From contig NW_027191404.1 of NCBI RefSeq assembly GCF_041146345.1, positions 1,612,001 to 1,676,000 of the forward strand: DNA of 64,000 bases. The letters run 5' to 3'. The position numbers were made by a program, and so were the translations under genes. The DNA comes from Neodothiora populina. Taxonomy: Eukaryota. Each line of letters starts with the position of its first letter. Position 1 is the first letter of the stretch. Of this stretch, positions 1 to 64,000 are shown one piece after another. The notes beneath the pieces are model-generated. The model was not told where the DNA came from. It saw only the letters and a program-made list of their open reading frames with translations, and ran no database searches.

Positions 1-428
1 CGGTGGGTACCCTCTTCTGTCGCTTGCTCGATTTGGCTACTCCCTCGTTGGAAGTTCTCTTGTTCACAGCTTTTGCAGGCGGCTTCGCAATTGGTTTTGG
101 GGCCGGCTTGGGAGCAGACTTCTTGGCCTTTGTGTTTTCTGTGGGAGCAGGAGCTCGCTTTTGCGGTGATTGTTCTTCGTCCTACCACACCATGATCAGC
201 ACAAATGCACAGGCCGATTATATACACAATTGCGCAACATACCAAGGCATCCGTGATGATGTCTTTGCTTCTTGCCTTCCATGCATCGCCCTTCAGGAAG
301 CCTTGATCAAGGCCAAGTTTCTCTTCAGCAGCTGTACGGGCTTCATTGACGGTGAATGGCTGCTCTGACTGCCCCAATTCCCCCACGACTTCGCGTAATG
401 TTTGCTCTATCTCCTTATCCTTGGCCAT
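1..428 (-). CDS. 5' part of a DEK-C-like / HIRIP3-like putative chromatin protein (runs off the window start); exons 243..428 and <1..181
   Basis: Not in the ORF track. ATG at 428 gives MAKDKEIEQTLREVVGELGQSEQPFTVNEARTAAEEKLGLDQGFLKGDAWKARSKDIITDAL, then an intron 182..242 (GTATGT...GCTGAT...TAG), then a Lys/Pro/Ala-rich tract. The TVxxxRxxxExxLGL...W pattern resembles DEK-C-type domains (family call from memory). Confidence 0.6.
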   Translation of the reverse strand, partial: MAKDKEIEQTLREVVGELGQSEQPFTVNEARTAAEEKLGLDQGFLKGDAWKARSKDIITDALVCCAIVYIIGLCICADHGVVGRRTITAKASSCSHRKHKGQEVCSQAGPKTNCEAACKSCEQENFQRGSSQIEQATEEGTH

Positions 429-1422
429 CGTGGCGGCTCACGCTACACACTATAGTCGCTGTTACAACTATACGGACATATGAACAAGACCTACCTGCGC
501 GTCCGCGCTCGCTCGCGTATCGGACCCGCGTTCGCTATTGCTGCTGTTGTTTCAGGATGCGGGGGATGGTAAAGCTCGGACGCAGGCTGCTGTCCTGTAA
601 CTGTGGTATGACGCAAGAGGGCACCTACTGTGAAAATGGAAGTAGGTAAGGTATCTCTTGTACAAGGAAACATGGTCGAATATCTTTGGTCAAAGGCTTG
701 GGCCAAGTAGAAAGTTCTAAACGATCAGCAGGGCCAATGCCTTGGGTTCTGCAAAAGTCAGTCGTACTGTAGTACCTTAACTTCATTCTCGCCAACGAGA
801 AAGTTGGTTGAAGAAACTTGGCCCGCGATCCGCAGCCATCCTCCGAAAGTACTGTGAGGTGAGGTACCTTACCTCAACTGTACGGAGGACCTTCCCAATC
901 GCCCTCTTCTTGTACAATAATGCTGCTTCACCTGACCTCAACTTGACTGATTTGCTAGATTATTGCAATCGTTGATTTTGTACACACGGTACGACCCATA
1001 AAACCCAGGTGATTGGACAGTACCGCTAAGTCTGCCGTACTCGTGTTCCGGCATTCTGACCTCTTGTCAAAAAGACCTGAAGCCGTCGTCACTGTGTCAC
1101 GTCAATTGTGCGTAAGGTCATTTCTCTGAAAGCCCCGACCACCAGTCCCGACGCCAACCAACTTCTTCTGAACATTCCACCAACATCGATGAGTCCGATA
1201 ATAAGGAGCTATACTTAGCTTGCTATCTTTCTTTTCGTTTTCTCCTGTCCGATACTGACTCTTGACTGCTTCGTCAAAGCTATTGCGACCTTTCTCGTAC
1301 TTTCTTCCACCGCCAAGCTTTAGTTCATCCGTTTCGCTGGCAGCCCTGATATACCTTGCGGCGAGTATTCCCGACCCCCGCCTCACCCTACAAACATATC
1401 ATTGCACAAGCCCGCTCTGCAA

Positions 1423-1589
1423 GTAAGCCTCACATTCTCTGTTGTTGCTGCTTTTCTTATCACCAAGGATCGGCCGTGTTGGGACCACCATCGGTGTGCG
1501 ATCGTGATATTTTACTTGCATACGCTGCATTGATCAATACACCGCTGTGCATCACGCACGTTTCCAATCCCTAGCTGACTTTCTCAAAG
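1423..1589 (+). promoter_or_regulatory. Probable 5'-UTR intron of TPS1
   Basis: GTAAGC donor at 1423, GCTGAC branch point at 1574-1579, AAG acceptor at 1587-1589, ending 5 nt before the ATG at 1595. Confidence 0.5.
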
Positions 1590-1594
1590 TCACC

Positions 1595-3299
1595 ATGTCC
1601 ACCCCTGCAGATGCGAACACGAATGGCAAGGGCCGCTTGCTTCTTGTTTCAAATCGACTACCAATCACAATCAAGCGCTCCGAAGATGGCTCATATGACT
1701 TCTCGATGTCTTCCGGCGGACTCGTCAGTGGTCTCTCCGGTCTAACCAAGACGACAAAGTTCCAGTGGTACGGATGGCCTGGCATGCAGGTTCCGGAGAA
1801 CGAGGTTGGCCTCGTCAAGGACCGCTTATGGAAAGAGTACAGCGCAGTGCCAATCTTCATGGACGATGAGCTTGCGGACAGACATTACAACGGCTTCTCA
1901 AATTCAATCCTATGGCCGCTTTTCCACTACCACCCTGGTGAGATCACCTTTGACGAATCCGCCTGGAATGCGTACCGCGAGGCCAACCGCCTCTTCGCCA
2001 AGGCCATTGCAAAGGACGTGCAAGACAACGATCTTGTGTGGATTCACGACTATCACCTGATGTTGCTCCCTGCCATGTTGCGAGAGGAGATTGGCGACTC
2101 GAAGCGCAATGTGAAGCTGGGTTTCTTCCTTCACACTCCCTTCCCCAGTAGTGAGATCTACCGTATCCTGCCCGTTCGCGATGAGATCCTTATTGGCGTC
2201 CTCCACTGTGACCTTATCGGATTCCACACTTATGACTATGCTCGCCACTTCCTCAGCAGTTGTTCGAGGATCTTACAATTACCTACCACTCCCAACACCG
2301 TTGAGTTCCAGGGCAAGGTCATCACCGTTGGCGCCTTCCCCATCGGCATCGATCCCGAAAAGTTTGAGGAGGGTCTGAAGAAGCCCAAGGTTGTCGAGCG
2401 CATTGCATCACTGGAGCGCAAGTTCCAGGGTGTCAAGTTGATCGTCGGAGTCGATCGTCTCGATTACATCAAGGGTGTTCCCCAGAAGCTGCATGCCCTC
2501 GAGGTCTTTCTCACGGAACACCCCGAGTGGATCGGAAAGGTTGTTCTGGTCCAAGTCGCTGTCCCTTCAAGACAAGATGTCGAGGAGTACCAGAACCTGC
2601 GTGCGGTCGTCAATGAACTTGTAGGAAGAATCAACGGAAAGTTTGGTAGGTTTCACGTGCTTATTGTGACAATGTGAGCTTGACCATACTGACTTGTTAC
2701 AGGTACTATTGAGTTCATGCCTATCCACTTCATGCACAAGTCGGTGTCCTTCGATGAGTTGATCGCGTTGTATGCCGTTAGCGACGTCTGCTTGGTTACA
2801 TCGACCAGAGACGGCATGAACCTTGTGTCCTACGAGTACATTGCGACCCAGCAGAAGCGTCACGGCTCCATGATCCTGTCTGAGTTTGCCGGCGCGGCTC
2901 AGAGTCTGAACGGAAGCATTATCATCAACCCTTGGAACACGGAGGAGACTGCCGAGGCCATCCATGACGCCGTGACCATGGGCGAAGAGCAGCGAGCCAT
3001 AAACTACCAGAAGTTGGCCAAGTACGTCAACAAGTACACCAGGTAAGTTTGACTATTCGCTTGGAACATCGATCATGACATGTACTGACATGACATACAG
3101 TGCTTGGTGGGGCGAGTCGTTTGTCAACGAGCTCACGCGCATCGCAGAAGTGGCCGAGAGCAAACTCCATGTTCGACGTGAGTCAACATTTGAGAGGTCT
3201 GTCGAGAACGGACGCAAACTCTCAATAGATGCCAGCAAGCCAGGTGTAAAGCTCCCAGAGAGACCTGCGCCTGATGCTCAATCAAAGACAACCGTTTAA
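1595..3299 (+). CDS. TPS1: Trehalose-6-phosphate synthase (GT20); exons 1595..2645, 2703..3042, 3101..3299
   Basis: Motifs LLVSNRLP, SSGGLVSGL, HYNGFSNSILWPLFHY, WIHDYHLM, FFLHTPFPSSE, VDRLDYIKG, RDGMNLVSYEY. Two canonical introns (2646..2702, 3043..3100) join the ORF pieces in frame (GKF-GTIEF, KYT-SAWWG). Confidence 0.97.
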
Positions 3300-3925
3300 G
3301 GTGGCATGTTACAGTCTGTCGGGAGAAATCGAGGGAAAATGATAGAGCATGCGAAATCAGCATACGATGGCGCACGAGGAGTCATGGTTTTTTAAGGTCA
3401 CTGGGGGCCCGGCGAATATCGATTAGATAATCATTCCGGGTGCGATATCGCATGTGGACAACAATCATAAGAGCATTCGTCTTGCTGGTTCAGTACTAGT
3501 GTCTAGATATGCCTGCAGTGATATTCACGAAAACATGTTCCATTAAAACTCTGATGTTTTATGTAGTGTTTTGTTAGGGTCTCAAGCCTTGCAAGGTCAT
3601 ACTTGACCAAGTTTGATTGTCACTGCAAGGCCAAGACGACACCTTCACTATACGTGTGCATAGCTGCCGAGACATGATCGAGTCCGAAGTACTTACAAGC
3701 AGCGTGCAAGCAAGGTTGTCTCAAGCAAATACAACCTGCACAAAGACATTGACGTGACGGTCAATCCGCCTGTGCACTTTCGTCGATAGGGCAACCCTGT
3801 CCAAACCCCGACATCTTGGCACTGGCGTCCGTGCGTCAAAAGTTCGTGAATCTCAAGATCTACCGGGGACAGCGAACATGCGAGCGCCCATCTCTGTATA
3901 TCTATACAAGACCCACACACAGAAA

Positions 3926-4859
3926 ATGCGTCGAACAAGCCTCCTCAACCCTTTGCGGACATTCATCTGCCCGAGACCTGCCATTCAGGCCTGGAGGAGC
4001 GCGCGATGCTTCGCGACAGAGGTCTCGCCAGCATCCCCGTCGACAACCACGGCTCAGATTCCTGCCTTCACAACCGCCAACACTTCTGCGTCGGGCCACT
4101 CGTCTAGCATCATCGGTCAATCGGGAGTGCTATCTGGTAGCCATGCGTCAGAATCATCGAGTGTCAGGAAGGGACCGGTCGGCGTTGTCGTGAGCGCAGG
4201 GAAGATGCAGAAGACTGTCAAAGTCAGGATACCGGGTCAGAAATACAACAAGCACTTGAGAAAGGTACGTAAGACCGAAAGTAGTCACCAAGAGTGGCCT
4301 ACCGCAATTGCGCTGCTTGGGACTATTTGCTGATTTTGGACTCGGGCGAAAACAGTACTTCAGAGAGGACACCAACCACCTCGTGCATGACCCCAACTCA
4401 TCGCTGAACATCGGCGACGTCGTGTCGCTAAGCCCACACCGTGCATCCAAGCATGTCCACCACATCGTCCAGGAGATCCTCGTGCCATTCGGAACACCAA
4501 TCGCCGACAGACCCGCGGTGCCCACGGAGGAGGAAAGAAAAGCAGAGTACGAGAGCAAGCGCGCGGTCAAGGTCGAACGCCGCACGCTACGACGAGCTGC
4601 AGCTCAGGGCTCAGAGCGTGCGATTGAGCAATTGAAGACTATGGGGCTGGACCCCGGGCACGGAGCTGTTGCGGGCGTGGGCGAGAAGAATGTCAAGAAG
4701 CAGCAGATGGGCAACAAGGGGCACAAGCTGCCCGAGGGCGTGCTACCCGGTGGACTCCACGCTGTCGGCAAGATCGGAGACAGGGCCAAGAGCAACAAGG
4801 AGAAGACGATGAAGAGACAGGAGAAGGCAGAGGAGAACATCTTGGAGGCGCGAAGCTAG
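3926..4859 (+). CDS. Mitochondrial ribosomal protein uS17 (S17 family); exons 3926..4264, 4356..4859
   Basis: Arg-rich presequence, then GVVVSAGKMQKTVKVR...KHLRK|YF...LVHDP...GDVV...SKHVHHIV..I (S17 pattern). Intron 4265..4355 (GTACGT...CAG). Confidence 0.88.
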
Positions 4860-5401
4860 ATGCGACGGAGACTCGGCAATTGTGTGAAGCAAAGGCATTC
4901 AAAGGCAAGGTGCAGCGGAGCCACTGTCATGGATGCTGACACATTGAACCTTGCCGTCCTGTACAAATATATATCTCAAGATAAGAATAAACCGAAATGT
5001 AACATAGCACTGAGCACTGCCGAGGGGCAATCGAACCAGGGAAGTGTGCGTATTCTCTGTGGACAGCAGAGGTTCTACACCACTGAAGTACTAATCTGTT
5101 TTTGACCATGAACTATTCCATATCCAAGCGCTTGATCCGTCCTTCCCTTATACTATAGGTACGGTTGTAGAAGTGAGAAACGGCTAAACTCCGGCTTTTT
5201 GGTGGCTAGAAGTGAAGCTTCCCTAGGTAGTCCCGCGTCACCTTTCATTCGTTCTCCAATACACAATTGCGCCTCACTGTCTCCGACAACAATCATCACC
5301 TCGATCCTTTCTACCATATATCTCGTCGCACTGTACTACCGAGACATACGCGATCTGAATTCTGGATCCAAATCCATACACTCGACTGGAGCAGCGCGAC
5401 C

Positions 5402-6399
5402 ATGGCGCCTGACAAAAATGGAAGAGTTGTCTTCATTGGAAACATTCCATACGGTAAGTGTCATGGCTAGGCGACAAGCTATCTCTCAATCTGACAATCT
5501 CGACAGGCGTGAGCGAAGAGCAAATCGTGGACACATTTGGTAGAGTCGGGCAGGTCAACAACTTCCGCTTGGTGCACGACAAGGAAACGGGAAGACCAAA
5601 GGGTTTCGGATTTCTGGAGTACGCCGACCCAGATGCCGCCGCGTCGGCAGTGCGCAACCTCAATGACCACGAAATCATGGGGAGGAAATTACGGGTGGAT
5701 TGGTCGAACGACAACAGCAGTGGCAGCAGTGGCAACAGAAATGATGGATCCGGTGGACCTACAGATGGCGCGCAGATGAACCCCATGGGCGGAGATGTTG
5801 CACCCTCACAAGCACCATTATTGCCCACTCTACCGCCAGGCACAGACGTACCCATTGGATTGACTTGTCCGGACGCCATCTCTAAGACGCTGGCTTCATT
5901 GCCTGCTCCGCAGCTTCTCGACATCATCTCCCAATTGAAAGGTTTAGTCATGTCAGATCCTGCCCAGGCAACAGAGCTTCTCCGTCAAGCTCCTCAGCTT
6001 GCCTATGCAGTCTTCCAGGCCCTGCTTTTACTCGGATTAGTCGACACATCCATGCTGGGCAGCATTGTCCAGGCAGCGGGTCCCCAGGCGCCCGCTTACG
6101 CTCCTCCTCCCCAGCCCGCTGCGGTAATGCCTCCGGTGCCGCCTCAGAACCCTTACGCAGCGACTCCTCAGCCAGGATATCCCGCATACCCCCCTCAGCA
6201 GTTCCAACAACCGCCGGCGCCCACGCCTCCTGTACAGCAGCCAGCTTACCAACCTCCGCCGCAGCCTCAAGCCCAGCCCAATCAGCAAGAACTGCTGGCC
6301 CAGGTCATGGCTATGACGCGAGAACAGGTCTACGCCCTTGAACCTTCCGCAAGGCAGCAGATTATTGCTCTGCGATCTCAGCTCGGTGCCCCTGTCTGA
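5402..6399 (+). CDS. RNA15: mRNA 3'-end cleavage factor subunit Rna15/CstF-64 (RRM + hinge + C-terminal domain); exons 5402..5453, 5507..6399
   Basis: RNP2 VVFIGNIPY, RNP1 KGFGFLEY, SAVRNLN, hinge AISKTLASLPAPQLLDII...LLRQAPQLAYA, Pro/Gln linker, C-terminal QVMAMTREQVYAL...RQQIIALR. Intron 5454..5506. Confidence 0.92.
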
Positions 6400-7644
6400 T
6401 GCGCCGACATTGCAACAATAACAGCACAAGCAATCGATGCGATCACGCATCAAGTCAGTTCCACACTTTGGCGGTAGTGTAATCGTCCAAGGGGATTGGC
6501 AGTGCAGATACCTTCGATCAAGAGACGTCACCAGCATAGATCATGAACTTACACAGCGACAACTCGTTCCGTGCATCAAGGTCTACAACGTCGACTACGA
6601 CTACACGGGGATGAACCAGGTATCGCAACCGATGTGGCTCGGCAGTGCCCTGTATCTACCAGTTGCAAGCAGTGTGACCCATCAGTCAATGACTGTAGTA
6701 ATGAGACCGCATGCTGAAACAGCCAAGGGACTCCGAGGATGAGTCGAGGAGATATTGCCACGAGAGAGTGGCGCCGTCGCCTACCTCACCAGATTATCTT
6801 CCTACTAGATAGCATATCCATAGTAATCTCGACATAGAGAAGGCTTGCTCCAGGTTGCACTCGTCGGTAGTTCGATGTACACCTTGAATACAAATACTGG
6901 TACTGCACTCACATGGAACGGACAGCTCCGCTTCTAGCGGCAGCACTGAACCGCTGGTAAAGCACCGTTTTTTCTCCAGACTTTGCGGGAAGCTTGAATC
7001 ACTCCCGAAGCTAGGGTGTAAACAAATAACGTCGTCCTAACGTCGTTTGATCAGTCCGAAACGATTATCTGAGATTATGTTATATGTTCTTAGATAGACT
7101 GTGATGCCTGTACCGGAGACGTGTGAGTAAAAGCAGAGTGCTAGTCGTCCAAGTCGACTCGCTACTTGCACCTCGCCTGGCCTTACTCCATAGCATGATC
7201 GCTGAGGAAACCGGGGAGGCTGGGAAGGTCGGGCACCAAGCTGAATCGAGGGTAGCTTCCACCCATGATCTGCAAGTATCGGGCAGGTATTATATTATTC
7301 GCTACTGTGGTGTTGCTGCACACTGTATGTCCGCGCCCCAGTGTCGACAACTCACGTTCTTGCTCACCACACCATCGCCTACTCGGTCCTCTCGTGAACG
7401 TATGAACGACTGTTGCTTTGCATGCGCGCAGATTTTGCCCTCTTTCCACCGCACATAGCATTATGATTCATGACTTTATGACCTGAATATCTCTCACGTC
7501 CAGTGCAACGGCCTTACGACAGTACACGTAATTGATTTAAGCTTGACGAATCTCACAATCGGATCATACCACATTCAGCGGTGAAGCAGATACATACATA
7601 CACCGCGCGCATCTCTGCCACCACTTGTCATCAGCACTCTACAA

Positions 7645-10600
7645 ATGTTTCGATTCGGCAGCAAGAGCAATAGCTCTTCCGGCCATCGTAAGAAAAGCGA
7701 CAAACCATCGTCTTCCTCGTCGTCTCGCCGGCGTGAGCGTGCCGAATCAGTCACTTCTGCCTCGTCCAGTCGCAAGCCGTCGCGCAGGGAGGACCGCCAT
7801 AGTACGGCTGCGAGCGAGAGCGCCTCATACTATCGCCCTGTCTCTTCCGTACCTGATGCCCCACCAAGTCTGTCATCGTATGCCACCGCGCCAGATACTT
7901 ATCGTGCCGCGGGTCGACACGAAGGCGCGCCCTCTGTTCGATCTCAGTCTCTGACAGAAAGCGCCATTGAAACATTGACTGCGTACGATGATGAATGGGA
8001 AGACCTCGAGACTCGTAGTGAGCGTCGCGGAAAGCGATCTCCGAGTGAGGAGAGGGCAAGAAGGAGGCAACAGAGGCATGGCTCAAGCAGCGCCTCTTTC
8101 GACCAGAGCACGAGGAGGGAGGCGCCCGAAAGACCAGAGAGGATGAGCGAGAAGAGTCGCGGGAAGCAGAGACTTGACGATTCAGCATCTGCTTCTCCCG
8201 AACATTCTATTGATCTTCCCAGAGAGTCTACCCGCGGCTATGATACTTTTGATACCCAGCTTGATACTCCCGCCTTCAATCAGTTTCCAGGTCAATATCA
8301 GCAGTCTTACACAGGTCCCGAGACCCCACATTATCCTCCCTCGCTGTCCGCACACGTCGAAGATCAGTTTCCAGGACAGAACCCGCATGAGTATTCCGGC
8401 CCTGCCCAGCATGCTTCCCAGGGCGCTTACGGCTTGGCCGCCGACTACTATGGCGACCAAGGTCAGTCTGTTTCGACGCAGCCTGGGATCCGACCCGAAT
8501 CCGACACCATCATCCACGGCGCACAGCCTCATCTCATGTCTGCATCCGCGATTCCGAATCCGCCTCAAGAGACTGGCTATGGCGCCGCGGCAGAATTCTA
8601 TGGCGGAAGCTCGCCTCAACCAGTCCCATCGTCCGCCCCGCCATCGAAGCCCTTTGTCCACGCTTCATCTGTCGGCAACCCTCCTAGGCCCTCCAAATCT
8701 ACGAATTCGTCTGCCAGCAGCTCATCTAGTAAGCCCAATAAGCCAGGCAAAGTCAGTCGGCCATCCACCGCTGCAATAGCGACTTCAGCTGCCATGGGAA
8801 CTGCTGGACTTGGTCACGCCTCCAGTGCTCTCCACCAAAACTCGCAGTCGTATCCCGGCCCTGGCGGTGGTACCTACCAACAGCAGTCATTCGTGGAATC
8901 TCCGGCCCCCGTGGATCCTGATTACCTTCCATATAACCCAAGTGCTGATAAATACTCACACCAACACGCCAATTCGATGCCTGAAGTTCCTCCAAGTGAT
9001 TCGTACTATGCCCCTCCCTTGTCCACCCGCCCCCCGAAGCCAGGTAAGCAATCCTCCCCTACTAATGTTCCACTTTACGCAGCAGGGGCGGCTGGGGCAA
9101 TGGCGGGTGCATATGCGATGCACGAGCACACTCAGCACAATCATTCGCAATCCTTCCAAGGTTACGACAATTCGCACTCAAATCAGGGACACAATCATTC
9201 AGCCTCCCTTGGCGCAACCCCATCGCATCATGGTCAATCTGCACTTCCTCAATTTGCCTCTGGTGGACTGGCTATGCAGCACAAACATAGAGGTCCCATC
9301 AGTAGATTGGTGGACTGGTGGAAAGACTACGAAGATGTTCGCAAAATGGAAGAATACACCGAGTACATCGGTGTCTGCAAGTATTGCTTTGATCCTAGGA
9401 CCAGCGTGGAAGATGCCCCTCGCAAACATCATTACGACAAACGCCGCCAGGGGGACACCTCACCCAGACGTTCAAGCGACTCGCTCAGGCGCATGAATAC
9501 GCAAGGCAGTGGCCATGGCCGAATCGACAAAGACTCTCGCTATCACTCCCCTGACAGCGAACGTCGGAAGAAAAAGAAAAAAGCCTCGTGGATAGGTGCT
9601 GGCCTCGCGGGATATGGTCTTGGAAAATTCTGGGAAAGCAATCGCGATTTCGACACCAACAGCGTCAAGTCCGGTCGTCGCAGCCGGTCCTCCAGATATC
9701 CGGAAGACCACCGTGGCGAATCCATCGAGCGAGGCGTTATTGCGGATGGAAAATCCAGTCGTGGCCCTGTATATGTTCGCCATAAAGACGGTAGTGTCAC
9801 GAAAGAATCGTCGTCCTCCGGCAAGCACCATTCAGACTTCAAAGAGCGTGAGGAGAGAACCTTCAATAAAGGTGCTGCTGGCGGTCTGGGAGCATCTGGC
9901 ACTTATGCCGGTGGCAACAATGGAAAGTCCAAGAGTGCTGCTTCTGTCCACCACTCCTATAGCAGCCGCGAGCATTCTCCTCGTGGCGCTTATAGGCAGT
10001 ACAGGCAGCGAAGTAGATCAAGAAGCCATAGCCCCGGCCTAGGCGAAATCTTAGGATTCACAAGCTCGGCCTCTCGCCGTAGCAGACGAGGATCACCTAC
10101 GTCTTTCACTACTTCACGTAGCTCAGATCATGAGAGAGGCAGGATCTTTGACGGAGCTTCCTCCCGACCGAGCAAAGTACGTGGAGACCACAGAAAAAAA
10201 AACAAGAAGGGCTTCTTCTCCTTTTCCAATTCTTCTTCTTCGTCTGCAAATTCCGACCTGGCTTTCGGCGGCAGTACCGTTTCTGCACCTCACTCAAAAT
10301 CCAAGGCAAGTAGGAAACAGACATCTGACGAACGTCTGAATGCTACACTGCTAGGCATCGGTGCTACAGCTGCTGCAATAGCTGCCGCCAAACATGGCTC
10401 CAAGCAAAGCCGACGCAAGTCGGAAGGTGGCAGCGTCAGAGATCTGAAGACGCAAACGCAGAAGAGGAATAGGATGTCAGCTCGTGACAATCACTCGGAC
10501 GAGCAGGGCGAGTGGGAGGATGAGTCCGAATACCACGAGTCTGACAGCGCTCAGTCCGCACTAGCGTTTGGCGACTTCAACGCCATGGGTAGGAGTCCTG

Positions 10601-13600
10601 CGCGCCGCTCGAGTGGTGGATCGATCTCATCCCGATCTTCCGGCAACAGCAAGTGGGGATGGGCATGGGGGAGCAAGAAGCGTAGATCACCTACTCCTCC
10701 AGAGCAGCCCCCTAGACCTTCATATATCCCTGCTCAGGTCTCGGATAGGACCACGAGCATCCCACCAAGCACGAAAAGTAATGGGAGAGTACCTTCACGC
10801 GATGAGAGTGTCGTGAGCGGTATGGGCAACGGAACATCCTTGCCTCCTATGCAGTATGTTCATCCCGTGTCAACGTCAGACCCGACTGCTTTCGACGCAA
10901 TCAGCGCGTCAATGCCAGGCGCATTTCCGGACCAATCGATAACTTCAGGTAGACCAGGACCTGCTCCTCTCCAACAGCCGCAGCCAATCGCGCCCATCCA
11001 ACCGAACATATTCAATTCTCCCAGTGCTACTCAACCCGCATACACCAACGGCTCAAGCCCATCTGTGTTCGCCTCCGAAAAGCCTTCGGCTCTACGCCGG
11101 ACGCAGTCCAGTCCAATCACCAGCCACTATGCCCGCGACGCCGCCGCTATCACGGGAGGTGCTGCGGCTATGACCGCGAGCATCTTGTCGAACGGTAGAG
11201 CCAGGACACCAAGAGATGAAGGTTCAGCAGGCGTACGTTTCGAGTTGACCAGGAAGCAAGCCGAAAAAGCGGAACGCGAGCACCAGCGTGAGCAAGAGCG
11301 TGATGAGGAGAAGAGACGCTCGGATGAAGACCGGCGACGGTCTGATGAAGCAAGAGCTTTTGAGGAGGAGGCTGCTCGGCATGCTGAGGAAAACCTCAGA
11401 CGTGAACACGAGGAAAAGTTGAGACGCGAACGCGAAGAAAACATAAGGCGCGAACATGAGGAAGACTTGAGACGTGAACGCGAAGGACAAGTACGGCGAG
11501 AACGCGAAGAGCATCTGAGGCGCGAGCGTGAAGAAGCCGAACGCTATCGCTTGGCTGAAGAGTTCAAGAGAGCGGAAGAGCAGCGTCGCGAAGAAAGAGA
11601 ACGAGCCGAAGCTGCTGCCTGGTACCAATCTCAGCTCGAGAAGCAGACCAGAGAACGCGAAGACGAGGAGAGAAAGCGAGAGATGGCTGCTGCCGAAGCC
11701 GCTGTTCTCGAAGACGAGCAAAGACGAGCCGAAGAGACCTACCGTCAAGAACGAGAGAGGTACGAGCGAGAACGCGAATTGGACCGAGAAGAGGAACAGC
11801 ATAGGCAACACGAGGCGGACTTCGACCGAAGCAGAAAGAAAATCGAGTATCGCAGGCCTGAATCAAGTGTCTCTCATGTCCCATGGACAGCGCCGATCGC
11901 TGCTGCTCTAGCTGGGGCTGCTATCGGAGCATCTGCCAGATCATCAAACATCGACGACAAGTCTACCAACGATAAAGCGTATGCCACACGTACTTACGAG
12001 CCGAAATCAAGACGAAACGGCCGGCCTTTGATGGCTGACGACGACTACGACCCGGAATATCATAGACGCAGACGCAGTCCAAGCGAAGTAAGACGTGAAG
12101 CCGAGATCCCTCATGAAACTGCCGAAAGTGTCGTGACAGATCTCGAGGACCGATACAAACAACCTGCGCCATCACAAGCTGCTTTTTTTGCCCCGAAAGA
12201 GCTTTGCGAACCCGCCAAGGGGAAGACTGCTGTCCCCGACCCCATCGGTGATAACAATGTGTGGGTGTATCACATGCCGAACATTGATCCTGACCATCCA
12301 CCACATGAGCCGCCCCCTCCATACCAGCCTTCACCGCACTTTGGTCCCAACGCAGACTTCAAATTGAAGGGCGTCCCGGGCGGCATTCCCAAGCTGAACA
12401 TCATCGCGCCTACTCCTCCGATTAGCATTTCTGGATCGATCAGGGATGAAAAGTCGCCGGACAGGGCTGTCGCAAGTCCAGTCGAGGCTTCGAACGACGA
12501 CCAAGACGAAACACAGACTAGCGCGGACAGGAGGAAGGCAAACAGAGTCAGCTGGGGTCAAGACCAAACTCGAATCTACGAGGTTCATACGCCTGACTCT
12601 TCTCGCGACTCGCGCGAATTCATCTCGAACCAGGACTTGAACGATCATGCTGCTTCGCTGCCAATGAGAATGACCGTGGTAGACGATCCCGAAGATGACG
12701 CTTCTAGCGCAAGCACCAACAGGATGCAGGATTATTCACCTGCGGATAGGCAGCACTCGAAGTCTAAGTCTGATATCGAACCGAGTGAGGAGATAGCACG
12801 GGAAGCTGAGACGTCGTCGACGTTCGAGGGCGCGTATAGATCACCAGTGGTAAATCTGGCCAATCTGAACTATGGCCTAGACTCTCCTGGGACCGAAGGA
12901 GCCCCACCTGTCCAAGGTTTCGTAGAAGGCGAAGTAAACGAGCCAACGCCGGCATCGGAAAGACCACCTCATATCCCTGGTGAATTCGAGGTGGAGGAGC
13001 CTCAGCAATCTCAGGAGATTCAGGAAGACTACGCGTTCCCTCTCAGCAGAAAAGAGAAAAAGAAGAGAGACAAGGCTGCCTCAAGAGCGAGTACTGAAGA
13101 AGTTCCGTCTTCAGTATCTGAAGAGCTTGCGATCTCTCAATTGCCACAGCCTGAGACAAAATCGACATTTGAGCTTCCCCTGAGCAAGAAGGACAAGAAG
13201 AAGAGGGATAAGGCTGCTTCCCGTTCATTGATCAAAGATCCCTTCCCTTCGGCTGTGGAGGTAGTATCGACATTGCAAAGTGTCACAGATGAGGTTGAAG
13301 CGCCTTTATCGAGCAAAGAGCAGAAAAAGCGTGATAAGGCTAGCAGGAGCGAAGCTGATGATTCGTCATACCTGCCTAATCTCGAGTCTGCATCTCAGTA
13401 TGATGCACCCGACCCACCTACAGTTCCAGAGGAGGATTATTTCTTTGGCAAGAGGAACGCGAAGGCACAAGATGAGACTATCCTTGACAAGTCGAATGAA
13501 TGTCCTACACCTTCATATGAGGTGCATACGGTCGAGAAAGTGGCTCCTTCTGTGACAGATCCTGCAGAGGAGATTTCCCTCAGCTCCAGGGAGAAAAGAG

Positions 13601-16600
13601 AACGGGACAAAGCGGCCAAGAAGGCTGCCCAGGAGGCAAGATCTCTCTCCCCCACGCCAGTCACGGAAACGCCTACACGCTCCGAGTCCCGAGACGACTT
13701 TGAACTTCCCTTTAACAACGAAGATAAGAAGAGGCAAGAGAAGCTTGCTAAATGGAATGCCCTGAATGATATGGACACGTCGAGCACTTTCAGCGAGCAT
13801 TCCTTGCATTCCAGACGAGCTGAAGAGCCGAAACAGAACTCTAGCAAGGCTCAGAGTGATTTCGACTTTCCTTTGACCGAGAAAGAGAAGGAGAAGGAGA
13901 GGAATGCGAAACGTAACAAAGAATCTAGGCGAGATATCGTCGAAGACGTAAGCACAGCAGCTTTACTTGCTGGTGGAATCGCAGCCGCCGTGTCGCATCG
14001 TGATAAGTCACCACCGAAGCCCGACAAACATGCCGTGCGCGATGAGAAGCGTGTCGCCGAACCAGAGATGCCCACTTGGGATGCCCCGGAGATGAAGCCA
14101 CTGCCAATCTCTCCGACCGAGGAGCGCAAGGCTTATGCACCCAGCAATTCTCACCATGACGCCGACGACTGGTCAGAAGCCAGAGCGAAAAGCAAAGCAA
14201 AGAGAACCAGCGCTCAATTTTACTCTCCAAGTGCTGCGTCGCCTCTGCGTTCCGAGCTCGTCTGGGACGACTACACGGGACGCGAACCCGAACGATCTGA
14301 CCGTAGACATGCTGACGGAGAACGCCGCTCGCATTCGCGCAGTCAGTCCAGGCATCGCGCTAGGTCGGAGAGTGTCGACGTCCGAAGACGCATGAGTCTG
14401 CCATCGCCTGAGGAAGAGCGGGACGCAAGATCAGTAGTCTCCGCCCCTGTGGAACCAGAAGAGGATGGCAGCAGACATAGACATCGGAGATCGCGCCACG
14501 AAGACAACGACCACGACTCTGCTAGAAGAAGCCACTCGGTAGCTGCATCTGAGCCGACCAGCGATAGCTCGAGGAAACATCGCAGAAGAAAACACGACAG
14601 TGCTGATGTGGACGATACTGCGTCTGTGCACTCTTCCCGCTCCCACCGTGACGACGACGATGCTAGCAGCAAGAAAGAGAAGAAGTCTGGTGGCATCTTG
14701 AGTCTGTTCCGCCGCAAATCCTTAGATAGTGCACCAAAGGCTAGGGAATTGGAAGATGAGGAGGGTCACAATGGCGAGAAGAAACATAGACATCATCGTC
14801 GAAGGAGCTCCGAACGCAGTGCCATAGGTGACGAAAGGAGTAGAGCGGACTTGGAACCTCATTCACGACATAGAGATGAGTCGAGACATTCCAATGTCTC
14901 TAGGCATCGTAGTGTGTCTAGGCACAGAAGCAGCAAGGATGAAAGCATCACTGCTGATGCTCTAGATGACGCATCGGAGTCTCGAAGACGACACAGACAT
15001 CATCGCGATGAGTCCACACATTCGAGCGCGTCGCGACATCGAAGTAGCCATGCTGATGATGTTGACGATGGGGCTGGATCTACGCGACACAGACATCATC
15101 ATCATCGCGACGAGTCGAGGCACTCCAGCGCTTCGAGACACCGCAGTAGTAAGGACGACACTGCCAAAGCAGACGACGTCGACGATGCTCGCTCATCTGA
15201 GTCAGGGAGGAGACGTAAGCATCGACACAGAGACGAGGGCGAGGGAGATGGCCGCTCTCACACTGGCGATGTTGACATCGATGACACCCTTTCGCAGACC
15301 TCTGAGTCGAGAAGGAGGCATAAAAGTCGGCACAGAGATCGCGACGAGTCGGTTGATACACGTCTTTCGGATAGCAGGGTCAGTCACTTGACATAGTTCG
15401 TCTCTTAACAAATTTGCTAGCTAACGCAGTAACAGTCACGTAACGTAGAGGATCCGTACTACAAGGAACGTGACCAGTCTTTTTTAGGGCAGCGGGTAGA
15501 GGCTGAGGAGCTTCCACCTCTACCCGCGAGCTCTCCTTCTTCGCCGACTTCAGCTCCAAAGTCGACGGAATTTTCTTCTTTCGGTGAACCTAATACCGTC
15601 ACACTTGAGCATCCGGGATCCACAGTACCAGATTCCACTATTTCACCACATAATCTTGAACAATCTGAAGAACGGACAGCATCCAGGGATGTACCTAATG
15701 AGCAATTGACATCGCTTGAGGGAGCCTCTGTACCTCTGCCTGTCAGCCGACCTCCTTCGCCAGGCGATGAGGAAGCACTGCCGGAGTCACTACCACTTCC
15801 AAGATCTCGTTCTGGATCACCGGCATTGACAGTCCGTACCCCTACCAGGCCGTTCATACCCCTCAAACCTAGTTCATCGACATCAATCCCCCTTCGTTTC
15901 AAGCGTCCACCGCTGTCGCCTCTTGAACAGCGGGAACGTTCAAGCAGCTTCAGCTCGCCCCAGTCAGAGCCCCCAGAGTCACCTAGCACGCCACGAGTGA
16001 GACAAGGAAGACCGCACTCGACAGAATTCAAACAGTCTACAGAATTCAGACCACTATACCTTGTCGAGCGCAATAGTAAGGCCGAGACAGGACAAACGGA
16101 GGAGGCACTCCCAAGCCTACCATCAAGTCGGAACACAAGTCGGTCATCGAGTTATCAGGGAAGCGAAGAGTGGGAGTCCGCAGTTGAAGAGATTTCGTCC
16201 AGCCCAGAAGGACGCGATATCGTCAGCCACGACGTTGAGCACCAGTATCATAATGAGGACATGCTCGGGTCTCAGCAGACAACTCCTAAAGCAAGCGAGT
16301 TCCCGGCCAATGTCCTGGAGGCTCGCCCTCATGGCGAGCCTGAGTACTATTCATGGAGTGACGTTGAGCGCGAGGAGAGGATTCACGAGAAAGACTCCCT
16401 AGAAGCTATGCAGTCCTTAAGCCACAATGCTAGAGCAACGCATCTCGAAGAAGCCGTAGTCGCGGCCCTCGCTGGTTTCGCTGTAGGTGAGGTAGCGGGC
16501 GCGCCCGCCCAGATCAACGAAGACCCGATGGCTTCTGATATCTGGGGCGACGAAAGCGACAGAGACGATCAGAAGCCCTTCGAGGCCTCGCAAAGTGCTG

Positions 16601-19600
16601 TGCCAGATCAAGTAGACGATTTCATTGGTTCTGCTCCAGCATCACCAGTGTCTCGATCTCCCTCACTCAAGAAGGGCAAAAAGGGCAAGAAGGGAAAGCA
16701 GCTCAAGCTTGGTACAGCGTCCAATTCCGAACCGATCGCAGAGGTTTCAGCGGAGGAATTAAAAGGCAGAAGAAGAAATGATACCCAAATGATGGTCGAT
16801 TCTTGGTTCCAACCCGAGTCCGATGCGAGTCAAGAAAATGAGCTTGTAGAGCAAATTCAGATGCCCGCTAAGATCTCTCCTGAAGACGTAGAGCCCGATG
16901 CTGCAATCGAGGGACACGCGATTGATGCCCAACAAGATGCCAGCGCAACTGCTATATCAGATGCATCAATAACAAACGCCGCATCGGCTCCCACCGAGAC
17001 CACCGAGCCGTCCAAAGACGACGATGCGGACTCCACAATATCTACGCCTTCCAATGTTGCATCCCTGCTTCTCGCCCGCAAGAAATCGAAAAAGGACAAG
17101 AAAAAGCAAAAGAAGTCTGGAGGCACTTCCGTCGTCTCTGATCCTCAGTCTGATGACTCGGTTACTACCTGCGACGTGAGTTCTGAGCCTGTTGTGGCTA
17201 GAGATGAAGATCTGTCTAAGGGTGGGGATGATTCGTTGTCTTCTTTAAACGACGATGCTGCTTCTGTGCCTTTGCCAGCTGGTGCTGTTGTCGCTCCTGA
17301 GTTTCTTCCGGGACATTCGCCCGAAGATGCTTTCGCACGACCTGAGGGGATATCTGGAGAGATTGCCGCTCTGTCTGAGCCTTCGCCTGGAGTCCTCACT
17401 TCAGTGATCGAGTCGCCCCTCGAAGAAACCAATGCAATACGCGAGCTTGCCTCAGAGGCCATCAATGAAGGCATAGTAGACAAATCAGAAGAATCCGTGT
17501 CAGACAAATTTGCAGAGCCTACAACAGGCGAGCCAGAGACACCCACGACCCCCCTCTCGAAAGCAGAGCGCAAAAAGAAGAAGAAAAAGAGCAAGAAAAC
17601 AGATAGCTGGGTCGATGAGCCTCAGGTTGATACCACTTTGGCACCTGAGACTCCGGGGGAGAATGCTGTTGAAGATCCGATAGCCGCTGTCGCAGATGAG
17701 TCCACCAATGAGGCAGGAGTTGAGGCTCAGTCGACCGCTCTTGAGGTGGAAGATCCTCTTACTGAGGTCTCGGGTGAACTCGAGCCGTCACAACGCGATG
17801 AGATGATTACCTCCTCCGCAGTAGGCGTTGGTGAACTACTGTCAGTGACTGTACAAGACGATGTCGTATCAACTCTATTTGAAGTCGAGAGAGGCGTTTC
17901 CGATGGCCCCGAGGCAATTGCTCTGCCTACAACGACCAAGGCTGCGACACATCCAAGCGAAGAACAAGATCATCAAGAAGACGCATCAGAAGTTCAACCA
18001 CTTGCGGACGTCTCAGAAACGCCGGCTGAAAGCGACGACGCCGGTGTCCAATCACGGTTGCCGAGCAAGAAAAAGAAGAAGGGCAAGAAAGGCAAGGCAA
18101 ACTCAATCGTAGCTGAGCCGACTGAAGAAATCATCGCGCCAGTCGAGGAAAATGCGGATACTACTACAACTGACACAGTTAGAGATGTCCCCATTCTAAC
18201 GGAAGAGCCATCTCAGACGAACGAACCTCTCGCCAACACCGCAACTCCAGCTGCGCCAGAGCAAGCACCGTCGTCATGGGCAGACGAAATGGACGAGCAC
18301 GAAACGGTGAACTCCCCAATCGCTGAGCTTACCGAAACGTCGAACTTGGTCGAAGCTCCCACTGAAGCGCAGACACAGCCTGCAGAGGATGACGATTGGG
18401 CTCTCCCAGCTAAGAAGAGCAAAAAAGACAAGAAGAAGAAAAAGAAGAGCTCCGTGTTCGAAGATTTAGAGCCTGAACCGCAGGCTGCTGAAGCATCTTC
18501 TGCACAAGTAGACGGACCGGAGTCTGCTGAACCCTCTCCTGCACAAGTAGAAGGACCGGAAACCCTAGCAGTTGACGACACTGCTGTTCTCGAACCAAGC
18601 ATCCCAGAAGTCATACTCCCAGGAGCTATAGAAGTCAAGGCCGATGATGAGTGGGCTCAGCCTGCAAAGAAAGGGAAGAAGGGGAGGAAGGGTAGGAAGA
18701 GCGTGGTTTCGGAGCCTTCTACACCGCTGGAGGAGGAGACAAACCCCTCGACTGAGACTGAGGCAATTGAATTGTCGTCCTTGCCTGTCGGAGTGGATGC
18801 AAGAGAAGTCAACAACGATGAAGCACCTGGTGCTAAGATATCTGAACCTGATAAATCTGGGGCCGAGGAATCTATCCATGAAACTACTGCACTCGGAGGA
18901 CCTATGGCAGAGGCAACCACAGTCGAAACGCCTGCAGCCGAAGAGTCTGCGCTTGAGTCAAGCATAGTACCTGAGACAGTGGCCGAGGACGAATGGGCAT
19001 ACACTCCATCAAAGAAGAGCAAGAAGGGTAAGAAGGGCAAGAAGGATTCCGTCACCGCTGAGTCACCACCAGACGACGCGGGTGCAAGTCCTGAGGAAGA
19101 TCAGAAGTCTAGAAACCAAGACGATCTTGTCGCAACTAATACACCAATCACGAACACTGCAGACGACAATTTTGACGCGCCAGCTCACCTCCAGACAACA
19201 GATGATGCGCGACCCTCGGCGGATCTGTCTGAGACTTTACCCGAAAACATCGCGCTGCCTGGGGACGAGCTCACAGGTACTTCTGTTCAAGAAGAGGGTA
19301 CATCAACAGAAGCTCAAGAGCCGATCGAAGAAGTTTCTCAGAGCGCCGCAAATACTCAACAACAGTCCGACGTCGCTCCTGCTACATCTGAGGAGCTCAC
19401 GAAAGACAAGATTACCGATACTGGACTCCAGCAGAGTGAAGGCGTTGCAGGTACAGCTGCAATTTTGATACCAGAAGGAGACGCAGCAGCGATAGTAGAC
19501 CCTCTGGAGACTGCGGACAACAATGTCACCAAGACTGAACCCAAAGAAAACGAGGGGTTCGAGAAGGCTATCACGCCCGAAGTACAAACCGCCGAAGACG

Positions 19601-22600
19601 AGTGGGCCACGCCGACTTTTAATAAAACTAAAAAGAACAAGAAGAAAAGGAAGTCTGGCATTGAGACACCACCAGTGCAAATGCCTGCCGTTGGAGAGAC
19701 CAACGAGCCCTCGCCCACAGACAACAACGTGAACGTCGACACTTCTGCTGAGCTAGTGACAGATAACCACGACGCAAGTACTACAGAACTCAACGAAGTG
19801 CCGCGTGAAGCACCAGCTACGGAAGTGTCAGAGGATATTTGGGCGTCTCCCGTGTCGAAGAAAGGGAAGAAAGGCAAGAAAGGCAAGAGGAGCTCGGTTG
19901 TAACCTCTACTGAGTCCCAAGAGCCTCAAACTCGCGCAGTTCCTGAGGAAGTCGTCGCTGATGATTCTCTGCCCAATGTCGACGCGTCTGCAGCTGGTGG
20001 TCAGCTTGAGGAAAAAGATACTATGCAAACTTTTGTGCAGGAGGACAAGACCAAGGCAATTGACGTGTCAATTGCCCCGTCTATAGACATCAACGACTTT
20101 ACGCCTCAAGAAACACCTGCAGACGAAATATTCTCTACTCCCCTCGAGCCCAGTTCTACTGCTGAGCCGAACTACTTTGGTGCAAGTACCAATCATTCTT
20201 TGCAGACCTCAGATGTGCCAGAGTTTCAAGACAAGGATGAGGTCAAGCCTCGGAACAATGAGTCTTATGAAGAACTTGACGACTGGGACGATCTGACAAT
20301 GAATATCAACGAGCAATTGAACGAGAAGCACATCCTATTCGAGACACCTGCCGATCAATTCTTCTCCACGCCCTTCGAGGCTGTCGCTCTTCCAGGCAGT
20401 GATTACTTCACCTCCAGCGCCTCAATCGAGCATCCACAGATCCCTATAATTGCAGCCACGGACGAGACAACCACAGCACCAAGTCTAGATAAGAACGATA
20501 GAGACACCAACAACGACCCTGAATATAAAATCATATCCCCGCACGACCAAGGCCAACCAGAGGAACAAGACTGGGACGACCTTACCATGAATATCAATGA
20601 GCGTGAGTCCCGAAGCTACGAACCGGAAAAGCCCGTGATTGTCAAAGTAGCTGAAACCAACGAGGGTTCTTCTGAACCCGGTGTGCCAGGGATGAAATTT
20701 TATGAGGATGTCTCGTCTCCGGCTGTCGTTGCATTCGATGCCGAGGCGGAAGATGCTACGCAGCAGAAGGAGGCGGTGATTGAGGGGGTGGTTGTCGATC
20801 CAAAGGATGTACCTTTGCCTGCATTGCACGAGGAGGAGCTATCTGGAGACTTGGTTGAGAGTGCTGTCGACAATACATTTGGTTCTAGCAATGACAATGA
20901 AGGACATCTCGACAGCAAGACAGCGATGGAGAGTCCTACGCCCCCTGCAGATGACGATGCCGAGGACGTGGTCACTTTGCCAAAGCTTTACAAGAAGGAC
21001 AAGAAAAAAGCTAAGAAGGCAGAAGCGCGAGAGTCAACCCCGTCGATCTCTATGCCTCAGGAAGATGAATCCCTGACTCCCCTTGTCGACAACGATACGT
21101 ACCAAAACTCTGCACATCAGCCTTCGCTGGACGGGAGCATTCCTGATGGAAATGCACTGCATGAGCGGGCGCAACAGGACACGGAGGCAGCTGTCAATAT
21201 TCCTACCGAGGAGCCCATGCACGCTGATCCCGTCAAGCAATCTTCAGAAGACAATGAGACAGACAAGACGCTGCAGGATCTGGATCAGGAACCAACGACT
21301 ACACCAGAGCAAGCTGTCGAGACAAGCGAGACACCAGCTCATGCCGCGGACGTTGCTGCCCATGGCACAGAGGCATTGGCTGACGCCTTACTGGGATCCA
21401 CGACAAACACAGCATCGAATGCTGCCGCGCAGGAAATTCCCCAGGACGTCAATTCCAGCTCCACAGAAGTTGTCGATAGTATTCCTCGGGACCTAGATAC
21501 TGCTACAGAAGACGCCCTTAGTGTGCCTGCGAATCTTTCCAAGAAAGACAAGAAAAAGGCCAAGAAGAAGGCTACAGCAGCACAGGAAGAACCTCCTTCG
21601 GATACAACTCTGGGGCCATCTGCGGAGGAGCAGGTGACCAGTGCCGATCCTTCAAAGAAAGCAGACTTGAAGCAGTCGCAGGATCCACAGTCCACAAGGG
21701 CAGATCTTGGTGATGATTTTGCTCGTGCTTTCGAAGCACCTATCGGCTTTGATGCATCTGGTGATCAGGAAGAGGCCAAACCGGCCATATTTCGTGACAC
21801 TCCAGAGAAAGGTCTATCGCTGGCAAGTGAAGATGTTGACGACAACAATCAGCAGAGCCTAGGCAAGATTGTCGATGAGGAGCCAGAAGTCATCCCTGAG
21901 AGAGCCGCAGAAATGGAGGAAGAGCAAGAGACGCCAGGCTTCGAGACTCCAAAGAAACTCTCCAAGAAGGACAAGAAACAGGCAAAGAAAACAAAAGCTC
22001 TCGACTGCGGACCCGAAGAGACCAGTCAACAACCCCTACCTGACAGCCTCGCTAACGAATTCCAATCTGAACTAGCACCAGTGAATTCGATCTTCCCGAG
22101 TGAGGTTTCTGCACTTGATACCCCTGCAGACAACAAAGTCAAGGATTCACCACAATTAAAATCTCGATCAGCTCCCTACGAGCCAGAACCCGAGTGGGAC
22201 ATTCCACAGAACATTTCGAAAAAGGAGAGAAGAAAGAAGCAGAGAACCGGCGAGACCAAGATCTGGGAAGACGAGCCTCTCGTTGCTGCTGACCCTGAGG
22301 TGAAAAGCTTCATCACCCCTGCTGCTCAGGGTCAGACGGATTTTGAACCTCCCAGCGAAGGAATCGAGAGTTTCAACCCACATGTCCCTGAGACTATGGC
22401 GGTTGATGCGACTGGTAGCAGAGGAGAAGATGTGCTTGAAGCTGCTAATGTACCGTTGCCCGAGACACCAGGTGCGGAATCAATCGAACTACCTGAAGAG
22501 GACGTGCCTGCGGCTCAGATAGCTCTCCCTGCAATACCAGCTGCAGAGCCCACTGAGGCACTGGATGAAGCTAGCCATGCTGCCACTGTACCTGTTTCCC

Positions 22601-25600
22601 AGACACAAGATTCCGAACAGGAACAGTCGATCTCGACTGAAAATGTTACGTCTGGTGATCCTACAGTCGAAGCCCCTGCAGATGTTCAAGACATTGAAAG
22701 CCCACCCACCAACGATAACACCGATATTGTTACAGCAGAAGACCCTAGCGCTATAGCCGATATCTCGCAAGCCACAGAGGATCTCATATCTGAGCCGACC
22801 TCCGAGTCCACCGGGGACGTCCCCCAGAAGCTCTCGAAGAAAGACAAGAAAAAGGCGAAAAAGGCAAAAGCAAGAGGACAGGAGCTGGATACTAAAGATC
22901 TCGAAGTTGAAGTGCAGCAAATGTCTGAGCCTGTGATTGAGATGCCGTCTATTGAGACTCCAGGCCTCAAACTAACAAAAGAGCTTGAGCAACCTCAGGG
23001 TGAGATGAATGCTTCTGATGTTCCACTGCCGGAGACTCCGGGCCCCAACAAATCAGAAGAGCTTGAGTCCTCGAAAGGCGAGATCGATCCGTCTGATGTC
23101 CCGATTCAAGAAACATTAAGCGAACCAGCTCTTGAAAGTCTTCATGAGTCCAGAGCAGAATCTGAAGCTGAGCCGGTCCAAAAGCTTTCCAAGAAGGACA
23201 AGAAAAAGGCCAAGAAGAACAAGAAGAACAAGAAGAACGTCGAGACACCAGTGGAAGAGCCTCAGCCTGAGATTGTCCCGGATGATGGCAAGGATCAGGT
23301 CGGAGAAGAACCGATACCCACCAATGACGCGGAGAGAGGAGCTGTTTCAATGGATGTTTCCGAGGCTGCTTCCACGCCTGTGCCAGAGACGCCAGCGGGA
23401 GAAGTACAGCAAGACTTTACCCTCGATACTCATGATACAGAGATTGCGGATCCCCTGCCGAAAGGAATTGAATCTATCTCACCCAATGACGCCTCTGAAG
23501 CACTGAATGTAGAACCGACTCAACGTCAGGAAGATGACTTCGCTCCAGTTCCACAAACCAAGAAGAGCAAGAAAGACAAGAAGAAGGCAAAGAAGGCGAT
23601 GCTTTCTAGCGAACCCGAGTCACTTATCCAGCAGACTCCAGAGACTCCCACGGATGGCGACGTCGACGCTAGAGATTTACAAGATCTAGCCGTGGAAGGT
23701 GAGAACCAAGTAAATGTAGAAGATCGCTTTATGTCGTCCAAAGAGACCTCGGTAGAAGTCGCACTCGGTGAGCGTGCCGATGCCAGTGGACAAGACAAAG
23801 AAACTCAATTGTCGTTGCCGATTGCTACGGAAGAACAAGTAGTCGAACCTGATGGCGAGTCAAAGAACGCCATCGGCTCACCTACAACGACAATGACAGA
23901 GCCGAATACCGGCGACATGAATTCAAGATCAGACCAAGATTCGCTTTCTACCAACCAAGGACCTGCCCGAACAGAGGACACAAACCGCGATATAGACTTT
24001 GCTGCCACTCTCGCAGCCGGACTCCAGGATTCAGGCTTCGACCCTAATCTTGTAGTCGATGACCCGGTCTTCCACAGACGAATCTCTCCTCCTGGAGCAC
24101 CTGAAGCCGATCCAGAAGAGATGTTCTCAATTACATCGAAGAAAAAGAAGGGCAAGAAAGGAAGGAAAAGCGAAGTAATCGCCGAGCAAGATAGTCTTGA
24201 AACTGGCGTTGACAAGTCCTCATCGAATGTGGCTACCATTGCACCTACAGCCAAGGATCCTGCAGAAGTAGATGATTTCGCAGCCGCTCTGAGCGCTGGA
24301 CTTGCTGCCTCGGGATTTGCCTCTGATATACTCGACAATCACCCGTCTAGTCAGGTTATACCTGATGATGAGCCAGAGGCGATATCGTTCGCGGTATCAA
24401 AGCGGAAGAAGGGTAAGAAGAGCAAGAAACAGCAGCCTCTCACACCTGATGCCCTGAAATTGACTGGCGAACATGTCAAAGAGGGACAAAGTCGAGGCCT
24501 TCCTGCTATAACCAAGCCAGAGCTAGCGCAGTCTAACGAGAACAATATCGTACAATTACACCATCACGAGCCTCAGATTCAAGATAAGAAGCCCCAAGAC
24601 CTTACCCATGAAAGGAAGCTATCCCCAATCACCGATGTTCCTACGCGTACTCTAAGTCCCGGCAGCAGAATTGCGAACATCTTTCCCGATCTTCCTCGCG
24701 TGAAGAGACGAACTCACTCTGCTGCCTCGCAGGAACCTTGGGTGGCGGACCTCCTCGATTCGACTAAGGCTACGAATCAGACAACGGAGGATCTCTCAAG
24801 GCCAGACGATGACAAGGCCAAGCCAACACACAATGTTTCCACAGCTTCTACGGACAATCCTCCATATCTTGCCTCAGACGGTTCTGACACAGCTATTGAC
24901 AAAAAGTCTGTCGAAGATCCGACGGCCCCGCAGGACGACAAGAAAGCTCAGGAACCAACTGCTGGAGACTATACACATGATGACGATCGGTCTATTGCCC
25001 AACCAGCATCCTGGTCGTTTGCCAGCTTGGGTGACACTGGAGTGACGAGCGAAGATCCACATACACCCATTGACCAAGGACTGACTGACGAGGAATCTAC
25101 AACCCGTGACCGACATGAACGGGATACCGATCAAGGATCTCGCGACGATCCCTTGCGAATTGCGATTGAGCTCAACCCAGACTGGAGCCTACCTGTCCCA
25201 AAGCAACGTCGCAAAGGACAGTCTGACCCTGACACTACACTTAATGTCGCCGACCAGCCCGAAGGCGGACGAGTCCCGTCTCCTGTGGAATCCACCACAA
25301 AAGAACGAACGTCGTATCTATTCCAGTCACCCCCTGCTGCTTACCGCGACGCAATTGCCGCCCTGGAAGGCACTACTGAACCACCTACATCGCACCCGAT
25401 GGAACAGACGCCAATACGTCGCACTGCCAACAGCGCTCCTCGTTCGATTCCAGGCGAGGAGAACACGGACCAAAGTGCCAATTTCGCAGTGCCGCCATCA
25501 ATCAATGCACAAGACGACAATATCCGCTATGTACCTCACGGATCGCCTGAACTGAAGAAAAGTCATTCTGTCACAGATGTTGAGTTCCCGGAGCAAGACA

Positions 25601-27752
25601 TCAAAGCCCCAAGACGCGATGGCACGCCTTTGCAGGAATCGCGTGAGAGAATGTCTTCTACTGCCGATGATGAAGACCCATTCACTGGCCCCTCTCAACG
25701 ACCTCTGAGCTCAAAATCAAATGACTCGAAATCTTTCTGGAACAATCTGAACGAGAGACCCTCTGACAGAAACCTAAGGTCAAGGCGTGGCATGGACGAT
25801 CTGCGATCCATCAGCGGTACGAGCGACATGTCAGTAGGAAGTGACACTCGTCTGGCGACACCCTTGGACCAACAACCATCGCGAGCGTCAAGCGCGCATA
25901 GCAACCCATCAGGCGGGCCCGGCCTCAGACGCATTGACCGCAGTCGGTCGGGTGATCTACGGGGAGCGGCCAGACAACGTGGGGGAACGCTTGGACCAAA
26001 AACAATCACCATTGAACCTCCGCCGACTCCTCCACTACAAGAAGACGAAGAGAACGCTTTCAACGGTCTCGGCAGCGCCCGTGCTGCGGACATGGCAAAT
26101 GTCTATGTAAGTAATCTTGTCCATCAATGCAGTCACAATGATGGAAACTGAACGTTGCTAATGGCTAAACGCAGGAGGGCTGGGGCGATGTCCATGGGTC
26201 GTCGTCAATGTCGCCGACGCGGCCGCCAAGCGTGCGCAAACGTCAGAGCATGCACATAGTTGATCTACAGACTCGACTAGATCAACTTGTCGCCGAAAAT
26301 GAGCAATTACAGAACGCAAAATCTATTGCAGAGCAGTCGCAGCAGGCGGCTTCTTTCGAAAATAATTCTGGCGGTCAAGCATTCAAGGAAGCATTGCAAG
26401 CACGTGAATCCGAAATAGCTGAGAAGGATGGTCAGATCCATCAACTTCGCGCGGTCCTTGGGCCTTTACAACAAGAAGTCGCGAGGTTGACAGAACTGAA
26501 TGGCGGACTGCTAGAACAAAACAGAAATCTTGTCGATGACACTAACCATCGCTATGCGACTTTGCAAGCCGAGAGCGCCCAGGCTCATTCACAATGGGAG
26601 CAATCAATGATGGAACTTGATAGGTTGAGACAAGAACATGCCCAACTATCAGGTGGCATGGAGACCATTGTCCGAGAAGAGATTGCTCGATCTCTCGAAG
26701 ATAAGAACATAGAGATCAGCAGACTGAAGCAGGACCTTGCCACCGCGACCGAGCAGATTAGACATCTCCAAGCCCAGATCCTGGACACCAAGCATGACGA
26801 CTGGCTTCTATACCGCGACGAAGACTATTTTGACAATGCGTGTCAAAAGCTCTGTCAGCACGCCCAGCAGTGGGTCTTGCGTTTCTCAAAGTACAGTGAC
26901 AACAAAAGGTGCAATTTGACCTCTGATCTGCATGATGAGAGAATCGAAGCCAGGCTTGACAACGCCATCTTGGATGGTACAGACGTAGACAAATTACTCG
27001 CCGATCGTATTCGCAGACGTGATATTTTCATGTCACTCGTCATGAGCATGATCTGGGAATACGTCTTCACCCGTTATCTGTTCGGCATGGACCGCGAACA
27101 GCGTCAGAAGCTCAAGGCATTGGAAAAGACTCTTGCCGACGTCGGACCTCCACGCGCAGTCGCACAATGGCGCGCAACGACTTTGACTCTTTTATCGCGC
27201 CGTCCGGCGTTTGCGACGCAACGCAATCTCGACACAGAAGCCGTGGCGCAAGAGATTTTCTCTGTGCTATCGACTTTGTTGCCTCCGCCTGAGCATCTCG
27301 AGGCTCAAATCTTAGCTTCGCTGCGCAATGTACTCAGAACCGCAGTTGACCTATCCATCGAGATGCGCACCCAACGCGCAGAATACATCATGCTCCCACC
27401 ATTGCAACCAGAGTGGGACCCATCGAACGGCGACTTGGTGCGCAAAGTCCACTTCAATTCCGCACTGATGAACGAGCGATCAGGTGAGTACGCATCCAAC
27501 GACGAACTGCATCGCGCGCAGGCAGAGGTCAAGATAGTGCTTTTCCCGCTCGTCGTCAAAAAAGGCAACGACGACGGTGACGGCGAGGACGAGATTGTCG
27601 TGTGTCCTGCTCAGGTACTTGTTGCGGGACAGAGACAGGGGAAGAAGGTGGTGAGGGTGTTGAGTGGAGCGATGGAGATTGATGATCTGGGCAGGAATAA
27701 CAGGAGTAAGCAGAGTTTGGTGTCTCAATTGGAGAGTAACAATGCGTTTTAG
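7645..27752 (+). CDS. lah: Leashin (LAH), giant Woronin-body tether, often annotated 'involucrin repeat protein'; exons 7645..15378, 15436..26106, 26175..27752; about 6660 aa
   Basis: The 2583-, 3481- and 514-aa ORFs join in frame through two phase-0 introns: 15379..15435 (GTCAGT/GCTAAC/CAG) and 26107..26174 (GTAAGT/GCTAA/CAG). 15436..15705 is open. N-terminal block VDWWKDYEDVRKMEEYTEYIGVCKYCFDP, a very long acidic disordered middle with poly-Lys tracts, and a C-terminal coiled coil plus globular domain match the known single-polypeptide leashin architecture. Confidence 0.88.
11260..11840 (+). repeat. Glu/Arg-rich 8-residue coding repeats in leashin (probable single alpha-helix or coiled-coil rod)
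   Basis: EENLRREH/EEKLRRER/EENIRREH/EEDLRRER/EGQVRRER/EEHLRRER within a ~190-aa E/R-rich stretch. Confidence 0.8.
13040..24430 (+). repeat. Dispersed poly-lysine modules in the leashin middle region
   Basis: Roughly 20 K-rich blocks, e.g. LSKKDKKKRDK, DDDWALPAKKSKKDKKKKKK, EDEWAYTPSKKSKKGKKGKK, LSKKDKKKAKK, separated by acidic Pro/Thr/Glu spacers. Confidence 0.85.
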
Positions 27753-28232
27753 GTTATGGGATCACTGTTATCACAATAGTGTTGTTGGAGGACGGAATAT
27801 GAGGGCATGATGAAACGAGAAATCCATGAGAACATGAGGCTGGATGATTCAAGAGAGTACAGCATGGGCTGAGACAGTCGAGATAGCCAAAGGAGGAGGG
27901 AAAAGGTCGCATGACTAACGATTTGGACATTCTGTGCAACGGCGATTCCCAATATAGTTTCTATAGACATACATAATATTCATTTCACATTCAAGACAAC
28001 ACTTTTACATGACCATTGTCCCACTCGCTAACAAGCATCCACCCAGCCATCTTCGAAAACGCGACTTTTAGTATCAGAAACGCACAGACCAAGCCCAAAA
28101 TCCATAAGACCATATCAAATTTCCAATGCCATATACCATTTTTTGACCCTCTCCCGCCACAAAATATATCCTTCTCCTCAATTATTACGAGACCTCATAT
28201 TTATTCTTAGAGAAGGAGAGAAACAAAAGAAG

Positions 28233-30136
28233 ATGACACTAATCCCCCCCATAAAGTCTTTAGTGATAGACCTCCCACCAAGCTGTATAGAGTTCTGCCT
28301 CGCTGCGCCGGAGTGTTTCGTTATCGGGACTTATTTTCTCGAGAAGAAGGATGATGATCTCGTTGACCAATCCAAGGATAAGGCTGTTGAGAGCGGAGAG
28401 GATGGGGTGAGTAGATCTGAGGGAGGAGAGGAAGAGTATCAAACGCGAACGGGCAGTTTGCTGGTTTATCGATTGGTGGGCGATGAGATGTGGGTTTTCA
28501 TTTCTGCTTATCTTCGTGTTTTTCACTTCTTTTTTTGTTCTTTTGGTGTATCGTCTATCTTTTTCCTTCTTCCCTGCCTTGTCTTGCTGGCTTTATAATA
28601 GATAGGGTTTGGTCCGTTTGCTTTTTCCAATCCCTACAACTTCTTTGCGGAAAGAGCTGGTGTTGTTCCATGTCCTTGCGGGCTCATTTGAGTGGGGTTT
28701 CGGGTCTGTCTGGAAGTTGGTGGCTTCAGGCTGTCTATGGTGTGTGGTTGTTGAGATGTGTTTTGTTTTAGGTATCCAGTGAGCTTGGATGGACTTGGGA
28801 CAGCGAGATTCATGGAGCATTGTGTCCTCTTTTATCTGTTTTCATTTCTCTATTCTTTCTTTTTCTCCCCTCGAGTCCAAATAATTCCCAGTCACTTCGA
28901 CAGCCACGTCAATATCAACAAGAAACAACCCATTCTTACAATTTCCTTTTCTTGTTCTAGTCAAATACAACAAACTCTCCCAACACCCTACGCGATCCTA
29001 GACCTCCACTTCTCGCCGCACGACCCCAACCTCCTAGCAGTAGCAGGCTCGACCGGCGTCCTCGAACTTTTCGTTTTCGCCCCCTCTAACAACCAGCTGA
29101 ACCCTTATTCCCGACATCAGCTCTTCGACCCCTCGGTCTTGGTTTTGTCGCTAGCGTGGCACACAACTCGGAGCGATGCTGTCGGAGTGACTGCGTCTGA
29201 CGGCGGGGTTTATACAGCTTTTGTTTCGTCTGCTTCGTCTTCGTCGAGTAGCGAGAAGACAGGGGTGAGAAGCGTGCGACAGATCCACTGCCACGAGCTA
29301 GAAGCGTGGACGCTAGCGTTCGAGCAACAAGCAGACGAAGACGAGACGACAGAGCGCAGCTGCGCGGTGTTCTCTGGCGGCGACGACGCTGTGTTGCGCT
29401 TTACTTGGCCTGTTGCACTACCCTTACCCCCTTCTGCCTCATCACAAGTCAAACCTCTCGAAACAAATTCCGACAACGAATCTGACGAAAACCAAGAGGA
29501 CGAAAACCCGAAAATGCAATATATAGACCGCCGCATTCACAACGCAGGCGTCACGGCCATTCTGCCCCTACCGGGCCGGAAACAGACCCACATAACCATC
29601 ACAGGCAGCTACGACGACCATATCCGCGTCGTGCACACTCCGGTCGTGGGGCGCAAGGTCATTCTCGCAGAGGAGAATCTCGGGGGAGGGGTTTGGAGAC
29701 TTAAGATGTTGGAGCAACGGATTGAGGAGGGAAGGTCGGTTTTTTATTCTTTTCCTTTTACCCTATCTCTTCTTTTTCTTCTTTCCTAAGAAGAGCCAAG
29801 ATATGTTTCGATGTGGACAAAGGCGATAGAAGCTAATAATCCTACAGATTCATCATCCTAGCCAGTTGCATGCACGCGGGCACCCGCATCGTCGAGATCA
29901 CAAGACCGAGTAGAACTCCAGAAGGATGCGAGCAGGACGACGAATGGACGATCCAAGTGCTGGCTCGATTCGAGGAACACAAGAGTATGAACTACGGCAG
30001 CGACGTGCAACCACTTTCTTCTTCGTCTGCTTCTTCGCGGGCTATAGAGAATGGGGGTAGAGATGTCAGGACGATCGTGTCGACGAGTTTCTATGACAGG
30101 CTGGTTTGTTTGTGGAAGTATCCAATCTCGCTATAG
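28233..30136 (+). CDS. DPH7: WD40 diphthamide biosynthesis protein Dph7/Rrt2 (diphthine methyl ester methylesterase); exons 28233..28489, 28961..29734, 29848..30136
   Basis: DLPPSCIEF...VIGTY, AILDLHF, HELEAWT, SGGDD, HNAGVTAI, TGSYDD, LGGGVWRLK, SCMHAG, EHKSMNYG, STSFYDR. Introns 28490..28960 and 29735..29847 restore frame. Confidence 0.85.
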
Positions 30137-30459
30137 CGAATCCTCTTGGGACGATATCTGGGCGTGTGGACTTGTCAGGAAAATCAAGAGTTCTGGATGG
30201 AGATGTGAGATAGGGCGAAGCGAGGTTTTAGAAGTTTTGATTATTGCATTACTAGACGTTGACGTCGTACTTGAAACAAAACAGACAAGCAAGGAAACGG
30301 GATATCAAGGGCAGCTAACAAAACAAAAGCAAGTAGCAGCATCGTCAGCATCGTTTCAGATTCAATCACCCTCTCAGCCAGCCACGCAGTACTGTCTTCC
30401 TTCCACGTTCAACAAGTCATTGAATCAGCGAGGAAGGATCCACTAGTTCAGCCACACTT

Positions 30460-31643
30460 CTAGTATGTGGAGCTTGCGGCGACTCTCTCCTCTTCGTGCA
30501 CAGGGTAAGGAGGCTCGGCAGTGGAAGGAGCGGTGGAGCTAGGGATGGTCTCGAGCTGAGAGTGCTGCGGTTGGTACTCCGAGGTCTCCTCGACGTGAGT
30601 GGTAGGGGCATGCGCATGCTCAGTGGTGGTATATGTGGGCTCCTGAGTGGTATAGGTCTGTGCTGCACTATCGGGAGAGTATCTCTCAGTGCCGTTCCCG
30701 CTAATAGGCATGGCGTTGGAGCCGAGAGCACCAGCCGAGCTATGGATGGGCTCGACGTTGGGCTGCCAGGCCCTCAATTCCTCCTCGGCCATGTTGAGGA
30801 TCTCTCTGCCGGCTACCTCATTCTCATAAGGAGGGTGAGCATCACCGGGCACGACTGGGGTGTCGTCGAGGAGGTTCAGAATCTTCCTTGCGTTCTTGGC
30901 AAGGAGGATCTGCTTCTCGGCGCGCTCGATGTAGGCGGCTGTCAGGATGTCGAAGGACTCCTTGATCTTCTGACGGGTGATGTTGGTCAGTTGGGCCTCG
31001 GCTACGAGGGACTGAGCCTCGGCGCGGACGAGCTCCTGCTCGAGAGTGACAATCTTGGTAGAGCTGGGCTCCTTGTACTTGAGCTTCTGGATTTCGTCTT
31101 GGATCTGATAACAAGATTAGCATATGTTGATCACGATCGTCAAGTTCACAAAAAACGAACCTTGGCCTTGTGATCTCTCGAGGGCTGGACAGAGCTCTCA
31201 GTGTTACGGATCTGCTTGAGCACGCCTCTGCCTTCCTCGAGTCCCGACGCTAAGCCATCCTCCTGCTCTGCGATCTCAGACAACAAAACGCCGAGCTTGT
31301 CGGAAATGTCAGAGATGGCGTCGTCGCCGGTATCCTCACCCCATTCACTAAGTTGCGTGGCAATGGATGCCTGCTGCTTGGCGGCATTCTCGTACGCGCT
31401 GATGGCGTGGTTTTCCGACTTGATCAGCTTGTACAGCTTCTTGGACATCTCTGGCTGATTGATGCCGCGGAGACTGGACATGGTGAAGCGGTGCTTGGGC
31501 GCCGACTTCTCGGCATGGCCTGAGGAGCCCTCGCGATGAGAGCGTACTGAAAGAGCTCGATGCCTGAGTGAGGCATTAGCTATGCTGTAACCAACGGTGT
31601 GGCCGCTTGACGCCCGAAGGCTACGCGATATGCCGACTCACAT
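30460..31643 (-). CDS. Eisosome BAR-domain protein, PIL1/LSP1 family (PilB-like); exons 31642..31643, 31161..31563, 30460..31104
   Basis: Spliced start MHRALSVR, then SKKLYKLIKSEN, QLSEWG...DDAISDISDKLGVLLSE, LKQIRNTESSVQPSRD, KLKYKEP, LEQELVRAEAQSLVAEAQLTNITRQK, LLDDTPVVPG. Introns 31564..31641 and 31105..31160. Confidence 0.92.
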
Positions 31644-32149
31644 TGTTTATATATTTCAGGATCAAGGATATGATACTTGAGCTACTTGATGTGAAACTCG
31701 AGAGTGAAGAGTAGGTATGCGAAAGAAAAGAGGAATGATCTTTTTTTTTTCTTAGAAAGAGAGATAGAGGTGTGTATAAGGACGCGACAACGGAATGGCC
31801 GCTACGTCATTGCTCACATCCGCCTGCCACCCGCCGCCTTTTGGCTTCCATTGAATCCATCGAATCCATGGATGTTTAAGCATTCCACCAGATATTCTAC
31901 TGTTGCCAAGATGAACACTAGTTCGCTCCATCAGATCGCATCAGTAGAGACAAATATAGACAAATGTATTGGAAACGTCCATGTTCGTAGTGTTACCCAT
32001 TATCGCCTTTGGTTGCCCTGACAAGAACTTTACATGCTTTACAGATTCAGACTCCGACTCCAGCAGAATCGCCAACACCTGATTAGAAGTCTTGTTCCTT
32101 TGACAATGTAGCTTGAGATCTGTAAAATGCTTCGGGCCCCAATGATGTA

Positions 32150-32419
32150 TTACTGCTCCACATACACAACGCGGCTGGAGCGGCGATATGCAATATCCCT
32201 GGGTTGACTCTCCCGACTCTCCCGATACACATAGCGAAGATCCGGCCCGCTCTGCCGGTAATGGTCTCCACTGTGATGGTGTTGACTTCTAGACTGCGGG
32301 ATTGGAGATGTGCGACGTCTAGTTTCTCTGACCGGGCCAGCATGATATCTGGAGACGCGTCTAGGCGGTTCGTCGTAGTCTCGACCCGCTCTCTCGTCGC
32401 GAGCTGTGATGAGGCACAT
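32150..32419 (-). CDS. Small (89 aa) Arg/Ser/Tyr-rich hypothetical protein
   Basis: ATG in CAAAGCCATG context, TATAAA about 80 nt upstream (32498-32503), open frame MCLITARDERAGRDYDEPPRRVSRY...RRSSRVVYVEQ. No family recognised. Confidence 0.5.
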   Translation of the reverse strand: MCLITARDERAGRDYDEPPRRVSRYHAGPVRETRRRTSPIPQSRSQHHHSGDHYRQSGPDLRYVYRESRESQPRDIAYRRSSRVVYVEQ

Positions 32420-32928
32420 GGCTTTGAGCTGTCTGCTTGCAGTAGGTGGGGTGCGGGGCTGCTGTCGCAAATACAGTAGAATGGCTGAGTATAGTTCTTT
32501 ATATGTTATATATGGGCTGTCAACGCTTTCTGCTTGATCGCGCAATCGGGGTAAGGATGTATTGAGATGAAATACGAATTGAAAGATATCAAGTAACTAA
32601 CTAATCTTGCGCAGTGTGCCTTAAGACTGCACCTCGGGACAAACTTTGTCCAAAGGAATAGCAGGCTGCGGCTCACTCGCAAACAATGACGTCGGCCAAT
32701 GCTGTGCCAGATTCAGAGGAGGTGCCTTCTGTGTCGCGGCTGGCCTTACTTATCAAAGTAAAGCTACAGTAAGGTACCTTACAGTATGACTGCAAGAAGA
32801 TACGTCTCTCGAGTATGGCATAAGCCACCGTCAGATACATTGAGACCCATCTGAGAAGCCACCACTCTTGCCGATGCTGGTTACCAGAGGCCAGCCAATC
32901 GATTGCTGCAGAGAGTTTCTGCCTTGTA

Positions 32929-34151
32929 TCAATCTTCCTCGCTGTCCTCAGAGGCCACCAAGACCCGTCCTTTGCAGACGACGACCGTCGACTCCTACTG
33001 AATCGTCAGCAAATAAGTCCACACAGATTACATCCGGCTGTCGCTGCTAACCTCGCCATAGTCATGCTCAACATATTTGAGGAGGACTGGGAAGAGCGAA
33101 CCGATTAGAACAGCATCTTCGGGCTCGAGAGTTGTATCCTCCATGTATTCTCGTTCGAAAGGTTGCTCGGCGCCTGTACTCCCCGGGTCGATCATAAATG
33201 CTTCATACGACCCAACTCGGTGATATAGTTGCTCCATCACGTCTAAGCCTGGTTCTATGGCTTTCGTCAAACCGCCACGCGCTGAGTCACTGATATCTGT
33301 TAAGAACAACGTTGACAGGTTTGTTTCGATGATCGCCTGGATGGCCGCTGTCGCAGTAGCTCTGATACCCTCGAAAGGTCTGATATCCTTGTCGAGGAGA
33401 AACTCCTCCGTTTGCAACAGCCAATGCGCTGCCTTCTGGCGATCTGCTATCGTGTCGTAGTCTCTGAAACGTCAATCATATGCGGCTCCAAGTCTGCAGC
33501 GACTCTTACCAGCTTTAACTCCAGGGTAGAGTGAGTAAATGGGTTTGACCATCGGGTCCTTGGACCAGCTCAAGACATATCCTGGCTTAAACATTTTTGT
33601 CAACATGTCCCCCACCCACATAACAACGATATGATGTTCGTTGATCATGCTTTCGTCGGTTCTGAAATTAGGCAAGTATTGCTTTGTAATATCACCGATG
33701 ACTCCATCGGTATTGTGCATGCCTATATCAAATCAGCTTTCTATGAAGTGAGATGATGGTGGTATCTCTCGTCTTTAGCTTCCCGCTCACCTGGTCTAAC
33801 ATGCGCGAAAAGCGACATCGCCCTATCGCGTACAAGATGGAAGCAATCACGCAGCCTTGCTTCGATGGCTGCGTCCGATACTTGTCTTCTAATGTTCGCA
33901 TTAGATGCGATGTGCTGCTTGAGTCGTGAGACCGTGTTCTGCAGACTTATTGCGTTGTCATTTCTTTTGCTAATCTCTCGCTGCAGATGTTCAATACGAC
34001 AGTCACTCTCCTGTAGCTCCTGGTTCAGAACAGTCGTTAGGCCCTCAATTATGATGGCTCTCTTTCGAGATATGTAAGTAGCCTCGCGGATAGGTCTTTC
34101 TCTCTTGACATCCCTTGTAGGCTCTATAGCACCGCTTTCCTGCGACTGCAT
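32929..34151 (-). CDS. Hypothetical ~344-aa coiled-coil protein with a leashin-C-terminus-like / GrpE-like domain; exons 33791..34151, 33510..33722, 33052..33446, 32929..32994
   Basis: Three ORF-track fragments join via introns 33723..33790 (GTGAGC...TAG), 33447..33509 (GTAAGA...TAG, acceptor uncertain) and 32995..33051 (GTTAGC...GCTGAC...CAGTAG). Product: N-terminal heptads, QVSDAAI, HWLLQT, FEREYMED, LFPVLLK, VVVCKGRVLVA. TATA-like element near 34232. Confidence 0.65.
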
Positions 34152-34719
34152 TTTCTGTTCACTGACCACTGCGAAACTGAGTCAAAGGCAGATTGTTGAT
34201 AATGATCAGGACTTAGGATGATGGTTGACTGTATATAGCTCGAAGATATATTCTTGTGTTGCGCTTTTAGTGTGAGTATATGTTCAAAGAATCATGGAAG
34301 TAATGCCGTTCAGCTGATTGCTATGGGCCTTGAGTGATTGTCGCGGATACTTGCAGATGTGGACCTTGACGATGCCCATCCGAAGTACTGACCGTTCACA
34401 AAAGCCGCAACTGGAATGTACTTGTTGTCGGTTACTTTGGCTATGTAAGTGTTGCTGCAGACAACTGACAGTTGTCCTCAATTGGCTCTCGCCTCGCTCG
34501 AGCTTCACTTGTTGTTGCCATCATTCTTAATGACCTTCACCCTCGAGATTTCTCCTTGCACCGTGGTATAGATCATCCCTCTTCTTTGACCACATAAAGC
34601 CCTTCATCGTCAACATCTTCTTGTGGACTACTTCCATCGGCAACGAGTTTCCGTTCTCAGGAGTGGCCATCTCACAATCTGTACGCTGACCCTGGAAACA
34701 TAAGCCAGTTACGAACCAG

Positions 34720-36686
34720 ATGGCTTCATCAAATCCTCCTGATCGCATTGTGGTTGGCGTGGATTTCGGAACGACCTATTCAGGGTAAGTCATCGTATCA
34801 TGCCTTCAATCTGAAGACATTAATTCAAAGAGTCAGTGTGGCTTTCGCGTATTCCGGAAAGCCGGATGCACCTGATGACATCTCAGCAGTGAGGAAGTAA
34901 GTCATTCCTCAATTCATCCACGGAGCTAGACTGATCTCCTGTGTAGTTGGCCCGGATCGAATGGCTCTACATGTGACAAGGTTCCTTCCGCGATACACTA
35001 CAATGAAGGAAATACAATTAACGCCTCATCCAGTGCCGGCAGGAAGCGTAATTCGTCCGGCCATGTCATCCACACCGCTCGGTCTGAAAGACCAGAGATA
35101 TCTTGGGGTTACATGGTTGAGCCTGAGCAAGGTGGATTTCTTTGCTTGAAGCTTTTGCTCGATCCGGCACAGGAATTGCCCAGCTATGTATCACCAACGG
35201 ACATTCAATCTCAGTTCAGGAAGCTGAACAAAACAGCACTGACTGTTCCTTCTGACTATCTGTCTAAACTTCACCATACAGCCAAGCAGGCTTTAGCCAG
35301 GCACTACGGACAGATCATGAGAGATAGCACTGAAGTTGAGTTCGTCATGACTGTTCCCGCCGTATGGTCTGATACGGCCGAAGATGCTACGCTCAGTGCT
35401 GCGAAGGCTGCTGGGTTCGGCCCGAATATCTCTATGGTTTCTGAACCAGAGGCTGCTGCGATATATGCCTTAAAGTCCATTGAACATCATGCTCTCAGTT
35501 TAGGGGACAGCTTCATCGTTTGCGATGCAGGTGGAGGTACAATCGACCTCATCTCTTATGAGATCAAGTCATTAGCACCACTCCAGCTCGTTGAAGCGGT
35601 ACCAGGAATAGGCGCGGTAGCCGGGAGCATATTCTTGAACATGCGATTCGAACAGCTGGTGAGAAATCGTATGGGAGACGAGCTGTTCGATAAAGTTGTC
35701 AAGAAAAGTCCAAGATCATGGGCAAGCGCTCTCGGCCATTTCGACAATCACGTCAAACGTTCGTTTAACCCCTCTGATGATCCTGAGGTAGTTGACAACA
35801 CCAAATTCTATCTCCCATTGCCAGATGTGCGGAACATTCAACAGCCGGCATCAAATCTGGGTTCCTGGACTTGTCAATCGCAGAGATCGCAGAGAATTTC
35901 CGTCCCATCGTCGAAATTATTGTTGAGTGTATAGAACGTCAGAGGAACGCACTCATAATAAGTGGAGAGAGGACTAAAGGTCTCATCCTAGTTGGAGGTC
36001 TGGGTCAGTCAGACCATGTTTTCAAGAAACTCAAATCTCGATTCGCCAATGATGACCCACCACCACCTTACAGCGAAGAAGAGCCTGACCTTCATGCTCC
36101 GGATGCGGATCCTTCAAGGTTCATCATCATGCAACCCCTCAACGCATGGACCGCTGTTGCCAGAGGCGCTGTCATCAGTGGTATCAATGGTGTCCAGCTC
36201 GTTGAAAGTCGCATGGCTCGTCGACACTACGGAGTATTGTGCAGTAAGATTTACGATCCTTCCTGTCATTCTGAACACAACAAGTATTGGTGTGATATGC
36301 AAGAGCATTATCGAGCCAATGATCTCGAATGGCACGTTAAGAGGGGAAAGACCGTTGTATCCGGAGACCCGATCCTACTTGACATGGCACATGCACAGCG
36401 TGATCCGTCCTTGAAAACGAACACGAAGTGGAGTATCATAGTGAGCGATGAGGAGGTAGCTCCTGATGAGTCCACCAAGACTAGCCTCACTCGCGTACTT
36501 TGCAAACTCTCTTACAATATCTCTTCGATACCACAGAGTAGCTGGGTCACAAAAGTAGCTGCCAGTGGCAGAAAATTTTATCACCGCCCTATGAAGGTTG
36601 GCATGACATTCCAGAGCGGAGGAATCCACTTCGACTGCAGAATTGACGGCAAGGTCATGGGCACCGTCCGCGCAAACTACGAGTGA
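34720..36686 (+). pseudogene. Atypical HSPA12-like Hsp70 (actin-fold ATPase) with an apparent 1-nt frameshift near 35839 (pseudogene or sequencing error); introns 34785..34836, 34897..34946
   Basis: IVVGVDFGTTYSG (phosphate 1), WPG...DKVPS, LKLLLDP, VMTVPAVWSD, SEPEAAA, IVCDAGGGTIDL (phosphate 2), ILVGGLGQS (adenosine), AWTAVARGAV. The frame changes between ...LPDVRNI and TAGIKSGFLDLSIAEI with no room for an intron. Confidence 0.8.
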
Positions 36687-37512
36687 TAAATCGGCAGAGC
36701 AGCAGGATCGAGGCCTTCTAGCGAGATGCATCCCTCAGCGGTACTCAATCGACAGCTATCAACTTTGGCAACGTCGACAGAGGCCATCTTCTTGCACACA
36801 TCGGGCGTTGATCCCCCTCTTTCTATCATTTTTCCTGCTTTTCCAAGGATCCGAGCAGTGAGGACATTATCAAGTTTGCACACTACAATAGCAGGCTTCC
36901 TAGATCATCACCGACTAGGATCACTACAGCCAGCTTTGTTTTTGACTTCCATAGGATACATAAGTAGTCTCCAATAAAAGCGATATAAACCCAACATGTT
37001 CCAATAAGTGTAGACAAGCCTCTAATGAAGACCGTATATATACGGTATTCACACGACGAGTGGTGGGTTTTCGTGTGAGTGCGGTACTTGTATAGTCCGT
37101 CCCCTTTTCTGGTCTTCTCTGCCTTTAGCACGAAGCAGCCGCTTTCACACTACTAGTCATCGTGGTCTACACTAGCCAGGCAAAGTGCGGAAAGTAATGA
37201 TAGTGAAGTGTATGTAAGCTATTGATTCACCACCCACACGAATTGAGCAGTGCTCAATGGCATTCTTGTCGCGCATGGTATTGTGGTATACACAGAGTCG
37301 GTATCTGAGTACCATAGGTGGATCACCCGGCCTTACAATACTCTGGCCACAACTGCAAGATTCCCACCCTGCATTCAGGAATGCCTTGAGCCAATATTTA
37401 CAATATCCCTTAGTCTGCAAAACTCCTCGCTCTCCGACATTTCCAACCTTCACATAATGGTAAGAAAAAAACACATCGCGAAACGAAAACCATGTAGCTC
37501 CAGAAGAGAAAA

Positions 37513-39208
37513 TCAAGACTTGGTCCTCTCGACCCCCCTCTCAACAGACTTGCCATCCTCCTCATCCCCAAATCCCACACTATCGACTCCATTCACCAGC
37601 CTGATCTTCTCCGCGCGCACAGTGAACCACGTCAAGCCTCCGCTCCAGAAGATAAGCGCGATACTGCACCCGATCATGGCCCACATGCCCTTTGTGAAGT
37701 CCGGGGCGTCGTCGGCGGAGTAGAAGATGATGCTCCACCAGGCGTTTACGGCGCCGCTGAAGGCGTTCATGGACGCGATCACAACCGCGCGGAAGGTGTC
37801 CTGTTCGTATCGGAGGGCATCGTTGGCCCAGGCGAAGAAGGTCGCTTGGCCTTGGGTTGTGTTATTTGGATGTGATTGAGCATGGGGAGAGGAGGGAATG
37901 CGAGGGGGTGGTCAAGGCAGGGGGAGAGGAAATACTTACAGGCGTATACTGATCCGGCCCAGTAGTATGCAGCGAAGGTAGAAGCTTTTGTCGCGCTAGG
38001 AGCCAGGATCATAGCCGACGTTATGATACCCGTGATGCCAATCCAGTAGCCGACTAGATAACGTTTGCCGCCGAGGAAGTCGGTCAATGTTGCCCAGAAT
38101 AGTGTGGATATGATACCGACTGCGGGAACACCGGTCGGATAGTTGTTGAGGTCGGATATGGTGTAGTTTTGGTCTTTTTGATGCGCTTTCATGTACAAGG
38201 ATAGCAGCGAGTTCGAGGAAAAAGACTCGGTTTCTCCAGCAATTACCCAGAGCATCACGAAGCCGTACCAGTACCATGATCCGAGGACGTGCTTGAGGAA
38301 GCCGAGGGTGAATGGCGAACGCTCGACTACGGGCGGTACACGCGAGATTGCGAGATCGCGCTCTGCTTGAGATAGATAGGGCACCTTTGTTGTGGATGGA
38401 GTGTCGGGGAATAGCGTCCATCCGTAGATGGCAACTGGAACGCAGAGGAGACCATCGATAATGAAGAGCCATCTCCATCCCGAAAGACCTTGTAGACCAT
38501 CCATTGAGGAGTGAATTCCTGTCTGGATGAACCCACCAATCATCGTACCAGCAAGACCGGATGCTGTGAAGATACCACTACGTTTTCCCAGCTCCCGTTC
38601 GGTGTACCTGATTCGGACTTAGATAAAAGTCGAGGTGATATGGGAAATCAAAGGTAGCTCACCAAGATCCCAGAATGTAATGGGTTCCAACAAAAGTACT
38701 CGACTCCGCGAGACCGAGCAGGAAACGAATCGCCATTATGGCCTGCGGGCTGTGTGCTGCCGCAGTACACATCGTGAGGCAACCCCACGTGAAGAGCATA
38801 CTAGGAAAGAAGATCCTGGGGCTGAGATAGGTCGTGGCTATTATATTCGACGGTATCATTCCAATGATGTACCTGTAACATGGTCAGTCGAGATCTATAT
38901 AATGATGCGTCATACTATCTTACCCGCAAGTGAAAATGGTATTGATTTGAGTGAGCTGATTGCCCTTGAAATTCAGGTCTTCTTTCATGCCGGAGACATA
39001 TGCATTCGTTAGATTGCTTCGATCAAGCTAGAAAGTCATTAGTATCCGGTATCTAAGCTCTTGTGGTGGAGGTCCGCACATAATTCAAGAAATACATCAA
39101 ACAGCAGAAGGTCAAGATGAAGAAATCGAGTTTCTGCACAAGCGCTCTTTCACCAGGAGCACCCTCTCCCGGACGCAGATAGTCCCTCAATCTCGTCCTG
39201 AAAGTCAT
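37513..39208 (-). CDS. MFS transporter, allantoate/pantothenate (Dal5/Fen2/Liz1-like, ACS) family; exons 39080..39208, 38924..39027, 38663..38872, 37940..38607, 37513..37850
   Basis: LVQKLDFFIL...YLDRSNLTNAYVSGMKEDL, RFLLGLAES, GSWYTERELGKR, GLSGWRWLFIIDG, FFAWAN. Four canonical introns restore frame. Confidence 0.9.
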
Positions 39209-39755
39209 GGTTGATCTCCTTGCAGTAGATGAACGTTATGCTGAAAAAGCAGGGTATGCTGAATGTAAGTGCACAACCGGCGTTCACATGCTTCTTGTAG
39301 ACATTCAATGACCACAGTCAACCACTATCTCATACGAAGACTCGTGAGATAGGTGCGGCCAAAACGAAGAGATGATAGGCAGCCTCGGATTGTAATGTTC
39401 TATGCAGATATCAGATGTCTGCCAATCAAGCATATCACTACCAAGTTTTGACACCAAGATTAGCATTTAGATACGCCGGACCGGCATCATGGTAGCAGCG
39501 CGCAAGTCAGGTAGAGAACTAATCGATCTGCCGCATAAATTCGCCCGACGCTTGAGCGATAAGCGCGCCGTGGGGCACTGATAGGGTGAGGACAGAATAT
39601 GGGGTATTTACGCCGACCATATAAGGTGGAACGGCATACCTAGTGCAAAGGTTAATCTGAATAGACAGACCATTATACATTGAACCACTGTCCGCCATAG
39701 TCTACAATCTGTCCTGCTCCTCTTTTAATATACATAGACAGTCGCCAGCACCATC
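39209..39755. promoter_or_regulatory. Bidirectional promoter with AreA-type GATA sites, a CCAAT box and a CreA-type site
   Basis: HGATAR matches at 39325 (reverse), 39347, 39373, 39557 and 39579; CCAAT at 39422; SYGGRG (GTGGGG) at 39570; TATAA near 39620. Confidence 0.5.
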
Positions 39756-41719
39756 ATGGCTATCGGGAATCCCCCACAATGGGAGTCTATTGCACAAGCC
39801 AAGAGAGCAGCTTTACTCCAGTCCATACCTCCGGATTGGATCATATCTGATGATCTGCTTCCTCCCGACGATCAACTTGATGTTACTTCGTTTCCGAAGA
39901 CTAGTGGATTCTTCACCGAGCGCGAGCTTGAAATCACGTCCACTCGCATCCCGCAGTTACTCGAGAAGATACACACGCAGCTCTTGACATCGGAGGAGGT
40001 TACAAAGGCATTCTGCAAGCGAGCTGCAGTGGCGCACCAACTGGTGAGTCGATACTGACTGCATAGCTAGCATTTTCCGAGGTTAATAGTGGCAATAGAC
40101 GAACTGCCTGTCGGAAACACTGTTTCCCGAGGCGTTGGCTTCTGCGAAAGCTCTTGATGAGCATCTACAAAAGACTGGAGAGACAGTAGGACCTCTTCAC
40201 GGGCTGCCAATCTCGCTCAAAGACCACTTCAATATCGCTGGGAAGGACTCGACTGTCGGGTTTGTATCATGGGTTGGCAAGCCAGCAACTTACGACTCAG
40301 CTCTTGTCGAGATCCTGAAGAAGGCCGGTGCTGTACTTTACGTCAAGACAAATGTCCCAACGGCAATGATGATTGCTGAATCCGTCAACAACACTTTCGG
40401 TCGTACAGTCAACCCGCTGAACCGTAAACTGACTTCGGGCGGAAGTTCTGGTGGAGAAAGCGCTTTGATAGCTTTTGGGGGTAGTCTGATTGGAGTAGGA
40501 TCTGACATAGGTATGAACATTTTACCATGTTTCTAGGCCAATGCTGATGTGATGGGGAAAGGTGGATCTCTACGCATCCCTGCAGCATGTACCGGCATCT
40601 TTACCTTGAAGCCGTCTTCGGGACGATTTCCTACTGGAGGATGTGTATCAGGTCTTGCAGGCCAGGAAGCTGTGTCAAGTATCAACGGGCCAATGGCAAA
40701 ATACCTTGATGACATCGAGTTCTACGCCAAGACGGTGGTAGGCGCAGAACCATGGAAGTCAGACCCGAAGTGTCTACCGATACCTTGGAGATCAGTATCA
40801 GTGAAGCCCAAGCTCAAGTTGGGAGTGATGTGGAACGATGGCAATGTTAGGTATCGAATCCAATGCCTCGATTGACAACATCGCGAGATTGACAGAATAT
40901 AGGCCAACGCCTCCGGTGCAGAGAGCGCTTCGAGAGACAGTCGAAAAGCTGAAGGCTGCAGGTCACGAGGTCATTGATTGGGAACCTACACTTCATCTAG
41001 AGGCACAAGAACTGCTTGTAAGTGTACAAAGCCCGGATGCGGGAGCCTGCTAATATGCCACAGAGCGGCTTTTTCCTCGCAGATGGTGGAAAAACAGTTC
41101 GTGAGATTCTCGACGAAGTTCAGGAACCATTCCGGCCAGAGATGAAGGGCTATGCCGACGCATCAGAGATTGGGGCGAATGAGCTGTGGAAGCGTCACCT
41201 CCAGCGCACTCAACTTTGCAAGGACTACCTAGATCGCTGGACCAAGGCAGGCGTTGATGCCATAATCTGTAAATGAGGTACACCTGTAGCCACGAGATAT
41301 ATCTGACTCATATGGCCAGGTCCGACAACTCCTTACACCAGCGTGGAGCACGGTAAATTCAAATACGTGGGATACACCGTAAGTGAAATTCAGTGAGCCA
41401 AAGCGGTATCGAAACTGACAGGTGCTCAAGGGAGTTTTCAACATTGTCGACTACTCGGCCGTGTCCTGGCCAAGTGGGATGTATGCCGACAAGTCACTTG
41501 ACCAGCCAAAGATTGACGCCGAACCCTTTTCGGCATTGGATGCAGAAATTCAGCAAGATTGTGAGTACGAGCAGACGCTGGTAGTAATCTAGACTAACAG
41601 TCGATGCAGATGACGCCGAGGTGGTCCATGGAATGCCGATAAGTCTTCAACTAGTGGCACAAAGATTGGAGGACGAGAAAGCGATTGCAATGACCAGACT
41701 TGTACTGGAAGCACTCTGA
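39756..41719 (+). CDS. Amidase-signature family enzyme (acetamidase/AmdS-like), 8 exons
   Basis: GPLHGLPISLKD (catalytic Lys), GGSSGGE, GSDIGGSLRIPA (catalytic Ser), C-terminal HGMPISLQLVA. Introns 40044..40098, 40511..40561, 40851..40902, 41018..41063, 41269..41319, 41379..41430, 41561..41609. Confidence 0.92.
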
Positions 41720-42312
41720 AAGTAGTGTATGAGATCTGATGCTGCTGTGGTGTTGCCAGCCCATGACGTTTTTATGTATATAGTGCCCTGATAGGTGACA
41801 TGCATGTGCGTCTGAGACCAAGAAATCCAAAGCTAGAGTTATCGCATAAATCCTGATCAGACCTTTTCTTTATCTGGCTACAATGTTAAGCCTTAACAGT
41901 AGCAGCAGATGACATAGCGATGATTATACAAGAGGGAGACCAAGGTACCTAGGCAAGGTAACTGAGGTAAATACTTGGTAGTTGGAACTTCCAGTGGCTC
42001 ATGTGGCTTGTGACAGGGTCCGTGCACAAGACTTTACCGTTTCAGGTGGCGGTCAGCGACACATGATGAATATTACCTTAGTGTGGACAAGCACATCTCA
42101 CACGAGTAATACTGCCATTTACATACGTTTTGTCTGTTTGTTCATATGATTTCTTTGGGGTCAGCTGCAATAGGCATCAACTCACGCCGGGTAATGACTG
42201 TTCGTTATTTGGCATCTGGAATCTAAGGTCATATCAGTGGCAAACATTGGTATTTGTGAACAACGACATCTCACACCAGAGAATTAGGCAGCAGCGACCG
42301 CAGCAAAGAATC

Positions 42313-44894
42313 ATGTTTGCCTTACGATCTCGTGAGTCGTTCCTTCCTCGTCTCCCCGCCAACAACCTCCATCATTGCCCCTCATTGGCACCCCCCGCCT
42401 ACCATCATTTTCCTTTTCACATTTCAAGAACCCATCGTCGCTGACAAGTACTCTTATCCATCTTACAGTGACCAAGTATCTCTTCGGAGACGCAAATAAA
42501 GAATCCATCATCGAACTGCCGCAAGGCCAACTCTACATTGTCCGACCCCGCTCGCCCAAGGGCTACTCTGAGCTTATCTTCAAGGACGCCGCTGCCTCGA
42601 TCAAAAGGACTGGTCAGGAGTTCCAGTATCAGCTAGTGATCCAACGTGCCTACGAAGAAGGCGAGGCCGAACTTCTAGAAGAGGACGGAGGGGACGAGCG
42701 AGCCACAGACGGTCCGCTTTCAGACAAGGACGAAAAGACCTTCCTGCTCGACGAGAGCCTGCGATTCAGGGCAGACATAAGAGAGAGCGGCGAAATCACG
42801 CTTGCCTGGCTCGACCTCAGCGGAGATCCTGGCGACCTGTTCGAATTCGTCTGCGACCCCTCGACACAACCCGAGACCGCGACCTCTTTCGCCCTTGTAG
42901 CTGCACAGTGCCAGTACGAGCGTAAGCACCGCCAGAGCAGAGAGAACGCCACCGAGGCCGATCTAGACGAATTCACCTTTGAAGAGGAAGAGCCTTTGCC
43001 CATAGCGAGTCCCTTGGCAAGTCCCATCCTATCGCCCGCCATCTCGCCATCTCCCACTCCCATTCGTACATTCAGTAGCGCAGCCACCACACCCATCAAG
43101 CACGATCCAGACATGGTCAGAGAAACTCCCAAGAAGATCAGGGCTCCCCTGCGTCCCCACGAAGAGAAGCCCACCCAAGCTCCAGCTGCCGCCAAACAAC
43201 CCGAGACTCGTGAAGTCCTGTGCAATCAAGATGTAGAGCTGCATCTCTTCGACTTTCAGTCAGGAACTTTCGTTCTCCAGGACTCCAGTGTCAACGCTAC
43301 AGTCTCCGAGGTCGGCAACTGGAAGTACTGGCTCCAAATCACTGGCAAGGAGAAGGCCTGGCTAGGTTCTGAAGTCAAGCCCGAACTCAATCCCGTCTTC
43401 AACTTCGAGTATCTCTCCTTCATTTTCAACTGCTACACGGAAGATGGCTCCGCCTTCTCCTGGCTTCTCAAGTTCAAGGCTCGTGAGGACGAGGAAGCCT
43501 TCCAGGAAGGCCTCATGCAGGCTCTGTGGGAGCACTTGAACGAGATGAAGTGGGCAAAGGCAAAGGACACCGACAGGGACTACGTACTTGACGCTTTCAA
43601 TGATTTGGTCCTTGAAGATGCCGACGACGCACGGGAAGCGGCAGCTGCCGAAGAAGATGAGCTGGCTGCTGAGGAAGAGGAGGAAGAGTATGAATCCGAT
43701 GACGGCCAGCGCAGCGAACACTACGACAGTGACGAGTCTGAAGATGATCTCGAAACAAAGGACAGCGATGGCAACGTCAACTCGCAGCTTGCCGTTGGCT
43801 ACAAGCATGATCGATCTTTTGTGGTCAGAGGCTCTAAGATTGGCGTCTTCAAGCACACTCCGGACAACCACCTACAGTTCTCTACCAACATCTCCAGGGT
43901 TGAGACCCCCAAGGGAAAGCTCTTCAGCCCGAAGAAGATCATGCTGCACGCCGAAGACAGGAACATGATTCTGCAGAACCCCGATGACCCCAATTCCTTG
44001 TACAAGATGGACCTGGAGTACGGCAAGATTGTTGATGAATGGAAGGTCCATGATGACATCCCCGTCAGCACCTTCGCTCCTGAATCGAAATTCAGCCAGA
44101 TGACTGGAGAACAAACCTTCCTGGGATTGTCTAACAACGCCTTGTACCGCATCGATCCTCGTCTTTCTGGCAACAAGCTGGTGGACTCGGAACTCAAGCA
44201 GTATGCCACCAAGAACGGCTTTAGCGCTGCTGCTACCACCGAGAAAGGATACATCGCCGTTGCCTCGAGCAAAGGTGATATCCGTATGTTCGACCGTCTT
44301 GGTATCAACGCCAAAACCCACATCCCTGCTCTTGGTGACCCTATCATCGGTCTTGATACCTCTGCCGACGGTCGCTGGGTCCTCGCTACTACTAAGACCT
44401 ACCTGCTGTTGATCGACGCTTTACAGAAAGACGGCAAGAATGAGGGCAAACTCGGTTTCGAAAAGTCGTTTGCCAAGGACTCCAAACCCCAACCACGTCG
44501 TCTGGCACTTACCCCAAGTCACGTTGCACAGTTCCAACATGAGACAAAGGCACCAACGTCTTTCACACCCGCTCGCTTCAACACTGGACCCGACAGCGAG
44601 GAGACCACCATCATTACCGCTACGGGACCGTTCATCATTACCTGGTCACTCAAGAAGGTATTGGCTGGTCGCAAGGACCCATACAGCATCAAGCGATATG
44701 CTGAGGATGTCAAGGCGGACAACTTCCGCTTTGGTAGCGATAAGAATATCGTGGTCGCACTCCCGAACGAGGTCAATATGGTCGCTAAGAGAGCCTTGCA
44801 AAGGCCTACGCGCGAGAGTATCATGGCCACACCGAGAAAGGGCGGGAGGGGCAGCTATCTCAGCAGAAATGACATTGTCAACAGTCCATACTAG
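42313..44894 (+). CDS. VID27: Vacuolar import and degradation protein 27 (PH-like domains + C-terminal beta-propeller); exons 42313..42331, 42469..44894
   Basis: LPQGQLYIVRP, NSQLAVGYKHDRSFVVRGSKIGVFKH, YKMDLEYGKIVDEW, AKTHIPALGDPIIG, FRFGSDKNIVVAL. Intron 42332..42468. Confidence 0.93.
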
Positions 44895-46216
44895 ACATGG
44901 ATCACTGGACATGTGTGCGTGCTGCCCGTGGTGGCTTTGCCGAGAAGTTCGTTTTGACTTTGCAGGGGTTGGAGGGGTTATCATTACTATTGTTGCGTAC
45001 GATACCACATTACTTAGCAGCCTCAGAGGCTGGGCTCACAGGCGTTCGCTACGAGGTAGATAGCTAGCACTGCTTGCACAAATGGAATTCAATCATGTTT
45101 TTATCGAAGCATACCGAGTCTTGCTATCGAGCCGGTGATGGAACATATCCAAGGCCTCTAAAGTCGGGTATGCTGGCCAATGCTGGTGCGCAGACCTGAG
45201 GCGGCGAAATCCGCGCGCGCCCTGTTTCGGAAATGCGCATACATCTAGCGTCCAAAGTCCCACTTCATCTTTCTCTCTTCTCCATCAGTTACAATGCAGC
45301 AGCCGTTCCACGTCGATGCGGGCGAATGCTTGTCTTGAAGTCGTTTGCCTGCATAGATTGCCGGCTCTTTTGGGCTTGAGCTTCTGTTGGGCATGTTTAC
45401 TTCTGCCATTTCCTATTGTCATGGCATGGGTCATCGTTCAACGGTCATAGGATTCCTCAGCTCGAGTCATCCTAGCCATATACACGCCTCGGGACCGAGC
45501 AAGAGGAGCAGATATAGGTGGATAGCAAAGTGTGACGATGGCAAGTACTGAGACTGATGTCTGTCTATTGGGGACAAAGTATTCTGTGATTAGGATTGCC
45601 ACATAATGAGAAAATCACAGCAAGCATGTTTCGTGAACTTCAGAGAACCATGTCCGACGTGGCACAGCAGCACATGAAACTTTCTTTGTCTTTTTGGTCA
45701 GTACAAATCTCCATAGCTAAACCAAGTCACAGGAATGTTTCTCGCGGGAGCCGGGGGAAACTTTTAGTCATTTGGACTAAGACTTTTGAAACAAACAGTC
45801 AGGCAAGGCGTGCGTTTCCTTCCTGATGGGATTGAGCAAAGCCAAGGTCCCCCCTATCAAGCATCACGTGCGATAGCAGCTTTCATCAACATGCTCGATT
45901 GTCAATATCCCATGGTTGCTACCTTGGCTTTCAATCTTTCTTTCCTTGTGTTTCTCGTTCCAGCAGCAGTGAATTGCCGGTAGGAGTTAGACCGCCGAGG
46001 GCGACAGCAGATCAATATAGGTGTTGATGACATCGTTGCTCTGCGTTTGCGCGGGTCCGCTCAGTGCTCCATCGCTGCCTATAAACCTTCTCGCACTGCG
46101 CCTGACCTGCATCTCCGACGAGTATAGACCTGTCTCCCGAGTTCTATCCATCTTGTCCATCCCCCAGGCTGCTATATTCGCTGTATCCCGAGAATACATC
46201 TGGCAATCATCAAAGC

Positions 46217-47410
46217 ATGGATCTGTACTCGCAGAACCGCCTCCCTGGAGGTTATCCAGCTGATCCCCCTGCTTGGGAAAGATTCATCTTGGGACAGCAG
46301 GATAATTGCCAGGAGCCTTATCGTGGGTCGAGACGTTTCACTGTTGAAGGCATCCCATCCTTCGAGAGTTTCCAAGCACGCCATGACGGACCTCACGATA
46401 GAAGCGTGAGTGGATTCAGCTCTGGTAATTGTTCCACCAGATCGATGTCAAGCAGTCCAGAACCCTCGGTGTTCGACATGACCGACCTCAGAGATGATCT
46501 GCCCGGCAGCAAGCGCGGTTCTCAAGCGTCATCGATGACTGCTAATCGAGCAAGACACGGTTATGGCTCCTTTCGCGGCTCGCCACTCCTTGCCTCTCCA
46601 CGTAACAGTCCGCTCAACTCGCCTAAAAGAGCACGTCGTTTCAAGCGCGAGAGCTCTCGCCATCGTCATCAACCGCGTGGATCGACGTCGTCCTTTGAAG
46701 ATGGCGTTCGCCGCGACAAGGCTCGATTCTTCGCCCAACAGCAGCAGGACCAGTACCGTAACCATCGCACCGGAAAACAGAGCAGGTACTCTGCCATGCC
46801 CAGACGTGAGCAATTCCTCAACGTTCCACAGCAGCCGTACCACCAGAAGCGCCCATCGAGCCTGCATCCTCGCTCATCCATGAGTCTGTATCATGAGTGG
46901 CGTCAGGCCTGCGACGAGCAGCTACGTGAGAAGTCCACCATGGATTTCATTCCTGCGCCTCCTATTGCTGCTTGTGGCAGATGCCAGCACCTGATGCTTT
47001 TTGACAGGACTGAGCATCCACCTACCTGCATCCACAGCCTGGAGACTCTTTTCCGCGGTGCCACATTGGACGCCCGCGTCGATCCTACCACTGCTCCAAC
47101 CACTGCTGCCACCCCCGTCATTTTCGCCGACGACAAGATGACGTACTTGAGGATCCTGAAGGACGAACGTAACAGATGGCACACTGACCGCTTTGGTGCG
47201 TGCAAAGCCGAGGCCAAGCCAGCTATTGAGTACAAGGCCAAACACCTGTTCGTCCTTACCAACGAGCTCTTCGAGCGTGAGAAGAAGAGACTTGACGACA
47301 AGGCGGAGATGCAAGCTGCTGGAGCGTGCACTCACTACCCGACCGACACTCCAGCTGCCCAGCCCAACGATGACTTCTTCTCAGGTGGCGCGGAGCCAAC
47401 AGCATGGTAG
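46217..47410 (+). CDS. Hypothetical 397-aa protein: disordered Ser/Arg-rich N-terminus, Cys/His segment and J-domain-like C-terminal helices
   Basis: Intronless ORF with TATAAA at ~46080. C-terminal CGRC...CIH...LRILKDERNRWHTDRF...AKHLFVLTNELFE. Confidence 0.7.
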   Translation: MDLYSQNRLPGGYPADPPAWERFILGQQDNCQEPYRGSRRFTVEGIPSFESFQARHDGPHDRSVSGFSSGNCSTRSMSSSPEPSVFDMTDLRDDLPGSKRGSQASSMTANRARHGYGSFRGSPLLASPRNSPLNSPKRARRFKRESSRHRHQPRGSTSSFEDGVRRDKARFFAQQQQDQYRNHRTGKQSRYSAMPRREQFLNVPQQPYHQKRPSSLHPRSSMSLYHEWRQACDEQLREKSTMDFIPAPPIAACGRCQHLMLFDRTEHPPTCIHSLETLFRGATLDARVDPTTAPTTAATPVIFADDKMTYLRILKDERNRWHTDRFGACKAEAKPAIEYKAKHLFVLTNELFEREKKRLDDKAEMQAAGACTHYPTDTPAAQPNDDFFSGGAEPTAW

Positions 47411-48490
47411 TTGGACACAAGGAGCAGGGCCCTTGTCATGGCGGGGAGGTCTGAGGATGGGACAGACAGTATATGGACACTGCCGCTGTGGCCCATTGGA
47501 TTTGTTCTCTATTTTCCCTACTTCATGGGATTCCGGAATTGATGCACTTAACGAGAGATGAACTGGGGGCGTTGCGGGTTCTTTCCAGGCTTCTACAGGA
47601 AGCCAACCCAAAAGCGGGAACAATTTTGATTTTCTTTTCTTGTTATTTGTTATTGCAAACACCTTTCCGAGCAAGCATGGGAAGCGACACCCACCCTTCT
47701 TTGAGATTAACATGCGACAAGCTGAAGCCCACGACAAAACAAATCGATAACCCAAAAAAACACAAGGTCCGACCTTTTTTACTTTTCTTTAGGACATGCA
47801 CTACTGCGATAGACCAAGATGGACCGTGCAAACACCAGGATAAAGCACAAAAACATACACACATACACACACAGACGACGATCATTAGTGAACCCAAACA
47901 GGATGACAGCAACTTCATTTCAAACTTTTCTTCACTTCTATCTCCACTGGCTAGAGGAGCAGCGAGACTTTGGTAATCGAGGGCGGATCAGAAACTGGGG
48001 CCGTAAATAAAGGCACTAGAAAACGTGTCGAAAAAAAGAAATGGAGGGGAAGGAAGCACGAAGGAGGAAGACAGTACTGAAGCCCAACTTGGAAGCTCGA
48101 GTCTATAGACAATCAAAGTGTCCCCCTATTGATTAGAGGTCAAGAGCGATGAAAAGAGTGGTGGCATAGATTTGAAGACTACAAAAATCACAAAAAAAAG
48201 TTAGAAATAAGTATGCAGAATGGCCTAGAGGAAGGATTCCCCTGCACTTCCGTTTATACGTTGCCTTTCCTTCCAGTGAATAGTATGACGACGATGACCT
48301 TGACTATACACAAAAGTGAGATGAGTCAGGCTAGAAGCAAAATACGAAGGCGACAGCACGAATGGACAACACGGACCGACCTTAGTTCTGGAAGTCGACA
48401 AAAACGCCGAGAAACCCGCTCCAGAAAGCAATAGATACCCTCTGCGCCTCCCTCGCCAGCCCCCTCCCCTCCAAGAAAGGCCGTACAGAC

Positions 48491-48523
48491 TAGGTAAGGT
48501 AAGGTAAGGTAGGTAAGGTAGGT
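48491..48523. repeat. (TAAGG/TAGG)n microsatellite
   Basis: TAGGTAAGGTAAGGTAAGGTAGGTAAGGTAGGT. Confidence 0.85.
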
Positions 48524-48678
48524 ACTCTACCTCATCCCCAACGTCATAATCCTCGAAAACAAGAAATCCCATAGCCCCAAGAACCGAAGGGCACAAGAAC
48601 CTACCTAGGTACCTTGAGGGTACAAGAAACAAACCTATCTACCTTAGATATTGCTCCTGCCCCCTTTTCTCCTGCGAC

Positions 48679-48760
48679 ACCAGACCGGACCGTGGAAAAC
48701 CAGACCGTGGAAACCCCAACCAAGGAAATCAGACCAAGGAAACCAGACCAAGGAAACCAC
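48679..48760. repeat. Degenerate 14-15 bp tandem array (about 5 units)
   Basis: GACCGTGGAAA x2 followed by ACCAAGGAAA(T/C)CA x3 at a 14-bp period. Confidence 0.75.
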
Positions 48761-49329
48761 TGATATCCAAAACCATCAAAGGCAAGTCAAATCAGGTGCT
48801 AAAAGCCCAACTAGCTGTGCTATAGCGGATTCACAGATGGCTGGTAATCAACTATGCATCCAATTTATTTCAAGGTTCAGAATATGCTCCTGGTCTTACC
48901 GTGTCGTGGAGTATTGATCATTGAGATTCGTTTGGCGTCTATTGAGCAATGAGATTCTTTTGGCTTCTGTTGGGATTTTTTTTCGAGAGAAATGGGGAAT
49001 AAATGGGGCGTGTATGGTTTGGTTCTTCCGTTTCTGTGTCGTTAGAGTGCTTGGTCGCGGAATCGAGGTGTGGGGGATCTGGCCACGATTTTCTTACTCT
49101 CCCTTGTGTTACTGATGAACATCTGGCGTAGCTGACTGTTTACTGCCGCTCTATACTGCCTCGAAGGGAGCAGAGGAGGACAGGATATACGGCAAGACAG
49201 ACATGCGTACATGGGAGGCAGAAGTCGATGGCAGCAGACAAGAGACAGATGAGAAAAGAGGCATATAGACATTTTTGGGGTTAAAGGCTATACCTAACAG
49301 AACATGGAAAAAGAAAAAGAAAAATTCGT

Positions 49330-52300
49330 CTACACCATCAACCTAATGCCACTGCCAGGGGCACCGATGGCGCACACTTGGCACACCTTGCACACGATTC
49401 CCTTGTACTGCGTGTGGTATTTCGTTCCGTCAAAGGGACAGGCCACGCTCTGCTCGCCGGCGTAGATGGGAGTGTATGACGCGGCGCAAATGTCGAACTC
49501 AGCGAAAGAGTCAAACTCGACTTCGGTGGCGTCGCCGGGTTGGCGCTCGCAGATTGCCTTGATCTTCTTGGCCTATAGGAAATCGAGTGTCAGTGATTTG
49601 TGGGGTTGTGATAACCAGGAGGAAAAACTTACGCTCTCCTTGAATCGGGCATTTGTCCCCTTCTCAATCAGAGTGTTGGCAAAGCCGAGGGCGCTGCTGA
49701 GTTGTCTGTTCTTGTTCGCAAAGTTCATCGCAGAGAACAGAGCGAGGGTCTGATGTTGAGGCTCAATGGCAGGCACGGTAAAGTATGCCGACAGCTCGAG
49801 CGCTCGCTTCTTGTCGTCGTCGGAGAAAGCAGCAAGATCCGTGTTGGATCCGACAAGTGATCTCCGTGAAAGCTCAATCGACATGGCGAGTACGTATTGT
49901 CCGGCTGTGTGAATGAGTTGCTTGGCCTGCGAGTTTTGTGGTCAGTAAGGAGTGAAGCATAGAACGAGACAGGACGAACACACCTCCTCAAGTTGCGATT
50001 GCGACGTCACGGCGTTGACGAGCATCAAGTGCAGAATCTTCCTGAAAGTCTGTAAACCTTCCTCCAATTTGTTCTTCTGCATGTGCTGCTTGCCGAGCAC
50101 CAAATCGGAGCTTGTGATGGACTCCAGGTCTCTCGGGATGAGTGGCAACAACTTCCGTGACTCCGTCTCCTTCAGAGTGCGGCGCACGTGGTTGACCAGC
50201 GGCGGCAGGCCAGGGTTTGCGGGAAGGAAAGTTCGTGACGCAGAGTAAATCTCCTCGAATCTCGCCTCGAGAGGCTTGAAGTTAACGGCACCGACTTGTC
50301 TGTTCAACAGGTTCATCGCGGACTCATAAGATCCAGCAGCGACATGGTCGGCAGCGACCGGTGAGTTGCGCATCCACGCATCTGCCTCGCTGCTGCCGGC
50401 ACCGGTGTCAGCGCTCTCGACATTGACAAAGTCTTCCTCGACTTCGGGAATGCTCTCGTCGCCCATGTCCCAGCCTTCGGCATCCTCGTCGTCCTCTCCC
50501 TCTTCGACAGCAGCACTGCCTCCAGCGCCGGTCTCGGCCTCGTAAAAGTCGTCGTCAGTGTTAGCGTTCGTCGCCGTGGGGAGCTCCTCTTCGCCGCCTT
50601 CTGCGAGCAGTGCCTTCTCGAACGAGGAAGCACCCGAGGACTTGACCGGCCAGTTGGACCGATACGTCGGGGCAACAGCGGCAGGTCTGGAGATGGGAGC
50701 GCCCGTGGTCGGTAGGCTGATCTCGTCTTCGGTCAGACCGACAGCCTCGAGAATGCTGCGACACTCTTCCTCCATGCCGTTCGCCTTGGCGGTGAGGTAG
50801 GCCAAGGGGTACTGGTCAATCTCCTTGAACATGTCGATGCGAGTCTGGACATGCCCGAGGTAGAGCGAGTTCTGGAAGCGAGAGGTCATGTCTCCACGGT
50901 GCTCTGCAATCTTGGCCATACGCTGGAGCTTGGCGTCATCGCCGGTGGTGAGATAGAGGAAGGAGAGCTTGTCGAAGTTGCGAAGCTTCTGGTAGGTCAT
51001 CTCGACGACCTGGTGGTTGCCGTGGGCCAGGGCCTCGGTGCTGAGTCTCTGCCACAGCTTGGGTCGGTCGAGCTGCTTGGCCATGTCGACGGCGACATCG
51101 AGGTTGCCGCACTCGATGGCGAGCTCGAAGCGGGTCTGGGGATCCTGCACGAACTGCAGGGCGATCTCGGGGTAGCCCTTCTTTTGGAGGTAGGAGATGA
51201 TGCTCTGGCCGACCAGGCTGGACGTCTTGATGATGTTGAGCATCTCGTCGTAGTGTCGCTTGACGAGAGCCATCTTGAAGCGGTACTCGGTCGGGTCGAT
51301 GGTGATGACCTTGGGCTTGGCGGCACGGTCGAGGCAGTAGACGCTGGTTCCCTTGACTCTGACGAGGTAGACGGTCTGGTCGAGAGTGCGCACGATGCCG
51401 TTGTCGCCGTTCATGAGCGTGTACTTGATGTGGTTGAGGGTCGAGTAGAGGAGGACTCCGGTGTCGTCCCAAACGGCGCTCTTGATGCGAATGGTCTCGT
51501 GGAGGGTGCTCACCTGCTCGAGGGACTTTGTCACGACGGTGACGTTGTGCTTGCTGAGCAGGGCGGCGTGGAGGCCATCGGTGGACCAGACGACATACTT
51601 GACGCCGGTGACGGCGAGCTCGGCGAGCTGCTTCTTCTGCTGGATGTCGTAGAGGACGACCGAGGTGGCGGTGATGAGGAGCAGACAGCCGGTGCCGCCG
51701 AAGTAGACGTCGACGGTGCCGTGGGGCGGCTTGATGGTCTTTGTGGTCGAGTTGGAGAGATCCTTGATGTCGATCTGCTGGCTGGCCTGGTTGAAGACGG
51801 CGAAGCGGTTGCGCGCCACAAAGACGGCCGAGGTGCCTGGACCGCGCAGGGTGTTGGTGGGCTCGACAGCACCAGAGGCGTCGCGTGGAAGGCTGACGAG
51901 CTCGTAGCAGCCGCCGTCGGCGGGCGAAGTGACGAGGATGGCTCGCTCGGCGGGGTTGTAGGACATGGAGCGCAGAGGAAGCCAGGGGGGACCGAGCTTC
52001 TTGAGAGACAGCATCGAGGGAGTCTCGGTGTTCTTTGTGAGGTCGTAGGCGCGCACGTGCTTGTCCTTGGTCATGTAGAACAGGTTGTTCTGGTAGACGG
52101 CCGAGGCGGGTCTCTCGCGCTCGAACTTGAAGACCATGACTCCGTTGTCGTGACCGGCGGCGAAGAGGTTGATCTCGGGGTGGGCGGCAATGACCCAGAA
52201 GCGGTCGTTCTCGCGCTTGAAGGACTGCACAGAGGTGCGCTTGTTGAGATCCCACATCCTCAGCGTCTTGTCCTCGCCGACGGAGAGGATCAGGTCCTGG

Positions 52301-53338
52301 TGGGGGTGGAACAGACAGCCCGAGGCGTTCTGGAAGTGGCCGCGGCAGGTGTCGACCTCCCAGGCCTTGGTCTCGCTCATCCTCCACAACTTGATCAAGC
52401 GGTCGTCACCGGCCGAGACGATCAGAGGAAGGGTCGGGTGGAAGGAGACCCAGTTGACCCCGCGGTCGTGGCCCTCGAGGACGAATTTGACGACGGCGTC
52501 GGTGTTGCCGAACATGTCGGCCTGGTTGGCATTGGCGCGGGCCATCTGGTCCTCGAAGGTCATCGAGGTGGGCGCCGAGTGCTTCTTGCGCAGACCTGAA
52601 ATGTCCCAGACTCTTACTGACTGATCGAGGGATGCGGACACGACGAGGTCCTCCTTGGGGTGGAACTGGGCGCACATGGCGTAGTGGTTGTGGCCGGTCA
52701 TGGTGCAGACTGGAAGAGGAGCAGAGAGTCAGCAGAGCAGGCAACAATGGGAGATGGGAAACGATGTACTCAGCGATCTGTTCTGCCAATTCCATATCCT
52801 GATGGTCTGGTCGTCCGAGGCGGAGATGATCCAGGGCAGCTCATGGTGGAAGAAGACGGTGCGCACATAGTCGAGATGGCCATTGAGGGTGAAGAGACAC
52901 CTCCTGGTCTGCAATGACCAGACCTTGATCTTGTAGTCGTCGCCTCCGGATACGAACAATGGCTGTGTCTTGTGGAAGTCGACGCCGCGGACGGGGCCGT
53001 CGTGCTCTTCGAAGCGGTCGATCAGGGTTCCCATGCGGTAGTCCCACAGCTGGATAGTGGATGAGTGCAGCGACACGAGGATCCATGGTCTGGACTTGAC
53101 GGTCAATTTGACTGTGACAATGGCAGGGTTGGGGTGATGCGAACCGCTTGGGGTGGAAGGCCAGGCCTTTGGCTCGCGAGGACTTGGACTCGAACTGTCA
53201 TGACAGATGATCAGCCATCTGATCTTTCAGCAGCACGTGATAGTGCAGCTCGCTCTAGTGCATTGGTATAGAGACAGAGGAGGGAAAAGGTTGGCTGGAG
53301 GATACCTTTGTGAGCATTGTGGGATAGGAGGTGGTCAT
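49330..53338 (-). CDS. COP1: Coatomer subunit alpha (alpha-COP); exons 53306..53338, 53145..53194, 52770..53089, 49984..52709, 49633..49926, 49330..49572
   Basis: [48 protein letters not shown]40 repeats, [13 protein letters not shown]-terminal [12 protein letters not shown]...CPFD...CKVCQV. Five canonical introns. Start could be 53338 or 53317. Confidence 0.97.
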
Positions 53339-54189
53339 GTTGTTGGTCTGTTACGAAGCCGTAGCTTCACGCATCAAGGGTGTTGTGCGCAGTGGATCAG
53401 ACGCGCAGGTCTGATTTCTTTTTGTTGTTTGACGAGAGACAGACAAGTGATTTCTTGATGGGAGAATGGAGAAAGGGGTGGATGAATGTCGATGTGTTGT
53501 GCAGTAACAAGTACAGACAGCAGTTAGAGAGATGCAGCTGTCGCGCTCCTTCCCCCAATAAACTGCCTTAAAGGTAACAAGTGGAAGTCTACGTCTACGT
53601 CTTGGTCTTAGTCCTGGCCCTGACTCGTGGCTTTTGTCTCTCGGTGCATTTCTGCCCCTTGACTTGACTCGTTTGGGGTTTTCGGCCTGGACCGTTTATT
53701 CGCAATGCCAAGTTGACGGACGGCCGCTTGTCTCGATTAACCCAAGGGTCTTACTTTTATAACTAAAGCTGGTTCATCAGATCTCGATCACAGATATACA
53801 GTGTGTTTCGATACTATACATCTAGAACAAGATGAACATCATTCGGATTATGTCATTCACTCCTCTGTCAGTCATTAGACAGCAGTAGCAATGCATACTT
53901 TGATATGTGGATTCTCACAGCGATAGTATCATCAAGTGTAATCTATCGCTGCCTCTCTGCTTTCCAAACGCTGATCTATCTGTGTCTGATATCTGCCTTT
54001 CGACCATCGTCTCTGACCTTCTGCGTCATACTGTACCATTTCACAATCACCAATCAACTCTTCCTTTACTGTGCCCCACCCGTTCTACCTACCCCATTTA
54101 CATAGACACTTAGTCGCAATCCTGCTCGGCGATTGCTCTCAAATGGTTTCTTATTTATTACCGTGAGACTTGCACTCGACCATCAGGTT

Positions 54190-55248
54190 ATGGCACAAGT
54201 CGCCACATGGACCGGACTTTGCCCAGCATCACCAACCTCGACCACTTCATTCGGTCTGGAGTCAGTGAAGTCGTCGACCAATTCATTTTCAAATCCTTTA
54301 TCCTCGGCGCACAATGCACCCTCGAATAATGTGGCTACAGTCCCCGATAACAACAATGACGACACCTTCCACGTCGAGGAACTCCCGGACGGATATTCCT
54401 ACCCCGACCCTGCCAATCTAGAGATCCTCCGTCCAGACGAGACAGAAGAGTATCCGAGCGACGACTCCGACTCTGACAACGACTATGGCTACAACGAAGA
54501 CGACGACGACATTGACGGCAGCGACACCGAGACGGAAGACTCGAGGTCGCGCACTAACAACTACTCGTACGACTCGACGACGGATGCAGATGGCTCACAG
54601 CTGGACTACTCCTCGTCTTCGGACACGGCGACCTCGACCACTTCTCTCTCTCGTCGCTTGCGTCATCTCCGGCCCTTGAACCACCCTCCCAGCGCCGACC
54701 TGCACAAGTCCAACAACAGCAGCAGCAATAACGCCATCCTTCGCGAGCGCCGTCTCTACCGACTTCCGCGCGCCCACAACCAAGCCGCAGGACAGAAGAG
54801 AAACCTCAGCCATGTCCTGAGCTCCAGCGCAAGCGCAAGCGCCAGCACGAGCACAAGCACGACATCCGACACAGACAGTGCGGGCAGCACACCGCTCACC
54901 TTCGGGCCAGTCGGGCAACAAGCAGGAAGAACAAGAGGAAGCGCTGCTCCGAGCCAGGACTCGCTGCCGCCCGCCAGGAAGATTCGGCGAAGACTACACG
55001 CGCCGAGGGACACCGATCGGTCTAACGTCAGTCTCCAAGCTGCGACTGCTGGAACAGAGCCGGAAGAGACAATGTCCGACGTCGACGCCGCCGCGGCTAC
55101 AGACGAACGAGACGAAGACGAAGAGCAACAAGTCGCCAAGACGCATTTCTCCTCCTCCTCCTCCTCCTCCTTGTCAGTCAATGGGAACTTGAGCCCAGAC
55201 TCGGAAGCTATGGATGTAGATTCGAATCCTCCCACGACAAACACCTAG
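54190..55248 (+). CDS. Hypothetical low-complexity (Ser/Asp/Thr-rich) protein
   Basis: Open frame of ~352 aa from ATG 54190 with acidic tracts, basic patches (GQKR, PARKIRRR) and a terminal EAMDVD. No family recognised. Confidence 0.6.
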   Translation: MAQVATWTGLCPASPTSTTSFGLESVKSSTNSFSNPLSSAHNAPSNNVATVPDNNNDDTFHVEELPDGYSYPDPANLEILRPDETEEYPSDDSDSDNDYGYNEDDDDIDGSDTETEDSRSRTNNYSYDSTTDADGSQLDYSSSSDTATSTTSLSRRLRHLRPLNHPPSADLHKSNNSSSNNAILRERRLYRLPRAHNQAAGQKRNLSHVLSSSASASASTSTSTTSDTDSAGSTPLTFGPVGQQAGRTRGSAAPSQDSLPPARKIRRRLHAPRDTDRSNVSLQAATAGTEPEETMSDVDAAAATDERDEDEEQQVAKTHFSSSSSSSLSVNGNLSPDSEAMDVDSNPPTTNT

Positions 55249-55620
55249 GTCGAACAGTGTACGAGAGATCCACACCACGGCCTGCTACTTTGCTTTCTTC
55301 CATCAATTGATGGAGCATGTCCTCCAGCGCATCGGCGACACAGAAGCACTCGCACCTGGCCATTCACACCAGTCTTGCCCTTGCCCATTTCCTTCCATAA
55401 CCTCCAAAGAGATGATTTCTTTCCAGTATTTCAAGCGTGATACCCAACCTTTCCATATTGTCTTCTTGATGTTTCACTCATCTCTACACCACCGCGCCAA
55501 GATCCACACCATCTTTTTGTCTGCTTTCTGCTGGGACTTTTGTTCTGATGTCTATATTCGCGCACTGTTTGCTGTTTCTGTTTCTTTTTTTGATGTTTAC
55601 TTTCTTCTGGGAGATGGAGC

Positions 55621-55657
55621 AAGAGAGAGAGAGAGAGGGAGAGAGAGAGAAAGAGAG
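55621..55657. repeat. (GA)n microsatellite
   Basis: AAGAGAGAGAGAGAGAGGGAGAGAGAGAGAAAGAGAG. Confidence 0.85.
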
Positions 55658-56706
55658 CGTGGACACGACACATAGGACAGAAAGACATGAAAACACATAC
55701 CCCAATCAAACCGACTAGCCCAGCCCCTCAAATCAAGAAACGTGCAAAAGGAGATTTTAAAAGGTATTACAAGGAAAGGTCCAGTCACCCACTCAGTCAC
55801 TTCGTTACCTAGTCAGGCTAACAATGACTTCAAAACATCATACTCAATTGAGTATTTACCAAAGGACAGCAGTGCACCAAACCCCTTGGAAGAGAGAGAG
55901 AGAAGATTCAATACCATGACTGTTCTGTGGTAGGTATCACTGTAATATAGAATAGCTTAAAACGCACGCATGCATCATCTTGTACACAAAAAAGAAGTTG
56001 GGAAGAAATCGTCAAGTGGCATTTCGAGCGGCAGCAGTAGCCGTAGTAGTCGAGGTTGGAAATTCGAGTATGGAGGATATAACAAAAAAAAAGAGCAAGG
56101 GCACGAGAGAGCCCGCAACGGTTACTATCTTCGTGCGTCCGTATGCTGTGTCTTTCCCTAACCGACCGATAATCGTCCTCCCTGCAAGCAAGCAAGCTAA
56201 ACAAAAGACCAGAGAGGAAAAAACCTTCGCTGTGATACAAAAACAAGACGAGAGGGGGGGATAATATCATACGACGAAAAGGAAAAAGACTGGAAATGTC
56301 AAGTCAAGCGACCGCCTTGAAGAGGGACAATGTTCAAGATGGAGAAGAAAAAACAGGTATAGTGAAGATTTGGAATCGTAAAATGGCATCAAAGAGGCGG
56401 TGGAAAGAACGCTAAGTAATAAACAAAAGAGAGAAATGGAAAAAAAGAGATTAAAACATATTGCAAATCCGATAAAATTAGAAACAAAAACCGACAAATC
56501 AAAAAAAAACCCCCCATAAAAAGAACGCAAAAAGGTATTTCATCAATTCATCGTCAAATCGTGCATCGTTCGCTCTCCGTGGTAATTCGGTATTCGTCCT
56601 TCGTCATCTCATATGTTGATGTTTAGGTATTGTAATAGTGAGCTTGAGTTGAGCTCCGGTAAACCCCTTTGTCAAGGGAAAGAGTTCTTAAAGTCAGAAA
56701 AAAGCC

Positions 56707-59083
56707 TCAACCTCTGTGCTCAACTGCCCGATTCTCGCTCGTGGCTACCGCTACCAAAGCTTCGAGTCTCCCCATATCGTTGTTAGACCGCGGGGTGGCT
56801 TCGTGATACTCGTGTTGCGTCTGAGCGTCATGTCCACTATGCATAACGTATGTGGTGGGCATCTGACCAGCTGGGTGGGGATATGCGTGGAAGCCGGAAT
56901 CTGCACGGATGGGCTCAGGTTTGTACTGGTAGTGGCCCTGCATCATACGATGTTGCTCCTCAGCCGTCATCGAGTTGGGCGCGGAACTACGAGGCTGCAT
57001 TTCTATCATTCCGTTGGCGTGGCGGATCGCTGGGTGCATTTCTCTGCCCTGCGAGGTCGACGGTGTAGGCACCCCATCACTGCTGATCGACTCGGGCGAA
57101 GTTCTGTGGCCGATCGGGATCGGCTGGCTACCCTGCTGAAGCCCTGGACCAGACGCTCCATACCATGCGTGTCTCTTGTGCATAGAATCTCTTCGGATCG
57201 GTTGCGCTTCGTACGAGGGTTGTCTGATCTCCGCCGGTGCTTGCAGAGCTGGTGGCGCAGCCTGCTGGTAGGTTTGCTGCGGGTAGCCGAGATGAGGTGC
57301 AGTCGTCGGCCTGATGTACGACAAAGATTTCGAGTGTTGGTGCCAGCTTCCTCGAGGTGGCGCACTCGGGCCGATCTCGAGTCTGTTGAGGTTCTGCTGC
57401 AATCCAGCCTCCCACGCAGATGGTCGACGCTCCTCTTGCCCCACGCTTTCTCCAACACTGGCGTAAGAGAGTGAGCGGCTATGACTGACGCCCTGCGGTG
57501 GGCTTGTGGCACTGTTCTTGGGAGCTGCTCCTGGAGGAGGAGGAGCATGGTCGAAGCTCTCGATACCCGGAAGTCTTGTGACCTGGCTGGCGGCCGGCTG
57601 AGATGACATGGCGGGAGCCGCGTCGTCGGGCGTCTGATGATAAGACAGCCCACTCGTGGCCGGTCGAGGCGCGTAATTCGGGTTCGTCCCTGGGTGCCAG
57701 GTCCTCCTTCGCCATTCCAACTCGGCATCAGACTCCCGACGACCGTGAGAAAACACACTACTCGTCGGGCTGGCTACCACATTTGCGTGAGAGAAGCCTG
57801 GTACGCTGGACGAAGCAGGGAGTTGACCATAATATGGGGGCGGATATGTCGCCCCATGGCTCGATTGCTGATACATACTCGAACCGGAAGGGACTGAGAG
57901 GCGGCGCGACGGAGTACGGGTACCGTTGTAAAAGGACGACCGAGACAAAGTCGAGGGTGGGGAGGGCATGCCAGACGAGAACTGCGGGCTGCTAGCTCCG
58001 GCAGAGAAGGTTGTAGAAGTAGGAGTGCTGTAGCCGCTGGGCGGTTGTTGGTAAACAGCGTACTGTGTCGAAGTGGCAGCGGGACCCATAGCAGGGTTGA
58101 AGGTCTCCATGCTGAGTCGGCCGTGAGTGCCCTCTTGCGAGATGGCCAACGGTGCCGGTCTCGGTCTCGTGTCTTCCATCAGACCCACGCTCGAAGTGGT
58201 GGAGCCTATGCTAGAGGCTGAGAGATTCCTGCTGTGACCGCGGCTATGCGTTCCATGACTGTGCCCCCCATGACTGCTTGCTGTTGACGCTCGCGGACGA
58301 GTATTCGGGGGGCGCACGCGGTCGGTTCTGATTTGGCGCTGAAACCTCGTACCCGTCGCGGCTAGCGAATCTCCAGGGATGTCTTCGTTGACATGTACGG
58401 TCTGAGCATGTTGTCTGTATTGGACACGTAATTAGTTTTGCACTTATGTACGCAATATGAGTGAAAAGCGTGGCGACCAACCGTAGGTTATCAAGTCTCG
58501 AGAAGCGTCGAGAGCAATGACATTGAAAGGGACGCTCGCCAGTGTGTTTCCGTATGTGGCGGGCAAGGTGCTCGCTGCGCGTGAAACTCAGCTGGCAAGG
58601 CGGGTAGTCGGTGCAGAAGAACCTCTGGCCCTTCTTCTTTTTCTTATGCGGCGGGTTCTGAGAGTCGCTGTTGACGCTCTCGTTGTCCGACCGGTCGTGT
58701 CCATCCTGGCCTTCATCGTCGTCTGCCATGTCGACGTCCTGCGAGTCGTTCGACTGCCCCGAGCGCACGGAATGTTTCGAGTCTTCCCGACTCAATTCCC
58801 GGATCGCCGCAGTAGATGTCTCGGACATCTTGGAGGGGGAGAACGGGTCGAGTGGTAAGGGTCGTTGACCCTGTATCGAGGATGATGAGAAGTCCTTCTT
58901 GGTCGGGGTGTTTGATGTTGACTGTGCCGACAACACAGCAGATGATTCCTTTAGGGGACGGTCAAGAAAACGAGCGGTCTGTCTCGGTGTCGTTGGCGTA
59001 TTGTCCCCAGCGACGCTCATACTTCCGCTCCGTTTCCTGCCAGCAACGGAAGGTGTCGGCTTGTCGGAGTCCTTGTCCGACAT
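56707..59083 (-). CDS. nsdC: C2H2 zinc-finger transcription factor NsdC (Usv1/Rgm1-related); exons 58482..59083, 56707..58414
   Basis: [82 protein letters not shown], plus [22 protein letters not shown] and LEALVAVAT. Intron 58415..58481. Confidence 0.88.
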
Positions 59084-59535
59084 GGCTGCGTGTGCACGCA
59101 GAGGGAGGGAAGAGAGGCAATAATCAAAAAATGATGAGAGTGATTACCCAGGACGAGGATATCCGCCGAGGGGTCGCTGATGTAGTACTTGGATCCTCCC
59201 CGAAAGACTCACAGACGACGGAGGGGCTGGTCGCTTCGCGGCAAGTAAGCGGTGACGGTTAGCGGGGGTGCGACTCTATCAGAGCGAGTGGCCGCGTCCC
59301 AGAAAAGACATGGGAAAAATGTAGAGTAGAGGGTCCGGTCGCAACAAACATCAGATTTTCAATAAGACATGTGCAAGGGAAGTAAAAGAGATATTAATGT
59401 AGATGATGTTGTGAATCTAGCAGTAGTAGAGATCATCGAGAGGCGTGAGAGAAAGAGGAAAGACATAAGACATGGGGCCCTCGTCTCCAAGGCTAGCAAC
59501 TGTACAGTAAGGAGAGGCAACGATGGGCAAGGCGG

Positions 59536-59591
59536 AGCAAAGCAAAGCAACCTAAGCAAAGCAACCTAAGCAAAGCAACCTAAGCAAAGCA
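59536..59591. repeat. 14-bp tandem repeat upstream of nsdC
   Basis: AGCAAAGCAACCTA x3 plus partial copies. Confidence 0.85.
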
Positions 59592-61916
59592 GCTGCTGGT
59601 CAGAGAGTCGAGGATAATCTAGGCTTATCGCGCGCAGCAAAGCAAGAGACAAGAGAAGGCTGTGGCGGGGGTTGGCTTCTGAACGTCGATGATCCTGACG
59701 TCTCGCCGTCTCAAGGGCTGATTCGTCCGACACGGTACCTTGGGTATCCTAGCGCAACGGTAGACGCAATGTACTCCTAGACAGATGCCATCGCCAAGGC
59801 GGCTAGAGTCCTAACACAGGTACGGTTTGAACAAATGGCGACCTCAGGAACAGGGTAGGAGCGCGGCCTGGTCAGCGGCAGGGGGATGGGGGAAAAGTTA
59901 CGGTACCTCACCGAGCAATAGTGCATCCAATGCGTGCAGTGATGGGAATCTCAGAGCGTGGAAAGAGGATGACGCTTCACACAGCTTTCTTTCCATGCCA
60001 GTGTGCATGGACGGCATCACAGGCATATACTTGTACAGTAATTAAGGTACCTTACCTTACTGTACCATAAGATACTTTTCACTCGACAGAGATGCGCCCT
60101 CCGAAGATCTCGTAGATCCCAAAGGGCTCACGGTTTTTTTTTGTGTTCGGAACGCCTCTCGCCAAAAGGTCCGAGTGAGGTCAGGTAGCAGCTGTGCAGT
60201 TCCAACAGTCGATCGGATGTAGGAACATGGCCCCTACACGCGCATCGTCCCAATTCCCACACACCGCTGAATGCGCATGTGCCGAGCAACCAACGACCAA
60301 ACCCCCGATTGAGGGATTGCTCAGACACACCCTCGTCATTGTTCGACACCTGAAGGACCCACCTTTGATTCAGACCTATGCGTTTATCAGACCTCTCACA
60401 ACGTCTTCGGCGTCTCTTCACAGTAAAAGTACAACATTCAGTAAGGCCAGCCTCACGAGACCATCCGCGGGCGTAGCCGGCACTTTAACGGGCGCAACGC
60501 TGCAAGTCTTCTGCGGGTAGTTGATGTGGTTCCCGCTATTGCATATACTATAACACCGATCGATATTGTGCACATGTCTTATCGCGCCGCCGACGACGCA
60601 CATGTATATAGCACTATGATAGTTCATAACGGACATATTTCGTGATCCCGTTCCTGTTCATACACTATGAAAAAAATCGATCGACCTCCGCTCAATCGAT
60701 CAACCCACTTCGTTCCAACTTTACATGCTAAGCAAGTAAGAATAGTAGCAATACGACATTTTGCGAGGCCGGCTGTTCCGCCGTGGCGTCATGTCTAGCC
60801 CCAAGCTCGAACCGCAGCGGTGAAGGAGGGAGGGCCAAAGAGAGGGGGGAAAAGACAGACGACTTGAGGATGATGGTACAGGGCGTGCGCAATGTCGTGG
60901 TCACTATAAAGTATGCCGTACAGGTACCAGTCGTGGTCGCACGAATGAGAGGGTACAAGTAGCTTTTTCCTTGACAAGCACCAGCCCCGGATGTGATGCC
61001 GTGAGCTGGGTAGGCGGACTTGCCCCTTGGTGATGTGCCTCTTTGCCAAAACGCTCTGCCAGCTGCCAGATGCCGAGCTCAAACGCTGGCGCTACGCACT
61101 TGTTATATGCATGCTACTGTGCTGCTACTGCTATCTTGATGCACCGCACGCACTCACCTGCATAAAAAACCCCACGCACTTCTGCACCTCCAATGTACTT
61201 CTAACACACTGTTTCCATTTTGACTTTTGATGCTGTAGGTATTCGTACGTGTGTTGGTTGCTGTCAAACCTTCCGGGAGAGCGAAGAGCGGCGCGTGCTC
61301 ACTGTAGCTCGGAAGGTTAAACGGCCCAATGTAGAGAGGATCAGCCCCGAGTAGCCAAAGTATCTACTGTACAGTACCTGAAAGCAGGTAGCGTACTGTG
61401 GTTGTAGGCAGGGAAGCACTGCATTATTAGATCACCATTTGCTCTCCTCTCCCCTGTCGGAATCGTGGCTTTCACACCAAGTATCAGGTACCGGTGGGGG
61501 CCCTTCACGTGCGATTCGCCAGGTCCCACTCCGGTGTGGTGGAAGGTTGCCTGGCTTCAGACACCACCATCTGCAAGGGCGAATACAGCCTTATCTTGTG
61601 AACCCTTTTCCCCGGGGTTCTAGCCCACGACACCAATCACAATCGGACCTGAGACAATATAGCAAACAATGGGAGTTTCGGAATCTGTACGTTACACGAG
61701 GGGAATTTGAAACTGTTTTCTTATGGGTGCATTGAAGAACTGTGCAACTATCTGTATGAAAGTCAAGCTTTAAATCTACACTTTGTATCGGGCCATCTCC
61801 AAATTTTATCGTGTTTCCTCCAAGCGTCTGGTGACAACGGAGGTGCTTCTGAATGAGAAATGTACATCGGTTGCACGACCTGGGACGGGAGAGTCTTCAC
61901 CACATCAAGATCTTGC

Positions 61917-64000
61917 TCATGAAATCACCTTCTCGCGGAGCATGCCAATGAATTGGGTTGCGCTAACGCCTTGGTCTGCGCGGTCCTCGACAAGCAGTGT
62001 CTGCGCCCAGAGCCTGAGGCTGGGTTCGCCGTCCTCGCGCACCAGATACAGCGAAGGCACAATGATGCTTCCGCATCCCTTGGCGCGATGGTCTCTGCTC
62101 TTGTCGATGACAGCTCGGACACGCTCGTTCATCTCGCTGTCCAAAACAGGTACACTGGTCTTGCCCTGCTTCAGGGCGTTCTTGTCGTCTGAGCCAAAGA
62201 CATCCAAAAGCAGCGCGGGTACAGCGTCGCGTCCGAGCCAGAGGAACTGCGTCTGACCGTCGTCGATGAGATAAAGACCGAATGACACAATGTTGGCCGA
62301 TGTGAGGTTGAGAGGCGCGGGCATAACGATAGAGCCCGTCTGAGGGTCTGGCAGACCCGCAGCGTCTGGCATGTCGTGTAACGAGTACATGCGCGGGTAG
62401 ATGTACTGGATCATTAATGGTAGAGGCAAAGTCGACAGCAGACATAGCGCCGCTGATCGCAGATCACTGGGGATCTGCGCAGACTTTCGGAGACCGAGCT
62501 AGAGATTTATTGGTGTCAGTGGATGATTGAAGTATATGCACAGTTGTAGACACTCACGTTCTTGATCAGACCAAGGAAAAGGATAGGCAGGCCTCTCAGA
62601 TTGGCGGGGAATTGCAGGCCACCGCCACCCATGTTACCACCAGCAAGCTCCTTCTTGTAAGTCTGAAGAAGCTCGATGACCTTGGCCTGCAGGGCATCCC
62701 TTGCAGCATCAAGACCACTCGATAGGGCACGTTCAACAGCCTTGTGACTGAAGTACGCGGTAATGGCTTGCTGATCTGCACTCGCGTACACATCCGCAAG
62801 GTTTTGCGTGGTCGGTATCGATAGCGTCATGACACGAATGCGACGCTCGCCGTTGCAAGTGGTGTGTAGAACACCGGCCTGCAGACAGACGTATTGCTTG
62901 GTGATGGACTCGTCGATGGCGATTTCAACGACATAGGCTTGGTCACGGGGGAAGGCAGGGAATGCACAAAGATCCGAGCTGCGGTTGAAGAAGTTGCCGT
63001 AGAAGGTGCTTGGGCGAAGGCCGGTGGTGGCGCGAACTCGGAGAACGGCCTCGAGTCCGATTTCTGAGGAAAGGTAATCGCTGAACTCTGTAGCAAACTT
63101 GATGGCGTCCTCTGTCCGTGCCGCGTTCCAAGCTGGGTAGAAGTAAGTCTGACCACCTGTGTACCTCGGTAGGTTGCTCAATGAAGCGACATCCTGGTAT
63201 TGGGAAGAGAAGAGGAACATGTCAATGGATACTTGAGTCTTGGAACATTCGACCGCAAAGCTCTTGTAGAAAGCATTGGCCGTCTGGAGCAGTGAACTTT
63301 CCTTGCTTGTTCCCAGCAATTTTTTATCTTCCCTCATCTCTAGCTTGCCGTAGCCAATGTTAGGCAGGCTAGCGGAGAGAACGACCATCTTACCGCCAAC
63401 ATGCGAGATCATCTTGTGACCAGCGCGGAGTGCAGAGCCCATGGCGGAGAAGCCGTTCTGAGTGTTCTGGAACATGGCTTGAAGCTTGCTGAGGAAGTTC
63501 TCGATATTGGAACGGCATTCGGCCAAGCTGACAAGAAGACCGTCAGGAAGGGGCATGAAGGGCTCGTCCAAGTCGCTCACGACGAGCATGTTGGCATCAG
63601 TCTGGCCGCTGTCATCACGAGGAATCGAGAAGTAGTTGAGGCTTGAGTCTACGGCCATGAAGCCAAGCTTGGTCCTCCTGTCGGCATTCGGGATTCTGTC
63701 GAGACTTTCGGAGATGCATCTCGCCGCTGTCGCAAGGAGTCCGGTGCTGACACTAGCGACACTGACATCGAACAGGAAGAGGTAGACAAGGGGCTGCGGC
63801 GCTCTGACCATGTACTCTTGCGGGGCCACGAATTCCATCACAGAGTAGTTGAGCTCCGGGCGTTGCCATCGGTCGACAGCCTGTTGCTTGACATTGTCCC
63901 AGTCGAAAGCCTGAGGGACATCGTTGGTCAGGTTACACATGTTGCATCTCCATCTGTGGCTGTGGTCCAGGAAAGTGGCGAAAGGGTTGATGTAGGTACG
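61917..64000 (-). CDS. SEC24: COPII coat subunit Sec24, 3' part (5' end beyond the window); exons 62558..>64000, 61917..62498
   Basis: RTYINPF...WRCNMC zinc finger, RPEL...[50 protein letters not shown], gelsolin-like [19 protein letters not shown]. Intron 62499..62557. Confidence 0.96.

Follow-up and report, generated by a model that had tools for sequence, protein, structure and literature searches.

The window analysed here, a stretch of 64,000 nucleotides from Neodothiora populina (contig NW_027191404.1), contains a genuine head-to-head gene pair, composed of an HSPA12-like Hsp70-fold ATPase gene whose frame is broken by the loss of one base and of a four-exon gene, hereafter the partner, whose product combines an N-terminal heptad (coiled-coil) stretch with a C-terminal part closed by a beta-prone tail some 50 residues long. 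The analysis newly revealed that the last 49 residues of the partner recur in a giant scaffold-like protein encoded in the same window. The nearest bacterial relatives of the ATPase are also accompanied by a partner gene of similar size. The GrpE-like nature attributed to the partner by a first-pass annotation, made from the sequence alone, found no support in any sequence test (Pfam, own HMM, hhalign and PDB searches). HSPA12-type Hsp70s range from bacteria to humans, and a coiled-coil neighbour, if it were a cofactor, would offer a handle on the role of the HSPA12 branch. The function of HSPA12 is stated as unknown in a 2026 review (PMC13580251). The present locus is a weak example, because its ATPase is broken and its partner is a near-orphan for which no GrpE likeness was found. 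Its features, in positions of the window, are the following:

34720..36686, + strand: HSPA12-like Hsp70-fold ATPase gene (tblastn, GT-AG sites, PF00012, relatives)
34720-34784, 34837-34896 and 34947-36686, + strand: exons of the ATPase gene (tblastn and GT-AG sites)
35839..35852, + strand: frame break, loss of a single base compared with every homologue (tblastn frame change without missing residues)
34152..34719, no strand: divergent spacer between both start codons, 568 bp
32929..34151, - strand: partner gene, 349 aa (GT-AG introns, codon usage, match to the protein P0003)
34151-33791, 33722-33510, 33461-33052 and 32994-32929, - strand: exons of the partner gene (splice sites)
32947..33150, - strand: conserved partner tail, roughly residues 296-344, split by intron 3 (EYMEDTTLEPEDAVLIGSLFPVLLKYVEHDYGE/ESTVVVCKGRVLVAS)
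27486..27632, + strand: counterpart of this tail at the giant gene's C-terminus (EYASNDELHRAQAEVKIVLFPLVVKKGNDDGDGEDEIVVCPAQVLVAGQ)

The ATPase motifs announced by the first-pass annotation can be read directly, all three of them, namely phosphate-1 (VGVDFGTTYSG), phosphate-2 (IVCDAGGGTIDL) and adenosine (LILVGGLGQSDHVF), the last one being located downstream of the frame break. PF00012 matches the ATPase with 26.1 bits (cut-off 20.6), over profile positions 107-200 of 599, so that nothing outside the nucleotide-binding domain is matched. The absence of a canonical substrate-binding lid and of EEVD, also pointed out initially, holds as well: the last 281 aa have no match in Pfam or NCBIfam and the C-terminus reads ...RANYE. 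A total of 504 relatives were retrieved at E<=0.001, designated in their sources as actin-like ATPase, Hsp70 family or HSPA12A-like, and for some of them as “heat shock 70 kDa protein 12a”. Moreover, a profile of 13 members of the family matches the DnaK nucleotide-binding domain in 1DKG_D (E 3.6e-11). The domain-confined PF00012 match above cut-off and the HSPA12-like relatives place the gene in the HSPA12-like branch of the Hsp70 superfamily, as first proposed, and this sequence evidence supports its membership in a large fungal HSPA12-like Hsp70 family. Within this family it is a divergent paralogue, since its best relative is only 50% identical. It shares with HSPA12A/HSPA12B and with the fungal actin-like ATPase / Hsp70 group, whose members are 40-50% identical to it, an Hsp70 nucleotide-binding domain with three ATPase motifs and the lack of both lid and EEVD; unlike these relatives, its frame is broken in the assembly and its top identity is limited to 50%. 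A scan of metagenomes with a piece of the Hsp70 returned a single weak locus (L001), discarded as unmatched by the full-length homologues.

The position of the frame break was defined by tblastn with three relatives (P0004, P0005 and P0014), whose alignments leave frame +1 after ...PLPDV and resume in frame +3 at AGIKSGF..., with no room for an intron because the homologues align residue for residue at this point. As written, the product is 370 aa long, with a stop at 35932-35934, versus about 622 aa for the unbroken protein; beyond the break the frame is open and conserved over 281 codons, and the ATPase domain as a whole is not encoded in one intact frame. An independent contig build of the probable source sample carries the same sequence at the break, the Logan contig of run X1 (probably this sample) being identical over 32900-36700, and runs X3 and X4 provided only short identical pieces, none spanning it. 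The one-base loss can be read in two ways, as the mark of a very recent pseudogene or as an error in base calling; given the frameshift, the ATPase may be dead in this strain.

The neighbourhood of the nearest bacterial Hsp70 relatives displays a comparable association, with a partner gene of similar size at all ten loci (10/10). In particular, at each of the seven bacterial loci that come closest to the fungal ATPase (E 3e-19 to 5e-15), the Hsp70 is directly followed by an ORF of about 285 aa (7/7), and these seven ORFs have no Pfam match. The Streptomyces cassette (loci L002-L008 and L031-L034) consists of an HSPA12-type Hsp70, the partner of about 285 aa and a patatin-like phospholipase. 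Its ATPase is, among bacterial ones, the nearest to the fungal family, with an identity of 29-36% and E values as low as 3e-19, and its partner is similar in length to the fungal one, likewise without Pfam family and with a predicted long helix and beta tail. The model of the Streptomyces partner (pLDDT 54.4, below 50 in the tail) suggests, at low confidence, one long helix accompanied by shorter ones and a beta tail, a predicted layout in agreement with the crude one of the fungal partner. Among 500 Foldseek matches of this model in PDB, none reached E<=0.001, the top one being HIP1R THATCH (0.096), a result uninformative on the fold because the model is poor. The cassette differs from the fungal pair by its co-directional abutting genes, its phospholipase effector and its sporadic distribution: among 201 genomes of the order, the bacterial partner is present in 4, with the Hsp70 directly upstream in each of them (4/4) and a patatin gene downstream in 3/4. 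It also differs in that its partner has no detected homology to the fungal one, the comparison with the bacterial partner family (alignment A3) yielding an hhalign probability of 1.6% and no similarity by this measure, and an HMM of the fungal tail giving at best E 0.81 on the 7 bacterial partners, outside of the bacterial tail. An ungapped alignment of the fungal and Streptomyces tails made by eye was not confirmed by HMM and was set aside.

We consider a functional pairing of the ATPase and the partner as quite possible, though short of probable. In that case the partner would be an adaptor or cofactor with a coiled coil, like those accompanying HSPA12-type ATPases in bacteria. Its C-terminal part would dock on the ATPase, and the partner would link ATP turnover to a target, with nucleotide exchange as one of its possible activities. 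The genomic arrangement is as initially described, with start codons at 34151 (- strand) and 34720 (+ strand) separated by 568 bp, and it is this shared spacer that suggests a co-regulation of the two genes. Head-to-head gene neighbours are frequent in fungal genomes, and the arrangement therefore proves nothing by itself. The same spacer could be shared by chance neighbours without functional link, the partner being a lineage-restricted coiled-coil protein and its tail a targeting or assembly element common to the giant protein, possibly acquired through a local partial duplication. This alternative is credible while remaining well short of probable. It is favoured by the absence from the 568-bp spacer of any heat-shock element TTCnnGAAnnTTC with at most one mismatch (23 such sites were observed in the whole window versus 20 expected), and by the broken frame of the ATPase next to the intact frame of the partner. 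The surrounding genes are mostly housekeeping, in line with the first-pass annotation, and include those of trehalose-6-phosphate synthase, CSTF2, Pil1, an MFS transporter, an amidase, VID27, COPA and Sec24, together with the giant gene, which has no family match. Repeats searched in 32000-37500 were limited to short, chance-like pairs, and PADLOC found no match for the fungal or bacterial ATPase, nor for the fungal or bacterial partner.

The giant gene (ATG at about 7645, stop at 27752) encodes a disordered, Ser/Arg-rich, coiled-coil protein of about 6,700 aa and ends 5 kb from the partner. Its C-terminus is the sole significant match of the partner in the window, through an ungapped alignment of 49 aa (30.8 bits, pairwise E 5e-5, and E 0.006 when all six frames of the window were searched); an HMM built from the partner and P0003 retrieved the ORF of the giant gene's end at E 1.1e-4 among 908 window ORFs, the next best being at 0.72. 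This exclusive match to a gene close by, together with the absence of a detectable relation between the partner and either GrpE or its bacterial counterpart, also speaks for chance neighbours. Since the tail is present in a giant protein without evident Hsp70 link, it may serve another purpose than such a link. Conversely, the constant presence of a similar-sized partner at the ten bacterial loci argues against a chance association, as does P0003, which matches exon 3 of the partner (47 bits, E 1e-5 against 1.84 billion proteins) and not the giant gene's end (best E 0.59), indicating that the partner lineage is older than a recent local copy. The location of two tail-bearing genes at most 7 kb from the single HSPA12-like gene also speaks for a functional pairing. 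A PDB search with the giant gene's end returned a single unrelated match (E 0.83).

P0003 is the only relative found for this near-orphan partner among 1.84 billion protein representatives, since the two other matches of the exhaustive phmmer search, P0001 and P0002, are artefacts of repeat proteins, aligned over 7 and 5 separate stretches, respectively. Searches among longer proteins gave 622 candidates for exon 3 and 236 for exon 1, none of them significant, and a metagenome scan with the partner profile led to 95 pattern matches and 0 relatives. The partner family is tiny, fast-evolving and fungal. The closest relative of the ATPase (P0004) and P0003 are located on contigs that differ in length (7242 and 4220 bp, respectively), a point against the functional pairing.

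An unlikely reading is that of a genuine GrpE homologue that has diverged very strongly and acts as the nucleotide-exchange factor of the ATPase, the role put forward by the first-pass annotation. GrpE carries an FDPxxHEA motif, visible in the seven GrpE sequences compared, and P0003 shows FEPRYME at its place; moreover, the beta-prone segments VLIGSLFPVLLKY and TVVVCKGRVLVA of the partner tail occur in an order loosely recalling the GrpE end. These resemblances are opposed by all profile comparisons. PF01025 (cut-off 25.8 bits) had no match at E<=10 when the partner ORFs were scanned exon by exon, which leaves the partner outside the family as defined by this HMM. Our own GrpE HMM, derived from 7 sequences of actinobacteria, gave -0.7 bits for the complete spliced partner and -0.1 bits for its tail, the latter value being reached by 19 of 200 shuffles, and its best alignment placed the partner FPVL on the helical LLPVL motif of GrpE, not on the beta domain. 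The profile comparison of the partner with GrpE by hhalign was negative, with probabilities of 0.2-0.4%. In PDB, phmmer with exon 3 gave 0 matches at E<=10, and GrpE was absent from the matches of a 3-sequence partner-family profile at the same threshold. The locus recalls the DnaK-GrpE and mitochondrial Hsp70-Mge1 systems by the juxtaposition of an Hsp70-fold ATPase and a gene for an N-terminal-helix/coiled-coil protein with a short beta-prone end; it differs from them by the lack of detected sequence or profile likeness of its partner to GrpE, by its divergent rather than operonic genes and by the absence of a J-protein gene among the window ORFs scanned.

Finally, it is very improbable that the partner is not protein-coding and its four-exon model an open-frame artefact: although it has no Pfam family match and no RNA run was among the sequencing runs listed for the locus, its three introns are canonical (GT-AG) and of fungal size (68, 48 and 57 nt) with readable branch-point-like sequences (CTGAT, TTGAC and CTGAC), codon usage favours the predicted frame over the five others in exons 1-3 (exon 4 being too short to tell), exon 3 is conserved in P0003, and the ungapped match to the giant gene's C-terminus runs in frame across the exon 3/4 junction, thereby supporting this splice. 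The four exons and the tail had been correctly recovered at first, with a product length of 344 aa that is corrected here to 349 aa. The long N-terminal helix described at the same time is a putative one, supported by a peak of a crude heptad score at about residues 35-100 and by weak coiled-coil Pfam matches; for exon 3 plus P0003, AlphaFold2 reached a mean pLDDT of 41.5, too low for use.

In the ESM Atlas, the named families nearest to the partner are GIL1_IRKI_C (0.82) and MIEAP (0.81), and the same two are nearest to the giant gene's end (0.80 and 0.76, respectively), all these scores being below the 0.9 that the tool requires for more than a lead. These clusters correspond to Mieap/SPATA18 (PF16026) and to plant GIL1/IRKI (PF24994, DUF641), with which the likeness consists of Arg/Ser-rich disordered regions flanking coiled coils, followed by a structured C-terminal half. 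For Mieap, disordered regions around the coiled coils and a structured C-terminal half are described in PMC10845071. The difference is that neither PF16026 nor PF24994 matched the exons of the partner or the end of the giant gene at E<=10, and none of the HMMs tried brought out a resemblance to GrpE, MIEAP or GIL1; DUF641 matches the coiled coil of the giant gene weakly (E 0.45). The literature search found no work treating HSPA12 together with MIEAP, and the 15 best-ranked of 31 publications naming both HSPA12 and GrpE revealed no dedicated HSPA12 partner. A broader and unlikely scenario is that the beta-prone tail common to the partner and the giant protein would be a docking module for HSPA12-type ATPases, which would be devoted to remodelling MIEAP-like coiled-coil/disordered scaffolds, in a partnership extending from the bacterial Hsp70-partner-patatin cassettes via fungi to animals.

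The two genes diverging from a 568-bp spacer that the first-pass annotation had described, with ATGs at 34151 (- strand) and 34720 (+ strand), were confirmed as a head-to-head pair. They consist of an HSPA12-like Hsp70 gene, hereafter the ATPase, and a coiled-coil gene, hereafter the partner, and are considered here with a giant gene of the same window:

34720-34784, 34837-34896 and 34947-36686, + strand: exons of the ATPase gene, placed by tblastn
35839-35852, + strand: frame break of the ATPase, one base missing, placed by the tblastn frame change
34151-33791, 33722-33510, 33461-33052 and 32994-32929, - strand: exons of the partner gene, separated by GT-AG introns
7585-15396, 15433-26151 and 26169-27752, + strand: long ORFs of the giant gene, with its ATG at about 7645 and its stop at 27752

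The window is fungal and its closest Hsp70 relatives, sharing at most 50% identity, occur in Aureobasidium, Hortaea and other Pezizomycotina. The HSPA12-like label of the ATPase holds because three lines agree: a PF00012 match (26.1 bits for a cut-off of 20.6, confined to the nucleotide-binding domain), the names of its relatives, and the match of a 13-member ATPase profile to the DnaK nucleotide-binding domain in 1DKG_D (E 3.6e-11). Among 3830 candidates, 504 proteins were retained at E<=0.001 with the 307-aa N-terminal piece of the ATPase as query, the best being 50% identical; names at source are “actin-like ATPase domain-containing protein”, “Hsp70 family protein-like” and “heat shock 70 kDa protein 12a”. 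The last 281 aa of the ATPase have no match in Pfam or NCBIfam. According to a 2026 review (PMC13580251), the function of HSPA12 is unknown.

Using three homologues of the ATPase (P0004, P0005 and P0014), tblastn stays in frame +1 as far as ...FYLPLPDV and resumes in frame +3 at AGIKSGFLDL... An intron is ruled out as the cause of this shift, because the homologues align residue for residue through the switch point. As written, the translation has 370 aa and lacks the adenosine motif; the intact form would have about 622 aa, and downstream of the break the frame is open and conserved over 281 codons. The break is present in reads and not in the deposited assembly alone, since a Logan contig of run X1, which is probably the source sample and hence not independent of the assembly, is identical to the window throughout 32900-36700 (word depth 33.9). 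Short pieces from runs X3 and X4 are identical to the window outside the frame-break site.

Recovery of the partner by splicing four exons was reproduced, with a length of 349 aa instead of the 344 first proposed, and its introns of 68, 48 and 57 nt are all GT-AG. When codon usage was scored as log-odds, with confident window genes as the training set, the predicted frame reaches 0.04, 0.21 and 0.13 in exons 1-3, exon 4 being too short to judge, and the remaining frames do not exceed 0; the Hsp70 gene scores 0.07-0.14, the range in which the partner exons were placed. A crude heptad score peaks around residues 35-100, a region for which Pfam yields weak coiled-coil matches only.

The partner is close to an orphan. 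Exhaustive phmmer comparison of exon 3 with 1.84 billion representatives gave three matches. One of them, P0003 (127 aa; Logan contig of 4220 bp), is a genuine relative and aligns pairwise with the spliced partner at 47 bits. P0001 (E 7e-9) and P0002 (E 2e-6) were rejected as artefacts, being long tandem-repeat proteins whose values come solely from adding up 7 and 5 repeat stretches, respectively, which shows that repeats can inflate phmmer scores. No relatives were retrieved by word-based searches with exon 3 and exon 1, nor by a metagenome scan with a two-sequence partner profile.

The most useful new clue is a tail common to the partner and the giant protein. With about 6,700 codons, the giant gene is split by two short introns into three ORFs (2603, 3572 and 527 codons). 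Its product has a high content of Ser, Arg, Glu and Pro, matches no Pfam family at E<=1e-4, and ends with a coiled coil and, after it, a tail resembling that of the partner. With blastp, the spliced partner and ORF 26169-27749 share an ungapped stretch of 49 residues (17/49 identical, 30.8 bits, E 5e-5). This tail is also the sole non-self match below E 0.01 when the partner is compared by tblastn with the window in six frames (E 0.006), and an HMM of the partner and P0003 ranks the same ORF first among 908 window ORFs of at least 40 aa (E 1.1e-4; runner-up 0.72). The similarity is significant over the last 49 residues only, and supports the last splice of the partner because it spans the exon 3/4 junction in frame; exon 3 alone gives an insignificant score (16.5 bits, E 0.54). 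The partner lineage is not a very recent local copy, because P0003 matches the partner and not the giant gene's end. Long open frames without a Pfam family at E<=0.05 are found at 28032-29789 (+), 32083-32596 (-), 46106-47410 (+), 54106-55248 (+) and 56707-58431 (-); the first two lie in the interval that separates the partner from the giant gene, and a weak beta-propeller match (E 0.049) covers 28755-29789.

In the ESM Atlas, Ascomycota “hypothetical protein” clusters rank highest both for the partner exon (0.95) and for the end of the giant gene (0.93-0.95). The closest named clusters, GIL1_IRKI_C (0.82 and 0.80, respectively) and MIEAP (0.81 and 0.76), are leads only by the rule of the tool for scores below 0.9, and Pfam at E<=10 gave no match to either in the partner or the giant gene's end. 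DUF641 matches the giant gene's coiled coil weakly in Pfam (E 0.45), and a literature search found nothing treating HSPA12 together with MIEAP.

The GrpE-like character attributed to the partner finds no support in sequence: Pfam, HMM, shuffling, hhalign and PDB searches all fail to place it in that family. PF01025 matched no partner ORF at E<=10. An HMM built from 7 canonical GrpE sequences of 5 actinobacterial genomes gave -0.7 bits for the spliced partner and -0.1 bits for its last 100 residues, a score reached or exceeded by 19/200 shuffled tails. In the best-scoring alignment, ...SLFPVL falls on the helical LLPVL motif of GrpE and not on the beta domain envisaged in the first-pass annotation. 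Against the GrpE alignment, hhalign gave a probability of 0.2% for the partner with P0003 and of 0.4% with the giant gene's end added, and no GrpE turned up at E<=10 when the PDB was searched by sequence, using exon 3 and the three-sequence family profile. The fold model, covering exon 3 together with P0003, is too poor to use (mean pLDDT 41.5).

A profile of 13 fungal ATPase sequences, run against genomes of bacteria and archaea, yielded 20 loci, the top 7 of which (E 3e-19 to 5e-15) belong to Streptomyces and Actinacidiphila. Profile searches delineated the following Streptomyces cassette of three genes:

L002-L008 (e.g. L003 4557-9465) and L031-L034, co-directional: HSPA12-type Hsp70, partner of about 285 aa without Pfam match, and patatin-like phospholipase

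The Hsp70 of the top loci matches PF00012 at 42 bits, weakly like the fungal ATPases, and is abutted in 7/7 by an ORF of 284-306 aa without Pfam match; in L003 a patatin-like phospholipase comes after both. The remaining 13 loci have canonical-type nucleotide-binding domains, and a comparable partner was absent from all four checked among them. Among 201 genomes from the same order, the bacterial partner was recovered in 4 by a search with its alignment, with Hsp70 directly upstream in 4/4 and the patatin gene in 3/4, a sporadic spread which suggests an accessory or conflict system. In actinobacteria, GTPase-centred conflict systems that contain HSP70 and GrpE have been described (eLife 2020, PMC7159879); their arrangement is a different one.

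We tentatively read the fungal genes as coding for an ATPase of the HSPA12 type and a coiled-coil partner dedicated to it, the ATPase frame being broken in this strain. Chance neighbourhood of the two genes is nearly as likely: homology of the fungal partner was detected neither to the bacterial partner (hhalign, HMM of the fungal tail) nor to GrpE, but the nearest bacterial relatives of the ATPase are tightly paired with a partner ORF, in 10/10 loci. The bacterial partner was modelled as a long helix, more helices and a beta tail, with a mean pLDDT of only 54.4, so that the absence of GrpE from its Foldseek and VIA-align matches carries little weight.

In two Streptomyces-type genomes, a canonical GrpE gene lies on the contig of the cassette, about 9 kb (G001:C23:121061-121492) and about 14 kb (G002:C15:72981-73394) away, and may or may not be part of the Hsp70-partner island. 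Two Acidimicrobiia loci (L009 4740-10152 and L011 4761-8681) carry two Hsp70-domain genes in tandem, the second of L009 being fused to an FGE-sulfatase domain.
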